IMG/VR virus record: IMGVR_UViG_3300023257_000007
Location: 62,001-126,000 of that record
DNA length: 64,000 nt
Direction: 5' to 3' (one strand)
In this document: piece by piece, positions 1-64,000 of the stretch
Layout of the letters: each line of letters opens with the position of its first letter
Position numbering within the stretch: the first letter of the stretch is position 1
Translations under genes and position numbers: made by a program
Notes under the pieces: generated by a model
What the model was told of the DNA's origin: nothing
The model's input: only the letters and a program-made list of their open reading frames with translations
Databases searched by the model: none

Positions 1-112
1 TATACCTAAGTTACCATAAAGACTGTTTTTAATTATTTTAAGAGGTGCACCTAAATTACCAATCATTCTTCCTTTATATATTATCAAAGGCGCGCCCAAA
101 TTACCCAAAACT

Positions 113-649
113 TTATTCTGCATAAAATCTACTCCTCAAAATCATTTTAGAATTATTAATATCTACTAAATCTAACGCTATACTTGACACTATTGCATAA
201 GGTTTAAATAATTTCATATTAATAAGTTTCTCATTAATTTTTTCTACAGTTTCCTCAATTAATAAATTTTCTAAATCTGCAATAATATCTATTCCAACGT
301 GTCTTAAATCTTCTACCTCATTCATTGGTATTATAATAGAAAATTGATATGTCTCTGTCATATGTTTCATATCAACTGCTCTCTGCATAGGTTCTACTTT
401 AATACCATCTAAATTTAATTTAGAAAGTATCTTTATGGATATTGGTAATGTGTTATCTATTTCAGTCACATATTTATTATAAATAGGATTTTCAATATCT
501 CTTGATATATAGGAATTTTTATTCATATCTCTCATTGCATGATATTCAGCATATATAGACATCCATTCCAAATCTTTCTCTTTTATATCTAAATTTTCAA
601 GTACTGGTTTCCATTTATTAATTGATCTTACTTTATCAATATGTTCCAT
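113..649 (-). CDS. Hypothetical protein; N-terminal KWKPVLE resembles the KW.PIL motif of T4-like capsid protein N-termini
   Basis: 178-aa ORF, AT-rich codon use, overlaps the clamp-loader stop by 1 nt (TAATG); motif resemblance only. Confidence 0.6.
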   Translation of the reverse strand: MEHIDKVRSINKWKPVLENLDIKEKDLEWMSIYAEYHAMRDMNKNSYISRDIENPIYNKYVTEIDNTLPISIKILSKLNLDGIKVEPMQRAVDMKHMTETYQFSIIIPMNEVEDLRHVGIDIIADLENLLIEETVEKINEKLINMKLFKPYAIVSSIALDLVDINNSKMILRSRFYAE

Positions 650-1626
650 TAATTATTCATTATATTTTTAAGTTCAGTAATAAAAGATACTAAATGTATT
701 TCAGGATCTAAAGTTTGATCATATTCAGCATTATACTCTTTACACAATTTAATAAATTCCTGTCCTTTTTTAATAGCCAATGTACTATCTTTCTCTAAAA
801 GATATTTAAAAAATGGTCTACCTAACAATTTAAGTAAAACATCCGTTTTATCTCTATAATTATCTAATACAAGATAATAATTCTGACCTACATTATTATC
901 ATTATCCAATATATAGTCATAAAGTTCTAAATTAGTTGAATTTTTTTGTTCTTTTAATATTTCATAATCTCCAATTATTGATACTTCCTGTAAGTCTTGA
1001 ATTGAGGATCTAAAATCTGGAAAATTACTATTGATAATATTCTCTAATATCTGATCATTAATCTCTATTTTTTCAGATTTAGCAACAGTCTTCAAAAAAC
1101 TTAATTGTGATTTTCTAATAAACTGTGATTCATCACTATTTAAAGGTTCAAAATTAATAACATTAAATCTTGATAAAATCGCCATACCTGTTTCATCTCT
1201 TTGAAATTTAGACATACTATTCGCAGTCGCAACAAATCTAACATTATCAGAATGTTCTTCAATAAAACCTCTTAACCCTTCTCTAAATTGTCTAGTTGTA
1301 CCATCAAATTCTTCTAACCACACAGTTTTCATACCTTTATTACCCAGTAAACCATATGTTGTACAGTGATCATCTATCTTTTTTCTAACTGTATCAATAC
1401 CATTTTCAAGTGAACAGTTAATTTTTAAACAATTTGTTCCTTCTGTTAATATTTTTGCGAGTGTAGTTTTACCTATACCAGCACTTCCATAAAATATCAT
1501 ATTTGTTTTAATACCATCTTTAATAAATTTTTCAATTCGTGGTAATAAAAACATTTTTATTTTACCAGATTCTTTAATTAGTGTATTGGGTCTATATTTT
1601 TCCCAAAATAATTTGTCTTTAATCAT
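649..1626 (-). CDS. Sliding-clamp loader AAA+ subunit (T4 gp44/RFC small subunit-like)
   Basis: N-terminal LFWEKYRP, Walker A GSAGIGKT, Walker B variant WLEEFD, FVATAN, ILSRF (SRC-like), FPDFR. Confidence 0.9.
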   Translation of the reverse strand: MIKDKLFWEKYRPNTLIKESGKIKMFLLPRIEKFIKDGIKTNMIFYGSAGIGKTTLAKILTEGTNCLKINCSLENGIDTVRKKIDDHCTTYGLLGNKGMKTVWLEEFDGTTRQFREGLRGFIEEHSDNVRFVATANSMSKFQRDETGMAILSRFNVINFEPLNSDESQFIRKSQLSFLKTVAKSEKIEINDQILENIINSNFPDFRSSIQDLQEVSIIGDYEILKEQKNSTNLELYDYILDNDNNVGQNYYLVLDNYRDKTDVLLKLLGRPFFKYLLEKDSTLAIKKGQEFIKLCKEYNAEYDQTLDPEIHLVSFITELKNIMNN

Positions 1627-1684
1627 AATTCATAAATTTAAAATTCTGGATATTATACTTAATAATAAAAAGTTAGTTTAAATT

Positions 1685-1713
1685 AAAAAAGCACCATATT
1701 TCATGGTGCTTTT
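1685..1713. terminator. Intrinsic terminator hairpin (bidirectional geometry)
   Basis: aaaagcacc-atatttcat-ggtgctttt inverted repeat between genes, A/T tracts on both sides. Confidence 0.7.
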
Positions 1714-1735
1714 AAGATTATTTAATATTTAATTT

Positions 1736-2365
1736 CTATGAAATAGGTCCATTTTGATTTTGTGATTGATCTGTAGGGAAATTATATTGATTTTTTTCAG
1801 GTATAAAAGTATCATTTGGAGTTACATCATCTATTTTTTCTTCTGTTTTTATTTCCCAATCTTTTTCTAAATGAAATTCTGATTCATCAACATAAATTAA
1901 ATCATCTAATAATTCATCTGATTTAATACTCATATCTTCTTCTAAGTTAACAACTTTTTCAATTTTATCAAAATTATCAAAATTTTCAAAACCACATTTA
2001 AATGCAATATATTCACAGTAATTTATATTTCTATTTAATTGATCGGCTATATATTCACTATAATCAACTGTTTTATTTAATTGTTCATCTATTTTATCTT
2101 TTTCAAGAATATTAGAAACATCATTTTTATATCCATGATCTTCTAACTCGACCCATTTTTCTAACGGAGAATCTTCTATAGAATTTAGTATTTCAATTCT
2201 TGATTCAAATTCTGTAGGTAAATAATAATTATAAATCGTAGTAGTACCTTTTTGTTGTGTTTTTGGCACAAAATTGATATAATTATTTATTATAATATCA
2301 ATTTCAGATTTACTTCTTCCTTGTCCAACTTGTATATAATGTACTAGAATTAATTCTTTCTTCAT
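1736..2365 (-). CDS. Hypothetical protein (acidic)
   Basis: 209-aa ORF; TATATA at 2386-2391 upstream. Confidence 0.7.
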   Translation of the reverse strand: MKKELILVHYIQVGQGRSKSEIDIIINNYINFVPKTQQKGTTTIYNYYLPTEFESRIEILNSIEDSPLEKWVELEDHGYKNDVSNILEKDKIDEQLNKTVDYSEYIADQLNRNINYCEYIAFKCGFENFDNFDKIEKVVNLEEDMSIKSDELLDDLIYVDESEFHLEKDWEIKTEEKIDDVTPNDTFIPEKNQYNFPTDQSQNQNGPIS

Positions 2366-2419
2366 AATAATTTTTTTATTTTAATTATATATTATGAAAA
2401 ATTGGTCCATATCGAAAAT

Positions 2420-2806
2420 TTATTCAGGCAAAGAATTTAAAGTGTTAGGAATATTATCAGATTTTAATATAATATCTGTTACTTTATTAATATATTCTTC
2501 TTGTTTTACAGATTCTAATTTTCTAAGGTATTCCTTCTCTTTTTCTTTATCTTTTAGATGTTCTTTATATTTATCCCAATTACTTTTTGTAATTTTGGAA
2601 AGCACATCTTCAGCTCTTAATATTATATTTTGTAGTCTTATTTGAGCTTTTTCAGGATTTTTAGCTAGTTTAGATAAACTATCCATTTCAAGTAGTAAAT
2701 CATCACACTCTTTTACAGTATCTTCAGAACCACCAAAAATCATGAATAGACGCTTAGCGGCGTCTATTCTATTATACATTATATTAACTCTTTTTCTAAC
2801 TGACAT
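2420..2806 (-). CDS. Hypothetical protein
   Basis: 128-aa ORF with TAATG coupling to the upstream gene. Confidence 0.7.
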   Translation of the reverse strand: MSVRKRVNIMYNRIDAAKRLFMIFGGSEDTVKECDDLLLEMDSLSKLAKNPEKAQIRLQNIILRAEDVLSKITKSNWDKYKEHLKDKEKEKEYLRKLESVKQEEYINKVTDIILKSDNIPNTLNSLPE

Positions 2807-3468
2807 TAAATCATCTTATCTATATTTTCTATTCTAATTTTACCTTTACCAACTAAACTTTCACAACTTCTACTAAAATCTGCTAAAAAATCATTATTTT
2901 CTTTAACAAATAATTTATAATCTATTTGTTTATCTTCATTAATATACTCAGTTGAAGGTAAATAATTAACATTCCAACCTTCATCTAATTTAGTAATAAG
3001 TATTTTACTTTCTGATACAAAAAAGTTTTTAATATCTTTTTCAGACAAATATTCTAAAAAATAATCTTCTGGAATATTTTTCAAATCATTAAGTTGAATA
3101 GTTGATTCTTTAATAACATAGTCTTCATAACTAAATACCTCTTTAGGTTCAGGAATCATATTAAGAGAATCTAATTCATCATATAAAGTATTAACCATAT
3201 TATTTAAAACAGGTAAACTATACATATGAATAGATGAATGTATAGTTGATTCTAATAAAAGATCACTAGTATTTTTAGTATGTTCTTTAATATAATTTTC
3301 AATTTTATCAATCAATTCTTCTTTACCTTTTAAAGTTAAATTTGAAGGTTCATTATCATATTGAATAACAATTTTTTCTTCTATTAATCTACCAATAGTT
3401 TTTCTTAATTGAGAAGGATATTTCTTAGTATATTCTTCTTTTTTATCGTAATTACTAAATTTTTTCAT
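2806..3468 (-). CDS. Hypothetical protein (MKKFSNY N-terminus)
   Basis: 220-aa ORF in a tight operon. Confidence 0.7.
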   Translation of the reverse strand: MKKFSNYDKKEEYTKKYPSQLRKTIGRLIEEKIVIQYDNEPSNLTLKGKEELIDKIENYIKEHTKNTSDLLLESTIHSSIHMYSLPVLNNMVNTLYDELDSLNMIPEPKEVFSYEDYVIKESTIQLNDLKNIPEDYFLEYLSEKDIKNFFVSESKILITKLDEGWNVNYLPSTEYINEDKQIDYKLFVKENNDFLADFSRSCESLVGKGKIRIENIDKMI

Positions 3469-3470
3469 AA

Positions 3471-3791
3471 TTATTTCTTAATTTTTTTACTTTCTACGAT
3501 TAATTCACCATCTTTCCCAACTATTGTTTCATATATTTCAACATCTTTTTCAACTTTTCTTTGAAGTCTTGTTGGATTAGATTTAATTGATTCTAATGTG
3601 AGTATCTTATTTTGAATTTCTTCTCTTTTAATTAAAACAGATAAAGAATTAACTAAATCTTCTTTTCCCTTAATTTCTCCTTCATCTATTTTCAAAGATT
3701 GTTCTATTATATCATAAACATCATACCTAACTTTATCATTTCCTGTATATGGATTATTATTTTCATTTAAAGAATTACTAAAAGTTTTCAT
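3471..3791 (-). CDS. Hypothetical protein (MKTFSNSLNE N-terminus)
   Basis: 106-aa ORF; TATATA at 3813-3818 upstream. Confidence 0.7.
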   Translation of the reverse strand: MKTFSNSLNENNNPYTGNDKVRYDVYDIIEQSLKIDEGEIKGKEDLVNSLSVLIKREEIQNKILTLESIKSNPTRLQRKVEKDVEIYETIVGKDGELIVESKKIKK

Positions 3792-3935
3792 AGTTCTATT
3801 TTAATTTATTTGTATATATAAATTTTTAAAACTCATTCAAGAATCAAAATTTTTCATTTTTTTATTCTGAAAATTTTGATATATTTATATCAAATTACAA
3901 AACAAAAAATATTACATATATAAACTAAATAAACA

Positions 3936-6092
3936 ATGGAAGAAAATACAGAAAATACAAATCAACCAAAATACCCTTGGTTAGCAAAATTTGCAATAAA
4001 TTTAAATGATTATGCATCTAAAGGTAAATTAAAACCAGTAATAGGTAGAGACGAAGAAATTCGTAGAATATTACAAATACTTTCCAGAAAAACTAAAAAT
4101 AATCCAATAGTTATAGGTGAATCAGGTGTTGGAAAAACATCTGTTGTTGAAGCATTAGCCCAAAGAATAGTTGATGGTGATGTACCTGAAAATCTTAAAG
4201 ATAAAGTAATAGCATCTTTAGATTTAGCTACATTAGTTGCTGGTGCAAAATATAAAGGTGAATTCGAAGAAAGAATACAAACCATTGTAAAAGAAATAAT
4301 TGAATCTAATGGTCAAATTATACTTTTTATTGATGAAATTCACACATTAGTTGGTACAGGTGGTGGAAATGGTGCAATGGATGCTGCAGGTATTTTAAAA
4401 CCTATATTATCAAGAGGTGAAATTAGAGCAATTGGTGCAACAACTATTGATGAATATAAAAAATCAATTGAGCAAGATAGAGCATTAGATAGAAGATTTC
4501 AAACAGTTATGATTGATGAGCCTGATAAATTTCAATCAATTTCAATTTTAAGAGGTATTAAAGATAGTTTTGAAAAACATCATGATGTTAGAATAGTAGA
4601 TAGTGCTATTATAAGTGCTGTAGAATTATCAATAAGATATGTATCTGATAGATTTTTACCAGATAAGGCTATTGATTTATTAGATGAAGCTTGTTCTAAA
4701 TTAAGATTAGAAATAAATTCTGTACCAGGTGAAATTGATGAAATATCTAGAAGAATTCAACAATTAGAAATTGAAAGAGAAGGTTTAAGAATGGAAGGAA
4801 ACAATAAAAAAGTTTCAAAAATTACATCTGAAATAGATTCATTAACTGAAAGCTTAAAAACTTTTAATTTACAATGGAACAAAGAAATAGAACTTGTTGA
4901 TAATATTAAAATATTAAAAAAAGATTTAGCTGGATATAATAATGATATCGAAAAATTTAGAAATGAAGCATATTACGAACATGTAGCAAAATTACAATAT
5001 GGTATAATACCAAAAGTAGAACTAGAAATAAAAGAACTAGAAGATAAACTTAAAGAAATACAAAAAGGTGTCCAACTTGTTGATGAAGAAGTTGATGGTG
5101 AAGATATAGCAGAAATTGTAGCAAAATGGACTGGTATACCAGTTTCAAAAATGTTAAAATCTGAAAAAATAAAATTAGTAAATCTTGAAGATGAATTACA
5201 TAAAAGAATTATTGGCCAAAATGAAGCTGTAACAGAATTATCAAACGCAGTAAGAAGAAGTAGATCCGGATTACAAGATACAAAAAAACCAATTGGTTCT
5301 TTTATTTTCTTAGGAACCACCGGAGTTGGTAAAACAGAAACAGCAAAAGCACTAGCTGAATATTTGTTTGATGATGAAAATGCAATGGTAAGAATTGATA
5401 TGAGTGAATATATGGAAAGACATGCCGTAGCTAAATTAATCGGTCCCCCTCCAGGTTATATTGGTTATGAAGAAGGTGGTCAATTAACAGACCAGGTAAG
5501 AAGAAAACCTTATTCAGTAATTTTATTTGATGAAATTGAAAAAGCTCACCCTGATACATTTAATACCTTATTACAAGTATTAGATGATGGTAGATTAACT
5601 GATAATAAAGGTAGAACTGTTGATTTTAAGAACACTATTATTATTATGACTTCTAATATTGGTTCTCATATTATTAGAGAAAATTTTGAAAAATTAACTG
5701 ATGAAAATAGAGAAGAAGTTATTAAAAAAACCAATGATGAAGTAATGGAAGTTTTAAAAAATACTGTAAGACCAGAATTTTTAAATAGAATTGATGAAAT
5801 TGTGACATTTCAACCATTAACAAGAGAAGAAATTAAAAAAATTGTAGTATTACAATTTAACTCAATCAAGAAAAGATTACCAGACGTTGAATTAGAATTA
5901 ACAGAAAAAGCTCTTGATTATTTAACATTAAAATCATATGATCCTCAATTTGGAGCTAGACCAGTTAAGAGAACATTACAAGATACAATTTTAGATGATT
6001 TATCAATGTCAATTTTAAAAGATGAAGTTAAAAAAGATGATGCTATTTTAATTGACTATGATGGTGAGAAAATAACATTTGACAATAAATAG
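3936..6092 (+). CDS. clpB: ClpB AAA+ disaggregase lacking the N-terminal Clp-repeat domain
   Basis: PVIGRDEEIRR, GESGVGKT, FIDEIH, GATT, ALDRRFQ, FLPDKAIDLLDEA, middle coiled-coil, GTTGVGKTE, RIDMSEY, FDEIEKAHP, GRLTD, FGARP. Confidence 0.96.
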   Translation: MEENTENTNQPKYPWLAKFAINLNDYASKGKLKPVIGRDEEIRRILQILSRKTKNNPIVIGESGVGKTSVVEALAQRIVDGDVPENLKDKVIASLDLATLVAGAKYKGEFEERIQTIVKEIIESNGQIILFIDEIHTLVGTGGGNGAMDAAGILKPILSRGEIRAIGATTIDEYKKSIEQDRALDRRFQTVMIDEPDKFQSISILRGIKDSFEKHHDVRIVDSAIISAVELSIRYVSDRFLPDKAIDLLDEACSKLRLEINSVPGEIDEISRRIQQLEIEREGLRMEGNNKKVSKITSEIDSLTESLKTFNLQWNKEIELVDNIKILKKDLAGYNNDIEKFRNEAYYEHVAKLQYGIIPKVELEIKELEDKLKEIQKGVQLVDEEVDGEDIAEIVAKWTGIPVSKMLKSEKIKLVNLEDELHKRIIGQNEAVTELSNAVRRSRSGLQDTKKPIGSFIFLGTTGVGKTETAKALAEYLFDDENAMVRIDMSEYMERHAVAKLIGPPPGYIGYEEGGQLTDQVRRKPYSVILFDEIEKAHPDTFNTLLQVLDDGRLTDNKGRTVDFKNTIIIMTSNIGSHIIRENFEKLTDENREEVIKKTNDEVMEVLKNTVRPEFLNRIDEIVTFQPLTREEIKKIVVLQFNSIKKRLPDVELELTEKALDYLTLKSYDPQFGARPVKRTLQDTILDDLSMSILKDEVKKDDAILIDYDGEKITFDNK

Positions 6093-6151
6093 TAGTTTAT
6101 ATATTTGTAGAGAAATTAATTTTTTGGATGGCTTTTTTAATATATACAGAT

Positions 6152-6790
6152 ATGAAATATTTAAAAAAATATGAATCTTGGCAGAGTATGGTTGGCACTA
6201 AGTTAAATGTCGGTCTTAAAAAGCATGTAGGTTTATATGATAAAGATCCAGAAACAGTAAAAGAATATTTTACAGAATTAAAAAATGATGAAAATTATAA
6301 AATACTAGACAAGAAGAGTAAAAATGAATATTTAGAACAATATATGAAATACTTTTTGAGACATTTTAAAGAAAATTCTGAATATTCTGAATTAATAAAA
6401 GATGAAGTGTTTAAAGATATCTATCCTTCAATAATACGTAATGAAGTTGGTTACAATTACAAAAATCTAGATGAAGAAACATTGAAATACTTTATAGGAT
6501 TTTCTGGTAAGAAAAATAAAGGTATGTACTATTCACTAGAAAAATTAGCAAAAATTTTAAATACAAATCAATATAATGATGAAAGACAAAATTTTTTCAT
6601 AGAACTGTATATAGATCAGTTAGTCTTATTTAAAAATGCAAATAAAAGTAAAGATTTATCTAGAATTATATACTCAAAAATATTTCAATTATTTACAGCA
6701 GGTAAAACAGGAAAAAACATGATTAAAATCACAGAAATGTTAGAAAAAAAAAGGAATTCTTACGAAAGAAATATCAAATTATGTTTTTAA
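6152..6790 (+). CDS. Hypothetical protein (MKYLKKYESW N-terminus)
   Basis: Start moved from the track's 6128 to the ATG at 6152, just after TATATA (6141-6146). Confidence 0.7.
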   Translation: MKYLKKYESWQSMVGTKLNVGLKKHVGLYDKDPETVKEYFTELKNDENYKILDKKSKNEYLEQYMKYFLRHFKENSEYSELIKDEVFKDIYPSIIRNEVGYNYKNLDEETLKYFIGFSGKKNKGMYYSLEKLAKILNTNQYNDERQNFFIELYIDQLVLFKNANKSKDLSRIIYSKIFQLFTAGKTGKNMIKITEMLEKKRNSYERNIKLCF

Positions 6791-6803
6791 TTTAAATGGT
6801 AAT

Positions 6804-7178
6804 TTGCGTTCAGATCCATTAGGAATAACAGATTTTATCACGAGACCTGAATTTCTATCAAAGTTATCTGAATATTATGATGGTGATATAAATAATATCA
6901 TAACTAAAAATATCTTACAAAGAATCGGTTTTTATAATGCTAGTTTAAACTTCTCAAAAGGCACTTCATATGCTACTACAGGTCCTAATTACTATGATGT
7001 AGAAAAACTCGTTTCTGGTTTTTTGAAACAACCAGATTTTTCTCTAGAAGATTATATTGAAAAATTCATTGATGCTGACGAAGATAGATGGCGAAGTATA
7101 AGGAAAACGTATAAAACAGATAAATTAAAAGAAAAATATAAATACTTTAGCGAAGCTGGTAAACTCGGATTATTTTAA
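6804..7178 (+). CDS. Hypothetical protein with C-terminal EAGKLGLF motif
   Basis: 124-aa ORF with TTG start; C-terminus resembles those of the 22531 and 23226 ORFs. Confidence 0.65.
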   Translation: MRSDPLGITDFITRPEFLSKLSEYYDGDINNIITKNILQRIGFYNASLNFSKGTSYATTGPNYYDVEKLVSGFLKQPDFSLEDYIEKFIDADEDRWRSIRKTYKTDKLKEKYKYFSEAGKLGLF

Positions 7179-7909
7179 GTATTTATATTATCAAGAAGTT
7201 CCTTTAAATATTTTTTCTTATTCGATTTATATTCTTCTTCAATTATTCTAATTAATTTAATATTATTATCTAGACAATATTCATCTAACAATTTATCTAG
7301 ATGAACAACCTTTTCATATTTTTCTGGTGTGCCTAATTTTTCATATAATTCTTTTGATCTATGCCAAATACCATCATATTCAATAAATAATTTCCTGTCA
7401 GAAAAAGTTATATCAACAGATTTACTATCAATTTTATTAAATGTTATTATCCTATGTGATTTAACATTATGTTCACCATATATTTTTTTGAGATACTTTC
7501 TTATTTCACGTTCACCCTTCGAAGAACATCTACTATTATTTGGTCCTCTTAAATTTTGAATACATTTTTCTCTATATTCTAAATCATTATTTAATTTATA
7601 AATAATTGATTTACTTATTTTATCTTTAGTTTCTTTACTATGTTCTCTCGTATTTGCACATGATCGACTACAAAAATATTTTTCTTTAATTGGAAATTTT
7701 TTAGATGGTTCTTTTACATTAAATTTAACACCACAATTATTACATATTACTTCATAATCAGTTACAACTCCTTGCTCATTTATCATTCTTTTGTGTCTGG
7801 CTTTAATAAGATTATCCTTTGAAGGTTTTTTATGTTTCCATCTTATGTGATTGGCTTTAATTTTAGCATTATCAAATTCTTCATCACAATATTCACAAGT
7901 ATATTTCAT
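7175..7909 (-). CDS. Free-standing putative homing endonuclease: C2H2-like and CxxC zinc fingers plus Vsr/DUF559-like PD-(D/E)xK domain
   Basis: CEYC..HIRWKH, CNNCG..YFCSRSC, SSKGEREI, VDITF..LFIEYDGIWH, IKLIRI; own TATATA at 7929-7934. Confidence 0.8.
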   Translation of the reverse strand: MKYTCEYCDEEFDNAKIKANHIRWKHKKPSKDNLIKARHKRMINEQGVVTDYEVICNNCGVKFNVKEPSKKFPIKEKYFCSRSCANTREHSKETKDKISKSIIYKLNNDLEYREKCIQNLRGPNNSRCSSKGEREIRKYLKKIYGEHNVKSHRIITFNKIDSKSVDITFSDRKLFIEYDGIWHRSKELYEKLGTPEKYEKVVHLDKLLDEYCLDNNIKLIRIIEEEYKSNKKKYLKELLDNINT

Positions 7910-7980
7910 TTTTCATATTATTTTTAACTATATATTAAAACTACGAGGTTCAATTCAATACTATTCCAAATACATAAAAC

Positions 7981-8007
7981 AAAAAAGCCACATAATGTGG
8001 CTTTTTT
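7981..8007 (-). terminator. Intrinsic terminator immediately after tmRNA
   Basis: aaaaaagccacat/atgtggctttttt inverted repeat, a few nt from the tmRNA 3' end. Confidence 0.8.
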
Positions 8008-8028
8008 TAGTGGAGCATTCGGGATTCG

Positions 8029-8245
8029 CTTTTTTATCCAAAAATTTCTTAATGGCGTGGACTATATCATCAACCTAATTAGGTTGCCGGGCGCTCTAGG
8101 ATGTATGTCATCTAGTCTCTGAACCTTCCATTTCTAAATTAATAGCTTGGCTGCTGATTGCCGTATCTTTTTTTAAAAGACTTAGGGTTCCAGCAATTCA
8201 CCCAGTTTTTTCATTATATGTTACCATATAAGGGGTCCGAATTTA
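8029..8245 (-). mobile_element. Group I intron (217 nt, no ORF; P7.1 hairpin suggests subgroup IA) inserted in the tmRNA T-loop
   Basis: P AATTGCTGGAA (8188-8198), Q AATCAGCAG (8151-8159), R GTTCAGAGACTA (8113-8124), S GATATAGTCC (8059-8068); P1 GGGUU|..GACCC with U:G at the 5' splice site; P10 AUUCG/CGAAU; P3 CUGGGUG/CGCCCGG; terminal G at 8029. Confidence 0.93.
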
Positions 8246-8404
8246 AACCCGAGTTCACAACAAGTTCCAGTTCGCTTTCTACAGATATATTTTATTTTTT
8301 CACAAACAAACAAAATATTCAATCTTTTTTATTTCAGGAAAATTGAAAAATCCCTATTCTATTTTATTTAAATACGATTAGACGTGTCGTACTTGTTGAT
8401 TTGT

Positions 8405-8491
8405 CTAGGCAACCACTTCCAGAGCAGATTCAACAACTGCTTCTTGTGAAGTTACAATATCAAAGATATCATCGGCTATTTCTATATTGCC
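8405..8491 (-). other. tmRNA tag reading frame (A)GNIEIADDIFDIVTSQEAVVESALEVVA*
   Basis: Resume codon GGC after TTAAAT; 28 codons to TAG; hydrophobic/Ala C-terminus. Confidence 0.8.
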
Positions 8492-8594
8492 ATTTAAAAT
8501 TGTTTATCTCCGTATTTTACTTGAACTGAGATTTGACAAGATCTGCTTACTAACCTTCATCGAGAGTGTCTAAAGCCTGTATGCCCCATATTTT

Positions 8595-8747
8595 TTAAGA
8601 ACGTTGTCTACCTTGACCTCTACCTACACCTCTACCATTTCTTTGTCCATTATTAGAATTATTTTCTTCTGATGGTTTACATTTACCTAAACCTCTTCCT
8701 GTTCTAGGTCCGTTTTCATTTGGGCCTTTTCCATTTTGATTTGCCAT
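8595..8747 (-). CDS. Small Gly/Arg-rich protein, DUF5320-like (not in ORF track)
   Basis: 50 aa MANQNGKGPNENGPRTGRGLGKC...GRGVGRGQGRQRS, matching the GxGPxTGRGxGxC signature; TATATA at 8764-8769. Confidence 0.75.
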   Translation of the reverse strand: MANQNGKGPNENGPRTGRGLGKCKPSEENNSNNGQRNGRGVGRGQGRQRS

Positions 8748-8803
8748 ATTTACTTTTTTATTTTATATATTATTCTATTTATACTGAATTTTTCTAAAAA
8801 AGT

Positions 8804-9196
8804 TTATTCTTTATCTAAAAGTGGTATAATTTGATCTTGTATTTCTTCTTGTGTAATACCAGGATATTTTTCTAAAATATTATTATATAATGTAGTACTC
8901 TCTTCTTTTAAAGATTCAATTTTTTCAAAATTAGGTTGTAATTCTTTTTGTGTCTGTAACATAACTCTTTCAATATCATTCAACTTAGAATTTAACTCTT
9001 TTTGAAATGGTTCATCAGTTTCAACTATACCATTATAATCTTTAACCATCCCCTCTAACAGAGAATAAATATTATTTATTTCTCCTTTATATTGATTTAG
9101 AATTTTTTCTTTTTCTTTTATTTTTTCTAATTCAATAAAATACTCTTTTCGTATCCTAATAGCAGAATAAATATATTGTTTATTAATTTTCGACAT
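8804..9196 (-). CDS. Hypothetical coiled-coil protein
   Basis: 130-aa ORF overlapping the upstream stop. Confidence 0.7.
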   Translation of the reverse strand: MSKINKQYIYSAIRIRKEYFIELEKIKEKEKILNQYKGEINNIYSLLEGMVKDYNGIVETDEPFQKELNSKLNDIERVMLQTQKELQPNFEKIESLKEESTTLYNNILEKYPGITQEEIQDQIIPLLDKE

Positions 9197-10571
9197 GCGC
9201 TTTATAACCTTTTTTCTTTGCTGTTTCTGGTAAACAATCTATAACTTTACCTTTTTCATTTACAAATTTATATTGTTGTTTACCTGTTTTAGTTATTTTA
9301 CCTGGTATCAACTTTTTTTCTTGTGTAACAATAATAGATTCTGTTTTAACAAGATTATTATTTTCTTTAACTGATTCAATAACTTCTTCAATTTCTTCAT
9401 CTTTTTTAGAATTATCAATCATTTCATCAAACAATTCTTTATGTTCACCATAAACCTCTGACTTAATTTTATTATAGATTTTCTTTTTCAATCCTGGTAT
9501 ATCTCCTAACAAATCTTTTAACATTTGTTGAGCATAATAATCAATAACATCACCTTTTAGATTCTTTGCAAACATTCTAATAAATGCTGGTTCGGCTATT
9601 TTTTCTTTTATACTTATATCAATAGAAATATTATATACTTTTTCCAACATATCAAACATACTATTAGCCATATTATTTACAGCATTATTTTGTATAGGTT
9701 GTTCTATTGTTTGTTCAACTGGTTGTTTCATAACATCTGTATTAATTTTATTAAGAACTTCATCAGTATTAACAATAGGAGCTTCAATTGCTTTTTGAGC
9801 CTGCCATTCCATCACTCTTTGTGAGTATGGATCACCTTGACCTGCATCAATTTGTTGTTTTCTTATAAGTTCTTCTCTTGGTGTTAACCCAGTTTCAGGA
9901 TTAACTTTAGATTTAGGTTTTTGTGGAACATTTTGTTTAATTTGTAAAACTACATTTGGATCATCTTCATCCACTTGTTTAAATTTAGACAAATCTTCTT
10001 CATTCAATCTAGTTGTCATTTTTAGTTCGCCTCTTTGTTCTGCTGTAGTATTCCACTCTCTCCTTACTAAATCAGCCCTTTGTTCAAGTGATAATCCATC
10101 TTCTTGTTTAACATTATTCTCATTCATTTTAACCTCTGTTTTCATACTTTCAGGAACATCAGCAACTTTTGTTGTATCTACATTTTTAAGTTGATTTGAA
10201 ACTTCCATTATAGAATTATTATTACCATATAAAAAATCTATAGCATCTACTACTTCTATATTTTGAGGTGGTAATTGCCCAGTATTTTGTAAAAATTTTG
10301 TACTTTCTTGTATTTTCTTTTTGTTATTAGCAATATCAGCTTGCATTTTTTGTTCTGGTGTCATAGGTTTTTCAACTTTTATTTGTGTCTTTTGATTCAT
10401 AAAAGATTCAGGGTCGACAGTTTCTAAATAATCATAATACGGAGTAAACATATTAACAAACAAATCTCTTTTTATTTGTACTCCATTACTCAATTCAATA
10501 AACATATCATTAGTATTATCAACTATATGTACTATTTCTTTAGTCTTATTATTTTTAAACTTCTCTGTCAT
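9183..10571 (-). CDS. Hypothetical protein (462 aa, Gln/Asn/Lys/Glu-rich)
   Basis: Long ORF; no motif recognised. Confidence 0.75.
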   Translation of the reverse strand: MTEKFKNNKTKEIVHIVDNTNDMFIELSNGVQIKRDLFVNMFTPYYDYLETVDPESFMNQKTQIKVEKPMTPEQKMQADIANNKKKIQESTKFLQNTGQLPPQNIEVVDAIDFLYGNNNSIMEVSNQLKNVDTTKVADVPESMKTEVKMNENNVKQEDGLSLEQRADLVRREWNTTAEQRGELKMTTRLNEEDLSKFKQVDEDDPNVVLQIKQNVPQKPKSKVNPETGLTPREELIRKQQIDAGQGDPYSQRVMEWQAQKAIEAPIVNTDEVLNKINTDVMKQPVEQTIEQPIQNNAVNNMANSMFDMLEKVYNISIDISIKEKIAEPAFIRMFAKNLKGDVIDYYAQQMLKDLLGDIPGLKKKIYNKIKSEVYGEHKELFDEMIDNSKKDEEIEEVIESVKENNNLVKTESIIVTQEKKLIPGKITKTGKQQYKFVNEKGKVIDCLPETAKKKGYKAHVEN

Positions 10572-10708
10572 TTTATATTTTATATTTTTTTGTTATACTT
10601 TATATTTGATTTTTAGTTTTTAAAATTCTTTAATTTTATATATAGATGATAATGAAACTCAAATTAAATTAAATTTTAAACCGATTTTAAATTAAAATAT
10701 ATATCATT

Positions 10709-11188
10709 ATGAGATACAAATCATTAACATATAAAGGTGAAACCTATACAGAACAATACAAAATAGACGATATATTAATATCAGAAAATTTTAGTTGGAT
10801 TTTAGATGCTGAAATTGAAAATGCAGACATTGAAATATCTAAAGAAACATTAATTTGGAACAATGGATTATGGTATAATGGTGCTTGGACTTATGGTGTT
10901 TTTAGAAATGGTGAATGGAGATATGGTGTTTGGAAAGGTGGTGTTTGGTATAACGGCACATGGAAAAATGGAAGATTTGAATCTGGTATAATTTTTGGTG
11001 GTAAATTTATAAATGGTATTATATTAGGACAAGAAATAAGGGGTGGTGAATTTATAAATGTTGATATTTCTGACCAAGTAAAACGAAGTGATATTGGTGA
11101 TTCCAATAATGATAATATACCTGCTCAAGGTGAGTCAATTTTAGAAAATGTCCTAAGTTTTAAACTATTTATTAATCTTAAAAATTAG
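10709..11188 (+). CDS. W/F-x-x-G-x pentapeptide-repeat protein
   Basis: WNNGLWYNGAWTYGVFRNGEWRYGVWKGGVWYNGTWKNGRF...; TATATA at 10698-10703. Confidence 0.75.
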   Translation: MRYKSLTYKGETYTEQYKIDDILISENFSWILDAEIENADIEISKETLIWNNGLWYNGAWTYGVFRNGEWRYGVWKGGVWYNGTWKNGRFESGIIFGGKFINGIILGQEIRGGEFINVDISDQVKRSDIGDSNNDNIPAQGESILENVLSFKLFINLKN

Positions 11189-11270
11189 TCATTTAATATC
11201 CTTCTAGGGACATCCTTCGCTTAGTTCCCGTTCAAGACCTTAAATAGGTAGATGATTGGAGGAAGGTGGG

Positions 11271-11471
11271 TTACTGAATGTTCGAGTCATTCGTGTCTAA
11301 TCTTTTCATTAAATCCTTAATTAATTTTTCAATTATTTTAATAGAATTTTGTAAATAAATACATTCAACACATCTTTTCGACATACCATGACTGGTCATG
11401 AGATCTGTTCTAATACTTTCTAAAAGTTTTTTACTATTATTTAATTTACTAATTATTTCAGTTTTTTCCAT
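11271..11471 (-). CDS. Small hypothetical protein
   Basis: 66-aa ORF with A-rich upstream region. Confidence 0.5.
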   Translation of the reverse strand: MEKTEIISKLNNSKKLLESIRTDLMTSHGMSKRCVECIYLQNSIKIIEKLIKDLMKRLDTNDSNIQ

Positions 11472-11568
11472 AATTGAATATAACCATTAATATCTAAAAT
11501 AAAAAATAAACAAAATTTTTATTTAAACATATAAAATGATGTAAAACTAAAAAACAATAAACAAAAAA

Positions 11569-12636
11569 TTGATTAGTTACTTCGGAGGAAAAGCAAAAAT
11601 GGGTGAGTGGATATATCCATTTATTCCAAAAAACATTAAAACATACGTAGAACCTTTTTCAGGTGCTTTTTGGATTTATTTTAATACAAAAAATGATTTC
11701 ACACATTGTGATAAAGTTGTATATAACGATATTAACAAATATATGTTAAATCTTATGTATTGTGCTAAAGATCATCAAAAATTACTTGCAAAAATTGAAA
11801 GTGAGTTAAAACCAGGTGGATTTTTATACAATCCACACAAATTTAAAACACCAGAATATAAACAAGTTTATAAAGATTTGTATTATGAATATAAACATTG
11901 TAGAGATAAAAATAAATTCTTAGAAGATCCTATTTTTGAAATAGGTGACTATGATGCAGCAGTTAAATATGCATTTTTAATAACTTCAGCGTTTAATGGT
12001 TGTTTTCCTAAAGCTGCAGGTTTTTCAGGTATTGCAACCAATGGAAAATATAAATTACAAACATTTATTAATAAACTAAATAAAAAAGCAATTCAAGAAA
12101 AACTTGAAAGTATCACAGACTTTGAATTATTTGATTTTGAAGATTTAATTAAAAAATATGATAGTGAAGAAACTTACTTCTATTTAGATCCACCTTATTT
12201 CGATCCAAAAGGTAAAAGACTTGATTGGTATGGTGTTAAAGATGATAGTATGTTTGGTGTTGGTGGTCATGAAAGATTAGCTAATTTATTACAAAATACT
12301 AAAGCAAAATGGTCTCTATCTTACTATAATTATCCACAATTAGAAAAATGGTATCCAAATACAAAATACAATTGGGAATCTAAAGATTTCTTTAGAAGTT
12401 CTGCTTCTTTTTCAGACAACAAAGATGTGAAAGGAACTGAAATATTGATAATGAATTATAACTTTGAAGAGGAAGAGTATAAAAATAAGATGAAAAAATC
12501 TATACCTACAATAAAAGAAAAATTTAAAGATTGTACTGAAGAAGAATTTCCAAATAGAGAAAACGATAAAATATTACTCAACAAATTAAAAGATATTGGT
12601 GATAAAATGAACGAAAACGATGACTTCTGGAACTAA
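11569..12636 (+). CDS. dam: DNA adenine methyltransferase (Dam/D12 class)
   Basis: ISYFGGK, YVEPFSG, VYNDIN, YFYLDPPY, HERLA, TEILIMNY; TTG start. Confidence 0.9.
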   Translation: MISYFGGKAKMGEWIYPFIPKNIKTYVEPFSGAFWIYFNTKNDFTHCDKVVYNDINKYMLNLMYCAKDHQKLLAKIESELKPGGFLYNPHKFKTPEYKQVYKDLYYEYKHCRDKNKFLEDPIFEIGDYDAAVKYAFLITSAFNGCFPKAAGFSGIATNGKYKLQTFINKLNKKAIQEKLESITDFELFDFEDLIKKYDSEETYFYLDPPYFDPKGKRLDWYGVKDDSMFGVGGHERLANLLQNTKAKWSLSYYNYPQLEKWYPNTKYNWESKDFFRSSASFSDNKDVKGTEILIMNYNFEEEEYKNKMKKSIPTIKEKFKDCTEEEFPNRENDKILLNKLKDIGDKMNENDDFWN

Positions 12637-13060
12637 TATTTATAAATCAGCTGGTTTAGCTTTAATTAAAGATAATAAATTATTATTAGGACATCCCGCT
12701 AATAGTAAAAGACAAAATTTTTATAGCATTCCAAAAGGACAAATACACGAAGGAGAATCTAAAATTGATGCTGCAATTCGTGAAACTAAAGAAGAAATCG
12801 GAATAGATATACCAATATCTATGATAAATACTGAACCAGAATATAAAATAGAATATAAAAATAAAAAAGGCGAACATTATAAAACAGTATATTATTATAT
12901 TGTATATTTACCAAATAATTTTATAAGTGATATTATATCCATAGAACAATTACAACCAGAAGAAATAGATTATGCTGAATTCTTAACACATAAAGAAGCA
13001 GAATCTAAAATATTCTGGAGATTTAAACCAATTTTAAAACATATTGAAAATGAAATTTGA
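12620..13060 (+). CDS. NUDIX hydrolase
   Basis: Nudix box PKGQIHEGESKIDAAIRETKEEIGI. Confidence 0.9.
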   Translation: MTSGTNIYKSAGLALIKDNKLLLGHPANSKRQNFYSIPKGQIHEGESKIDAAIRETKEEIGIDIPISMINTEPEYKIEYKNKKGEHYKTVYYYIVYLPNNFISDIISIEQLQPEEIDYAEFLTHKEAESKIFWRFKPILKHIENEI

Positions 13061-13282
13061 TTTCATTCTTCGATAAATGCAATGTCTGCATTATGTGAAA
13101 AAACTCTTTTTCTAAATTTTATTACGAAAAAAGAGATAAAGTTTATAAAACACAAAAATTACCTATAACATCAAAATTATCAAAATTTACCACATTTGAT
13201 TTAAATTCAATATTAGAAAGATCTAAGGAAATTTCTAAATATGGTATTAAAGAATGGTTAATTGGTGATCAACTTGATAACA

Positions 13283-14206
13283 TCATATTATAAAGAATGA
13301 TTCTAATATTTGTATAACATTTTCATCATAACGTATTCTTATCAAATCGATATTGTTTTCTTTACAATATCGATTTTTTATTTCGTCATTGTTTTGTGTT
13401 TCTTTTAATTTTTTCCAAATTTTATTTTCTCTAAAATGTTGTTCACCATCATATTCAATACACAAATTATGTTTTGGTAAATAAAAATCAAAAGGTAATG
13501 GTAACTTATTTCTACAATCTTTAAATCTAAATTGAATTTCAAAGTCAATATTTCTATCTGATAGATAATTTCTTATTTGTGTTTCACCATGAGACATTCT
13601 ACATATTGGACAACCTTTACCAGATAGGTGGTTGTTCGGTGTTTGATTAAATGTACCATGTTTATCACATATAATTTCAACTTTTGAAATTGCATTTACA
13701 TATTTAACATCACAATAATCATACATATCACCGTGTTTTAATTTTGATTTTTTAATAAATTCTTTCGTATTAGATCTATATGTACCATCACACTTTGGAC
13801 ATCCAGAAACATAATGAGATCTTGGTTCTTGTTCAAAAACACCGTGTTCTGGACACACAATTTTAACCTTGGTTTTATTATTTTCATATTCAACTAAATC
13901 ATAAATATATTTATCACCGTGTTTTAATTTTGATTTTCTAATAAAATCATCGTTTTTAAGAGAAAACAATTCGTTTTTATGTTCTGATGAACATTTTGTA
14001 CAACCACCACCTCTCATATGGACATCTGGTCTTTGTTTAAAAATTCCATGTTTATTGCAAATGATATTAACACATAAACTATTTTTAATATAATTCACTA
14101 AAGAATAATCATATCTAAGTCCATGTTTTTTGATAGATTTTTCAACAAAAATCATAGTATTATACTTTACAGGCATATTTTTAATAATTTTTAAGTAATG
14201 ATTCAA
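13283..14206 (-). CDS. Putative homing endonuclease: three C..HG..H..G.GC..C (DUF723-like) repeats plus Vsr/DUF559-like nuclease
   Basis: Repeated YDY..V.Y....V.I.C..HG.F.Q.P..H..G.GC..C; C-terminal LPFDFYLP..NLCIEYDGEQH, LIRI. Confidence 0.85.
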   Translation of the reverse strand: MNHYLKIIKNMPVKYNTMIFVEKSIKKHGLRYDYSLVNYIKNSLCVNIICNKHGIFKQRPDVHMRGGGCTKCSSEHKNELFSLKNDDFIRKSKLKHGDKYIYDLVEYENNKTKVKIVCPEHGVFEQEPRSHYVSGCPKCDGTYRSNTKEFIKKSKLKHGDMYDYCDVKYVNAISKVEIICDKHGTFNQTPNNHLSGKGCPICRMSHGETQIRNYLSDRNIDFEIQFRFKDCRNKLPLPFDFYLPKHNLCIEYDGEQHFRENKIWKKLKETQNNDEIKNRYCKENNIDLIRIRYDENVIQILESFFII

Positions 14207-14243
14207 ACATTATCTAATATATTTTATATATAAAAGTAAAAAT

Positions 14244-15347
14244 ATGAAATTTGATTTTGACGACATTTTAATACAACCATCTACAATAACTGACATAGTA
14301 AGTAGAGATAATATTCCCGTATATGATGAAAATGGTATGTTACCATTATTCACAGCACCAATGGACACGGTAGTGAATTTAACAAATTATAAAATATTTT
14401 TAGAAAATGGTATACGTGTTGTTTTACCAAGGACAATAAATGATATTTATGATTTGCCTTATGATGAAAATTCAGAATATTTATGGTTTTCTTATGGTTT
14501 AAATGATATTGATAATTTATTTTTATCTGATATAACTGGCACGAAAGTTGATTCAAGATCATATCTTATCCAAGATTATTTGAAAAATAATAGATTATTT
14601 ATTTTAATTGACATAGCTAATGCTCATATGACCAAATTACACAACCAAATCAAATCATTAAAAGATAAATATAATGATATGTTAGAAATAATGGTTGGTA
14701 ATATAGCAAATCCAGAAACTTACAAAATATTATCTGATTTAGGTGTCTGGGGAGTTAGATGTACTATAGGAAACGGTTCAGGTTGCCTTACAACAGAAAA
14801 ACTAGGTTTAGGTTACCCATCAGCATCTTTAATAAATGAATGTTATGACATATCACTAACATTAAATAAACCGGCTAATATTATAATGGATGGTGGTTTA
14901 AAAGAAGATCGAGATTTTATTAAAAGTTTTGCACTAGGTGCAGATTTCTGTATGAGTGGTGGAGTCTTCAACAAAGCATTAGAAAGTTGTGCTGATACAT
15001 ACACACAAAATGTTAAACATGACTGGGGAACAGAACCTGGATCTTTAATTGATCAATATCATGAAGATACAGTTAAAATGTTTAAAAATGGTACAAAATT
15101 CTTTAAAAAATTTAGAGGAATGAGTACTAAAGAAGTTCAAAAATCTTTAGGAAATAAAGTATTGAAAACATCCGAGGGTATAACTAAAATGAACCCTGTA
15201 GAATATACATTAGAAGGCTGGGTAGATAACTTTAAACATTATTTAAGTTCTGCTATGTCATATACAAATAGTAATAATTTACAAGAATTTAAAGGTGTTA
15301 AATATAACATGATTACTCAAAACTCATTTAAAAGATATAATAAATAA
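14244..15347 (+). CDS. guaC: GMP reductase / IMPDH-family TIM-barrel enzyme (no CBS domains)
   Basis: FDDILIQP, APMDTV, IDIANAH, VGNIA, GNGSGCLT (catalytic Cys), DGG, FRGMST, SEG, LSSAMSY. Confidence 0.8.
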   Translation: MKFDFDDILIQPSTITDIVSRDNIPVYDENGMLPLFTAPMDTVVNLTNYKIFLENGIRVVLPRTINDIYDLPYDENSEYLWFSYGLNDIDNLFLSDITGTKVDSRSYLIQDYLKNNRLFILIDIANAHMTKLHNQIKSLKDKYNDMLEIMVGNIANPETYKILSDLGVWGVRCTIGNGSGCLTTEKLGLGYPSASLINECYDISLTLNKPANIIMDGGLKEDRDFIKSFALGADFCMSGGVFNKALESCADTYTQNVKHDWGTEPGSLIDQYHEDTVKMFKNGTKFFKKFRGMSTKEVQKSLGNKVLKTSEGITKMNPVEYTLEGWVDNFKHYLSSAMSYTNSNNLQEFKGVKYNMITQNSFKRYNK

Positions 15348-15461
15348 TATGATTAAACCAGGTGATATAGTAACGAAGTAAAAAATGGAAATTTTAAAGA
15401 ATTTTTTATTTAATAGTATTTTATTAAATTTATAAGAATTTTTATCGAAAAACAGAGAAAC

Positions 15462-15971
15462 ATGAAAAACAGAGAAATCGAAAGAAAATGGTTAATAAAT
15501 AAAAAAGATTTACCAGAACTAACAAAAATGCCTTATATTAATATAACACAAGGTTATATGAAAAGTGATGGTGAGCTTACAATAAGATTGAGACAATCTC
15601 TTTATATGAGATATTCAAATGATTTAATTGGTGAAGAATATACAATGACAATAAAAGGCGCTGGACTAAAAGATAGAGAAGAAAGAGAATCTGTTATTTG
15701 GAAGCCTCAATTTTCTACATTTTGGCCACTATGTCGAGAATACACAATACACAAACATAGATATGAATATACTGGCGTAAATAATAATATAATACAAATA
15801 GACATATTTAAAAATGAATTTAAAGATCTTTATATGTTAGAAATAGAATTCAACACATTAAAAGAATGTGATGAATATGTATCAGAAGATTGGTTTGGTA
15901 AAGAAGTAACAGAAGACTTCAAATATTCAAACTTTTATATGGCAGTAAACAAAAAACCTATTTTAATATAA
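15462..15971 (+). CDS. CYTH / triphosphate tunnel metalloenzyme
   Basis: EIERKWL, RLRQ, TIKG, K.RY, ID.F, LEIEF, WFGKEVT.D.KYSN. Confidence 0.88.
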   Translation: MKNREIERKWLINKKDLPELTKMPYINITQGYMKSDGELTIRLRQSLYMRYSNDLIGEEYTMTIKGAGLKDREERESVIWKPQFSTFWPLCREYTIHKHRYEYTGVNNNIIQIDIFKNEFKDLYMLEIEFNTLKECDEYVSEDWFGKEVTEDFKYSNFYMAVNKKPILI

Positions 15972-15985
15972 TTAATATACTTTTT

Positions 15986-16330
15986 ATGATTAAAAATTTT
16001 AAAATGTTTGATAATATTGATAAATTCACAGAAATTATCAAATCAGAAATTAAATTAAGTGAAGAAAAATTCAAACTTAAAATTGAACCAGAAGATCAAG
16101 AAAAAGAAATAGATATTATAATTAAAACTTTTGGTGAATATGATTTCAGTAATGGTATTTCAAGTGAAATATATCAAAAATTGTTTAATGAAATAGTTAC
16201 AAAAGTAAATAAATTATTAGATAAACAATTAAATTATTATTTTTGCAATACTCCTGAAGGAGAAACAAAAACTAGGTATAATTGTCATTTACACAGTGTA
16301 ATATTTAGATTATTTATCTTGCTTCAATAA
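15986..16330 (+). CDS. Hypothetical protein (MIKNFKMFD N-terminus)
   Basis: 114-aa ORF. Confidence 0.65.
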   Translation: MIKNFKMFDNIDKFTEIIKSEIKLSEEKFKLKIEPEDQEKEIDIIIKTFGEYDFSNGISSEIYQKLFNEIVTKVNKLLDKQLNYYFCNTPEGETKTRYNCHLHSVIFRLFILLQ

Positions 16331-16339
16331 AATTAAAAA

Positions 16340-16606
16340 TTAAAAATCTCGTTCATATCTCCTAATTTTTTCTTTCCCAATTCTAATATCAAACTCTTTA
16401 AGAAATGAATTTGGTATTTTAATGTCATACTCTTCAAAATTTTTAAGTATCTCTAATCTCGTAAAATCACACTCTGAAATTCCTATACTCCACTCTTTTA
16501 CCCAAAGTCCCCAACTCTTTTTACTTTTAATAACTCCATTTAATATGTTTGGATGTTTAGTATAAATTGGTTTATCTTTATATAAACCATTATCAAATTC
16601 TTTCAT
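16340..16606 (-). CDS. Hypothetical protein
   Basis: 88-aa ORF; the frame stays open about 200 nt further upstream without an ATG. Confidence 0.55.
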   Translation of the reverse strand: MKEFDNGLYKDKPIYTKHPNILNGVIKSKKSWGLWVKEWSIGISECDFTRLEILKNFEEYDIKIPNSFLKEFDIRIGKEKIRRYERDF

Positions 16607-16822
16607 ACAGATTTTACAATTTTTACCATTAATATCAAATATAATTTCAGGATTATACGTTCCAGAAAAGGAAAGTATATTGCATCGGTAAGATTTAAGA
16701 AAGAAACAAAATATTTCATTAAAACTATTTGAATGTTTTTGTTTCTTCTTATTTTTTCTTGTTAGGCCTTTCTTATAAAGACCATCATTGCTTCCAGCAT
16801 TTTCATAATCTTTTATTTATTT

Positions 16823-17053
16823 TTAGGTTGATATTTCAAACGTAGACCATGAAATTTTTCCAACATTTGAATATAAATTGTCTAATTTTTCAGCAAAATA
16901 TTCAAACCATTGTTTATCTTCTTTTGTTAAAGTATATCCATTTTCTAATTTACTTTTATAATCTTTAATAACATTTAAGTCATTAAGAAATAAATAAAAT
17001 GTTTCAGAATCAAGATTTTCTACTATTTTATTAATATTATCTAAATCTTTCAT
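16823..17053 (-). CDS. Hypothetical protein directly downstream of tRNA-Ala
   Basis: 76-aa ORF whose ATG abuts the tRNA 3' end. Confidence 0.6.
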   Translation of the reverse strand: MKDLDNINKIVENLDSETFYLFLNDLNVIKDYKSKLENGYTLTKEDKQWFEYFAEKLDNLYSNVGKISWSTFEIST

Positions 17054-17054
17054 G

Positions 17055-17126
17055 TGGAGCCTACGGGAATCGAACCCGTGTCTTCTGAGTGCAAGTCAGA
17101 AATAATAGCCTCTATACGAAGGTCCC
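17055..17126 (-). tRNA. trnA: tRNA-Ala(TGC)
   Basis: GGGACCT/AGGCTCC acceptor with G3:U70 (one A:C mismatch); anticodon arm TCTGA-CTTGCAC-TCAGA; GGTTCGATTCC. Confidence 0.92.
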
Positions 17127-17133
17127 ATTTTTG

Positions 17134-17207
17134 TACTCCCGATTGGACTCGAACCAACAACTTCTGCCATGTAACGGCAGCACTCTACGCAATTGAGCTA
17201 CAGGAGC
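17134..17207 (-). tRNA. trnV: tRNA-Val(TAC)
   Basis: GCTCCTG/CGGGAGT; CTGCC-GTTACAT-GGCAG; GGTTCGAGTCC. Confidence 0.92.
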
Positions 17208-17212
17208 GTTTG

Positions 17213-17286
17213 TAGTCTCGATGAGATTCGAACTCATGACCTCTTGCACGTCAAGCAAACACTCTAACCAACTGAGCTACGAAACT
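17213..17286 (-). tRNA. trnV: tRNA-Val(GAC)
   Basis: AGTTTCG/CGAGACT; TAGCTCAGTTGGTTAGAGT D-arm; TTGC-TTGACGT-GCAA; GAGTTCGAATCTC. Confidence 0.93.
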
Positions 17287-17290
17287 ATAG

Positions 17291-17361
17291 TACTCTCGAA
17301 GGGACTCGAACCCCCACTAAGGGTTTAGAAGACCCTTGTGCATCCATTACACCACGAAAGC
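17291..17361 (-). tRNA. trnR: tRNA-Arg(TCT)
   Basis: GCTTTCG/CGAGAGT; AGGGT-CTTCTAA-ACCCT; GGGTTCGAGTCCC. Confidence 0.92.
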
Positions 17362-17362
17362 A

Positions 17363-18055
17363 TTAACACATTTTCAATTTTTTAATTATATCACTAATAG
17401 TGCCTTTTGAAGCACAAAAATATTCAGCAATTTTAACTTGTTTAATATTTTGATTAAAATACATATCATAAACTTTTTCTCTATCAATTTTTGGTTGTTT
17501 ATATTTCAAATTATTAGATTTTTCTATAATTTCATCAAGATTTTCGTAGAAAAATTTTGAATCTGTATGTTTTATTGTGTGACAATTTCTACATATTATT
17601 TTACATTTATCTAATTCATTTTGTACTTTTTCACTCAAATCTTTTATACTATCAAATCTACTAGTTATATCACTTAAAATAAAATCCTTATTTCTTTCAT
17701 GATGAAAATTTAATGACGAATTACATTTATTATATCCACATATATAACATTTATCATCACCTAAATATTTTAAATAAATGTGTTTGTTGTGTCTCTTATT
17801 AGAAACTTTGCCAATTTTTTCATGTAATTCTTGATGACAATTTTGACAATATAATTCACACTTTTTTAACTCTTTCTCTATTATATTCCAGCTATAATTT
17901 CTTAAAACATTTAATGATTCTTTTTTATCATCTATATGATGAAAACACAATTTTAATATATTATCTTCACCACACATTTTACAAGAACCACCAAGTAATT
18001 TAACTGCTTTGTACTTTTTAGCAAAAACTAATATTTTTGTTGATAATTTTTTCAT
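17363..18055 (-). CDS. Double-HNH homing endonuclease-like protein with C-terminal HTH, inserted in the tRNA cluster
   Basis: Two CxxC..L.FHH..C...CxNCH..H units plus QVKIAEYF..SKGTISDII; real start is the ATG at 18055 (the track's 18100 start runs through a palindrome). Confidence 0.85.
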   Translation of the reverse strand: MKKLSTKILVFAKKYKAVKLLGGSCKMCGEDNILKLCFHHIDDKKESLNVLRNYSWNIIEKELKKCELYCQNCHQELHEKIGKVSNKRHNKHIYLKYLGDDKCYICGYNKCNSSLNFHHERNKDFILSDITSRFDSIKDLSEKVQNELDKCKIICRNCHTIKHTDSKFFYENLDEIIEKSNNLKYKQPKIDREKVYDMYFNQNIKQVKIAEYFCASKGTISDIIKKLKMC

Positions 18056-18104
18056 GTTCGAGGTTTTAATTTTATATATTAAAATTAAAACCTCGAACAT
18101 GAAA
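18050..18104 (-). promoter_or_regulatory. Perfect 25-bp hairpin with late promoter TATATA at the apex; stem includes the HNH start codon
   Basis: tttcatgttcgaggttttaatttta / taaaattaaaacctcgaacatgaaa, 5-nt loop tatat. Confidence 0.85.
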
Positions 18105-18108
18105 TTTG

Positions 18109-18182
18109 AGCGAATGAACGGATTCGAACCGTCACCTCAACTTTGGAAGAGTTATATGCTAACCATTAAACACCACATTCGC
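18109..18182 (-). tRNA. trnG: tRNA-Gly(TCC)
   Basis: GCGAATG/CATTCGC, U discriminator; TAACT-CTTCCAA-AGTTG; CGGTTCGAATCCG. Confidence 0.94.
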
Positions 18183-18192
18183 TTATTTCTTG

Positions 18193-18265
18193 ATCCCCCT
18201 GTCGGAATCGAGCCGACTTCCCCGATTTACAAGACCGGACATAATCCATTAAATGCTTAGGAGGA
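18193..18265 (-). tRNA. trnT: tRNA-Thr(TGT)
   Basis: TCCTCCT/AGGGGGA; CCGGT-CTTGTAA-ATCGG; T-loop CTCGATT (C at position 54). Confidence 0.88.
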
Positions 18266-18273
18266 ATATATAG

Positions 18274-18353
18274 AACCCCAAGTGGGACTCGAACCCACAT
18301 TTTCAATTCCAATTACCGATAACTGTTTCGAAGACAGAACGGATTACTGAGGT
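18274..18353 (-). tRNA. Atypical tRNA-like gene with Arg(TCG) anticodon; no canonical D-arm, expanded variable region
   Basis: ACCTCAG/TTGGGGT acceptor; CTGT-CTTCGAA-ACAG anticodon arm; GTGGG-TTCGAGT-CCCAC T-arm; only about 8 nt between acceptor and anticodon stems. Confidence 0.7.
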
Positions 18354-18362
18354 ATTTATTTG

Positions 18363-18436
18363 TATAAGCGGTGAGAGTCGAACTCACAATAATCCTCAGT
18401 CCAAGTGAGGCAACCACGCCAATGGATCGCGCCTAT
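18363..18436 (-). tRNA. trnP: tRNA-Pro(TGG)
   Basis: ATAGGCG/CGCTTAT; CCTCA-CTTGGAC-TGAGG; GTGAG-TTCGACT-CTCAC. Confidence 0.88.
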
Positions 18437-18467
18437 ATTATTACAAAAAATCAAAGAACTTACTCCA

Positions 18468-18513
18468 GAAAACAAAAAACCTCAACCAATGGTTTGAAAC
18501 ACTGGTCGAGGTT
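18468..18513 (-). terminator. Intrinsic terminator (candidate attenuator) between leader ORF and first tRNA
   Basis: AACCTCGACCA/TGGTTGAGGTT 11-bp stem (one G:U) followed by TTTTGTTTT on the minus strand, about 30 nt before tRNA-Pro. Confidence 0.8.
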
Positions 18514-18538
18514 GTGGTTTGATATATGGAGGATTAAA

Positions 18539-18646
18539 TTACAAATCCTCAAACTCTAACAGTGTAGGTATAACGGTGCCGGCCACGGGTCTCGTCGGAG
18601 TCCCTGTGCGTACTACTACTGCCATTATGTTAAAGTTTAAATTCAT
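18539..18646 (-). CDS. Candidate leader peptide MNLNFNIMAVVVRTGTPTRPVAGTVIPTLLEFEDL (35 aa; not in ORF track)
   Basis: ATG with A-rich upstream, TATATA at 18672-18677; GC-rich core codons; stop 25 nt before the terminator stem. Confidence 0.7.
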   Translation of the reverse strand: MNLNFNIMAVVVRTGTPTRPVAGTVIPTLLEFEDL

Positions 18647-18744
18647 TTTTATATCAATTTTTTCGTATTATTATATATTGACCGTAAAAAGTCAAATTTT
18701 TCTATTTTTATATTTATCACAAAAGTAGTTAAAAGTTTTTAAAA

Positions 18745-19575
18745 TTAAAAATTTTTTGTCATTTTATTTTCAAAAAAGGAAAACAACTTTGATATATATC
18801 GAGAATAATTTTTTATTTGATTGTTGTAGATTTTTAAAAAGTTATCTATAAATAATTTTTGTTCTTTTTTAGAAGAATTATTTATAAATAATTCTTCTTC
18901 TTCACCATGTTTTAATTTTTTTAATAATTCAAACGCTGATAAAAATTTGTTCAATTTAAGTTCTGATAAATCATTAAAAAGTTGCAATAAATTTATATCC
19001 TTTAAATAATAAAAATTTTGATAAAAATCGCTTTTTTTAACTAAATTATCAATTGTTTCATTTTCATTTAATTCATAATTTTTTATTTCGTAAACAATTT
19101 TACTAAAATCCGCTTTTACTTCAGCTGACGATAAAGAATAAAACACATCTATGATTGTAGATATTTGTTTATCATTTTTAAAAAAATCATACATTGAAAT
19201 TATTGACATTTCATCAACACTTGTTAATTCTTTGCCTTTATTTTTCACCCAATCATAAGCATGAAACAATTCGTGATTTAATAATCCATGAGTTGTCTTA
19301 TATGAATCTAAAACCAAATATATAATCGAACCATTTGGAATATATTCTGATTTATGTTGATCAAATGATGAAAATCTATTATTCAATTTTGCATAATCTT
19401 CTTTGAATTCTATAATTATTTTGGATATACCTATATTAAGTATTTTAACATCTATTTCTTCAATATTTTTTAAATCCTCTTTATTTTCAACATAATTTAT
19501 TATATAAGTAGTTAATTCTTCAACTTCTGTTGAATATCCTGATCTTTCTATAATAAAATTACCAAAATTTAACAT
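18745..19575 (-). CDS. Hypothetical protein with HExxH motif (possible zincin-like metallopeptidase)
   Basis: LLNHELFHAYD; N-terminus MLNFGNFIIE; TATATA at 19581-19586. Confidence 0.65.
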   Translation of the reverse strand: MLNFGNFIIERSGYSTEVEELTTYIINYVENKEDLKNIEEIDVKILNIGISKIIIEFKEDYAKLNNRFSSFDQHKSEYIPNGSIIYLVLDSYKTTHGLLNHELFHAYDWVKNKGKELTSVDEMSIISMYDFFKNDKQISTIIDVFYSLSSAEVKADFSKIVYEIKNYELNENETIDNLVKKSDFYQNFYYLKDINLLQLFNDLSELKLNKFLSAFELLKKLKHGEEEELFINNSSKKEQKLFIDNFLKIYNNQIKNYSRYISKLFSFFENKMTKNF

Positions 19576-19605
19576 ATGTTTATATATTAAAAATTTTTTG
19601 TCATT

Positions 19606-19941
19606 TTATTTTCTTTCTTCTGGGTCACCACAAAAAACACAACATTCATCACTATAATATCCATTCACATAAACATATACACATTTATCAATAGGATTAT
19701 CTATATGATTACAATCCCATCCCCAATAAGCGCCATAATATGGATCTCCTATATCTTCTAATTTAATAGATTCATCATCTCTTTCTTTTAAAACATATTC
19801 TTTAATCCATTCTGATTTCTCTTTAAGGATTTTTTCTCTTTCTACTTTTTTCTTAGTTTCAGTGTCATGTTTAATTGCTTCTTTTTCTTCAAGAAATAAT
19901 TGACCATCTTCTGTTTGCCATGCATCTACTTTATTTATCAT
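19606..19941 (-). CDS. Hypothetical protein with C-terminal Cys cluster
   Basis: 111 aa, ends CVFCGDPEERK; ATGA overlap with upstream gene. Confidence 0.7.
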   Translation of the reverse strand: MINKVDAWQTEDGQLFLEEKEAIKHDTETKKKVEREKILKEKSEWIKEYVLKERDDESIKLEDIGDPYYGAYWGWDCNHIDNPIDKCVYVYVNGYYSDECCVFCGDPEERK

Positions 19942-20717
19942 TTTATTAATTCTTTAATATTAACATTTTCATCTTGTAAATTAAACCAATTTCTTAATTT
20001 CTTTCTTAAAAATAATTCATCCTTAGATCTTTCAATATCTTCTTCGGCTTTCTGTATCTCAACTTTATGTTTATCTACATCTGTATTATACAAACCAAGT
20101 AATTGATTACTAATAGAAATTATTTTTTTCTCATTACCAACTTGATCTTCAGAATCAACTAAACATTTACTTATAATTTCATTATCTTTCCACCAATCCT
20201 TACTCTTAATCTTTTCAATCTCATCATCGTTGAAGGATATATCATTAACATACAAATTATCAAGTTTTAACATAACTTCCAATTCACCAGAATTTCTCTT
20301 CAACCATTTTGAATAATCTTTCATAAGTTTAGGATTCCTAATTATATTCAAATCAGAAGGACTAATAAACTTTTCTAAGTTCTCTCTATCATCATCAATA
20401 TCATGTTTTTCTAAAATACCCAAATATAATCTTACAAAATGTAAATATATTCCTTTATGTTTGTGATATTCACCATCAGTACCTTCATCTTCCCAGACAT
20501 TATATCCTTTTGTTGGCATGTAAAAGCAATTTGATTCTGGATGCCCTATAGAACCACCAGTATGACATCTTTTAACAAGTCCTTCCTCGATCAATTCATC
20601 TATGTATAAAGCATATTCACTAGATTTTACTTTTACAATTCCTGACAATCCTTGACCACTTTGAACTTGTACGTCAATAATAGTTTTATAGACATCTGAT
20701 TTAGTTATTTTACCCAT
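19938..20717 (-). CDS. Hypothetical protein
   Basis: 259-aa ORF in operon. Confidence 0.72.
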   Translation of the reverse strand: MGKITKSDVYKTIIDVQVQSGQGLSGIVKVKSSEYALYIDELIEEGLVKRCHTGGSIGHPESNCFYMPTKGYNVWEDEGTDGEYHKHKGIYLHFVRLYLGILEKHDIDDDRENLEKFISPSDLNIIRNPKLMKDYSKWLKRNSGELEVMLKLDNLYVNDISFNDDEIEKIKSKDWWKDNEIISKCLVDSEDQVGNEKKIISISNQLLGLYNTDVDKHKVEIQKAEEDIERSKDELFLRKKLRNWFNLQDENVNIKELIK

Positions 20718-20718
20718 A

Positions 20719-21783
20719 TTATACCTCCAAATAATTAAAAGGTCCTTTAATACCTTTATTTAACAATACTTTATACAATAATTTTATTGCATCTTTTACG
20801 TCTTTTTTATGAACAGTTTCTACTGTTGTGTGCATATATCTCATACCCATTTTCAATAATCCTGTTGGAATACCATGAGGATAAGAATAAGAATCTGCAT
20901 TTGTTCCTGAACTTCGTCCCATCGCAATTAATTGATAGGGTAATTTCTCATCATTGCAAACATCTTTCAAAAGTTTTAAAACATTCTTGTGAATAGATGG
21001 AGCATTAGCCAAAACAATACCTTCACCAGCAGTTATAGATCCTAATTTAGCAGCATCATATGCTGGACTTGTAGTGTCATGTGTCACATCAATTGCAATC
21101 GCAACATTAGGTTCTATTTTATTTGAAGCCATTTTAGCGCCATATAAACCTACTTCTTCTTGAACTGCATTAACAATAACTAATTTATAGTCAAGTTTTA
21201 TTTTCTTTTTACTCAATTTCTTTAGAACTTGTGATGTAATATAACCACCGATTTTATCATCTAATGATCTACCACAATGATATTCTCCTAAATCCATATA
21301 ACCATCTGTCATTGTAATAGGAGTTCCAACCTCAATTCCTTTATCTAAAACTTCTTTTTTACTTGAAACACCAATATCAATAAAACACTTACTTATTTCT
21401 ACTTTAAATGTCTTATCTTGAACGTGAATGGCTGGATGACCAAAAACACCATTAACTTTACCTTTTTCACTCCAAATATCAACCCTAGATGAAGGAGTAA
21501 TATGCACATCAGAACCTCCAAGTCTACCAACTTTGATAAAGCCTTTATCAGTTATATCATGTACAAAAAATCCAATTTCGTCAGCATGAGCATCAATTAA
21601 AACAGTATAATCGCTGTTTAAGTCACCAAAATATGCATATGCGTTACCATAATCATCAACATCTACTTTTTTAGCATATTGTTTAATATAGTTAACCCAC
21701 ACCATTTGACCACCAAGTAAAACTTCATACCCACTAGGTGATGGTGTATTAACGTATTTTTTCAAAAATTCTTTTTTATTCAT
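20719..21783 (-). CDS. M42-family metallo-aminopeptidase
   Basis: PSPSGYE, DAHADEIG, RSLDDKIG, VQEEVGLYGA, AIAIDVTH, GTNAD, MRYMHT. Confidence 0.92.
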   Translation of the reverse strand: MNKKEFLKKYVNTPSPSGYEVLLGGQMVWVNYIKQYAKKVDVDDYGNAYAYFGDLNSDYTVLIDAHADEIGFFVHDITDKGFIKVGRLGGSDVHITPSSRVDIWSEKGKVNGVFGHPAIHVQDKTFKVEISKCFIDIGVSSKKEVLDKGIEVGTPITMTDGYMDLGEYHCGRSLDDKIGGYITSQVLKKLSKKKIKLDYKLVIVNAVQEEVGLYGAKMASNKIEPNVAIAIDVTHDTTSPAYDAAKLGSITAGEGIVLANAPSIHKNVLKLLKDVCNDEKLPYQLIAMGRSSGTNADSYSYPHGIPTGLLKMGMRYMHTTVETVHKKDVKDAIKLLYKVLLNKGIKGPFNYLEV

Positions 21784-21844
21784 ATTTATGATTTTAATTA
21801 TTAATTGAGAAATTTAAGGAAATTTTTAGAATAAAAAAATATTA

Positions 21845-22534
21845 TTAATAATTCATTATTAATAGTTCTTCGTGATAAGAATATTTTTTCTTAACGATGT
21901 TACAGAATTTAGAGTATTCTGGTACTAGATAAAAATCATAACAAGATAACATGAACTTACCTTTAATGTTTTTTAATAAGAAAAATAAATCTTCATGTGA
22001 TTCCTTTGTAAAATCATGATTATCGTATCTATGTTCAAAACCATAATACGGTGGGTCAATATAGAAAAATGTATTTCTATAATCGAATTTATTTATCACA
22101 TATTTATAATCTTCGTTTAATACGTAATTTACATATTGATATTTATCTTTAAAATCTGATATATTACCCCAAGACATTTTATCACTATAACCAGATCCAA
22201 TATCTCCAACCGCATTACAATGACATAATAAATATAAATATTTCAAAGATTTTTCTTGTTGAGTTCCTTCATTAATAGTGTCTTTAAATTCAAGATATTT
22301 TTCTTCACTTGATTCTATATTCTCAATTAGATTTGTAAAATGTGGGTTTTTTAAGTGTCGAAATAAATAATAATTATCTTTATTAATATCATTATATACA
22401 CTAATAAGAGGATTGTTAATTGACAATCCTATTCCATACATACCACCAAAAGGTTCAACATAACATGTAAAGTTAGGTGTGTAAGGCAAAATGAATTTTT
22501 TAAATTTGGATTTTTCTCCAAGATAGGGTATCAT
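21845..22534 (-). CDS. Second, compact Dam-like DNA adenine methyltransferase
   Basis: IPYLGEK, YVEPFGG, VYNDIN, FFYIDPPY, FMLS, ELLIMNY. Confidence 0.85.
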   Translation of the reverse strand: MIPYLGEKSKFKKFILPYTPNFTCYVEPFGGMYGIGLSINNPLISVYNDINKDNYYLFRHLKNPHFTNLIENIESSEEKYLEFKDTINEGTQQEKSLKYLYLLCHCNAVGDIGSGYSDKMSWGNISDFKDKYQYVNYVLNEDYKYVINKFDYRNTFFYIDPPYYGFEHRYDNHDFTKESHEDLFFLLKNIKGKFMLSCYDFYLVPEYSKFCNIVKKKYSYHEELLIMNY

Positions 22535-23226
22535 AATATTCCAAGTTTAGCTGCTTGTATTTCTGCTTTATATTTTTCTTTTTGTTTCTTTGTTAATAAA
22601 GTTTTAATATTATTAATAGCAAAAGGATAATTCTTTAGTATTACATTTATTATATTAGATTTTTCAAGATGAACATTTAGATCTCTGAAAATCCAACTAT
22701 TTTCTGGTAATTTCGATATTCTAATAGCAATCGCTTTTTCTAATTCTTCTGTTGTTTTATAACTCTGTTCTACCCACATCCTACCATATTTTGAATCTAA
22801 ATAACCATAGCCATATTTTATAATAACATCTTCGATAGGAAGATTATCAAATCTATAATCATCGCCACCCAAATTAGTTTGACCATCTGTGAGTTTATAT
22901 AAAAACATATCCATAGATCCATCACTTTGAAGAAAACCTTTTATATGTGTAGTAGATTGCAGATCTTGTAATAATACTTTTTTTCTAAATATATCTTCAA
23001 ATTCAATTGGTGTTATTCCTAAACCCTCAGCAACAAAACTCACAACATTATCATAAAGTTCATCAGCATCTGGTAATCTATCATATGTAACAAAAGAAGA
23101 GGCAGAATAATAATAATTATTATCTTCGTTAAATTTATCGACTTGTTCTTTTATAAGATGAAGAAATTCATCTACATCCATGTTTTTGTGTGTTCGTAAT
23201 ATAGTATGTTTATCGTAATTTTTCAT
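22531..23226 (-). CDS. Hypothetical protein, paralog of 23226-23957
   Basis: Shared DG..D.F.YK..LGG..D.II.YGYGY...YG..W block; C-terminal AAKLGIL. Confidence 0.75.
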   Translation of the reverse strand: MKNYDKHTILRTHKNMDVDEFLHLIKEQVDKFNEDNNYYYSASSFVTYDRLPDADELYDNVVSFVAEGLGITPIEFEDIFRKKVLLQDLQSTTHIKGFLQSDGSMDMFLYKLTDGQTNLGGDDYRFDNLPIEDVIIKYGYGYLDSKYGRMWVEQSYKTTEELEKAIAIRISKLPENSWIFRDLNVHLEKSNIINVILKNYPFAINNIKTLLTKKQKEKYKAEIQAAKLGIL

Positions 23227-23957
23227 TATAGTATTCCCATGTTTCTTGCTTCTATAAAACCATGTTGATCTTTTAGTAAAGGTTTTATTTCATCTGACTC
23301 ACTTGATCTTCCATCAATAATATCTATTACATTTTTAGGTATAATAGTTGTTGATGTTGTGTTTTTTAGAATCTTAATCAAATTCTTTAAACTACACATT
23401 TTAAGTGAATTATTTAAATGTTCATCAACCTCAGGATAATCTTCATTATTTAAACATCTTATAATTTTATTAGTTGCATCATCTTCAAAACTTTTAAAAG
23501 TATAATTGGAGTTAGTTATCCATAATTTACCGTATTCTGTTTTTGTGTAACCATATCCATATCTAATTATATTATCATATTCGCCGCCTGTATCTTTTAA
23601 GTTAAAACCACCTAATTCTACATCTTTATTATCGCCAAGTATTTTATAAAAGAAATAATCGACTTCTCCGTCCATCGCATAAAAACTATAAGTATTATCG
23701 TGGAATTGTTCAATAGTCATATGTTTTTTAATATGTTCAATGAGTTCGAATTTACTACCACTCCATTGACCATGTTCGTGAAAATATTCATATATATGTT
23801 CTACAACGCCATCATATATATATTTTAAAGTATCACCTCTAGAAGCTAAATTTGTACCACTAAAACCACCATTAATACTCAAACATTCTTTTAAATCCCA
23901 TATAAACTTTTCCCATACAGATTTTTTTTCTAAAAAATTATCATAATTAGTTAACAT
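23226..23957 (-). CDS. Hypothetical protein, paralog of 22531-23226
   Basis: Same shared block; N-terminal MLTNYDNFLE, C-terminal EARNMGIL; TATATA at 23963-23968. Confidence 0.75.
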   Translation of the reverse strand: MLTNYDNFLEKKSVWEKFIWDLKECLSINGGFSGTNLASRGDTLKYIYDGVVEHIYEYFHEHGQWSGSKFELIEHIKKHMTIEQFHDNTYSFYAMDGEVDYFFYKILGDNKDVELGGFNLKDTGGEYDNIIRYGYGYTKTEYGKLWITNSNYTFKSFEDDATNKIIRCLNNEDYPEVDEHLNNSLKMCSLKNLIKILKNTTSTTIIPKNVIDIIDGRSSESDEIKPLLKDQHGFIEARNMGIL

Positions 23958-23974
23958 AATACTATATATTAAAA

Positions 23975-24952
23975 TTAAAATTTTCTATTTTTAATATAGT
24001 TGGTGAAATTGAAAGATTGATCTTCTTTATCATCTATCATCTCTTTGGTGATATCAATTTCATTTACTTTATCAAATTCTAATTTCTCTTGAAAAAAATG
24101 TTCTGACGCATCTTTACATTCACTAGAAATGTAAGTCATTGATGGTATAGACCTCATCAAGAAGAATTTTTGTAACATTCTACCAGTTTTTAAACCAACT
24201 TTATCATCATCACAAAAAATATTTATTTTAGAAGGTTCCAATAATAATAATTTATATAATTGTAAACCTGACCACATAGCAGAAGACACTGACACTGATT
24301 TTAAATCCTGTTCAGATAATGCATACATATCAAATATTCCTTCAGTTATCCATATCTCGTCACCTTTATTAATTTTATCAGAATTATAAACATCTAATTC
24401 AGGACAAGATTGAGTATATTTCAATTTACCAATATCTGATATTTTTCTAGTTGTTATATTTTTAAGAATACCATTTTCATATAAGGGAATAACAATACCT
24501 CCACCTTCTAAACCATCATCTAAGATTGGTTTTAATAATGGATGACATGTTGCACCAATTTTAATAAGCGCATCTTCGTCTTTTATGTGTGATAGGGAGG
24601 ATAATTTATATTTTTTGATAAGATTTTCATTGATACCACGGTCAATTAACCATTGATATTCAAAATTCTTTGATAATAAGTGTTGGTGAGATTCTTCTAC
24701 AAGTTCTGTGTATTTTTGTAGGTCTTGGATGGAATAATTTATGTCTTCTGCTTGTAAATTCAATTCATCTGAATTCACTTCAATTGTTTTATGTTCGTCG
24801 AATTGACTTTTAATAAAACTAAATTGTTTTTCTATTTCTATTAATTCAGGACTATATTCTGTCCAATCAACAAAGTTGAGTAGAACACCTTCTAGTGACC
24901 TATTATTGAATAGTATAAAGTGTAATTCTTCTACACTATATTTATTTTTCAA
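23975..24952 (-). CDS. DNA primase-like TOPRIM protein
   Basis: WLIDRGI, IVIPLY, R...KLKY, WITEGIFD, IFCDDDKVG, CKDASE; TTG start overlapping the upstream stop (TTGA). Confidence 0.8.
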   Translation of the reverse strand: MKNKYSVEELHFILFNNRSLEGVLLNFVDWTEYSPELIEIEKQFSFIKSQFDEHKTIEVNSDELNLQAEDINYSIQDLQKYTELVEESHQHLLSKNFEYQWLIDRGINENLIKKYKLSSLSHIKDEDALIKIGATCHPLLKPILDDGLEGGGIVIPLYENGILKNITTRKISDIGKLKYTQSCPELDVYNSDKINKGDEIWITEGIFDMYALSEQDLKSVSVSSAMWSGLQLYKLLLLEPSKINIFCDDDKVGLKTGRMLQKFFLMRSIPSMTYISSECKDASEHFFQEKLEFDKVNEIDITKEMIDDKEDQSFNFTNYIKNRKF

Positions 24953-25089
24953 CGCCTTTTCTTATTTTTATTATCATATTCTTTTAAATACAATTCTTCC
25001 TCTTCTGTTGCTCTTTTTGAACTATATTTAATCGTTAATATGAATGATAATGTAGAAATAACAATAAACCCTATAATTACGTACATCAT
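24949..25089 (-). CDS. Small single-pass membrane protein (46 aa; not in ORF track)
   Basis: MMYVIIGFIVISTLSFILTIKYSSKR...; overlaps genes on both sides by 4 nt. Confidence 0.65.
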   Translation of the reverse strand: MMYVIIGFIVISTLSFILTIKYSSKRATEEEELYLKEYDNKNKKRR

Positions 25090-25370
25090 TTGCTTTCTTC
25101 GTTAATTTTAGATAATAATATTTCTAGTTTAGTTAATACATTATTAACTTCTTTGAGTTTTTCTTTTGATGATTCGTCATCATTCATGTAATATTCTTCT
25201 ACGAAAACTTGCAATTTTGTAGATATATCGTACATTTCTTGAACGTTTTCAATCAATATTGCTTCATCTTTTTCTAGGTTAGTTGCAATATCTCTACCAG
25301 TTTCTTTTTCAATAATTGAATAAACTGCTTCATATCCTTCCGGGCTCTCATTTACTTTAATCCATTTCAT
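25086..25370 (-). CDS. Hypothetical protein
   Basis: 94-aa ORF with ATGA overlaps. Confidence 0.7.
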   Translation of the reverse strand: MKWIKVNESPEGYEAVYSIIEKETGRDIATNLEKDEAILIENVQEMYDISTKLQVFVEEYYMNDDESSKEKLKEVNNVLTKLEILLSKINEESK

Positions 25371-25534
25371 TTTTCAATTCCTTTTCTTCTTTTTAATAAA
25401 ACTGTTATTTTATATTCAGCGCCTTGATATTTCTCAGTATATGTGACAATTTCCCAATTTTCTTTACCGAGTTTATTTATTTTATCAGTGTTTGGATACC
25501 TCAACCAGTAACATACACGTTTATATTCCCACAT
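25367..25534 (-). CDS. DUF4177-like small protein (55 aa; not in ORF track)
   Basis: MWEYK....INKLGKENWEIV....LLKR signature; fills the gap with overlaps at both ends. Confidence 0.7.
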   Translation of the reverse strand: MWEYKRVCYWLRYPNTDKINKLGKENWEIVTYTEKYQGAEYKITVLLKRRKGIEK

Positions 25535-25893
25535 TAATCTTTGGTTTTAGGTGTTAATCCTTTTTTATCTCCTGTTTCTGCTAACAAAGTTACTTCTTTA
25601 CCATCTTCAGTAATAAAAATATATCTTTTATTTCCTTTTTTGGTTGGTTCTCCTTCGATCCAACCTTTTGTATCAATTACTTTTTTCTTTTTTCTTTTTG
25701 TGTATGGTTTTGAAATTGTTCCTTCCGGTTCTTTTTCTAGACATTTTTCACATCTTAATCCCCAATGGGGTATAATACCATCAATAAAGATCCAGAACAC
25801 GTCAACATCTATAAAAAGACCATAACAACCTGAACAGACTTTCCTATTATCTTTCTTTTTCTCTTTCTTCTTCCAATATTGATTATTAGCCAT
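25534..25893 (-). CDS. Hypothetical basic protein with CxxC pair
   Basis: CSGC..CEKC; 119 aa. Confidence 0.7.
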   Translation of the reverse strand: MANNQYWKKKEKKKDNRKVCSGCYGLFIDVDVFWIFIDGIIPHWGLRCEKCLEKEPEGTISKPYTKRKKKKVIDTKGWIEGEPTKKGNKRYIFITEDGKEVTLLAETGDKKGLTPKTKD

Positions 25894-25976
25894 AATTATT
25901 TATTTTTAAGTTTCAATTAGCAATATAATAAAAATTTTCTTGATAAAAAAAGCCGTTCACAGAACGACTTTACTAT

Positions 25977-26417
25977 TTATTCATAAACTGTTATAGTTTT
26001 TTCCTTAGGGAATACCTGCAATACTTTTTCATATGATGTTGTTTCATCATCAAAATCGCCTTGTCCATATTTATGATAGTTCCAAGAATAATAATTTTCA
26101 CCTACTTTTATAATGTACTCATTTGTCCAAGCACCATGATCCATATCTGTATCTACAAATGTGTTATGTTGAATTATACTAATATTATATTTTTTACACA
26201 AATCTATAACATCTTCGTATCTACTCCAATTCACCTTGTGTATGAATTCATAAGCATCACTTACATCTTTAAAATATTTATCTATTAGTCCCATTTTATG
26301 AGCCTCTTCCAATTCTGTTTTTGACATACCATCAGAAAATATATTATTTAAAAATTCAGTTAAATCAGTATATTCTTGTTTCTCATTTTCGTTTAAAAAG
26401 CTATCAAATTTCTTCAT
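25977..26417 (-). CDS. Hypothetical protein (MKKFDSFLNE N-terminus)
   Basis: 146-aa ORF. Confidence 0.7.
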   Translation of the reverse strand: MKKFDSFLNENEKQEYTDLTEFLNNIFSDGMSKTELEEAHKMGLIDKYFKDVSDAYEFIHKVNWSRYEDVIDLCKKYNISIIQHNTFVDTDMDHGAWTNEYIIKVGENYYSWNYHKYGQGDFDDETTSYEKVLQVFPKEKTITVYE

Positions 26418-26418
26418 A

Positions 26419-26751
26419 TTATTGGGGATTAATTCCTTTGCCTTGTTTCCAATTAAGTATACTTTGTATATCTTCTAGTGAATAATTATCATATAAATCT
26501 TTTACCAACTCATATTTATCCATATCACTTAAAGTATTTACTTCTAGTATTTCACCTTCAATTTCGTCATGTTCACTAAGATAATCTCTTAATTCTTCCA
26601 ATTCTTCATCGTCACAATCATTAATATATTCTTTGATGTCACCAGAATCTATTTCTACATCAACATACTCATCGAATTCAACACTTATTCTTTTATTTAT
26701 CCACATTTTCTTCTTCTTCTTTTTTAAGGTTATTAAATTTATTATATGCAC
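26419..26751 (-). CDS. Hypothetical acidic protein (true start probably MWINK at about 26706)
   Basis: ORF in operon; the upstream part overlaps the previous gene. Confidence 0.65.
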   Translation of the reverse strand: MHIINLITLKKKKKKMWINKRISVEFDEYVDVEIDSGDIKEYINDCDDEELEELRDYLSEHDEIEGEILEVNTLSDMDKYELVKDLYDNYSLEDIQSILNWKQGKGINPQ

Positions 26752-27031
26752 GACTTAACGCGTCTTCTGTATCTGTACCACAAAATGTAGAATAGCACCA
26801 AGCATACTTACCAAAATCTTCATTTGACGGAAAAACTTCACCACCTTCAATAAAATTACCTTTTATTTTTCGGTCTTTTCTTGATCTAATTATGAAAACT
26901 TCATATGCAATCGTCATTTCACATTCTTCTTTATAAGAGTCTATTTGTCTATAGATAGCAAATTTTTCATCTCTTTCAATTAATTCGTAATCATACCCAT
27001 TCTTTCTTTGGTGTTGTTGTAATTTTCTCAT
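26693..27031 (-). CDS. Hypothetical protein
   Basis: 112 aa; YEVF..FPSNEDFGKYAW motif; TATATA at about 27053. Confidence 0.72.
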   Translation of the reverse strand: MRKLQQHQRKNGYDYELIERDEKFAIYRQIDSYKEECEMTIAYEVFIIRSRKDRKIKGNFIEGGEVFPSNEDFGKYAWCYSTFCGTDTEDALSRAYNKFNNLKKEEEENVDK

Positions 27032-27112
27032 TTAATAAAAATTATTTTTTCTTATATATAAGAACATTCATGGGTCAAAAAACTTATTACAGAAATATAA
27101 GATAAATTAAAA

Positions 27113-28369
27113 TTAAAATCCAATTTTATTTGAATTTGATGAAATAGCATGTTCTAGAATTTCATTATCCTTCTTTAAAGCATAAATATCAGCCAATGAC
27201 AATTTCTTATCTTTACTCTTATTTATCATACTAATGATGTCTTTCTCTTCAATTTCAATATTCTTAGCCAATATCAAAGATTCTTCTAAATCCAATTTAG
27301 CAAACTCTTTACGAGCAAGAAGTCTTTCTGGTCTCATTAAAGCACCATCAATATTCTTTACATCTGTATTAAATGTTGCTATAATTTGAACACCCAAAAT
27401 ATCATTTAATAAACCATCTGTTAAATTTAATAAATTAGTTATACCTATATTCCTTCCTGTTTGTCTAGATTCTAATAGTGGTTCAGCATCTTCTATTAAA
27501 ATAATACCTTTCTTATTATCAAATGAATTAGCCCAATCAGCTATAAAATTAATAAAACTTGGATCTGTTATAGAATCAACCATAGCTGGCGAAAAATATA
27601 GTATATTTGCATCTGATTTTGTTAATTCTTTTAAAAGTTGTCTTATATAAAAGGTTTTTCCTGTACCAGGCAAACCATGTAATAAAACTAATCCTTTAGT
27701 ATCTTTTTTCAGTTTACTAACTAATTTTTCATGAAATATGTCAAATCCAACACCATAATGTAAATCTGGAAAAGTCATATCTTGTATTTTATCATCTAAA
27801 TAAAAATCTTTAATAAAAAGTTCATTATTCTCCATTGAAACCATACTTATTGATATTCTTTCATCTTTATAATCAACTTTAACATTTTTAAAAATATCAA
27901 TTATCTTTTGATCTATTTCTTTTGATCTATTAGTTGAATTAAATGAAGGTTTTAAAATTTCATGATATTCAACTAATTTATCTCTCTTATTTTCAACACC
28001 TATATCAATTTTAGGATTATCAAAAAAATTAGAAGCAAAATCACTTTCTAATAAAAGTAAATACCCTTCATCAAGGTAAAATATTTCTTTTCTATCAATT
28101 GTTTTATTATATTTATAATAATGTGTACTATCTTCAAACAACTTTTCACATTTTGGAAATTTTTTCTCTATTTCAATCATAAGTTTATCATAAAAATAAA
28201 AATCAGCATCATGATTAAAATTTCTTATAAGTGAAGGTTTTTCTTTAAATCTTTCTAGATATTCTTGTAGAATATTAAATTCATCTGGATTCTTATTTCT
28301 ACCACTAGAAGTAGTAGATATTATTAAATCTGAATTCATTTTCTCCCAATCAATGAGATTATTTCCCAT
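27113..28369 (-). CDS. AAA ATPase (single AAA module)
   Basis: GLVLLHGLPGTGKT, LIEDAE, LLNLTDG, IATFN, DGALMRPERL; start placed at the ATG at 28369 rather than the track's 28447. Confidence 0.85.
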   Translation of the reverse strand: MGNNLIDWEKMNSDLIISTTSSGRNKNPDEFNILQEYLERFKEKPSLIRNFNHDADFYFYDKLMIEIEKKFPKCEKLFEDSTHYYKYNKTIDRKEIFYLDEGYLLLLESDFASNFFDNPKIDIGVENKRDKLVEYHEILKPSFNSTNRSKEIDQKIIDIFKNVKVDYKDERISISMVSMENNELFIKDFYLDDKIQDMTFPDLHYGVGFDIFHEKLVSKLKKDTKGLVLLHGLPGTGKTFYIRQLLKELTKSDANILYFSPAMVDSITDPSFINFIADWANSFDNKKGIILIEDAEPLLESRQTGRNIGITNLLNLTDGLLNDILGVQIIATFNTDVKNIDGALMRPERLLARKEFAKLDLEESLILAKNIEIEEKDIISMINKSKDKKLSLADIYALKKDNEILEHAISSNSNKIGF

Positions 28370-28430
28370 ATATAATTCTTTATTTTTTCCGTAAAATATA
28401 TTAAATAATACTTCAATTGTTTGTTTTTTT

Positions 28431-31400
28431 TTACAAATCCTGTTCATCTTGAACTGTTTGCCCCCTAATTAACCACTCATAATTTTGTGGTGATTTTGGT
28501 GAAAAAGAAAATCCTTTACCATTTTCTCTTGCAGCATTAAATTCTTCTGCTGTAGCATCAATAGACATTTTCAAAGGGCAAATACTTTGTAATCCTGGTA
28601 TAGGTATAGGAAGTGATGATGTTATCAATTCCAACACAAAACAAAATAATTCCATAACTACATTAAGATGCAATTTTGGTAAACCTATCATTGCAATTAA
28701 TTCCATTCTGTCCATAAGAGCCATTAAACCAGAACATTGAGATATTTGAAATTTTGACAAACCTTCTAATTTACTCATAGGCAAATTTACATTTGGTAAT
28801 TTTGCTTGTATCTTACCAAGATCAAACTTAGGAAATGAAGGTGTTGGTGGAGTTATATCAGATAATTCGAATATAATACTATTAATTTTGATACTTGGTA
28901 ATTTTAATTTAGTCAAAACCTGTGCCAAATCAACAGGTGATATTTGGAAATTAGGTGCATTAATACTTGGCAAGTTTAATGAATCAAGTGCTATATTAAA
29001 TTCTGGTATTGAAACATCTGGTAATTTTAGAGAAGAAAACGCGGCAGATAATTTCCCAATATTTAAAGGAATAGATTGTGGTAAATTTACATTAAGATTA
29101 GGTATATCAACATTTTTTAAATTAAATTTAGGATTATTTCTTGCTGTATCTAACATCTCATCATTAGTATCATCTATTCTCTTTTTAGTTTTATCCGCAA
29201 AAGGTTTCATCAAAGGCGATAAAATTTTCATTATCAAATCCCCAAAAAAATCTAAAGAAGGCATCAACATTTTAACAAGTTCTCCTATTTTCTTAATTGC
29301 TCCAGGGATATTGAGCATTAATACTTTTTTTACTATATCTAAAATTGTCATTACAATATTAATCATAAAATTTAAAGGGAACATAATTAAATTTCTAACT
29401 AAATCAATTGATGTAAATATAAACGAGGCTATCGGTGGTATACAAGGCATATCTTTAATAATATCATTTAATTTTGCAAAACTAGATGCTTTAAAATTAG
29501 GCATACCTGTATCAGGATCTCTAAAACCAGCCAATGGATCAGAATCACTTGATAGAGGTTTCAAACCAACATCAATTCTAAATGCATTATTTTCTAAAAT
29601 ACCAAAAATAGTTTCACCATTTGTTTCTCTTTCATTTGAAAGTCTTAAAATATCAGTAAAATCTACAGTTAAATTATCAACTGTTTCCATATATTCATTA
29701 TAATCTAAAACATAATCTAATCTTTGATGTGAAGTAAAAAATTGAATCTTATCTTTATAATTATAAATCAATTTGAAAAAATCCATTTTAAACTTTTTAT
29801 AATTATATCTAGTATACCCATCAATTGTAATATTCTGATTTTTAGTTGGATTTCCAAGTTCATCAGTATCTTTATGATACTTTTTATCTATTTTATAATT
29901 ATATCTACCACGATATGTTAAAGGAAGACCACCAGAACTTTTAATCCATGATAAATCATCTTTTATATATTTACCATTATCATCTATTCTATATTTAACA
30001 GTATTCCAAAAATTATATTCAAAGGTTTTCTTTAAAATATTATAAAATGTTATTCTATCATTTCCTAATAAACCTTCAGCGCCACGCCACGCAGAAAAAC
30101 TTTTAGGTTCATTTTTTATAATATTACCACTACTACCTTTTACTGGATATTTTTTCTTCATTATTCTTTGTGCTTCTTCAGGTAATTTATCCCAATTAGC
30201 CCAATCAAAACTTTCCAATAAAAAATATACTTTACTTCTAAAACCGTTATCATTATCCAATTGTGCATCAGTTATACTATTCCATAATCCATGTATTTCA
30301 TAAATATCACCTTCAATATTTTCTTCCTTTGTATCTAATTCAAAATTTTTAAAAAAATCCCAAGAATAATACCATTTAAAACCATTGACATCTAAACCAT
30401 TTTCTCTATAAAAATATGGTAAATATGGTTTACCATTTGGATCAGTATAATTTGCAATTTTCATAATATATTCAAATTGAGCAATAGGATCCTTAGTTAT
30501 ATTTTCAATCCAGTCAAATTCACTTATATCAATTTCTGGTAAATCACCTAAAACATTATTATCATCATTTGCAAAATATTCAGCAAGTTTATCTAATAAT
30601 TCTTGTGGCACAGGTAAATCACCTCTACCTAGAAATTTTTGAATCACTTCGAATGGTTTTGTTATTAAATCACCAATGTTTAAATCTATAAAATTAATAT
30701 CAAAATTAACATCAAGATCAGATGTTGGTAATTGAATTTCAGGTATTTTTAAACCAGGTAACTTAATTCCAAATTTTTCTAAAGACAAAGCATTAACACC
30801 TTTAAATAATTCAAACTTATCAAAACTTGGAAATTCAATTCCTGCAAACCCTAAAGGAAAAGAAGGTATAGGTAAAGATAAATAATTAAGAGGTTTTGCT
30901 AATAAATCTATAATAAATCCTTTAATGTCTGTTACTATTTTAATAAGAGGTTTTAAAACATCTATGATAATATTTTTAATTTTAATTATAATTTCTTGAG
31001 CAAATTTTATACCGTTTTTAATTCCTAATGATATTGTTGATGGTTTACTTAATTGTAATGCAATCCACGCAATATTTGGTATTTGTAGAGGATTTCCATA
31101 GAGATTCGCATCACCAAATTCCATATTAGCAAATAATCCAGATGATAAAAATGCAAAAGGTTCTAATAACTTAAGAAAATTTTCAATTGGAATACCAATT
31201 AACTTGTACAAAAATCTAATATAAATATCAAGTAAATTTCTAATACCGCCGCTTTGTTTAGGTAATTTATTTTTATCATCTCTAGTTAAATAACCATCAA
31301 TATCAGGAATCACATCATCAAGATTTTCAATAGGCATTGAAGTAATTTTAGTAATATTACATTCACTATCTTTCTCAATACTTGCAAAAACCAACGAAAG

Positions 31401-31490
31401 AAATTCATCTTTAATTCTTTCTAATTTAATAGGGAGTATTGTACTAGCACCAAATTCTACATTTACTGGCACATATGGAGGTCCTGACAT
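28431..31490 (-). CDS. Large late-expressed hypothetical protein (1019 aa), probably a virion component
   Basis: TATATA at 31511-31516; Pro/hydrophobic periodic blocks; located next to the tail module. Confidence 0.7.
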   Translation of the reverse strand: MSGPPYVPVNVEFGASTILPIKLERIKDEFLSLVFASIEKDSECNITKITSMPIENLDDVIPDIDGYLTRDDKNKLPKQSGGIRNLLDIYIRFLYKLIGIPIENFLKLLEPFAFLSSGLFANMEFGDANLYGNPLQIPNIAWIALQLSKPSTISLGIKNGIKFAQEIIIKIKNIIIDVLKPLIKIVTDIKGFIIDLLAKPLNYLSLPIPSFPLGFAGIEFPSFDKFELFKGVNALSLEKFGIKLPGLKIPEIQLPTSDLDVNFDINFIDLNIGDLITKPFEVIQKFLGRGDLPVPQELLDKLAEYFANDDNNVLGDLPEIDISEFDWIENITKDPIAQFEYIMKIANYTDPNGKPYLPYFYRENGLDVNGFKWYYSWDFFKNFELDTKEENIEGDIYEIHGLWNSITDAQLDNDNGFRSKVYFLLESFDWANWDKLPEEAQRIMKKKYPVKGSSGNIIKNEPKSFSAWRGAEGLLGNDRITFYNILKKTFEYNFWNTVKYRIDDNGKYIKDDLSWIKSSGGLPLTYRGRYNYKIDKKYHKDTDELGNPTKNQNITIDGYTRYNYKKFKMDFFKLIYNYKDKIQFFTSHQRLDYVLDYNEYMETVDNLTVDFTDILRLSNERETNGETIFGILENNAFRIDVGLKPLSSDSDPLAGFRDPDTGMPNFKASSFAKLNDIIKDMPCIPPIASFIFTSIDLVRNLIMFPLNFMINIVMTILDIVKKVLMLNIPGAIKKIGELVKMLMPSLDFFGDLIMKILSPLMKPFADKTKKRIDDTNDEMLDTARNNPKFNLKNVDIPNLNVNLPQSIPLNIGKLSAAFSSLKLPDVSIPEFNIALDSLNLPSINAPNFQISPVDLAQVLTKLKLPSIKINSIIFELSDITPPTPSFPKFDLGKIQAKLPNVNLPMSKLEGLSKFQISQCSGLMALMDRMELIAMIGLPKLHLNVVMELFCFVLELITSSLPIPIPGLQSICPLKMSIDATAEEFNAARENGKGFSFSPKSPQNYEWLIRGQTVQDEQDL

Positions 31491-31527
31491 TTATTAAATA
31501 TATTTTAAATTATATATTATTTAATCT

Positions 31528-32409
31528 CTATCCTTTAATGAAATTATTAAAAGTTTTTAAAAATTTACTTTCCAATTTAATTGGGAATTTTACTGGTTCT
31601 TGTAAAGTTGTTTGAGTAGTTTTAAATCTATTTAAACTATTACTTGTTACTAAATGTGTAAATAAACTCAATGTACTATTATTAATAGATTGAATAGCTA
31701 AATCAAATAATTCATCATTAGTATTTCTAAGAATTCTATCAAAAACCATTTGAATATCATTAGCATAATAAATATTTTCTTGTTCATCATCATAAAAATG
31801 AACTGTATTATATTGATCTTGTTTCAAAGGAATAAATTTTTCATTATCAATTTTCATACCAATTAAATGTTCTAATAATATTTCAGTTTTCTTTAAACTA
31901 GTGAGACTTGAATGTCTTGATTCTAATCTATCACCAACAAAATATATTTTAAATATACTAAGATCTATATCTTTTAAATATTTTCTTAAATCATTTAAAA
32001 GTTTTTGATAATGTTCTCTGTTATTTCTACCAGTTAATATTGCTATATCTACATTTTCATTGTCTTGTAAATGTCTAATATTATTAACTAAAAATTTAAT
32101 AGGAGTTTCATTTAATCTTTCTTCATCAAAAGTTTCAACAAATGAAACACCAAGATTTTCAATGGAAATAGTTCTTTTCTTTAGAATTTTATCAAAAAGT
32201 TTTCTACTTATATAATAATCATCATTATTATAACTTATACACAAATTATCATTTTTATATAGACCATTCTGAATCATAAACATATCATGTTTAGATAATT
32301 TAATAATTGGTATATTTGGTTTTCTTTTATCAATTATCCAAATCTTATTATCTAAATACCATAGAGTATTATCAAGGTCAAAAAAATGTATTTCTCTGTT
32401 TTCCATCAA
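31528..32409 (-). CDS. HAD-superfamily phosphatase-like protein
   Basis: HFFDLDNTLW (DxD), ILTGR, K, HFYDD. Confidence 0.7.
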   Translation of the reverse strand: MMENREIHFFDLDNTLWYLDNKIWIIDKRKPNIPIIKLSKHDMFMIQNGLYKNDNLCISYNNDDYYISRKLFDKILKKRTISIENLGVSFVETFDEERLNETPIKFLVNNIRHLQDNENVDIAILTGRNNREHYQKLLNDLRKYLKDIDLSIFKIYFVGDRLESRHSSLTSLKKTEILLEHLIGMKIDNEKFIPLKQDQYNTVHFYDDEQENIYYANDIQMVFDRILRNTNDELFDLAIQSINNSTLSLFTHLVTSNSLNRFKTTQTTLQEPVKFPIKLESKFLKTFNNFIKG

Positions 32410-32439
32410 TTATTTTGAGAATATTTTCTTTTATATATT

Positions 32440-32470
32440 AAAAAACCCATTTCATTTTGAAATGGGTTTT
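32440..32470. terminator. Intrinsic terminator hairpin
   Basis: aaaacccattt/aaatgggtttt inverted repeat. Confidence 0.7.
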
Positions 32471-32473
32471 TAT

Positions 32474-32716
32474 TTAAAATTTAGGAACATTGAAATTTGG
32501 AGTTTTAAAATTACCAGGATTAAAATTATTCATATTCGGAACTCTACTGGTTTGTTCTTTCTCAGATTTTCTTTGTCTCTCATTTTCTTCTTTATTTCTC
32601 TCATTCATGAGTTTGATAATTTCTTCAAACTCCCAATATGGCATATCATCCCATTTACTAAATGGTATATTTTTTTGCCACAAGAATTCAAATTTATTCT
32701 GAATCAAAGTTCTCAA
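32474..32716 (-). CDS. Baseplate hub assembly protein (T4 gp51-like)
   Basis: Short ORF after the gp26-like gene with DDMPYWEFE..I motif; TTG start overlapping the upstream ORF. Confidence 0.6.
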   Translation of the reverse strand: MRTLIQNKFEFLWQKNIPFSKWDDMPYWEFEEIIKLMNERNKEENERQRKSEKEQTSRVPNMNNFNPGNFKTPNFNVPKF

Positions 32717-33665
32717 AGAAATCTGGAATAACGAAAAGACTTGATGCGCCGTCGGGAAACGTCATTTCCGTGTGGACCTCCTCTCCACACGATGGACATT
32801 TCATTTTCAATCCTTTAAGACCAAACTCCATTAAATTTACTGCTTGATTTAAGATTTGAAATGTTTTCATATTCATTCGCTTAAACTCTTGTTCTTTTTC
32901 TTTAATACCATCATCTGAAATAGAAGATCTATCCCACAACATATATGGTATAATTTTCATAAAAGATACATTTGGATTTTGTTCACGTTGAACTTTACCT
33001 TTAATATTATCAAAAAATATTTCTTGTATTCCAATAGTTGGTGGAGCTAATCTATATTTTGCATCTTCAACATCAAATTCAAAGGCTCTAATATTTTGAT
33101 TATAATATTTTCCAAGTTTTTCAGACATTTCATGTTTCTCAAATGTACCATCTATTGTTTGTGATGATGTTGCTCGAAAAGGTATTTTAAAATCATGCGT
33201 ACAATATTTACATGTTACTTCTTTAGCAATTGAATTACCTTGTTGGAATGTTAATTCTCTGATCATAAAAATTAAAAACATTCTATCACCATCTTTAATA
33301 TCTTTATAAGAACCCATTGACCCATTTGGAAATAAAACTTTAATACAACCAGATAATAATTGGTTCATTTTTTCAGTAACATCCATTATATTTCTATCAT
33401 CCACAACTGAATATGCCTGTACTTCAGACACTGAAGCTGCTCTAATTTTAATTAGTGTTCCCGGTTTATAAAATATACCTAACGGTAAACTTGATATATC
33501 AACATTTAAATAACCTAATTCAGCGTTATCATTTTGTTTATTCATATTGGTAATTTCTTTTTTAATATCACCAATATCACTTTGTAATGAATCTTTTTCA
33601 TCACTATCAAGATAATTATTTAAATAATCCATTTCGTTTTTTTCTTTATCTTTATCATTTATCAT
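32694..33665 (-). CDS. Baseplate hub / tail assembly protein (T4 gp26-like)
   Basis: Two CxxC motifs (CKYC, CPSCG), D..FL...IRE, adjacent to the tail tube gene; TATATA at 33687-33692. Confidence 0.7.
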   Translation of the reverse strand: MINDKDKEKNEMDYLNNYLDSDEKDSLQSDIGDIKKEITNMNKQNDNAELGYLNVDISSLPLGIFYKPGTLIKIRAASVSEVQAYSVVDDRNIMDVTEKMNQLLSGCIKVLFPNGSMGSYKDIKDGDRMFLIFMIRELTFQQGNSIAKEVTCKYCTHDFKIPFRATSSQTIDGTFEKHEMSEKLGKYYNQNIRAFEFDVEDAKYRLAPPTIGIQEIFFDNIKGKVQREQNPNVSFMKIIPYMLWDRSSISDDGIKEKEQEFKRMNMKTFQILNQAVNLMEFGLKGLKMKCPSCGEEVHTEMTFPDGASSLFVIPDFFENFDSE

Positions 33666-33735
33666 TAAAAAATATTTATTTTTAATTATATATCCACCAT
33701 ATTCAATCCATCCATTAAAAAAAAATTTTAAATAT

Positions 33736-33763
33736 AAAAAATCCTCAATTTATTGAGGATTTT
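33736..33763 (-). terminator. Intrinsic terminator after the tail tube gene
   Basis: aaaatcctcaa/ttgaggatttt inverted repeat. Confidence 0.7.
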
Positions 33764-33785
33764 AAAAATATTATTTAAGTATTTA

Positions 33786-34412
33786 TTAATAGTAATAATC
33801 TTGCCAATAATCTACGACAAACTTAGCAGCAAAGTCATCAACAATTTCAGCTGAAGCCCAATCTAAAGCACCACCTTTAAAACCTTCAAAGCCTGTTAAT
33901 TGAGCATTATAATAAACAACTCTTCTTATAATATGACCTTCTCTGTCATGTACGTGAACTACAATTTGGCCAACCATGTTTCTCTTATAATGTAAAGAAC
34001 CATCTTCATTATTCCATGCTAAATCATACCAATCTTTTACAATTCTCCATGTAGGTATTTGAAATGGACCAGCACTTTGAGGTGAAGATGCCCATGATGG
34101 CATGTTCGTTGAATCACCCATTGATTGTTGATTCAAATTAAATTTAATACTAATATCTTTCAAAGACGTTTCGTTTGGCATACCCATATACTCACGAGTA
34201 CTATATTTATAACGTTGTTGTTTAGTTTCAATATCTGGATAACTAGGTAATGTCGCCGTAACAGCTTGTTGTGTTAAAAAGGCTACAGTTTCGCCTCCCC
34301 ACAAGTTCTGTAATGGTACAGGTAATACAAAAGTCACTTCAAATAGATTTTTATATACTGGTTCCCATAGCTCTCTTGCTGTTGTAATGTTATTAAAATG
34401 TGGTAATGGCAT
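33786..34412 (-). CDS. Tail tube protein (T4 gp19-like)
   Basis: EPVYKNLFEV.F, W..L, I.V..HDREG, LDW, F..DYW; follows the sheath gene; TATATA at 34447-34452. Confidence 0.82.
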   Translation of the reverse strand: MPLPHFNNITTARELWEPVYKNLFEVTFVLPVPLQNLWGGETVAFLTQQAVTATLPSYPDIETKQQRYKYSTREYMGMPNETSLKDISIKFNLNQQSMGDSTNMPSWASSPQSAGPFQIPTWRIVKDWYDLAWNNEDGSLHYKRNMVGQIVVHVHDREGHIIRRVVYYNAQLTGFEGFKGGALDWASAEIVDDFAAKFVVDYWQDYYY

Positions 34413-34478
34413 AATTTCATATTTATTTTTTATAAGTTCTTATTCCTATATATTAAATTTTCTTTCACAATTATATAT

Positions 34479-36200
34479 TTAATTCAAAAAACCATTTTTT
34501 AAAATACCCCACTCAAAACATATATGACCAGAATTATTTATTCTGTAAATACCCCTTTCTAACATTATATCATGCTCTGTTCTATTTGCATCATAACCAT
34601 CTTTAACCAATGTTTGTTTTCTATAATTATATCTATGCCTTCTAACACCATCAACTATGTAATGATAACCTGGTTTTGTTGTGTGACTCCTATTAAAATT
34701 TAAATTATCATAAAGATTGCCTTTACTCCAACTTCTATCAGCATAAGAAACTATTTTTTTCGGATCATAATTTTTAATAAAATATTTAAACAATTTACTA
34801 GCACCACCAACAATATTTGTGTTTAATTTGTTGCAAAACCTTAATAACTCAAAATCATATTTTTTAATAACACCTATACCCAATCTATTCTTACCAAACG
34901 TCATTAAAGAAACTAATTCATTTTCATAATATAATCCTAATTTAACACTAGATCCAACAAAACCTTGTATATGATTATTATCTAAAAATTCTCTTATTAG
35001 TTTATTATCGTTAATTTCCTTTATTTGTGTTTTTCTAGCATAAATTTTATTTGGTGTTTTACCTAATTTATTTAATATCATTGATTTAACTATATTTTGT
35101 TTATATTTCCAATCATCTTCATAAATATGGATTAATTGAATATCCTTTTCTTCACATTTTTCTGTTTTATTTAAATGATATCTATCAGATTTATATAATT
35201 CATTATGCCAATATAAACCATTAAATTCAAAAGCTAATTTTAAATCTGGTAAATAAATGTCTAATTCTAATGGCTTTATTATATTTCTTTTATTATTTAA
35301 AATTGTTTTGTCATAATTCGATTTAATATAATTTAAGAAATCAATTTCAAGTCCAGAAACTGATTTTAAAATAGGATTGCATTTAGTACATAACAAAGTA
35401 TTAGATCTTCGTCTACTATTCAAAAGAACATAACTTATTTCAAATTCGTGTCCTTTTTCACACATCATTAAATATTTTTTTTCTTCTAAATTTAAACTTA
35501 TTACATCATAATCTTCATAATATTTTAAATATTTATTCATGATTGTTTTTCTTAAACTTTTAATCATTCTGTCTTTTAAATCAATATTATGTAATGGTAC
35601 AATCACACCATATTTTTCTTTCATTGTTCTTTGTCTTTTAATTTTAACTAAATCCAATTTTGAAACATTATCAACTCCATATTTACTCAAACACGTTTCT
35701 TTATATCTATTATAAATTTCAACTGATTTTAATGGACTACTGACATTATAATTATCCTTTAGTGTTTTTAAAGATTTTTTATGAATTTCTTCATTTTGAA
35801 TAGGTGAATTATAACCATATTTTTTAATATTAGTTTTGATAATCTTTTCTTTTACTAAAATATTTTCTGATGGTGTTTTTGTACCAAATTTATCTAAACA
35901 TGTTTGCATTCTTTTATTTTTAACATGATTACTTTTATTCATGCATTTCTTAGAACAAAAAGTATAATATCCAATATTAGAATTCTTAAATTTGACAAAA
36001 TTACCACATTCACATATTACAATATTTTTAATATCATTATACCAATGATAAACTTGTTGCTTAAATGGTAAATCATCTAAACCATTTTCAATTACATATT
36101 TTTGTATTTCTTCTAGTATACTAGTAAAATACTTTTCGAGATAATTCTTTCTGAACATTTTACCAGATGAATCTAGATTTTCACTAAAAATACTTTTCAT
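34479..36200 (-). CDS. Putative homing endonuclease (CL.KYG repeats plus Hef/Vsr-like PD-(D/E)xK and GNAT-like C-terminal part)
   Basis: CECG..YTFCSKKC, CLDKFG/CLSKYG repeats, ELDIYLP..AFEFNGLYWH, IHIYEDDW, FL..NHIQG, ELLRFC, GGASKL, SYADR. Confidence 0.85.
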   Translation of the reverse strand: MKSIFSENLDSSGKMFRKNYLEKYFTSILEEIQKYVIENGLDDLPFKQQVYHWYNDIKNIVICECGNFVKFKNSNIGYYTFCSKKCMNKSNHVKNKRMQTCLDKFGTKTPSENILVKEKIIKTNIKKYGYNSPIQNEEIHKKSLKTLKDNYNVSSPLKSVEIYNRYKETCLSKYGVDNVSKLDLVKIKRQRTMKEKYGVIVPLHNIDLKDRMIKSLRKTIMNKYLKYYEDYDVISLNLEEKKYLMMCEKGHEFEISYVLLNSRRRSNTLLCTKCNPILKSVSGLEIDFLNYIKSNYDKTILNNKRNIIKPLELDIYLPDLKLAFEFNGLYWHNELYKSDRYHLNKTEKCEEKDIQLIHIYEDDWKYKQNIVKSMILNKLGKTPNKIYARKTQIKEINDNKLIREFLDNNHIQGFVGSSVKLGLYYENELVSLMTFGKNRLGIGVIKKYDFELLRFCNKLNTNIVGGASKLFKYFIKNYDPKKIVSYADRSWSKGNLYDNLNFNRSHTTKPGYHYIVDGVRRHRYNYRKQTLVKDGYDANRTEHDIMLERGIYRINNSGHICFEWGILKNGFLN

Positions 36201-36229
36201 AATAGGTTTCTTTTATTCCTATATATAAA

Positions 36230-36266
36230 AAATTAAGAGTTAAATGTATAATTTAACTCTTAATTT
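36230..36266. terminator. Perfect 16-bp hairpin between the sheath gene and the endonuclease
   Basis: aaattaagagttaaat-gtata-atttaactcttaattt. Confidence 0.6.
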
Positions 36267-36284
36267 ATTTTTATTTATTTGATT

Positions 36285-39200
36285 TTATAAAAATCCACCG
36301 GATTCTATATCACCTTTTTTCAGAATTGTAATGTTATTAACAATTATACCCATTCCTTTAATGATTTCAATATATGTATCTAATACACCCATTTGAAGAT
36401 CAATTATGTAATTTGTATTATTTGTTATATCCATTACATTTTTGTAATCGTATAATGCATCTGAATCTTGTAATGATTTGCAAATCTCATCAGCTCTGAA
36501 CTTAATTTCAGCTCTAATTTCAGGAGTATTAAATCTCCATTGGTATCTTAGTAACATATCATATAACTGATTCTCTAGTTCAATTAACACTTCTCTTGAG
36601 TGAATAACACTTAGTGAACTGTAAGGGAATACTTGAGCAGTATTTTCAGAATTAATGCAGTAACCTGCATTTCTCTTATATGTTATTGGATTTGCACCCA
36701 TTTGGAACATGTTTTCTAAATCAGTATTACTGAAGTCCATTTCTGTTCCACCGATACCGTTAACTCTACCATTAGTTACACCAGCCATAATTGTCCAAGG
36801 TTGTAATCCTGGACCACCAGTAAACTTCTGCATATAAGTTGTAGCAGCGTATGATGAAGGTGGTACATATTTAGGTACACCATTATCACTTACTCTAACA
36901 TATGGGAAGAAATATCCAACACATGTTGCACCAACTCCACCAGCGAAGTCATATAAGTAAGGAGGACTAAGGTCTTCATTACCACCTTTCATTATGAAAT
37001 ATGTACTAACTGCACCTGTTTGTTCACCAGCAGCATCAACTTCCATGAAGTTAGGATTTACAGACTTTTTGAAGTCTCTAAGACTTGGCATATTTATGAA
37101 GCCTAAGCAGTTTAATTTTTCACCACATAAGTCAACTAATTGTTGTTTTGGAATGACATTAGATGAAACACCACCTACACTAACACTATAAGGAGCTAAA
37201 CCTAAACCAAATGAATCAACTAAATATCTCCATGTGATTTTATTTTTATTTACTAAAGCTTTAGATAAATTTGTTGTACTATCTAATACTGTTAAAATTG
37301 TATTTTGTCTAGCGTCAGTGCCATCAGGCATTGATAAACTACTAATCTTAAATGGTCTTATATCAATTCCTTTATATGTTGAAACGTAACTATCAATACT
37401 TGAATATTGAGTTGTCATCCAATCTGCTGTTGTTGCTGTAGCACTTGGTATGGCATCATTATCAGTTATCTTTATTGAAGCATCTGTTTCAATTATTTTC
37501 AATGTACTATCACTAGGATCTACTGTTGTATTTAAAATTCTAGTTAACCTTTTAGGTACTCTACCATTTGAATATAAACCAGTACTTGAATTATAAGTAG
37601 CATCTGGATCTGTAGGATCAGTTGTTGGAATATAAGCTTCTAACATATCACCACGTTTTAGTTCAGCATATCTTGTTCTATCTACTTTAATAGTTAAAAC
37701 ATTTGCTGGATAATTACTAGTAACAAAACTTTCAATTTCTACTGTTTGTCTATAACTTCCAATATCTGATACAACTGATAAAGCATAAGCATATATTGTA
37801 CTCCAATTATAAACTGGATCTGGATCACTTGAACCAGCAGAACTTGCATTTTCTACGAAATCAACTGTTAAGTTATCAGATGAATCAATCCACATCTTAA
37901 GATAAATCTTATTAGTCGAAGCATTTGCATCTACAAAGTAATCATCGTTAGCTATTTCACCGCTATAGAAATCTAAATACATTGTTGAGTATTTAGCTAC
38001 GACACCTGCTGCATTCTCACCTGTTATACCAGAAGTACTTAAAGTTTCAAGTGGTGCGTCTATTGTAATCATTCTATCTGTGGAATTTGTAGCGTGCATT
38101 ACGAACTCGTCATCTGTATAGAATATTAATATCTCACTACCATTATAAAATTCGGCAGGATTTGTAATATTTGTTAATGTTATTGTATAAGGATCATCAG
38201 TTATCACGTAATTTGTACTAATTTGATGTTTGTATCCTGTTCCACTATTAATAATAACTGCTTTATTATTTGCTAGAGTAGTTGATAATTCATCATGATA
38301 TTGTAATTCTCTTACTGAATTATAACTTGTTCCTGTCGCATTAGGGAATGTTAATGTTAATGTGCTATTTGGAGTACTATGTTCGATAGTTAATCCCATT
38401 GTTTGATAAACATTACTTAAAACTATTGGATTATAAGTTGATGTTGTGGTACCACTAACATATAGAAGTTCTACATATCCTAAAACAATAGCAGAAGTGT
38501 TACTAAATGTTGGTTGTGCAAGAGCACCTGGTGTGCTTTCTGTACCTTCATATGTTAATATATCTTCTGAACCTTTCAACATATAAACTACATCAACTCT
38601 ACCTACTGTAGAACCTGTAGTAACCAATGTTAATGGCTCGAATTGAACTGTTGTTGTACCCGTGTCTAATGTTTGTTTTGTGTCTGCAACAAAATATGGA
38701 TCAGCACCAAATGAAAAGGCTTGATTATTTATTGTTGCTAAAACATCTGTTGTTATAGTTATTCCAGAAACTGCAGTTCCATTAGGATCTAATAATGTGA
38801 AATTATTAATACCAGGAGCAGAAACTGAAGGATATACTACTGTATATTCTAAAGTAGAATCAACACCAGTGAATGATTTATTGAATGTTATGGTTGCACC
38901 ATTTATACTTGTGATAGCACTTACTACTGTAGAAGATGCCAATGTATCACCACTTACAATACTCGTAATGTAAAGATTTTCAAATGATGTATCACCTGTG
39001 ACAACATCATTAACATACCAGTTTGTGAATCCACCTGTTGTTCTACCGTAACTAGCATTCCATGCAGCTGTTAAATCTGCATCATAATTAGCAAAAACGT
39101 TTGATTCTGCATCTAAGAACTTATTAGCCAATGATACAGTTTCTGTAACTGATTGGTTATATGACATAAAATTAATACTATCTAATTGAGTACCAACTAA

Positions 39201-40163
39201 TCCGTCACCAATTATATCAATTTTACCGTTTGGATAATCTGCACTCATTAATAAATCTTCATTATATGAGCAGAAAATACCTGTTTTATCTGTGTCTGCA
39301 TTAATATTACTCTTAATGTAAAGATCTCTATTATTTAAATCTCTAAAGTAAGGTAATAGTGATGTATCATAATATCCTAATATTGTTATGTTAGTTTCAG
39401 ATATGAAATCACTAACTGTTCCTTTAATTAAACCTGTAGTATCAAAATAAGAACTCCATGTTGTATCAACTGATAATGAATTATAATCTGTCCAATCACC
39501 TTCAACTATAATAACTGTAACTAAATAATCTGAAATCCAGTCAGTTGGATTAATATAAGTAGGAACTTTAGTTCTACCACCATACCACCATTCGGCAGTA
39601 ACATCAAATCCTGTTAAACTTGATTTAAACATAAATACTGTAACAGCCTTGTTGTTAAGGTTTGTAAAATTAAGTAATCTATCATCTGACCATGTTGTTA
39701 GACTCTTAAGATAATCTTGGAATGCAATATCATCTCTTTCCCAGAAATCTTGTCTATTGAATATCTTACTATATGGTATAGTAACTTTTGTACCTTGTGA
39801 AGTTGGATAGTTTGCATATTGAGATGCAACTGACATTGAATCATATTCAATTAGATCTCTCGTATCATTAGTTGACAGTAAATTAAGTGCCCAAATCGGA
39901 CCACTCTGTAACATTTTTAAACATGTTCTGTGGAAATAAGAACCTTTGTTTTCTAATTGTCTATCTAAATCACCGAACACAGTTGCAAACGTAGTTGGAT
40001 TGTCTATATAAACTGGCTTATTGATAGGCCCTTTCTTTGAAAAACCTGGTACTAGATTTATAAGAATATCTTGTACTGGTAACTCAATAGGTGACTGATT
40101 TATTTCTTCTATGAAAATGTCAGGTCTTTTATATTTTCCTAAATCTTTTTGTTGAATTGGCAT
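36285..40163 (-). CDS. Contractile tail sheath protein (gp18-like), enlarged to 1292 aa
   Basis: N-terminal RPDIFIEE..VPGFSKKGP.NKP; C-terminal WTIMAGVTNGR, ANPI, HSREVL..LE, YQWRFNT..R; TATATA at 40186-40191. Confidence 0.9.
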   Translation of the reverse strand: MPIQQKDLGKYKRPDIFIEEINQSPIELPVQDILINLVPGFSKKGPINKPVYIDNPTTFATVFGDLDRQLENKGSYFHRTCLKMLQSGPIWALNLLSTNDTRDLIEYDSMSVASQYANYPTSQGTKVTIPYSKIFNRQDFWERDDIAFQDYLKSLTTWSDDRLLNFTNLNNKAVTVFMFKSSLTGFDVTAEWWYGGRTKVPTYINPTDWISDYLVTVIIVEGDWTDYNSLSVDTTWSSYFDTTGLIKGTVSDFISETNITILGYYDTSLLPYFRDLNNRDLYIKSNINADTDKTGIFCSYNEDLLMSADYPNGKIDIIGDGLVGTQLDSINFMSYNQSVTETVSLANKFLDAESNVFANYDADLTAAWNASYGRTTGGFTNWYVNDVVTGDTSFENLYITSIVSGDTLASSTVVSAITSINGATITFNKSFTGVDSTLEYTVVYPSVSAPGINNFTLLDPNGTAVSGITITTDVLATINNQAFSFGADPYFVADTKQTLDTGTTTVQFEPLTLVTTGSTVGRVDVVYMLKGSEDILTYEGTESTPGALAQPTFSNTSAIVLGYVELLYVSGTTTSTYNPIVLSNVYQTMGLTIEHSTPNSTLTLTFPNATGTSYNSVRELQYHDELSTTLANNKAVIINSGTGYKHQISTNYVITDDPYTITLTNITNPAEFYNGSEILIFYTDDEFVMHATNSTDRMITIDAPLETLSTSGITGENAAGVVAKYSTMYLDFYSGEIANDDYFVDANASTNKIYLKMWIDSSDNLTVDFVENASSAGSSDPDPVYNWSTIYAYALSVVSDIGSYRQTVEIESFVTSNYPANVLTIKVDRTRYAELKRGDMLEAYIPTTDPTDPDATYNSSTGLYSNGRVPKRLTRILNTTVDPSDSTLKIIETDASIKITDNDAIPSATATTADWMTTQYSSIDSYVSTYKGIDIRPFKISSLSMPDGTDARQNTILTVLDSTTNLSKALVNKNKITWRYLVDSFGLGLAPYSVSVGGVSSNVIPKQQLVDLCGEKLNCLGFINMPSLRDFKKSVNPNFMEVDAAGEQTGAVSTYFIMKGGNEDLSPPYLYDFAGGVGATCVGYFFPYVRVSDNGVPKYVPPSSYAATTYMQKFTGGPGLQPWTIMAGVTNGRVNGIGGTEMDFSNTDLENMFQMGANPITYKRNAGYCINSENTAQVFPYSSLSVIHSREVLIELENQLYDMLLRYQWRFNTPEIRAEIKFRADEICKSLQDSDALYDYKNVMDITNNTNYIIDLQMGVLDTYIEIIKGMGIIVNNITILKKGDIESGGFL

Positions 40164-40185
40164 AGTTAATACTTTATTTTTTACC

Positions 40186-40191
40186 TATATA
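40186..40191. promoter_or_regulatory. TATATA late-promoter motif (representative copy)
   Basis: Also about 5-30 nt upstream of tube, hub, 1019-aa and many other genes (2386, 3813, 6141, 7929, 8764, 10698, 14225, 18073, 19581, 23963, 31511, 32432, 33687, 34447, 36220, 45500, 57019). Confidence 0.75.
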
Positions 40192-40306
40192 TTAAATATA
40201 TTTTTCGAATTATCTTCAACTATTATATATAAAGTTGAAAATGTAACAAATTTCGTAAAATAAAATAGGTAGGATTTTCATTACCATCCGTATTTTTAAT
40301 TATATA

Positions 40307-41497
40307 TTAAATTAAATTTCTCAAATGATAATTGAAAACTAACTTAACCTCTTCTGAATATTTTTTTGGATATACTACAGAATCATGAATAGTAAAGATC
40401 TTAATGTGTGGATATTTCTTTGCAATATCGCTCACAACCTTACCATAAATAAAATCACTTTCCATTCTCTGCAATTTATGACTCAACGATTTATAAGTAT
40501 CGTCTAAACTTTTTAATTCTTTTATATACTCTAAAACACTCGGGTATAATTCACCAAAAATGTTATTTTCTCTGTTTCCATTATTATTTCCAAATAAAAC
40601 CTTAAACATCATCAACTTAGCATCAGTCCTTGTTTTAAGTTCAAGTGGAAATCTTTCAGTAAATTCATCATATATTAAACCATTTTTAACAATATCAATA
40701 AATCTTATAACTTCTTCATTTAATTCATCTATCTCTTGTTTTAAATATAAACCAAAAAAGAAAGGTTGTGAATTTTTAATATCAACTTCATCAACAGGCT
40801 CACCATCAATCTTCAAAAATCTATTTCTAATTTCTTTTTTAAGTATCGTAAAATTAGTGTGCATTCTACCATAACCATCAAATTTAAAAAATATATTGCC
40901 TGTTTGTATTCCATCGACACTATTATGATTACGTAAATATTTACTATTCTCCATTTCACCATTTTCCCATAAATCATCAATATAATCTATCGACTTTTGA
41001 TAATCTATCTGTACATAATATAAATAATCAATTAATTTCTTTCTAATTTCAATATCTATTGGACTATTAACATAGGTTGTAAATGATCTCTCTAAATAAT
41101 CCTTTTGATATTTTTTCATTAAGATTTTATCATCAACCACACATTTAGTTATTTCTAAGTCTGTTATATTTAATTTATATGTTTTGGCTTTTTTTGAAAC
41201 ATAATAATTAGAGACCAAAGTCATAAATCTTTTTTCAATTAAATAATTAATATAATAATTATAATATTTTCCATATTTATTTCTTAATAATACAGACCAT
41301 AAATTAAATTTAACTTCATTAGTAAAAAAATATTTTATTACTAACTCATGAATTATATTTATTAAGTAATCTGTTTTTAAATTAATACCATTATATGGTA
41401 TCTTCTTTATTCCAGTTAAATATTCATATTCTTTTGGAATAAATTGATATAAATATTGTCTATCTTTTGGTAAAATTATATTTGTTTTATGGAACAT
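40307..41497 (-). CDS. Minimal family-A (PolA-fold) polymerase-like protein without exonuclease domains
   Basis: YGRMHT, VDIKNSQP (motif A), RTDAKLMMFKVLFG (motif B), HKLQRMESD, TIHDSV (motif C). Confidence 0.7.
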   Translation of the reverse strand: MFHKTNIILPKDRQYLYQFIPKEYEYLTGIKKIPYNGINLKTDYLINIIHELVIKYFFTNEVKFNLWSVLLRNKYGKYYNYYINYLIEKRFMTLVSNYYVSKKAKTYKLNITDLEITKCVVDDKILMKKYQKDYLERSFTTYVNSPIDIEIRKKLIDYLYYVQIDYQKSIDYIDDLWENGEMENSKYLRNHNSVDGIQTGNIFFKFDGYGRMHTNFTILKKEIRNRFLKIDGEPVDEVDIKNSQPFFFGLYLKQEIDELNEEVIRFIDIVKNGLIYDEFTERFPLELKTRTDAKLMMFKVLFGNNNGNRENNIFGELYPSVLEYIKELKSLDDTYKSLSHKLQRMESDFIYGKVVSDIAKKYPHIKIFTIHDSVVYPKKYSEEVKLVFNYHLRNLI

Positions 41498-41606
41498 TAA
41501 TGAAATTATTTTTTCTTTTGAATTTAAATTATTATTTTAGAAAAGTTTATGGTTAAATTCTTAAGATGCATCAAAAGCTATTTCCACATGAAACGAAGAT
41601 TTGGTG

Positions 41607-41614
41607 CAAAATTA
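41607..41614 (-). promoter_or_regulatory. Possible Bacteroidota-type -7 promoter element TAnnTTTG
   Basis: TAATTTTG in an intergenic region upstream of the PolA-like gene; short motif in AT-rich DNA. Confidence 0.35.
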
Positions 41615-41692
41615 TGATAGTATTCTAATTAATTAATTTTTTTCTTTAAGAAAATTTTCTTATTTTAGAAGAACATTAAAACGAAAAAAATT

Positions 41693-42283
41693 ATGGATGA
41701 AAATATAAAAAAATCATTAGAATCTTTAAGTAAATCTATTTGTTCAAAACTTGTAGATAAAAATATAAATTTAGATGAATTAATTTCTAATCATTTATCA
41801 ACTATTAAATTGCTTTATCCTGATGTTGAAAATTTAGAAAAAATATTTACTGATATTGTTCTTAAAGAATCAAAAAAGTATTATGAATCAAAGAAATTTA
41901 AAGTAAGATGTATAAAAACACATAATACATTTTCACATAAATATAATAGAGGTTCAATTTATACTGTAATTGATGAATTTAAACAAGTTGGTATACATAA
42001 TAATGATGATGAAGAACATTATTATAAAATTAAAGATGATAATAATAAAATTGTATTAGTTGAGCCAAATCATTTTATTAAAATTGAAGATGAAGAAAGT
42101 TTAGCAGATATGAAAATAGAATATGTAGATGATGAATTAATAATTTCTACTTATGATGGACAAGCATTAAAAATAGAAAGAAAAAATATTGATATTTTTT
42201 TAAGAGAATTACATAAATATTCTTCATCGTATATTAAAAATGATAAATTAGAAAAAACTTTAATATTTTTTGAAAGTAAATAA
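41693..42283 (+). CDS. Hypothetical protein
   Basis: 196-aa ORF. Confidence 0.7.
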   Translation: MDENIKKSLESLSKSICSKLVDKNINLDELISNHLSTIKLLYPDVENLEKIFTDIVLKESKKYYESKKFKVRCIKTHNTFSHKYNRGSIYTVIDEFKQVGIHNNDDEEHYYKIKDDNNKIVLVEPNHFIKIEDEESLADMKIEYVDDELIISTYDGQALKIERKNIDIFLRELHKYSSSYIKNDKLEKTLIFFESK

Positions 42284-42327
42284 AGACAACAAATTAAAAA
42301 TAAATAAATTAAATAAATTAAATTACT

Positions 42328-42846
42328 ATGAGAAACAGAACAAAATACAAAAACATTTTTATTGCTTTAGGAATAATTTTAATAATTGTTGCTGCTATAG
42401 CTGCATTTCAATTTTCATCGTCAAATTCGGTTATTACTGATAATAAAACACTAGAATCAAAAAACAAAAAATATGTAAAATTATTAACAAATAATAAAAA
42501 ACTTGTTGAATCGAAAGATTCAACAATAATTTCCCTGAAACAGAAATATAACAAATTAAATACATCATTTGTAGATTCATTAGAAAATTTAGAAACAAAA
42601 TATGCATCAAGGACAATTAAAAATAATCTTAATTTAAATTCAACTTATTGGTATGTATATTTCGAAACATCTAAAATTAGAGGATATGATATAATTAAAT
42701 TAAAATCTGATTGGAATTTAAATGAAGCATTTGAAAAAATTAAAAAATCATCAGAATTAAAAGACGACGATTTTATCGGAATCCAAAGTAGATGGCAAAC
42801 TTCTGAGTGGGATTATATAAAATATTATAAAAAATTAGAAGAATAA
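42328..42846 (+). CDS. Membrane-anchored hypothetical protein
   Basis: N-terminal TM IFIALGIILIIVAAIAAF followed by coiled-coil. Confidence 0.72.
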   Translation: MRNRTKYKNIFIALGIILIIVAAIAAFQFSSSNSVITDNKTLESKNKKYVKLLTNNKKLVESKDSTIISLKQKYNKLNTSFVDSLENLETKYASRTIKNNLNLNSTYWYVYFETSKIRGYDIIKLKSDWNLNEAFEKIKKSSELKDDDFIGIQSRWQTSEWDYIKYYKKLEE

Positions 42847-43499
42847 TGAAATCGTACCCACATCTATATTACTGGAATAAAGGCATAATGGGAGAACCTA
42901 TTTATGCCTTTAATAAATTTGATGGCTCAAATATTAGAGCCGAATGGTCAAGAAAATTAAGTAAAAAAACTAATTTCACTAATGGTTTTGGTAAATTTGG
43001 CACAAGAAAACAATTAATTAACCACGTCAATGAACAATTTGGAGAGTCCGTTGATATCTTTATGGATAAATATTCAGAAGATTTAGATAAAATTTTCAGG
43101 GAAGATAAACAATTTAGAAATATGAGAACAATGACTGTTTTCATGGAATATTTTGGTGAAAATTCATTTGCTGGATTTCATGAACCTAGTGATGAAAAAG
43201 ATGTTGTAATATTTGATGTAATGCAATTTCAAAAAGGCTGGGTTAAACCAAAAGATTTTGTTAATACTTTTGGACATTTACATATACCAGAAATAGTTTA
43301 TCAAGGTAATTTGAATATGGAGTTTGTAAACAAAGTTAAAGAAGATTATTACAAACTTGATGAAGGTGTTGTAATAAAAGGTATAAGAAAAACTAAAGGT
43401 CAAGATATTGTTTGGATTGTAAAATGTAAAACAAATAAATGGATTCAAAAAGTTAAAGGAAAATATGGACAAACAGCCATAGACAAAGAATTTAACTGA
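42846..43499 (+). CDS. RNA ligase-like nucleotidyltransferase (Rnl2-type adenylation domain)
   Basis: Motif I KFDGSN, MEYFG, IFDV, EGVVIK, VKCKT. Confidence 0.78.
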   Translation: MKSYPHLYYWNKGIMGEPIYAFNKFDGSNIRAEWSRKLSKKTNFTNGFGKFGTRKQLINHVNEQFGESVDIFMDKYSEDLDKIFREDKQFRNMRTMTVFMEYFGENSFAGFHEPSDEKDVVIFDVMQFQKGWVKPKDFVNTFGHLHIPEIVYQGNLNMEFVNKVKEDYYKLDEGVVIKGIRKTKGQDIVWIVKCKTNKWIQKVKGKYGQTAIDKEFN

Positions 43500-43650
43500 G
43501 GGAGGCGAAGCCGTATTAAAAAAAGATATTTCGAAGGTGATACAAGTCTATTATAAAATATCCATTGATAAACCGTTAACAATATAAGAAGTTTCTGAAT
43601 TCAAATCTTTTAAGATTGATGTCTGTGAATTGTTCAAAGGTTTTCATATA

Positions 43651-44022
43651 TTATCCAGCTCTACCAGGTTTGTGAAGAGTAGTGAAACGTTTCCATTGAC
43701 TTATGAAATCAGGTTTACTATTAGTTTTAGCTATTTCCGATTCTTTCTTGTTCTTTTCTCTTTCTCTTCTATTTCTCTCAATGGTTGATTTAGTATCAGA
43801 TTTTTCTTTTTTATCAATTTTTTCATCTTCTTCATCAAGTAAATCTATATCATCTTCATGAAGATCAACTACACCAGCATCACTAACTGTATCTTTACTA
43901 GGAGCACCAGTTTGACCTGCACCAAACCAATTAGAATTACCATCTAATCTATTATTTGCAGTATTAGATTGATCTAATGGAACATTATGTTGCCATTCTA
44001 AATAAAATTTTAAATGTTTCAA
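43651..44022 (-). CDS. Hypothetical protein (MKHLKFYLEW N-terminus)
   Basis: 123 aa; TATATA at about 44042. Confidence 0.7.
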   Translation of the reverse strand: MKHLKFYLEWQHNVPLDQSNTANNRLDGNSNWFGAGQTGAPSKDTVSDAGVVDLHEDDIDLLDEEDEKIDKKEKSDTKSTIERNRREREKNKKESEIAKTNSKPDFISQWKRFTTLHKPGRAG

Positions 44023-44085
44023 AACTATTTTAATTTTAACTTATATATAAAAAACACACAAAGGAAATTTAAAAATTATTAATTT

Positions 44086-44310
44086 ATGAGTATATTTATT
44101 GTTACTTATTTAAGTAAATCAAAAAAACCTCAAACGAAAAAATTTACAACATCAGCTAATTCTAGTGATGATGCGTCTTTTAATTTTAGAAAATCTGGAA
44201 TTAAATATTTAAAAGTTTTCAACATTAAAGAATCAACATCAAACTGTTTAGGGAATATTTTTCCTGATTTACAAAATCTTAAAGATAAATTAGAAAATGA
44301 AGAAAATTAA
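44086..44310 (+). CDS. Small hypothetical protein
   Basis: 74-aa ORF overlapping the next gene. Confidence 0.6.
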   Translation: MSIFIVTYLSKSKKPQTKKFTTSANSSDDASFNFRKSGIKYLKVFNIKESTSNCLGNIFPDLQNLKDKLENEEN

Positions 44311-44590
44311 AATCAATTTTACATTAATAATAGCAATATTAAACACATTTGCTTTTATAATTAATCCACTATCTATTATAGGTCTAGTAAATTTATTTTT
44401 TGCAATTTACTTCATAAGAAGCGTTTATAAACATTATAGGAAAAAATATGTGGAAAAAATTACTATTAAAAAGAAAAAAGAAGAAGAATTTGTGAAAAAT
44501 TTTAGAAATTCAATAAAAAAACACAAAAAATTCGAAAAAGAATATGATTATATCAAAATTGATAAATCACCCGTTGAATTTAGAAATTAA
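44297..44590 (+). CDS. Small membrane protein (two TM segments)
   Basis: Hydrophobic N-terminal hairpin, basic tail. Confidence 0.65.
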   Translation: MKKIKINFTLIIAILNTFAFIINPLSIIGLVNLFFAIYFIRSVYKHYRKKYVEKITIKKKKEEEFVKNFRNSIKKHKKFEKEYDYIKIDKSPVEFRN

Positions 44591-45493
44591 TTTAGTAACT
44601 AATTTACTTCCTGAATTTGTCAAACTAAATAACTTATTATCATTTTGATCTATTAATCCACGGTGATATAATTCAATTATATTATTAACTAATTCTTTAA
44701 AATCTAATTTATGTAAATATAAATCATTTTTTAAAAATGATATTTTTCTAGGTTTAATATATAGTTTATATAATATTGCAAATTCTAATTTTGTCACCTT
44801 ATTTGAACTATACACAAATCTTTCATATAGAAATTCTACATGAAATTCTTCATTATTTCTAAATATTTTCATTATTAAATTGTCGAATTTATTTTTAATC
44901 TTATTAAAAATATCAGTTCCATAATATTTTAAACCAACTAAAGTAGCACCAACTCCAGTTAAGGTTACAGATTTTAAAAATTCTACTAAATTTATATCAT
45001 TTATATTTACATCTACTAAAACACTAATAAAAGGTACTAATAAAATAGAATAAATAAATAAATCTCTTATTCCTTTTATAACTTTACCAAAATTACTAGC
45101 TAATATAGAAAATAATTTTTTTACATTTTTTATAACATCAATAATCATTTTTAACAATTCATCTAAGCCTTTTTCATTAATAATTAATTTTGCTTTATGA
45201 ATAGAATTTTTATTTTCTTTTAATAAAATTGCTAAAGCTGTTATTGTTAATAAAATAATATCAAAAACTCTTAATTCATATCCTGTATTCTTAATAATAC
45301 TCTCAATAAAAGGGTAAAAAGCAGTAACGGATGTACCAAAAGTGGCTATGAAATAATAATTTAAACCTATTTCTTTAATTACATTTTTTTGTTCTTTTTG
45401 CCAAGTTGAAATTTCTCTTTTTTCAAATAATTTATACAGAATCTCACTTTCATTATCTTCATTATAACTTTTATAAGAATTAATATGTTTCAT
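44567..45493 (-). CDS. Hypothetical membrane-associated protein (MKHINSYKSYNE N-terminus)
   Basis: Several hydrophobic segments; TATATA at 45500-45505. Confidence 0.7.
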   Translation of the reverse strand: MKHINSYKSYNEDNESEILYKLFEKREISTWQKEQKNVIKEIGLNYYFIATFGTSVTAFYPFIESIIKNTGYELRVFDIILLTITALAILLKENKNSIHKAKLIINEKGLDELLKMIIDVIKNVKKLFSILASNFGKVIKGIRDLFIYSILLVPFISVLVDVNINDINLVEFLKSVTLTGVGATLVGLKYYGTDIFNKIKNKFDNLIMKIFRNNEEFHVEFLYERFVYSSNKVTKLEFAILYKLYIKPRKISFLKNDLYLHKLDFKELVNNIIELYHRGLIDQNDNKLFSLTNSGSKLVTKLISKFNG

Positions 45494-45601
45494 AATATCT
45501 ATATATTATTTTTTTATTTATAAAAAATTTTCTATATTGAATTAGGAAAATAAAGAAAAAAGGAAAAATTCAACCTTATTTAAATTTAAAAATATAATTA
45601 G

Positions 45602-46456
45602 ATGGCAGAAAAATTCAATTTTACTAAAACATATGATAAAGATAATATTTTTAACACATTAAACAATTTAAAAATATATCAACAAGGCAACTATATTATC
45701 ACCAATTATAAAGGTAGACCTATCAGTGAAACAAAGGTGACAAATAAATATCAAATTTTTGACTTTTCTTCATTTGCAAAAGAAATTGTTGGGGAAGTTG
45801 AAAATTATTTTACCCCAGAAACATATAAACTAAGAATAAGAAAAGGTATTCAAGAACTCAGATTAATTGGCGAAGAAGTTTATATAAACGGTGAACAATA
45901 TCATAAAATGTTAAATATTTTAAACTCAACAGATAAATCAAGAGCATTACAATTAAATATTGGTCTTATTAGATTTATTTGTACAAATGGTGTAATTGCG
46001 GCAGTTGAAGACGAATATACAGGTTTTAAAAATAAACACTATAAATCATCATTGCCTGGTGCTGTTGAAGATTTTATGAAAAACCTTAACAAATTCAATA
46101 TTATACTTGATAAACAATCAACTATAATTGAAAGTTTATCAACAAATATAATTTCATTACAAGAATTAGCTGCAAAGTTAACTTTAGATGAACATGGTGT
46201 TATCAAAGAAAACAGACTTCTTAAATTGAAATCTTTTACTAAAAAATTATTAACTTCAAAAACAGATAAATTAAATATTAAACTGTTAAACGAAGAACAA
46301 ATTAAACTATTAAATTATCCTGAAATATTTCAATCTACGAAAGTTGATATCGAAATACCAGCTTATCAAGCGTTTAATAACTATACAGAATTATTCAGAG
46401 AATATGATAGTTCAGTAATTAAAAGAGAAACAAATAGAATATTAGAATTAGTATAA
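45602..46456 (+). CDS. DUF932-like protein
   Basis: LNSTDKS.AL...GLIRFICTNG, KH signature. Confidence 0.65.
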   Translation: MAEKFNFTKTYDKDNIFNTLNNLKIYQQGNYIITNYKGRPISETKVTNKYQIFDFSSFAKEIVGEVENYFTPETYKLRIRKGIQELRLIGEEVYINGEQYHKMLNILNSTDKSRALQLNIGLIRFICTNGVIAAVEDEYTGFKNKHYKSSLPGAVEDFMKNLNKFNIILDKQSTIIESLSTNIISLQELAAKLTLDEHGVIKENRLLKLKSFTKKLLTSKTDKLNIKLLNEEQIKLLNYPEIFQSTKVDIEIPAYQAFNNYTELFREYDSSVIKRETNRILELV

Positions 46457-46597
46457 AGAATTTTTGAAAAAATTTGTATTATTTTCAACTTTTAAATATA
46501 TTTATAATATATAATAGAATGTTTTTTAACAAAAAAGAATTATAAAAAATATCATTAATTTTGTTATTGGCATTGTAACTAAAAAACAAAAAGTTTT

Positions 46598-47194
46598 ATG
46601 GGAAAAAATAAACATGAAGTCAAATTCAAAGAAGCAACTGGACAAGAATTTTCTAAATTTTATCAAGATCAAATGCCTAGATTAACTTGGCATCTTTCAA
46701 ATTATACAAAAGATTTTGAAGTAGCAGAAGATTTTGCAAATGACGCATTTGAACAAGCCTTAAAAAAAATTGAAACTTATGATAAAAATAAGTCTCAAAT
46801 TCAAACTTGGTTATACACAATTGCTAGACACATTGTTATTCAATCTTGGAATAAAAAGCAAAAAATGCCATCCGTCTCAATTGATAAAGAATATGACGTA
46901 AACCTTTCATTAAGTACTTTTTTACCTTATGAAGATGGAAAAGAAGATTTAGAAAAGTATAATACTTATGTTGAAAAGGCTAAGATTATAAAAGAAGTTA
47001 TTAAAAATCTTCCTCCTAAATACAAAGAAGTCATGGAATTAAGAGAATTAGATAATATGCAATATAAGGAAATTGCGAAGTATCTTAAGAGAAACGAATC
47101 TACTGTTAAATCTCAAATTCGAAAAGGACGTGAATTAATAAGAGATAAAGTGCAGAAAAAATTCGATTACATTGATAAACATGGACTGGAATAA
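46598..47194 (+). CDS. ECF-type sigma-70 family RNA polymerase sigma factor
   Basis: Region 2 AEDFANDAF..A..KI.TYD..TWLYTIARH; region 4 LPPKYKEVMELR..YKEIA.YL..ESTVKSQIRKGRELI. Confidence 0.92.
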   Translation: MGKNKHEVKFKEATGQEFSKFYQDQMPRLTWHLSNYTKDFEVAEDFANDAFEQALKKIETYDKNKSQIQTWLYTIARHIVIQSWNKKQKMPSVSIDKEYDVNLSLSTFLPYEDGKEDLEKYNTYVEKAKIIKEVIKNLPPKYKEVMELRELDNMQYKEIAKYLKRNESTVKSQIRKGRELIRDKVQKKFDYIDKHGLE

Positions 47195-47203
47195 CCCAAT
47201 ATT

Positions 47204-47231
47204 AAAGAGCCTTGTTTTTACAAGGCTCTTT
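47204..47231 (+). terminator. Intrinsic terminator after the sigma factor gene
   Basis: aaagagccttg/caaggctcttt. Confidence 0.75.
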
Positions 47232-47263
47232 CTACTTAAACTTATTAATAAAATTAACATATA

Positions 47264-47473
47264 ATGAGTAATATTTCGAAAGAAAATAAAAAATTAGCTA
47301 AAAACTGGTTTATAAAAAACATTGATAAATATAATCTATCAACTTGGGATGATGAAGATGATTCATACAAATTATTTGAAGATCTACATAAAGATACAAG
47401 CATTAATTATGAAGATAAATTATATTATAGAGAAGTTTTTACATTAGCCATGAAAATAAAAGATGAAATATAG
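47264..47473 (+). CDS. Small hypothetical protein
   Basis: 69-aa ORF overlapping the next gene. Confidence 0.65.
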   Translation: MSNISKENKKLAKNWFIKNIDKYNLSTWDDEDDSYKLFEDLHKDTSINYEDKLYYREVFTLAMKIKDEI

Positions 47474-47798
47474 AGTTTTTAAAGAAAGTATAGGATGGAG
47501 TGAAGGTTTATTTATATTTCCATTTGAAATTAAATTTAGTGAAATTAGTAATTTTCCACAAACACATTTTATATGTAAAGATAATTATTTAGGAGAATTT
47601 ACATTTGATTTAAAATTTTTAAAAATTTTAAATCAAGGTAAAATTAATGATAAAACTTTTTGGTTTGAATATTTGTTCGAACATGATTCAGATGATTCAA
47701 TTAAAAACAAAAAAGAACCTTTAATGAGAGAAGAACCTAAAATTGTCCCTAAAATAGTTCCTAAAAAGCAATTACCTGAAAATGAAAGTCTATTTTAA
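47463..47798 (+). CDS. Hypothetical protein
   Basis: 111-aa ORF in operon. Confidence 0.65.
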   Translation: MKYRVFKESIGWSEGLFIFPFEIKFSEISNFPQTHFICKDNYLGEFTFDLKFLKILNQGKINDKTFWFEYLFEHDSDDSIKNKKEPLMREEPKIVPKIVPKKQLPENESLF

Positions 47799-48139
47799 TG
47801 TGTAAAGTTGTTCATTTTAAAAAAGACAATTATGATATTTATATTGGTCGTTTACCTAATGATGAATATAATAAATGGTCTTATCCAAAATGTTTATCTG
47901 AACAAATGTCAGGTGTTACAAGAATAGAGAAAATAAATGCTTATGAATATTATTTAATTAATAATGAAGAATTGATGAATAATTTACATGAACTTAAATA
48001 TAAAACTTTAGGATGTTGGTGTAAAGACAAAGGAGGCGGAGGTAAAAAATGTCATGGAGACATAATTAAAAAATACGTAGATAAATTAGAACTTAAAGAT
48101 AAACAAAAAAATCTTAATTATAATGATTGGGATTTTTAA
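47798..48139 (+). CDS. DUF4326-domain protein
   Basis: VVH....YDIYIGR, KW..P, LGCWCK....CHGDII. Confidence 0.82.
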   Translation: MCKVVHFKKDNYDIYIGRLPNDEYNKWSYPKCLSEQMSGVTRIEKINAYEYYLINNEELMNNLHELKYKTLGCWCKDKGGGGKKCHGDIIKKYVDKLELKDKQKNLNYNDWDF

Positions 48140-48217
48140 AGAAAAATGATTTGGAATTGATTTTTTTTAACAAAAAAATTTAGTATTTTAGTAATAGGTA
48201 AAAAAAAAGAATGATAT

Positions 48218-48610
48218 GTGATGAACAAAGATAAAATAATACCTACTCACAATGGTTTAGAAAGAATAAGAACATATACAATAGAAGAAGTTTTTAAATG
48301 GATTGACGATAATCCAAGAAAAACATACTGGGAAGACGGAGAATATAGGATTAAAATGACACGAGCAAAAATTTTTAAAAAGAAAGGATTAATTTGCTCT
48401 ATATGTGGGCTCGAAGGACTCTATTTTATATTAGAAAAAGATAAAGGCGGTGGTATACACTTAGATTTATATGGTTTAGAAAATGAAGTTGAAATATTAC
48501 TCACAGTTGACCACATAATTCCTAAATCTAAAGGTGGTATAAATAATATAATAAATTATCAAACCATGTGTAAATATTGTAATGAATTAAAATCAGATGA
48601 TAACTTTTAA
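48218..48610 (+). CDS. HNH endonuclease
   Basis: CSICG..LTVDHIIPKSKGG.N..NYQTMCKYCNELK. Confidence 0.88.
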   Translation: MMNKDKIIPTHNGLERIRTYTIEEVFKWIDDNPRKTYWEDGEYRIKMTRAKIFKKKGLICSICGLEGLYFILEKDKGGGIHLDLYGLENEVEILLTVDHIIPKSKGGINNIINYQTMCKYCNELKSDDNF

Positions 48611-48623
48611 AAATTAAAAAATA

Positions 48624-48875
48624 ATGAAAAACGAAAAAACAAACAAAGAAGAAATAAAAATTAACGGTAAAGATCTTTTAAGTAAGATTAAAAAGGTAAT
48701 TAAAGAAGGTAATGTTAAAAAAATTACAGTCAAAAATTCAAAAGATGAATCAGTATTAAGTATTCCTGTTACAGCAGGTCTATTAATGTTAGTAATTGCA
48801 CCTTATCTTATAATTATAGCATCTCTTACTGCTTATGCTATTGATTATACACTTGTAATTGAAAGAAAAGAATAA
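48624..48875 (+). CDS. DUF4342-like small protein
   Basis: LLSKIKKVIKEGNVKKITVK..IPVTAG plus hydrophobic hairpin. Confidence 0.75.
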   Translation: MKNEKTNKEEIKINGKDLLSKIKKVIKEGNVKKITVKNSKDESVLSIPVTAGLLMLVIAPYLIIIASLTAYAIDYTLVIERKE

Positions 48876-48878
48876 AAT

Positions 48879-49268
48879 ATGTTATATTTCTTATTAGGAT
48901 TATTATCAGGAATTATATTAACAACATTTTATCTAATTTACAAATTTAAAAATTCCTTTAAATTTATAAATTACAGAATTGATTCAATTGAACAAGAAAT
49001 GTATGATGAATCAAATTCAATATACAATATGGTTGAAAAAATTGTAGATGATGTTAATAATAATAAAAATGTTATTCAAGATATTGATAAAGATACTAAC
49101 ATATTGGCATCAAATCAAAAATTAATAAGTGATTTAATATTAGATAAAAATAATACTAAAAATAACAAATCAACAAAATTAACTATTGATAATGTTTTAG
49201 ATAAAATTAGTAGTGAAGGATTAGAAAATCTAACAGATGAAGAACGTGACATTTTAAATAATATGTAA
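48879..49268 (+). CDS. Membrane-anchored protein with C-terminal DUF6576-like motif
   Basis: N-terminal TM; IDNVLDKISSEGLENLTDEERDIL. Confidence 0.7.
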   Translation: MLYFLLGLLSGIILTTFYLIYKFKNSFKFINYRIDSIEQEMYDESNSIYNMVEKIVDDVNNNKNVIQDIDKDTNILASNQKLISDLILDKNNTKNNKSTKLTIDNVLDKISSEGLENLTDEERDILNNM

Positions 49269-49891
49269 TGACAGACTTTGAAAAAATATATAAATTAGAA
49301 ACTGGAGAATATCCTAGTCGCATAGATATGCATTCTGAAAGATCTATATTTACTAGTGAATATGTTGAATGGTTAGAAGAACGACTTGATTCTAGTAAAC
49401 AAAAACCAATGGTTAGAACAATCAAAAGAATGTTTAACCATTCTTTTAAAAAAGAATGGTATGAAACATACTGGGGTTTTGATTTGCATGGTACTATTTT
49501 AATTCCAAATCATATTAAAGGTCATTTAGATACAGAATTTTATCCTTATGCAAAAGAATGTATGCAAATATTATCTAAAAGAAAAGATGTTAAAATGTTT
49601 ACATGGTCTTCATCACATCTATATGAATTAGAATCATATATAAATTTCATGAAAGAAAATAACATTGAATTTGATTATATACAAGAAAATCCTGAAATAT
49701 CATCAAGTAAAGGTTTTTTCGGTTATTATGAACAAAAACCTTATTTTAATGTTATGTTTGAAGATAAATCTGGATTCTTTCCAGAAGAATGGAAAGACAT
49801 ATATAAATTACTAAAATACTATGAAAATAATAATATTTATCCAAATCCCGAATGGGATATGAAAACTGAACCAGGTGGTTCTCTAGAATAA
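49268..49891 (+). CDS. HAD-like hypothetical protein
   Basis: YWGFDLHGTIL, TWSSS, MFEDKSGF. Confidence 0.65.
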   Translation: MTDFEKIYKLETGEYPSRIDMHSERSIFTSEYVEWLEERLDSSKQKPMVRTIKRMFNHSFKKEWYETYWGFDLHGTILIPNHIKGHLDTEFYPYAKECMQILSKRKDVKMFTWSSSHLYELESYINFMKENNIEFDYIQENPEISSSKGFFGYYEQKPYFNVMFEDKSGFFPEEWKDIYKLLKYYENNNIYPNPEWDMKTEPGGSLE

Positions 49892-50121
49892 TGAGTTTAA
49901 ACATAAATTATAAAATAAAATGTTATACATCTATTAAAACAGAAAGTTTCATAATGGAGTATTCTTCAAATAAATTTGCTGAAAATTTAGATAAATTAAT
50001 ATCTGATATTATTAAAAAAGCAGAAAATCAAGAAAATGTTGAAGTTTACGATTTTAATATCGCAATTGATGCGGATAATAATTATCATATAATTATCAAA
50101 TATAAAAAATACGAAAATTAA
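49891..50121 (+). CDS. Small hypothetical protein
   Basis: 76 aa, TAATG-coupled. Confidence 0.6.
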   Translation: MSLNINYKIKCYTSIKTESFIMEYSSNKFAENLDKLISDIIKKAENQENVEVYDFNIAIDADNNYHIIIKYKKYEN

Positions 50122-50137
50122 AAAAATAAATAAAATT

Positions 50138-50512
50138 ATGACAAAACAACTAACAACAGAGGAATTTAAAGAAAAAATATTTGACTTTACTCAATTAAAT
50201 GAAAATAATCAAAAATGGCATTTTAAAGGTGGTAAACCTTGTATAATTGATTTTTATGCAGAATGGTGTGGACCTTGTAAAATGGTAGAACCAATTCTTG
50301 AAGAATTATCAGATGAATATTCTCAAATTGATTTTTATAAAGTTAATACTGAAACAGAATCAGAAATTTCACAAGTATTTGGTATTAAAAGTATACCAAC
50401 AATACTTTTTATTCCACTTGAAGGTGATCCACAAATTAATATGGGTGCACTTCCTAAAGAAGATTTTATAGAAGGTATAAATAATGTTTTACTAGGAAAG
50501 GAGACTGAATAA
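50138..50512 (+). CDS. trxA: Thioredoxin
   Basis: IDFYAEWCGPC, FGIKSIPT, GALPK. Confidence 0.93.
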   Translation: MTKQLTTEEFKEKIFDFTQLNENNQKWHFKGGKPCIIDFYAEWCGPCKMVEPILEELSDEYSQIDFYKVNTETESEISQVFGIKSIPTILFIPLEGDPQINMGALPKEDFIEGINNVLLGKETE

Positions 50513-50685
50513 TGAGTTGGCCAGCCTCACACCCTATCAAAGGACGGATAGATTGGAATGAACTTTCACTAGATGAAATGGTTGAATTCCTAAGAAGCAA
50601 ATATATGTTTCTATCTTCTGGTGAAGCTAAATGTGTAATGGAATTGATAGATTTCTATGAAAAACATAAAGAGGTTGACAAATAA
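50512..50685 (+). CDS. Small hypothetical protein (57 aa; not in ORF track)
   Basis: MSWPASHPIKGRIDWNELSLDEM...; TAATG coupling to thioredoxin, followed by a hairpin. Confidence 0.6.
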   Translation: MSWPASHPIKGRIDWNELSLDEMVEFLRSKYMFLSSGEAKCVMELIDFYEKHKEVDK

Positions 50686-50740
50686 GAAGTAAATCTTAAT
50701 AAAAATCCTAATATAATTTTTTATGTTAGGATTTTTTCGT

Positions 50741-50748
50741 TATATTTG
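50741..50748 (+). promoter_or_regulatory. Possible Bacteroidota-type -7 promoter element TATATTTG
   Basis: TAnnTTTG 29 nt upstream of the ATG at 50777, after a terminator. Confidence 0.45.
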
Positions 50749-50776
50749 AGTATTAATAACTAAAAAATATAAAACT

Positions 50777-51073
50777 ATGGATTTTAAAAACGCATTTATT
50801 GACGACTTACTTTATAGTATGAATGAATATTTACCTAAATTAAAAACAATTGCATGGTATCCAGAACCTTTCACAATTATTCTAATTTTAGGAGAAAATG
50901 TTTATGATTTTGATTATGAAAATAAAATGAAATTATACGAAATAACTGAAGAACTTTGTGATGAATATGAATATAATTTCGAAAAAATAAAAGAAAAATT
51001 AAATGTTATTGAATCAATTATATCAGAAGGTAAACACACACTTAATTATAATCATATAGACGAAAATGAGTAA
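50777..51073 (+). CDS. Hypothetical protein
   Basis: 98-aa ORF. Confidence 0.65.
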   Translation: MDFKNAFIDDLLYSMNEYLPKLKTIAWYPEPFTIILILGENVYDFDYENKMKLYEITEELCDEYEYNFEKIKEKLNVIESIISEGKHTLNYNHIDENE

Positions 51074-51968
51074 ACAGAAAAAAGTATCAGATAAGTTTGA
51101 AGAAGCTTTTGATTACACTCCTCTAACCGAAAGGAAAGAAGATATTCAAAGACAATTCTACAAAGTATTTAATGGTGATGGAAAAGACCTTAAAAAAGGA
51201 ACCGGAAACCTTATTACTTCATTGATTGCACTTTGCGAAGAATCAGGATGGGATTATGAAGAACTTGTCGATGATACATTAAATATAATTGATGCAAGAA
51301 TGGATCAATATAAATCACTTGGTAGAAAAGTTAGAATTGCAATTTATGGTGGAGCTTTTAATCCAATTACTAAAGGTCATATTGAAGTTGCACAATTTGT
51401 ATTAAATACAAGTAGATTATTTGATGAAGTTTGGTTTATGCCTGCATTTGGTCATATGTATAATAAAGAATTAGAATCTACTAAAGATAGATTAAATATG
51501 GCTAATTTAGCTTTAAATGATGGTCGAATAAAAGTATTTGATTACGAAATTGAAAATCATATGAGCGGTGAAACTTTTAGATTAGTTAAAAAACTAAAAG
51601 AAGATATTAAATTTAAAGATAAGTTTGATTTTTCATTCATTATAGGAATAGATAATGCAAACACATTCGACAAATGGGTTAATTATAAACATCTTGAAAA
51701 ACTTATACCATTTGTAATAATTCCAAGGAAAGGATATAAAACAGAAGAAGGTGTTGATTGGTATAGAAAATCACATCACATCTTTTTGGCAGGTGATGTT
51801 TATTCTTCTCCAATTAGAGAAATATCTTCAACAGATGTAAGAGAAGTCATTAAAAATTATTATGAATCAGATGATATTGAAGAACAATTTGCGTTAATTG
51901 AAGATTTAAGAGAAATGGTTGGAAATGAAGTATCAGAATATATTATAGAAAACAAATTATATAACTAA
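51066..51968 (+). CDS. nadD: Nicotinate/nicotinamide-nucleotide adenylyltransferase (NadD) with about 90-aa extra N-terminal helical domain
   Basis: IAIYGGAFNPITKGH, VWFMPAF.H, R..M, FIIGIDN, ISST.VR. Confidence 0.87.
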   Translation: MSKQKKVSDKFEEAFDYTPLTERKEDIQRQFYKVFNGDGKDLKKGTGNLITSLIALCEESGWDYEELVDDTLNIIDARMDQYKSLGRKVRIAIYGGAFNPITKGHIEVAQFVLNTSRLFDEVWFMPAFGHMYNKELESTKDRLNMANLALNDGRIKVFDYEIENHMSGETFRLVKKLKEDIKFKDKFDFSFIIGIDNANTFDKWVNYKHLEKLIPFVIIPRKGYKTEEGVDWYRKSHHIFLAGDVYSSPIREISSTDVREVIKNYYESDDIEEQFALIEDLREMVGNEVSEYIIENKLYN

Positions 51969-51979
51969 AACAAAAAACT

Positions 51980-52720
51980 ATGTTAGGATCTAAAAGAAGA
52001 AAAATTAATAAATTAGAAAAAGAAAACACAGAACTAAAAGAAAAACTTGAAAAAAAGAACAAGAAAAAAGAGAAAAATGGACCAGGTTTTTGGACAAGTA
52101 TAGGAAATTCTTTAAAATCTAAGAAAAGAAAAGAATCTGAAGCTGAAGTTGAAAAATTAAGATTGGAAAATGAAAAATTAAAAGAAAATAAAAAAACTAA
52201 ACTTGGCGAAGGTATCCAAAATATTGAAGACAAATCCAACGAAATTACTGGTGATATTTGGACTAAAATTAGTGAAATGTCAGATAAAATGAACTCATCT
52301 ATTTTTAATGGTGCAAATGTTGCAAATGATACAGGTAACAAAATAATTGAAAATCTTAAAGATAAAATTGGTGAATTATCTGATCAAGCAACTGACATGA
52401 AATTAGAAGAAATTCTTTCTAATAATTTCAATGAAAGCCTTTTTGTGAAGGCTATATTAGAAGGTAAAATAAATTTTACTTTTAAAGGCGAAAGAAATAT
52501 TTATGATTTTATGACAGTTACTGGTACTAAATATATCTGGAAATCAGATTATGAATATTTTGAATTTACATTACTTAGAAAAGTTGATAAAACTGCTGAA
52601 TTCATATTCAAAATCAATCATATTGATGTAAAAGTTACAATGATTCATGTAAATTATAATAGATTGTATAATGCAATTATAAATAAAAAAGATGAAACTC
52701 AATTAATTTTAACAAAATAA
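51980..52720 (+). CDS. Hypothetical coiled-coil protein
   Basis: 246-aa ORF. Confidence 0.72.
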   Translation: MLGSKRRKINKLEKENTELKEKLEKKNKKKEKNGPGFWTSIGNSLKSKKRKESEAEVEKLRLENEKLKENKKTKLGEGIQNIEDKSNEITGDIWTKISEMSDKMNSSIFNGANVANDTGNKIIENLKDKIGELSDQATDMKLEEILSNNFNESLFVKAILEGKINFTFKGERNIYDFMTVTGTKYIWKSDYEYFEFTLLRKVDKTAEFIFKINHIDVKVTMIHVNYNRLYNAIINKKDETQLILTK

Positions 52721-52722
52721 AA

Positions 52723-52848
52723 ATGTGGTATAAAATAGCAAAAAGTTTAATAGTTGCGGCATTGGCGGTAATATCAACAAAAGTTTCTTTTGATGTGATG
52801 AAAAAATCAGATGAAAAGATAGAAAAAGAAAATAATAAAAATGGATAA
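52723..52848 (+). CDS. Small membrane peptide (41 aa; not in ORF track)
   Basis: MWYKIAKSLIVAALAVISTKVSF...; fills the gap and overlaps the next start. Confidence 0.55.
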   Translation: MWYKIAKSLIVAALAVISTKVSFDVMKKSDEKIEKENNKNG

Positions 52849-53275
52849 ATCCATAGAAGAATATCAAGAAAGTCTAGAAAATAAAGAAATTATTATAGAA
52901 TTACTTAAAGAAAAAGTTGATAATCTAAATATAGAATTAGAAAATTATAGTTTTGAAATGATACAAACCACCAAAAATGGGTATAAAATGTATCGTCTCG
53001 ATCCATATTTTAAAGAAACTAAAATCGAAGAATTACAAGATTTTAGAGATAATATAAAAAATCCCACCATAAAGAAAATTACACAAGAGATAATTTTTTG
53101 TATAGACAAGGAAGAAATACCTGAAATTGTCCTTCTAAATGAAAATGAGTATCAAATTTTACAGGAATATTTCGATGAAATACTTCAAAATGATAATGAT
53201 AAAAAAATTCACCTTCCCGAAATAAGTTTAACAGTATATGTTTGCAAGGATTTGAAAAAATTAATTGTAAAATAA
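52841..53275 (+). CDS. Hypothetical protein
   Basis: 144-aa ORF. Confidence 0.68.
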   Translation: MDKSIEEYQESLENKEIIIELLKEKVDNLNIELENYSFEMIQTTKNGYKMYRLDPYFKETKIEELQDFRDNIKNPTIKKITQEIIFCIDKEEIPEIVLLNENEYQILQEYFDEILQNDNDKKIHLPEISLTVYVCKDLKKLIVK

Positions 53276-53413
53276 TTTAAACTTGACTATCTAATTAAAA
53301 TATATAAAGTTGTAGTAGAAAATTTTGGTCTTGTTAGTTTTGAGTCAAATGGCTTTAGAATCGTAAAACGATGAAAAAATTAGCAATTCAAAAACAAAAA
53401 TAAAAAATTAACT

Positions 53414-54388
53414 ATGACACATTACAGAATGTCGGACAGAGATCCGAGTGCCGTTATTATGGCAAAAAATCCACGCACTGGTTCCCTAGAGGAACTAAAA
53501 ATCTACATAGGAAATATAGTATATCTACAAGATAGACAAGAATTCCAACTTAGATTATTTAATCCAACCCACGAAAAACTTGGTGTACAAATCAATTTAA
53601 ATGGGAAAATTAATGATCAAGTCCTAATATTAAACCCAGGACAAGATTACACAATTGATCGTTTTCTTAACGAACAAAAAAAGATGTTATTTGAAACCTA
53701 TTCAATAGATGGTGGAAATGCATCAGCTAAAAAAGCAATTGAACTTAACGGTTTAGTTGAAATCAATTTCTTCAAAGAACAAAATCATTCATACACAACT
53801 ACTACAACTGGTGTGAATAATATTCAATTCGGATCTAACTTTACTATCACAAATTCAAATTCTAGATGTTATGATTCAGGTACTATAAATTTAGGCGATA
53901 TGAATCAAATGCGGACGACTACAAAAGAAACTGATAACTCAATCTTTTTTTCATCAGATTTAGGTGATGTTCAAACAGGTGATTTAACTATAGACGGTGG
54001 TGATTTAACTACAGATAGTTTAACTACAGATAGTTTAACAATTGAAGGTGATTTAACTGTAACAGGTGACTTAAATCTTACATCTTCACAAAAACTTTCT
54101 TCAAAAGGAAAAGGTAAAGGTAAACGTAAAAGAATATCTAAATCTATTAAATCTGAAAAAGTTGAAACAGGTAGAGTAGAAAAAGGTAAAATATCAAACC
54201 AAAACTTTCAACATGTTGAAGTTGAATTTGATACTAATTCACCTATATTAACTCTAAATTATCAACTTAAACCAATAAGTTCTAAGACTTATGAAGTCAA
54301 AGAAATTAGAAACTATTGTTTAGATTGTGGTTACAGAATAAGAAAACAATCATGGATGTATTGCCCAAAATGTGGTGAAGAATTATAA
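53414..54388 (+). CDS. Hypothetical protein with C-terminal zinc ribbon and internal GDLT repeats
   Basis: EFQLRLFNP..L.PGQ..IDRF..NGLVEI.FFKE; CLDCG..CPKCG. Confidence 0.75.
   Translation: MTHYRMSDRDPSAVIMAKNPRTGSLEELKIYIGNIVYLQDRQEFQLRLFNPTHEKLGVQINLNGKINDQVLILNPGQDYTIDRFLNEQKKMLFETYSIDGGNASAKKAIELNGLVEINFFKEQNHSYTTTTTGVNNIQFGSNFTITNSNSRCYDSGTINLGDMNQMRTTTKETDNSIFFSSDLGDVQTGDLTIDGGDLTTDSLTTDSLTIEGDLTVTGDLNLTSSQKLSSKGKGKGKRKRISKSIKSEKVETGRVEKGKISNQNFQHVEVEFDTNSPILTLNYQLKPISSKTYEVKEIRNYCLDCGYRIRKQSWMYCPKCGEEL
54004..54039 (+). repeat. 15-nt tandem repeat (about 2.4 copies) inside CDS
   Basis: tttaactacagatag x2 + tttaac, encoding LTTDS LTTDS LT. Confidence 0.85.
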
Positions 54389-54421
54389 TCCAAAAGGATA
54401 TTAAAAAATAATCTAAAAATA

Positions 54422-55069
54422 ATGAAAACAACTAAAATAAACAATGAATATACAAAAATTATTTGCATCCTTGATAGATCAACATCAATGGGTGTTATAA
54501 TTGATCAAGCAATTAATGGATTTAATGAATTTTTAATTGGACAACAAAATTGTGAAGGTAAAGCTTCAATGACAACTGTTATGTTTGATTCATCATATGA
54601 AAAACTATACGAAAATATAGATATTCATAAAGTTGAAAAATTCAACAGAAAAACATATTCTCCGAGAGGATGTACAGCGCTTTATGATGCAATAGGTGTC
54701 ACAATAGATGAAGAAATTGATAATCTAGGAGAAATTACATTAAAAGATAGACCAGATAAAACATTGTGTGTTATTTTAACAGATGGTGAAGAAAATTCAA
54801 GTAAACAATATAATCAATCTAAAATTAAAACATTGGTTGATGATATGAAAGAAAACTTTAACTGGGAATTTATTTTCTTAGCCGCTAACCAAGATGCAGC
54901 ATTAGCCGCAACTTCAATCGGTATTTCAACTGGAAATTCTATGACATTTGACTATTCAGATGATGGTATTAATGCCGCTTATACTACATTAAATGTTGCT
55001 GCTTCTAATTTTAGAAGTGCTTCAAAAGGTGTAAAAACGGATTCTTTGATAGAAGACATTGAAGAATAA
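54422..55069 (+). CDS. von Willebrand factor A (vWA) domain protein
   Basis: MIDAS ILDRSTSM, GCTALYDAIG, VILTDGEENSS, WEFIFLAAN. Confidence 0.9.
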   Translation: MKTTKINNEYTKIICILDRSTSMGVIIDQAINGFNEFLIGQQNCEGKASMTTVMFDSSYEKLYENIDIHKVEKFNRKTYSPRGCTALYDAIGVTIDEEIDNLGEITLKDRPDKTLCVILTDGEENSSKQYNQSKIKTLVDDMKENFNWEFIFLAANQDAALAATSIGISTGNSMTFDYSDDGINAAYTTLNVAASNFRSASKGVKTDSLIEDIEE

Positions 55070-55090
55070 TTTAGAATAATTCTAAATAAG

Positions 55091-55119
55091 AAAGTCCTCA
55101 AATTTTTTGAGGACTTTTT
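55091..55119 (+). terminator. Intrinsic terminator
   Basis: aaagtcctcaaa/tttgaggacttt followed by T tract. Confidence 0.75.
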
Positions 55120-55162
55120 ATTTTTTAACACATATATTTATAAGAAAAATAAAAGTAAAAAA

Positions 55163-55495
55163 ATGAAAAGATTTGACGAAAAAAAACATATATTAGAACA
55201 ATATCAACAAATGATAAATAGCTTCGATAAATTACAAATCATTTCAATTTATCTCAAATATATCATTGATAATGTTGAAACTGATAAAGATCTTTTAGAA
55301 TTAGACTTAGATTTACCAATCTTAAATAATCAATTTTCAATTGATGGAGATAAAATATACAGATTTCAACTTGAAATAGATAAACTGTTTAATAAACTAA
55401 AAATAAACAAAAATATAAAAATAGATGATGCAAGATTCATCGAAATTAGTAAAAGATTATTAGAATATGCAAAATCAAAAGACGAAGCCGCTTAA
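55163..55495 (+). CDS. Hypothetical protein
   Basis: 110-aa ORF. Confidence 0.65.
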   Translation: MKRFDEKKHILEQYQQMINSFDKLQIISIYLKYIIDNVETDKDLLELDLDLPILNNQFSIDGDKIYRFQLEIDKLFNKLKINKNIKIDDARFIEISKRLLEYAKSKDEAA

Positions 55496-56981
55496 TGTTG
55501 ACTTAAGTAAAATCATTAAGAAAGAAAACGCACATCCACTACTAGAAAACGCAATTATTAGAATGATATCAACATCACACTTACCATATTACGGTGAGTT
55601 TGCTCTTTTTGTTACATTCATTGAAGCAAAAATAGGAACATGTGGTGTAAGTGTTAATAAAAACGGTAATATGATATTTTATTGGGATCCTGAATGGGTC
55701 TCAAAACAATCAATGGGTTCTACTATATTTGTAATGGTACATGAAATTTTTCATTTATTATTTTCACATATTAAAAGGACAGTAGGTTATAATAAGAATC
55801 TATCTAATGTTGCACAAGATATGATTATTAATTCAATTATATATTCAGATCTTATGTTAGGTGAAAAATTGGGACCTGGTTATGAAAATTTTATAGAAGT
55901 TCCACTAGATGATGATGGTAAAAACACAGCATTATTTGTACCTAAAGAATATGATGGACCTTGGGTATTTGAATCTTTATATAAATGGTTGAAAGAAGAA
56001 TATAAAGAATGGAAAGAAGAAAATTCGGACAAATGTAATGACGGAAAATTAACCATTAATGTTGACAAAGATGGTAATATGACTATGCCTGGAAAAGAAG
56101 ACGAAGGTGGTGAACAAGAAGAAGATGGTGAAAATGGAGATCAAGAAAGTGGAAATGAAAAGGGTAAAGAAAAACTAGATTCAACTGGTAAGCCAATATA
56201 TGGTCCTTATGCTGAATCAGATTACCAAGATCAAAAAAGTGGTGAAAAAAGACACACAGACATTGATTGTTATTCTAAAGAACATATTTTTGAAGGTTTA
56301 GAAAGTAGTAAAGGTTTAACATTGGATTGTCACTTTGATGATGAAGTACCAGAAGAAATAAGAAGAGAAGTTGTAAATAGTGTAATGCAAAACCTTAAAA
56401 ATAGAGGTTTAGAAACATCAGATATTGCCGAAACATTAAGAAAACTTCAAAAATCTGAAAAAGATTATCTTAAATATATTAAAAGAAGTTTAAGTCACCA
56501 TGTATTTGGTACTAAAAAAATGAAATCTATCACCAAACCAAATCGTAGAGGTATCTGGGGATTAAAAGGCAATAGAAAATATAAAACAAAAATCAATTGT
56601 ATTTTAGATACATCTGGTTCTATGAGTGGTGAATTTGAAAAAGCTCTAGCTTATATTTTTCAAAATGATATTTCAGTTAACCTTATACAATGTGATACAG
56701 AAGTAAAAGATTTTATTGAAGTGACCGACAAAAATCAACTTAATCAAATGGAAATTAAAGGTTTAGGTGGCACAACACTAACACCAGGTATAAAATATAT
56801 TGCAAATAATAAAGATTTAAATAAATTAAATACAGTTATTCTTACAGATGGATATGTTGATCAATTAGATTTTACAGGTGTAAAAGGAAAAGTTTTGATT
56901 ATATCAAATTCTGTTGAATGTCCTATATTAAAATCAAACAATAAAATTAAGCAGATTATTATTGATAAGTCAAATGATTAA
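55467..56981 (+). CDS. HExxH metallopeptidase-like + vWA protein (DUF2201-like)
   Basis: VHEIFHLLFSH..R, N.AQD..IN, acidic linker, ILDTSGSM, IQCD, GLGGT.L, ILTDG. Confidence 0.85.
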   Translation: MQNQKTKPLNVDLSKIIKKENAHPLLENAIIRMISTSHLPYYGEFALFVTFIEAKIGTCGVSVNKNGNMIFYWDPEWVSKQSMGSTIFVMVHEIFHLLFSHIKRTVGYNKNLSNVAQDMIINSIIYSDLMLGEKLGPGYENFIEVPLDDDGKNTALFVPKEYDGPWVFESLYKWLKEEYKEWKEENSDKCNDGKLTINVDKDGNMTMPGKEDEGGEQEEDGENGDQESGNEKGKEKLDSTGKPIYGPYAESDYQDQKSGEKRHTDIDCYSKEHIFEGLESSKGLTLDCHFDDEVPEEIRREVVNSVMQNLKNRGLETSDIAETLRKLQKSEKDYLKYIKRSLSHHVFGTKKMKSITKPNRRGIWGLKGNRKYKTKINCILDTSGSMSGEFEKALAYIFQNDISVNLIQCDTEVKDFIEVTDKNQLNQMEIKGLGGTTLTPGIKYIANNKDLNKLNTVILTDGYVDQLDFTGVKGKVLIISNSVECPILKSNNKIKQIIIDKSND

Positions 56982-57033
56982 TCAGATAATAAGTGATTTT
57001 TTAACAGATGGTTTTTAATATATAAAAATAAAA

Positions 57034-57864
57034 ATGATTATTTGTGAAATTTGTAAAAAAGAATTAAAAAATAGAAAATCTTTAGGATCACATTTGTGTA
57101 AATCACATAAAGAAATATCAACTAAAAAATATTATGACAAATATTTTCTCATAGAAAATGAAAATATTTGTAAAAATGAAAATTGTAATAATACAACTAA
57201 TCAATTTAAAGGTTTAACTAAAGGTTATATTAAATCATACTGTTCAATTTCTTGTGCTAGAAAATCAAAAGAAGTTATAGAAAAACAGAAAAAAACATGT
57301 TTAGAAAAATATGATAATGAAAATTATAGAAATATAAACTCATATAAAAAAACGTGTTTAGAAAAATATGGTAAAGAAAATGCTTTATGTAAAGGCACTA
57401 AATCATATAATAAAAAAATAAATACATGTTTAGAAAAATATGGCGTTGAAAATGTATTTAGTGATGATGATATATGTAAAAAAATAAGATTAACAAATGA
57501 AAAAAGTGGTTTTTGGCAAAAAAGAGATGTGTTAAATAATTTTCAACATTATTATGAAGAAGTTAAGAAACTAACAAACAAAAACAAAAAATTATTATTT
57601 GAAAAATGGAATGGTGACGATTATTATGATAATGAATATATTTTTAATAATTTTGTATTAAATAATAATGATAACAATTATCCTAGTGTAGATCACAAAA
57701 AATCAATAAAATATTGTTTCATAAATAAAATATCACCAAAAAAGTGTTCAAATATTGACAATTTGTGCATTACTAAAAGAATTATTAATATTATTAAAAA
57801 TAGTGATGATGAATTAGAATTTAAAAATCAATTAAAACAAATAGTAATAGATAAAAAAGATTAA
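57034..57864 (+). CDS. Putative homing endonuclease-like protein: C2H2 finger, CLEKYG repeats, C-terminal HNH-like DH..N motif
   Basis: CEIC..SHL..SH, three KTCLEKY(G/D) repeats, PSVDHKKS..NL.IT..IN..K; own TATATA at 57019-57024. Confidence 0.72.
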   Translation: MIICEICKKELKNRKSLGSHLCKSHKEISTKKYYDKYFLIENENICKNENCNNTTNQFKGLTKGYIKSYCSISCARKSKEVIEKQKKTCLEKYDNENYRNINSYKKTCLEKYGKENALCKGTKSYNKKINTCLEKYGVENVFSDDDICKKIRLTNEKSGFWQKRDVLNNFQHYYEEVKKLTNKNKKLLFEKWNGDDYYDNEYIFNNFVLNNNDNNYPSVDHKKSIKYCFINKISPKKCSNIDNLCITKRIINIIKNSDDELEFKNQLKQIVIDKKD

Positions 57865-57868
57865 TTAA

Positions 57869-58261
57869 ATGAAAAATAAAATTAAAAAAGAACGCTTAAT
57901 AGCGATGAAAAATAAAGAAAACATTAAAAAGAATGTTCTAGGTGTCTTATTAGGAGAATTAGATAGAGTAGATAAAGATCCTACTAAAGAACAAATTATT
58001 AAAACTATTAAAAAAATAATAGATGCAAATATTGAAGTTGGTTCAGAAATTACACTAAAAGAAAATGAAATATTACAAAAATATATGCCACAATTATTAT
58101 CAAATTCTGAATTAGAAATTATTATTAATACTCAAATATCATATAACGAATATAAAGGTATAAAAGACATGGGTAAAATAATGGGATTTCTTTCCAGTAA
58201 TTATATAGGTCAATATGATGGTAAAAAAGCAAGTGAAATAATAAGAATTAAATTAAATTAA
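57869..58261 (+). CDS. GatB/YqeY-domain protein
   Basis: LGVLLGELDR, E.EIL.KYMPQLLS..EL, KDMGKIMG, DGK.AS. Confidence 0.85.
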   Translation: MKNKIKKERLIAMKNKENIKKNVLGVLLGELDRVDKDPTKEQIIKTIKKIIDANIEVGSEITLKENEILQKYMPQLLSNSELEIIINTQISYNEYKGIKDMGKIMGFLSSNYIGQYDGKKASEIIRIKLN

Positions 58262-58264
58262 AAA

Positions 58265-58771
58265 ATGGAAGTAAAAAAAGTATTAGAAAAAAGAATGTAT
58301 TTCTTAACAATGTATAATATATCACCTATTCAAAAAGGTATTCAGTGTGGTCATGCAGCGTTAAGATATGTGAAAGAATGGAAAAATGAAAAAGATGTCT
58401 GGGATTTTATTGAGGATCATGAAACATGGATTATTTTAAATGGTGGAACATCTAATATTGGTGGTTTTGGAAGAGATAAAAACAAATTACACATAGAAGG
58501 AACAATGGAAAAACATTTAAAAACATTAATTGAATATAGAATTAAATGTACACCTTTTTATGAACCAGATTTAAATAATTCATTAACATCAATTTGTTTT
58601 ATTGTTGATGAAAGAGTTTTTAATAAAGAAGATTATCCAGATTTAGATGATTATTTACAAAATGATACTGGTGAATGGAGAGGTAAGACATATGACAAAT
58701 GGTTAAATATAATAGGTGGTGAAAAGATAGCTTTCTTAAAAGAATTTTTATCACAATTCAAATTAGCATAA
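58265..58771 (+). CDS. Peptidyl-tRNA hydrolase 2 (PTH2)-like protein
   Basis: MY......S.IQKGIQ.GHAA, IIL.GG, FYEPDLNNSLTSICF. Confidence 0.72.
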   Translation: MEVKKVLEKRMYFLTMYNISPIQKGIQCGHAALRYVKEWKNEKDVWDFIEDHETWIILNGGTSNIGGFGRDKNKLHIEGTMEKHLKTLIEYRIKCTPFYEPDLNNSLTSICFIVDERVFNKEDYPDLDDYLQNDTGEWRGKTYDKWLNIIGGEKIAFLKEFLSQFKLA

Positions 58772-58799
58772 TATTAATTAAACATTAAAAATATACAAC

Positions 58800-60083
58800 A
58801 TGGCAAAAAAACAAAATCCAAACAATACTAAAAAAATTAGTAAAAAGAAAGTAGAAGATTTAAAGAAAAGATTGGAAAATGAACAAAAACCATTTATACA
58901 TCAATACCCAATTAAAAATCTAAATGAAAAGGAAGAAAATTATTTCAGACAAATGGCATCAAAAGAAGGTGTACTATTTATAATGTCTGAACCTGGTTTA
59001 GCTAAATCAGCTATGATGAGGAGTATATCAAGTAAACTAAATCTACATTATATTGATCTTAGATTAAGTATGATGGATGAAACAGATGTTGGTCTTTTTC
59101 CAGACAAAGACGAAATAGAAGTTGAAATTAATGGTGTGGTTAGAACAGAAAAATTCCTATCTCACATTATACCAGAATGGGCTTGGTCTGCAAACAATCC
59201 ACCAAATAATAAAATTGGAACATTAATTCACTTTGAAGAATTAAATAGAGCACCATTATCAGTTAGAAATGCATCTTTGCAGATTCTTCTTGAAAGAACC
59301 ATTGGATTTAGAGGGTTTAAATTCAATGAAAATGTATTTATGGTATCAAGTGGTAATTTAGGTGATGAAGATGGTACAGATGTTGAAGAATTTGATGCTG
59401 CTCTTTATGGTAGATTAATTGTTCAAAGACATACATTAAGTTTACCAGATTGGAGAAAATATTATGGTGACGAACATGTACATTCAGCAATTGTAAGTTT
59501 TTTAAATGCCAATCCAGAATATTTCTATGTAAAAAGAAGTGAAAAAGATGAAAATGAAAAAGTATACGCATCACCAAGAAGTTGGACATTCTTAAGTAAA
59601 ATGATTGATGCTAACTATGGTAAAGAAGCATCACCACAACTATTCTTAGATTTTGTGGCTAGAGTCGGCCATGGTTATGTAGGCGCAGCTTGCCAACCAT
59701 TTTTAAGATATTGTAGAGATATTGATAAAATTACTATTCAAGATATTTTAGATAAATATAGTCAATATCAAGATGAAGGAAAGGTATTTATTAGAGATAA
59801 GAGATCTGAATTACTTCAAAAGTTAAGAAAAGTTAAAGTTGCAAAACTTAAACCAATTCAAATTGAAAATGCTAAATTATTTTTATTAGATATTAGAGCC
59901 GATGAAGTTGCAGCATTTATTATAGATATGTTAGATAATGACCTTATATATCATAAAGACCCAACATTAGATGATCAAGATATTCTAGATTTTTTAAGAG
60001 ACCCAAGATTTGAAAAATTTAATGATTTAATATACGAAAATGTAGATGATGATGATGAATTTTTGAATATAAACAAAGATTAA
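58800..60083 (+). CDS. MoxR-like AAA+ ATPase
   Basis: SEPGLAKS, IDLRLS.MDETD, PEW, HFEELNRA, SSGN, ALYGR, ASPRSW. Confidence 0.85.
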   Translation: MAKKQNPNNTKKISKKKVEDLKKRLENEQKPFIHQYPIKNLNEKEENYFRQMASKEGVLFIMSEPGLAKSAMMRSISSKLNLHYIDLRLSMMDETDVGLFPDKDEIEVEINGVVRTEKFLSHIIPEWAWSANNPPNNKIGTLIHFEELNRAPLSVRNASLQILLERTIGFRGFKFNENVFMVSSGNLGDEDGTDVEEFDAALYGRLIVQRHTLSLPDWRKYYGDEHVHSAIVSFLNANPEYFYVKRSEKDENEKVYASPRSWTFLSKMIDANYGKEASPQLFLDFVARVGHGYVGAACQPFLRYCRDIDKITIQDILDKYSQYQDEGKVFIRDKRSELLQKLRKVKVAKLKPIQIENAKLFLLDIRADEVAAFIIDMLDNDLIYHKDPTLDDQDILDFLRDPRFEKFNDLIYENVDDDDEFLNINKD

Positions 60084-60206
60084 CTTTTACATTTTTTAAA
60101 AAAATCCCAAAAACACTTTTTTGGGATTTTTTTTATAAATTTTTAAACATTTTTTATAATTGAGACAATATGAAAGTGATATATAATAAAAAATAAATGA
60201 AATGAA

Positions 60207-60674
60207 ATGAAAAACAAAGATCTTATTACATTAAACACAGCATTACAAGAAGTTTCAAACATAAAAGGTAAAGATTTTGCTTATGCTGTTTTTAAAAATA
60301 AAAATTTAATTGAAAAAGAATTAGAAATTTTTAATAAATTACAAAGAGAACCTCACCCAGAATTTCGAAATTATGAACAAGAAAGAAATATATTGTGTAT
60401 TACACATTCAGTAAAAGATGAAAATGGAAATCCCAATATCAAAGATAATAAATATGAAATAGATGCTGTTCAACAAGTTGATTTTCAAAATGAATTTGAA
60501 GACCTAAAAGAAGAATATAAAGAAGTTATAGAAGATATGCAACAAGCAGAAAAAGATTATAATGATTTTCTTGAAAAAGATTCTTTGATAGTTTTAATTA
60601 AAGTTAAATTTAATGATTTACCAGAAGAAGTTGATGCTGTTTTTTTAGAGAGAATTAAATATATGATTGACTAA
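60207..60674 (+). CDS. Hypothetical helical phage protein (DUF1617-like)
   Basis: L.EVS.IK..FAYAVFKNK..IEKE; resemblance only. Confidence 0.6.
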   Translation: MKNKDLITLNTALQEVSNIKGKDFAYAVFKNKNLIEKELEIFNKLQREPHPEFRNYEQERNILCITHSVKDENGNPNIKDNKYEIDAVQQVDFQNEFEDLKEEYKEVIEDMQQAEKDYNDFLEKDSLIVLIKVKFNDLPEEVDAVFLERIKYMID

Positions 60675-60777
60675 ATTAATCGATAATTAAATAAAATCCT
60701 GCTTTTTTGGTGGGATTTTTTTTATTCTTGAATCTTTTCCTTATATTTAAGTATTAATAATTGAAAAATCAAAAACT

Positions 60778-61614
60778 ATGAAACTAAAATCCTTTATGCC
60801 AACAATTTGTCCGGAATGCGAAAGTAAACTCGTTATTGAAGAAGGTAAAAAAGAGGATGTAATTAGACTTATGTGCAAAAATCCTAAATGTAAAGGAACT
60901 GCTATTAAGAAATTACAAAAAGGTATCAAAGCTTTAGAAATAAGAAATTTAGGACCCTCCACAATAAAAAAACTTTATTTATCAGGGATTGAAAATAGTT
61001 TTGATTTATTTAATCCAGAAATATTTAACGAAGAAAATCTTTGTAATGGATACTTTAAAGAAGGAAGAGCATTAGAAAAAATAATGGATTCAGTTGATAA
61101 TGTTGAATCAATTGCAATTGAAAAAGCCATTCTATCACTTCAAATAATGGTTGAAAAAGAAGAAGGTGAAGGTTTTATATCTATTGGTGAATCTTTATCA
61201 GAACAAATTGGTAGAATGATGTCAGGTGTTGATTTTGATTATGATGGTTTAAGTATTCAAGTAAGAGAAGAAGTACAAAACGAAAAGAGTCCACTTTATC
61301 TTAAAATTAAAAGTGCTCTCCAAGAATTTGAAAATAATGATATTGAAATAGATAAATTTAAAAAAGTTGAACCATTAGATTTATCAAAACTTAAAAAAGT
61401 TAAAAAACAAGTAACACTTATTGGCGAACCAACAACTATTGATATGACAACAGAAGAATTCTTAAACAAATTAGAATGGGGTGTTGTAGATATTAAAAAT
61501 AGTGATATGTTAATCGTTGAAAATAAAAATATAGAAAACGAAATTGTTGAATACGCAAAAGACGAAGGTATTAAGATAATGACATTTAAACAAATTAAAT
61601 TATTATTTCTATAA
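60778..61614 (+). CDS. Stand-alone C-terminal part of NAD-dependent DNA ligase (Zn finger + HhH + degenerate BRCT)
   Basis: PTICPECESKL..MCKNPKC, ALEIRNLGPSTIKKL, IGESLS, C-terminal BRCT-like AK..GIKIM; no adenylation domain. Confidence 0.72.
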   Translation: MKLKSFMPTICPECESKLVIEEGKKEDVIRLMCKNPKCKGTAIKKLQKGIKALEIRNLGPSTIKKLYLSGIENSFDLFNPEIFNEENLCNGYFKEGRALEKIMDSVDNVESIAIEKAILSLQIMVEKEEGEGFISIGESLSEQIGRMMSGVDFDYDGLSIQVREEVQNEKSPLYLKIKSALQEFENNDIEIDKFKKVEPLDLSKLKKVKKQVTLIGEPTTIDMTTEEFLNKLEWGVVDIKNSDMLIVENKNIENEIVEYAKDEGIKIMTFKQIKLLFL

Positions 61615-61901
61615 TATTAAGAAAAAATTAAAATAGTAAAAGAATTTTTTCCAGAATGGGATGGTGATTATGATAATGATGAATTTGAACCAATAAAATG
61701 TGTGACATTACACACCGGTGAAATATTATTGGGAACATAATGACTATCAAAGATGTTAAGTGGACACCAAAAATAAATATATTAACAATTAAGTGTGATT
61801 GTTCTATAGAGTTTTTATGGCCCACAAATGTAAGTTCATGAAGAAGCAAAAACATGGGACGAAAATATAAAAGTCGCAAAACTAAAATTAAATAAATAAA
61901 T

Positions 61902-62153
61902 ATGGCAAAAGTAATTGAAATGACAGGCAGCCCTAAATCAGCGGGTTTTAAAACAAAATCTACTTTTTTAGAAAAATTAGCAGAATTTGGATTTACACAA
62001 TCTAAAATGAAAAAGAAAGATAACCCAGTAGATATATTAGTAACAAATGATCCTGGATCTACAACATCTAAAATGACACTTGCCAATGAATTAGGTGTTG
62101 AAATTATGACTTATGAAGATCTTAAAGATTCATTCAATTTAGAGGTAGATTAA
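61902..62153 (+). CDS. Stand-alone BRCT domain (LigA-type)
   Basis: MTG..KTK..F...L...G..VDILVTND..STTSKM.LA.ELGVEIMTY. Confidence 0.8.
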   Translation: MAKVIEMTGSPKSAGFKTKSTFLEKLAEFGFTQSKMKKKDNPVDILVTNDPGSTTSKMTLANELGVEIMTYEDLKDSFNLEVD

Positions 62154-62196
62154 AAACTTTTTAACTGTAAGACACTATAATATAAACCAAAAAATT

Positions 62197-62646
62197 TTAA
62201 TTGTATTTCGTTCTTCGATTTACTTTTTGAGTTATTTCAAAAAGTAAATCAAGAATATAATTGTCACATTCTTCATTTTTCGTTTCTTCTATTGGAACTG
62301 GATTTTCGAAATTTGGATTTTTTTCCGCTCTTTTTTGATCATCTCTAAACCATTGATCTTCATTAATATAATATTCAAATCTCAAACCATTATCTAAAAT
62401 AATAATTATCATATCATTTTTACTTTCACTAGAATCAGATGAATTACTAAGTCTAACATCTTTAATTTTACCACCAGGTAAAGTTTGTAAAACTTTCCCA
62501 ATATATTCACTAAAATCTAGATCAGATCTATTATTTCTTTGAAATTCTGATTTCCAGTCATCAAATTCATGTCTATCATCTTGATTTAAAGAACCATAAA
62601 TATCTTTAAGTTTATTAAAATTCTCGAATTTTTTTAAGTATTTCAT
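62197..62646 (-). CDS. Hypothetical protein (MKYLKKFENF N-terminus)
   Basis: 149 aa; TATATA leader cassette upstream. Confidence 0.72.
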   Translation of the reverse strand: MKYLKKFENFNKLKDIYGSLNQDDRHEFDDWKSEFQRNNRSDLDFSEYIGKVLQTLPGGKIKDVRLSNSSDSSESKNDMIIIILDNGLRFEYYINEDQWFRDDQKRAEKNPNFENPVPIEETKNEECDNYILDLLFEITQKVNRRTKYN

Positions 62647-62688
62647 AATCGTTTTTTTTTTTTGTGGTTATTGATATTATATATATTA

Positions 62689-62961
62689 TTAAGTTGAAAT
62701 ATTTTTAGAGAAATTTTTTACAAATGGTATATAAATTTCTCTATAAGGTGACTCATTTTTAATTTGAGGGTGTTTATTAACTAGTTTTTTTAACCTATTT
62801 AATTGTTCATCTATATCATCTATTTTAGTAATATCATCTAACATTTCTTCTAAATCTTTTATTTCTAATTTATAAAGACCAAGTTGATCGCTTACTGATT
62901 TCCAATCTTTATCATTATTGAATGTATCATTCCATTCGTTGAATTTTCTTAAGTATTTCAT
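62689..62961 (-). CDS. Hypothetical protein (MKYLRKFNEW N-terminus)
   Basis: 90 aa; leader near-identical to that of the previous gene. Confidence 0.72.
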   Translation of the reverse strand: MKYLRKFNEWNDTFNNDKDWKSVSDQLGLYKLEIKDLEEMLDDITKIDDIDEQLNRLKKLVNKHPQIKNESPYREIYIPFVKNFSKNIST

Positions 62962-63028
62962 AATCTTTTTTTTGGGTTATTGATATTATATATCAACAAA
63001 AAAAAATGGTTTTTAACAAGATTGAAGA

Positions 63029-63433
63029 TTAAAATAATTCTTTTTCTAATTCTTTCATACATTGAATAACACCAAATTTGGTACCTTCCAATATAAAATC
63101 ATATAAAGAAAATATATTATTACTCTTTGGTGAATCATCAAACCAATTATTATCATTACAAATATCATCAACATCACTTTGATATTTCAAATAAAAATTA
63201 AAAATATCTCCATTCTCAACAAAATCTTGTAATTTACCTGGTTCTGGGTCATTAATGTAATCTCTGATAAAATTTTGAACATTAACCAATTCAGTTGTAT
63301 TATCAACTGAATTATCTAATAAATCTAATACTCCTCTCTTTAAAGAAATATATTGTTCGGTTAGTTTATCTTTAAGAGTATCTTCAAGATTCTCTTTTAT
63401 CATTTTTGAATATTCTTCTGTAAATTTTTTCAT
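63029..63433 (-). CDS. Hypothetical protein (MKKFTEE N-terminus)
   Basis: 134 aa; TATATA 5 nt upstream. Confidence 0.72.
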   Translation of the reverse strand: MKKFTEEYSKMIKENLEDTLKDKLTEQYISLKRGVLDLLDNSVDNTTELVNVQNFIRDYINDPEPGKLQDFVENGDIFNFYLKYQSDVDDICNDNNWFDDSPKSNNIFSLYDFILEGTKFGVIQCMKELEKELF

Positions 63434-63456
63434 AAGACTATATATTATTATATTTT

Positions 63457-64000
63457 TTAAAAATCTGATGCATTTAATAATGTGTATTGATAAATACCAC
63501 CTTCCAATTTAGTTCGATATTTTTCACATAAAGACATAAATCTTTGAAAATCAGACCAATAATGTATTACTTGACAACCTGCAGACCATGATTTAACACC
63601 ACTCCCTGGTGATGATTTTTCGGTACCTACCTTAGTAGAATGTATATTAATACCTCCACCTTCACTACTATTAATATTATAATGAAAAGTTCCGTTTTTT
63701 GTAGGATCTCTATGAACTGGTAAATTATAAGTAGGGTTCAACGCTCTATATCTAGCAGAATTAGTTTGTTTATGATATCCAAGTTTATATGTAAATTGTC
63801 CCTCTTTTAAAATTGAACAACCTTTAGAATTTAATAATTTTTTAAGGTAATAAACTCCAGGTTTTGTAGTACATTCAAATTCTTCAACAATATCATCATA
63901 TACAACTAGCATAGTATCATTCCAATTATTCGGTTTATCAGCGTTTCTAACTCCTATTAATTGAAAAGGTTCAATCCATTTGTATTTTTTTAGTTTAAAA
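63457..64000 (-). CDS. L,D-transpeptidase-like (YkuD-type His/Cys) cell-wall enzyme, possible lysin; 5' end outside window
   Basis: LIGVR..N.WND, CTTKPG, GQF, GINIH..WSAGCQV; frame is open to the window edge. Confidence 0.68.
   Translation of the reverse strand, partial: FKLKKYKWIEPFQLIGVRNADKPNNWNDTMLVVYDDIVEEFECTTKPGVYYLKKLLNSKGCSILKEGQFTYKLGYHKQTNSARYRALNPTYNLPVHRDPTKNGTFHYNINSSEGGGINIHSTKVGTEKSSPGSGVKSWSAGCQVIHYWSDFQRFMSLCEKYRTKLEGGIYQYTLLNASDF

What the first reader, a model, noticed from the sequence alone, without database searches (positions are those of the whole stretch)
40307..41497. Stripped-down family-A polymerase fold (396 aa) beside the tail sheath gene
Seen: motifs corresponding to PolA motif 2 (YGRMHT), A (DIKNSQP), B (R..AK...F..LFG), the Q-helix (LQRMESD) and C (IHDS). 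No 3'-5' or 5'-3' exonuclease motifs; about 130-aa N-terminal helical domain; motif B Tyr-Gly is Phe-Gly. Inference: too small for a replicase; it could be a repair or primer-processing enzyme, a specialised nucleotidyltransferase or single-subunit RNAP-like enzyme, or a DNA-binding derivative.
Basis: partly seen in the sequence, partly recalled or inferred. Interest (0 to 1): 0.6.

Follow-up and report, generated by a model that had tools for sequence, protein, structure and literature searches.

The report
Compact winged-helix family-A polymerase of megaphages
A 396-residue gene of a very large, uncultured phage encodes a pared-down DNA-polymerase-I-type enzyme with no proofreading domain and a DNA-binding-type winged-helix domain in front; it belongs to a very large, unnamed phage family related to the recently described "divPolA2" polymerases, and its function has never been tested.

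Summary
The ORF lies on the minus strand (40307-41497, 396 aa), directly upstream of a 1292-aa tail sheath gene, in a 25% GC huge phage related to the 595-735 kb "uncultured phage" genomes LR7565xx.

Pfam, PHROGs, NCBIfam and PDB sequence searches find nothing. The evidence for a family-A polymerase comes from other routes:
- **Profile alignment:** a comparison with diverse PolA domains gives 95.8% probability, E 8e-9. It aligns D239=D705, R290/K294=R754/K758, F302-G303=Y766-G767, Q343=Q849 and HDS371-373=HDE881-883 (E. coli Pol I numbering).
- **Conservation:** these residues are invariant or nearly so across 70 relatives of 25-50% identity.

Residues 1-130 form a winged-helix-like domain, not an exonuclease. 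The family is very large (6189 clusters at 50% identity) and detectably related to divPolA2 (Yutin et al. 2024).

The phage also has a family-B polymerase, a DnaG-type primase and a sigma factor. The enzyme is therefore most likely an auxiliary DNA polymerase. An RNA polymerase or primase-polymerase role is not excluded.

The parts
40307..41497 (-). Whole gene: 396-aa compact family-A-type polymerase (P0001), 47.8 kDa, including the stop codon at 40307-40309
   Evidence: ORF list and translation. 893 homologs in the word-index search and 6189 cluster representatives in the exhaustive profile search, nearly all of those listed 350-460 aa plus shorter fragments.
41135..41452 (-). N-terminal winged-helix-like domain (residues 16-121); residues 1-130 have pI 9.5
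40901..41104 (-). Short helical thumb-like region (residues 132-199; four helices)
   Evidence: Secondary structure of the model. It lies inside the range aligned to PolA polymerase domains (model 128/132..396). No residue-level mapping was available.
40847..40888 (-). Beta-hairpin with the D207-x-x-G210-R211 motif (FKFDGYGRMHTNFT), equivalent to the T/DxxGR motif (motif 2) of PolA and T7-type enzymes
   Evidence: Strands 204-206 and 212-214. D207, R211 and H213 are invariant; G210, T214, N215 and T217 are nearly so. A local match GRlHTNF to phage G20c Pol I is not significant.
40754..40801 (-). Motif A strand and start of the fingers (EPVDEVDIKNSQPFFF). D239 is the catalytic Asp. Q244 sits at the steric-gate position.
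   Evidence: hhalign register D239=D705 and Q244=E710. D239 is present in 70/70 sequences and N242/S243/Q244/P245 in 66-67/70.
40589..40630 (-). Motif B / O helix (RTDAKLMMFKVLFG): R290, K294, F298, F302, G303
   Evidence: hhalign register R754/K758/F762/Y766/G767. K294 70/70; R290 54/70 (Lys in 13); position 298 is Tyr 40 / Phe 26; F302 65/70.
40415..40492 (-). Q helix (residues 336-361) with L342, Q343, E346, S347
   Evidence: Q343=Q849. Q343 69/70 and E346 70/70.
40367..40396 (-). Motif C beta-hairpin (FTIHDSVVYP). D372 is the second catalytic Asp, flanked by H371 and S373.
   Evidence: H371-D372-S373 = H881-D882-E883. H371 and D372 70/70, S373 68/70. Strands 368-370 and 373-377.
41498..41692 (.). 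195-bp AT-rich divergent intergenic region upstream of the gene; presumed promoter region, not mapped
   Evidence: The upstream neighbour 41693-42283 is on the + strand. The same arrangement, with the gene heading a transcription unit after opposite-strand genes, occurs in 4 of 5 relatives examined. The sigma-70 scan was no better than shuffles.
36285..40163 (-). Context only: 1292-aa tail sheath gene immediately downstream, after a 143-bp gap
   Evidence: phrog_34521 tail sheath, E 1.4e-82 on residues 898-1279. The adjacency is kept in relatives of 57-59% identity (L006, L181) but not at 51-53% identity (L005, L182, L183).

Best explanation
The gene encodes a catalytically competent, proofreading-free, compact polymerase of the family-A (Pol I / T7) superfamily.

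Architecture:
- a basic winged-helix-like domain (residues 1-130);
- a short helical thumb (about 132-199);
- a palm carrying the two metal-binding aspartates D239 and D372;
- reduced fingers with a complete O helix (R290, K294, F298, F302-G303).

The most likely chemistry is template-directed, primer-dependent DNA synthesis by the two-metal mechanism:
- R290 and K294 hold the incoming triphosphate.
- The aromatic residues at 298 and 302 stack on the sugar and the nascent base pair.
- R211 and Q343 read the minor groove at the primer terminus.
- Q244 occupies the place of the Glu steric gate.
- The winged-helix domain tethers the enzyme to duplex DNA or to a replisome or repair partner.

The phage replicates with a T4-type family-B polymerase and has its own DnaG-type primase. 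This enzyme is therefore probably an auxiliary DNA polymerase for gap filling, recombination-associated synthesis or damage/modified-base tolerance, not the replicase.

What is shown: the fold, the motif register, the residue conservation, the domain make-up and the gene context. What is inferred: activity, dNTP preference, the role of the winged-helix domain and the biological role.

My confidence that it is an active PolA-superfamily nucleotide polymerase is about 0.85. My confidence in the full statement (DNA polymerase with an auxiliary role) is about 0.5.
For: Fold:
- Foldseek PDB hits are all family-A DNAPs, prob 1.0.
- In the exhaustive search, ranks 1-21 are all superfamily-A polymerases, followed by a drop to winged-helix hits.

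Homology to DNA polymerases:
- hhalign of A2 against a diverse PolA alignment gives Prob 95.8%, E 8e-9, with every catalytic motif in register.
- The low-diversity T7 RNAP alignment and N4 gp16 give nothing significant.

Active-site conservation:
- D207, R211, H213, D239, Y276, K294, E346, H371 and D372 are invariant over 70 sequences of 25-50% identity.

DNAP-like details (interpretation from established Pol I / T7 RNAP enzymology, from my own knowledge):
- Position 298 is aromatic (Tyr 40, Phe 26 of 70), as F762 in Klenow and Y526 in T7 DNAP. T7-type RNAPs have Met there.
- Position 302 is Phe in 65/70, lacking the hydroxyl that T7 RNAP Y639 uses to sense the 2'-OH.
- Q343 aligns with Klenow Q849.
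- A bulky Gln (67/70) sits at the steric-gate position.

Context:
- A family-B polymerase piece lies next to a homing endonuclease in the same genome.
- The window holds a DnaG/Toprim primase at 23975-24952 (phrog_47, E 1.6e-13).
- The window holds a sigma factor at 46598-47194 (phrog_1740, E 9e-25).
- The gene is single-copy in the 344.6-kb genome fragment.

Independent automatic annotations of relatives:
- 'Putative DNA polymerase I [uncultured marine phage]': 40% identity, TM 0.87.
- 'DNA-directed DNA polymerase family A palm domain-containing protein'.
Against: - No activity data exist for this family or for divPolA2.
- Motif C is HDS, as in T7-type RNAPs, rather than HDE. However, several phage PolAs also have HDS.
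- The hairpin motif is the Asp form DxxGR, as in T7 RNAP.
- The canonical steric-gate Glu is absent, so sugar selectivity is uncertain.
- The RNAP control alignment was of low diversity. Even the known PolA-T7 RNAP relationship was not detected with it, so the lack of an RNAP hit is weak evidence.
- No residue-level 3D superposition could be inspected. The geometry of the two Asp residues rests on profile alignment plus secondary-structure topology.
- The own genome is only about 48% complete, so absences in it mean little.
- No repair or replication gene is a conserved neighbour.
Confidence: 0.5

Rival explanations
1. It is a minimal single-subunit DNA-dependent RNA polymerase, functionally like phage N4 RNAP II or a cut-down T7 RNAP. 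The winged-helix domain supplies promoter or DNA recognition, and the enzyme transcribes a subset of phage genes.
For: - The best, though non-significant, PDB profile hit is the N4 RNAP II large subunit: 404 aa, motifs B and C, E 0.66.
- The DxxGR hairpin and the HDS motif C are RNAP-like.
- The N-terminal domain is a basic, DNA-binding-type domain.
- The gene usually heads its own transcription unit.
- Yutin et al. 2024 raise the same possibility for the related divPolA2 (PMC11348598).
Against: - Motif B has Tyr/Phe where T7-type RNAPs have Met, and Phe where they have the 2'-OH-sensing Tyr (enzymology from my own knowledge).
- Gln rather than Gly or another small residue sits at the steric-gate position, and Q343 aligns with the DNAP Gln.
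- Profile homology is significant to DNAPs but not to the T7 RNAP alignment or to N4 gp16. This is weak evidence because the RNAP control had low diversity.
- The phage encodes a sigma factor, which implies use of the host RNA polymerase.
- At 396 aa there is no room for the promoter-specificity loop or the N-terminal domain of T7-type RNAPs (inference).
Confidence: 0.2
2. It is a primase-polymerase in the manner of TV-Pol / CcPol-MP. The winged-helix domain replaces the OB-fold partner, positions the enzyme on template DNA or at an origin, and the enzyme starts DNA chains de novo.
For: - Minimal exonuclease-free PolA cores are proposed to act as prim-pols (TV-Pol; PMC2579912) or shown to do so (CcPol-MP; PMC10061031).
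- In those systems an added DNA-binding module confers priming.
- The best winged-helix matches include the origin- and replisome-associated WH domains of ORC/Cdc6, MCM8 and Rpa2.
Against: - The window itself encodes a DnaG/Toprim-type primase, and relatives have one too.
- No D5-like helicase, OB-fold partner, integrase, resolvase or transposase is a neighbour in six loci examined (for the window).
- The family profile finds nothing in the Ma-LMM01 record, which is reported to carry a TV-Pol. This is inconclusive because the TV-Pol gene there was not located.
Confidence: 0.15
3. It is a catalytically dead polymerase fold reused as a DNA-binding or structural protein, perhaps tail-associated because it sits next to the sheath gene.
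For: - It lies directly upstream of the sheath gene, and this synteny is kept in relatives of 57-59% identity.
- Pfam and PHROG models fail to recognise it.
Against: - Both catalytic Asp residues, the O-helix Lys and Arg, the hairpin Arg and the motif C His are invariant or nearly so over 70 sequences down to 25% identity. This pattern is expected only if the chemistry is under selection.
- The sheath adjacency is lost in relatives of 51-53% identity.
Confidence: 0.05

Closest known systems
divPolA2 (Yutin et al. 2024, Virol J 21:200, PMC11348598; representative AUR84708 of Vibrio phage 1.063.O)
   Same: - About 400-430 aa.
- PolA-type palm and fingers with conserved catalytic residues.
- No 3'-5' exonuclease; an extra N-terminal globular domain.
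- Found in myovirus-type phages that also carry a regular family-B polymerase, in variable gene neighbourhoods.
- Structural hits to both DNAPs and mitochondrial RNAPs.
- Profile-profile relationship Prob 79-86%, E 1.6e-5 to 5.6e-6 over about 170 columns, including the short hairpin-to-motif-A spacing and an 'L-x-IDG' element.
- divPolA2-type proteins of Barba31A and Aeromonas phages rank just below the own family and above canonical PolAs in the viral structure library.
   Different: - Sequence identity in the aligned part is 20% or less.
- The family HMM does not find AUR84708 in its genome.
- N-terminal domains are not detectably homologous (E 0.018 over 33 columns).
- divPolA2 motif B (RxxxKMIMTRIYY) and motif C (FDE) differ from RxxxKxxxYxVLFG and HDS here.
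- This family is significantly similar to canonical PolA (E 8e-9), whereas divPolA2 is not (E 0.069). It sits between PolA and divPolA2.
- In GenBank phages it occurs only in 595-735 kb uncultured phages.
Family A DNA polymerases (E. coli Pol I Klenow, Bst, Taq, T7 gp5, Pol theta; Pfam PF00476)
   Same: - Motif A, B and C and Q-helix residues in register; two catalytic Asp; O-helix Arg/Lys.
   Different: - No hit to PF00476 at any threshold.
- No exonuclease or vestigial exonuclease domain; a winged-helix domain instead.
- About 270 aa against about 410 aa for the polymerase domain.
- The segment between the Arg hairpin and motif A is shorter: 28 residues from R211 to D239, against 37 from R668 to D705 (from and Pol I numbering).
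- Gln for the steric-gate Glu, Phe for Y766, Ser for E883.
TV-Pol family and CcPol-MP primases (Iyer et al. 2008, PMC2579912; Rice 2023, PMC10061031)
   Same: Minimal PolA core as defined there: short helical thumb, beta-hairpin with invariant Arg, RRM palm with two Asp, fingers with RxxxK; never linked to nuclease domains.
   Different: - No association with a D5-like helicase, OB-fold partner, resolvase, integrase or transposase.
- The N-terminal domain is alpha/beta winged-helix-like, not the all-helical domain described for a TV-Pol subset.
- Sequence membership could not be shown.
T7-type single-subunit RNA polymerases, including phage N4 RNAP II (PDB 6dt7) and mitochondrial RNAPs
   Same: - DxxGR hairpin and HDS motif C.
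- The N4 RNAP II large subunit is of similar size (404 aa).
   Different: - No PF00940 hit; no significant profile similarity.
- Motif B lacks the RNAP Met and Tyr.
- No specificity loop or T7-type N-terminal domain.

Membership tests
Family A polymerase superfamily (Pol I / T7 fold) | Right-hand thumb-palm-fingers fold of the Pol I type | tested here: met
   [not shown]
Family A polymerase superfamily (Pol I / T7 fold) | Two catalytic aspartates (motifs A and C) and the O-helix RxxxK | tested here: met
   D239=D705, D372=D882, R290/K294=R754/K758 in an hhalign alignment with Prob 95.8%, E 8e-9. D239, D372 and K294 are 70/70; position 290 is Arg 54 / Lys 13.
Canonical family A DNA polymerase (Pfam PF00476, Pol I-like) | Scores above the PF00476 gathering threshold | tested here: not met
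   No Pfam hit at E <= 10 for P0001, and none for any of 70 relatives. No NCBIfam hit.
Canonical family A DNA polymerase (Pfam PF00476, Pol I-like) | N-terminal 3'-5' exonuclease domain, active or vestigial | tested here: not met
   Residues 1-130 fold as a winged-helix-like domain. All top matches are WH domains, with no DnaQ/RNase H-like match.
Canonical family A DNA polymerase (Pfam PF00476, Pol I-like) | Steric-gate Glu in motif A and Tyr-Gly at the end of motif B | tested here: not met
   Q244 (67/70) aligns with E710. F302 (65/70) aligns with Y766. G303 is kept.
Canonical family A DNA polymerase (Pfam PF00476, Pol I-like) | Template-directed dNTP polymerisation | not testable with these tools
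   Needs a primer-extension assay.
divPolA2 (Yutin et al. 2024) | PolA-like palm and fingers with catalytic residues, no exonuclease, extra N-terminal globular domain, about 400-430 aa | tested here: met
   compared with the description in PMC11348598.
divPolA2 (Yutin et al. 2024) | Encoded alongside a regular family-B polymerase, in a variable gene neighbourhood | tested here: met
   PolB piece in the own genome and in LR756502. Downstream neighbours: sheath in three loci including the window; histidine kinase, methyltransferase and an unknown gene in one each.
divPolA2 (Yutin et al. 2024) | Sequence-level membership (recovered by searches started from divPolA2) | tested here: inconclusive
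   hhalign A2 vs A4: Prob 79-86%, E 1.6e-5 to 5.6e-6. But the word-index search from AUR84708 returned only 30 close relatives and none of this family. The A2 profile found nothing in MG592441. N-terminal domains are not detectably related.
divPolA2 (Yutin et al. 2024) | No thumb homologous to other DNAPs | tested here: inconclusive
   Here helices 132-199 lie within the range aligned to PolA domains, but no residue-level mapping was available.
TV-Pol / CcPol-MP primase-polymerases | Linkage or fusion to a D5-like helicase, OB-fold SSB partner, or resolvase/integrase/transposase | tested here: not met
   None in the window or in the five other loci examined.
TV-Pol / CcPol-MP primase-polymerases | Sequence membership | tested here: inconclusive
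   The A2 profile found nothing in Microcystis phage Ma-LMM01. The TV-Pol gene of that record was not located, and no TV-Pol alignment could be built.
T7-type single-subunit RNA polymerase (PF00940) | PF00940 match; motif B RxxxKxxxMTxxYG; promoter-specificity elements | tested here: not met
   No Pfam hit. Motif B has Tyr/Phe298 and Phe302. hhalign to T7 RNAP alignments is not significant, though that control had low power.

The most novel reading that the evidence does not exclude
Probability: 0.2. Interest if true: 0.8.

Novelty: new variant of a known kind. Interest (0 to 1): 0.5.

Why it matters
The family is very large: 6189 clusters at 50% identity, 4113 of them with E <= 1e-10. It is invisible to Pfam, PHROGs and NCBIfam, and in GenBank phages it is confined to the largest known phage genomes.

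At the sequence level it links canonical Pol I-type enzymes to the enigmatic divPolA2 group. It therefore helps to define the minimal functional core of family-A polymerases and how that core was remodelled in phages.

A roughly 270-residue polymerase core with a Gln at the steric gate and Phe in place of the conserved Tyr is a natural experiment in sugar selectivity. A compact, exonuclease-free polymerase with a built-in DNA-binding domain could also be a useful reagent.

Biologically, it raises the question of why T4-like megaphages with a complete PolB replisome keep a second, stripped-down polymerase.

Tried and rejected
- **Single-sequence and family-HMM searches.** Pfam, PHROGs, NCBIfam and PDB gave nothing usable. 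The only PDB profile hits were non-significant: Fic protein, ribosomal L11, N4 RNAP II.
- **hhalign of the family profile against single reference sequences.** E. coli Pol I, T7 RNAP, T7 gp5 and N4 gp16 gave only short, non-significant but correctly placed local matches. A diverse PolA alignment was needed.
- **BLASTP against the Pseudomonas phage HRDY3 PolA** (pairwise E 6e-10). It aligned the C-terminal half correctly but put the query's motif A against HRDY3's motif B. I rejected that part of the alignment in favour of the profile register.
- **The sheath gene as a functional partner.** Rejected, because the synteny is not conserved beyond close relatives.
- **N-terminal domain as a degenerate exonuclease.** Rejected.
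- **Promoter and terminator scan.** No better than shuffles in this AT-rich DNA.
- **TV-Pol comparison.** The profile found nothing in Ma-LMM01. A PF00476 search there found only its regular PolA. The paper gives no locus tag, so no TV-Pol alignment was built.
- **The T7 RNAP alignment from IMG/VR.** It was of low diversity (62-100% identity) and failed even to detect PolA, so it is a weak control.
- **Unused tools.** Complex prediction was not used because no binding claim is made.
- **Supplements.** The tables of PMC11348598 were not held. I could not check whether the LR7565xx genes were already listed there.
Full report
**1. The observation**

Window 40307-41497 holds one uninterrupted ORF of 396 codons on the minus strand (protein P0001, 47.8 kDa).
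- FDGYGRMHT, residues 206-214
- VDIKNSQP, residues 238-245
- RTDAKLMMFKVLFG, residues 290-303
- LQRMESD, residues 342-348
- IHDS, residues 370-373

The window has about 25% GC and is a piece of a 344.6-kb IMG/VR virus record, estimated 48% complete. At both DNA and protein level its nearest GenBank relatives are six unannotated 'uncultured phage' genomes of 595-735 kb (LR756501-04, LR745206, LR756511). The gene downstream on the same strand (36285-40163, 1292 aa) is a tail sheath (phrog_34521, E 1.4e-82). It is followed by a homing endonuclease and a baseplate hub.

**2. Sequence searches**

Pfam, PHROGs, NCBIfam and a PDB sequence search give no hit for P0001. The protein is nevertheless far from an orphan:
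- The word-index search returns 893 homologs, and all 120 listed are 384-430 aa.
- The exhaustive profile search over 1.84 billion cluster representatives finds 6189 proteins at E <= 1e-3, 4113 at E <= 1e-10 and 478 at E <= 1e-30.
- None of 70 diverse representatives (25-50% identity to P0001; alignment A2) has a meaningful Pfam domain.
- In GenBank phages the family is confined to the six huge uncultured genomes, whichever family member is used as the query.
- It is single-copy in the window's own genome.

**3. Fold**

An AlphaFold2 model built on 64 homologs is confident (pLDDT 87.8, pTM 0.77).
- Foldseek against the PDB returns only family-A DNA polymerases at the top: apicoplast Pol, KlenTaq, M. 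smegmatis Pol1, Pol theta (E about 1e-4, prob 1.0).
  - DNA polymerases: Aquifex Pol1 13.9, Klenow 13.2, apPol 13.1, T7 gp5 12.7, Pol theta 12.6, Pol nu 12.3.
  - RNA polymerases: yeast mtRNAP 13.6, T7 RNAP 12.7, human mtRNAP 9.9, N4 vRNAP 8.8, N4 RNAP II 8.0.
- Below these the list drops to winged-helix domains that match residues 21-120.

The fold assignment is therefore firm. Fold alone cannot say whether the enzyme makes DNA or RNA.

**4. Residue register**

hhalign against single reference sequences gave only short local matches, correctly placed but not significant. I therefore collected diverse phage PolA polymerase domains from IMG/VR and built a 27-sequence alignment with E. coli Pol I, T7 gp5 and a jumbo-phage PolA. 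Compared with the family profile, this gives Prob 95.8%, E 8e-9 over 162 columns.

The register, in E. coli Pol I numbering:

| This protein | E. coli Pol I | Note |
|---|---|---|
| D239 | D705 | motif A |
| Q244 | E710 | steric-gate position |
| R290 | R754 | motif B |
| K294 | K758 | motif B |
| F298 | F762 | motif B |
| F302 | Y766 | motif B |
| G303 | G767 | motif B |
| Q343 | Q849 | Q helix |
| H371-D372-S373 | H881-D882-E883 | motif C |

In the model, D239 ends a beta-strand (233-239) and D372 sits at the turn of a hairpin (368-370 / 373-377). This is the topology of the Pol I palm.

Conservation across the 70 diverse sequences:
- Invariant: D207, R211, H213, D239, Y276, K294, E346, H371, D372.
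- At 65/70 or more: Q244 (67), F302 (65), Q343 (69), S373 (68), N242 (66), S243 (67), P245 (67).
- Position 298 is Tyr (40) or Phe (26).

This pattern says the chemistry is under selection.

The DxxGR hairpin ('motif 2') lies outside the significant alignment. Its assignment rests on topology and invariance.

**5. N-terminal domain**

- The domain is basic (pI 9.5, against 5.8 for the rest of the protein).
- A relative gives a weak Sso10a hit.

It is not an exonuclease.

**6. Context**

The phage has other replication and transcription tools:
- A family-B DNA polymerase segment next to a homing endonuclease, 17 kb upstream of the window. PolB pieces also occur in LR756502.
- A DnaG/Toprim-type primase inside the window at 23975-24952 (phrog_47, E 1.6e-13).
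- A sigma factor at 46598-47194 (phrog_1740, E 9e-25).
- No canonical PolA, Pol III alpha or T7-type RNAP in the fragment. The last search had a silent control.

Neighbours of the polymerase gene vary. The sheath gene follows it in the window and in relatives of 57-59% identity (L006, L181). A histidine kinase, a D12 methyltransferase or an unknown gene follows it at 51-53% identity. In the window and in four of the five other loci it is the first gene after opposite-strand genes. The sheath adjacency is therefore inherited synteny, not a functional link.

**7. What it most likely does**

The protein has every part of a working family-A polymerase in about 270 residues, plus a DNA-binding-type domain. 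Several residue-level details lean towards DNA synthesis, judged against established Pol I and T7 RNAP enzymology (my own knowledge):
- An aromatic residue at the F762/Y526 position, where T7-type RNAPs have Met.
- Phe instead of the Tyr whose hydroxyl senses the 2'-OH in T7 RNAP.
- Gln at the position of Klenow Q849.
- A bulky Gln at the steric gate.

Profile similarity is significant to DNA polymerases. With a PolB replicase, a primase and a sigma factor already present, an auxiliary DNA polymerase is the best reading. Gap filling, recombination-dependent synthesis and damage or modified-base tolerance are candidate roles.

I put about 0.85 on 'active PolA-superfamily polymerase' and about 0.5 on 'auxiliary DNA polymerase'.

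The rivals:
- **Minimal RNA polymerase, about 0.2.** The fold tie with mtRNAP and T7 RNAP, DxxGR, HDS and the WH domain speak for it.
- **TV-Pol/CcPol-like primase-polymerase, about 0.15.** The resident primase and the lack of helicase or SSB linkage weaken it.
- **Inactive derivative, about 0.05.** The invariant active site contradicts it.

**8. Comparison with what is known**

*TV-Pol and CcPol-MP.* Minimal PolA cores were first defined as the TV-Pol family (PMC2579912). One branch, CcPol-MP, is an experimentally shown primase (PMC10061031). The present protein fits their description of the core but not their gene contexts. Sequence membership could not be tested properly.

*divPolA2.* This is the closest described group (Yutin et al. 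2024, PMC11348598). Its members are exonuclease-free, carry an unassigned N-terminal globular domain, occur in PolB-encoding phages in variable neighbourhoods, and are proposed to be either repair DNAPs or RNAPs.
- An alignment of 29 divPolA2 proteins matches the family profile at Prob 79-86%, E 1.6e-5 to 5.6e-6.
- divPolA2-type proteins rank just after the own family in the viral structure library.
- However, identity is 20% or less, the motif B and C signatures differ, and the N-terminal domains are not detectably related.
- The family profile does not find AUR84708.

This family is clearly similar to canonical PolA (E 8e-9) while divPolA2 is not (E 0.069). It therefore bridges the two.

*Automatic annotations.* Pipelines have already labelled some relatives 'Putative DNA polymerase I' and 'family A palm domain-containing protein'.

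I therefore rate it a new variant of a known kind: a distinct, very large, megaphage-associated branch of the minimal PolA-like polymerases, here with a winged-helix N-terminal domain.

**9. Limits**

- No coordinates could be inspected, so the Asp geometry is inferred from alignment and topology.
- The RNAP control alignment had low power.
- The genome is incomplete.
- No experiment exists for this family or for divPolA2.

Noticed in passing
window 34479-36200 (-) and G000:C1:129035-132268 (L004): A 573-aa homing endonuclease (phrog_3339, E 2e-133; DUF7487) sits between the sheath gene and the next structural gene. A paralog (445 aa, phrog_3339, E 2e-124) lies directly beside a 337-aa fragment-sized family-B DNA polymerase ORF. 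This suggests the replicative PolB gene is split by a mobile endonuclease.
   Followed up: partly
window 36285-40163 (-): The tail sheath protein is unusually long (1292 aa). Only residues 898-1279 match the sheath PHROG, and the first 900 or so residues have no family assignment. Relatives carry 1304-1334-aa versions.
   Followed up: no
window 23975-24952 (-): A 325-aa DnaG/Toprim-type DNA primase (phrog_47, E 1.6e-13; Toprim_2 E 4.2e-4, below the Pfam cut-off).
   Followed up: partly
window 46598-47194 (+): A 198-aa RNA polymerase sigma factor (phrog_1740, E 9e-25), implying that the phage redirects the host RNA polymerase.
   Followed up: no
window 3936-6092 (+); also L006 and L181: A ClpB/Lon-like AAA+ 'ATP-dependent protease' of 718 aa (phrog_4871, E 1.6e-247). 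In relatives of 57-59% identity a 660-666-aa ClpB-like gene lies just upstream of the polymerase gene on the opposite strand. In this window it is 35 kb away, so the region has been rearranged.
   Followed up: no
window 11569-12636 (+), 21845-22534 (-), 17363-18100 (-), 55467-56981 (+): Two DNA methyltransferases (phrog_56) and two more HNH endonucleases. The window is rich in DNA-modification and mobile-nuclease genes.
   Followed up: no
window 40215-40239 (gap between the polymerase and sheath genes): An AT-rich inverted repeat, TTCAACT-N11-AGTTGAA, read by eye in the 143-bp intergenic gap. It could be a weak terminator or a regulatory hairpin. The terminator scan did not call it.
   Followed up: no
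L015 680-1267 and L006 4476-4994: An SprT-like metalloprotease gene lies immediately upstream of a distant family member (P0268) and 3 kb from another (P0006). This may be a loose link to DNA-protein crosslink repair. It was not seen in the window.
   Followed up: no
LR756502.1 121542-121919 (-): The best family-B polymerase match in this 642-kb relative contains one in-frame TAG and one TAA. This may reflect a split gene, an intron or intein, or stop-codon recoding as reported for Lak phages. The window's own ORFs read cleanly under table 11.
   Followed up: no
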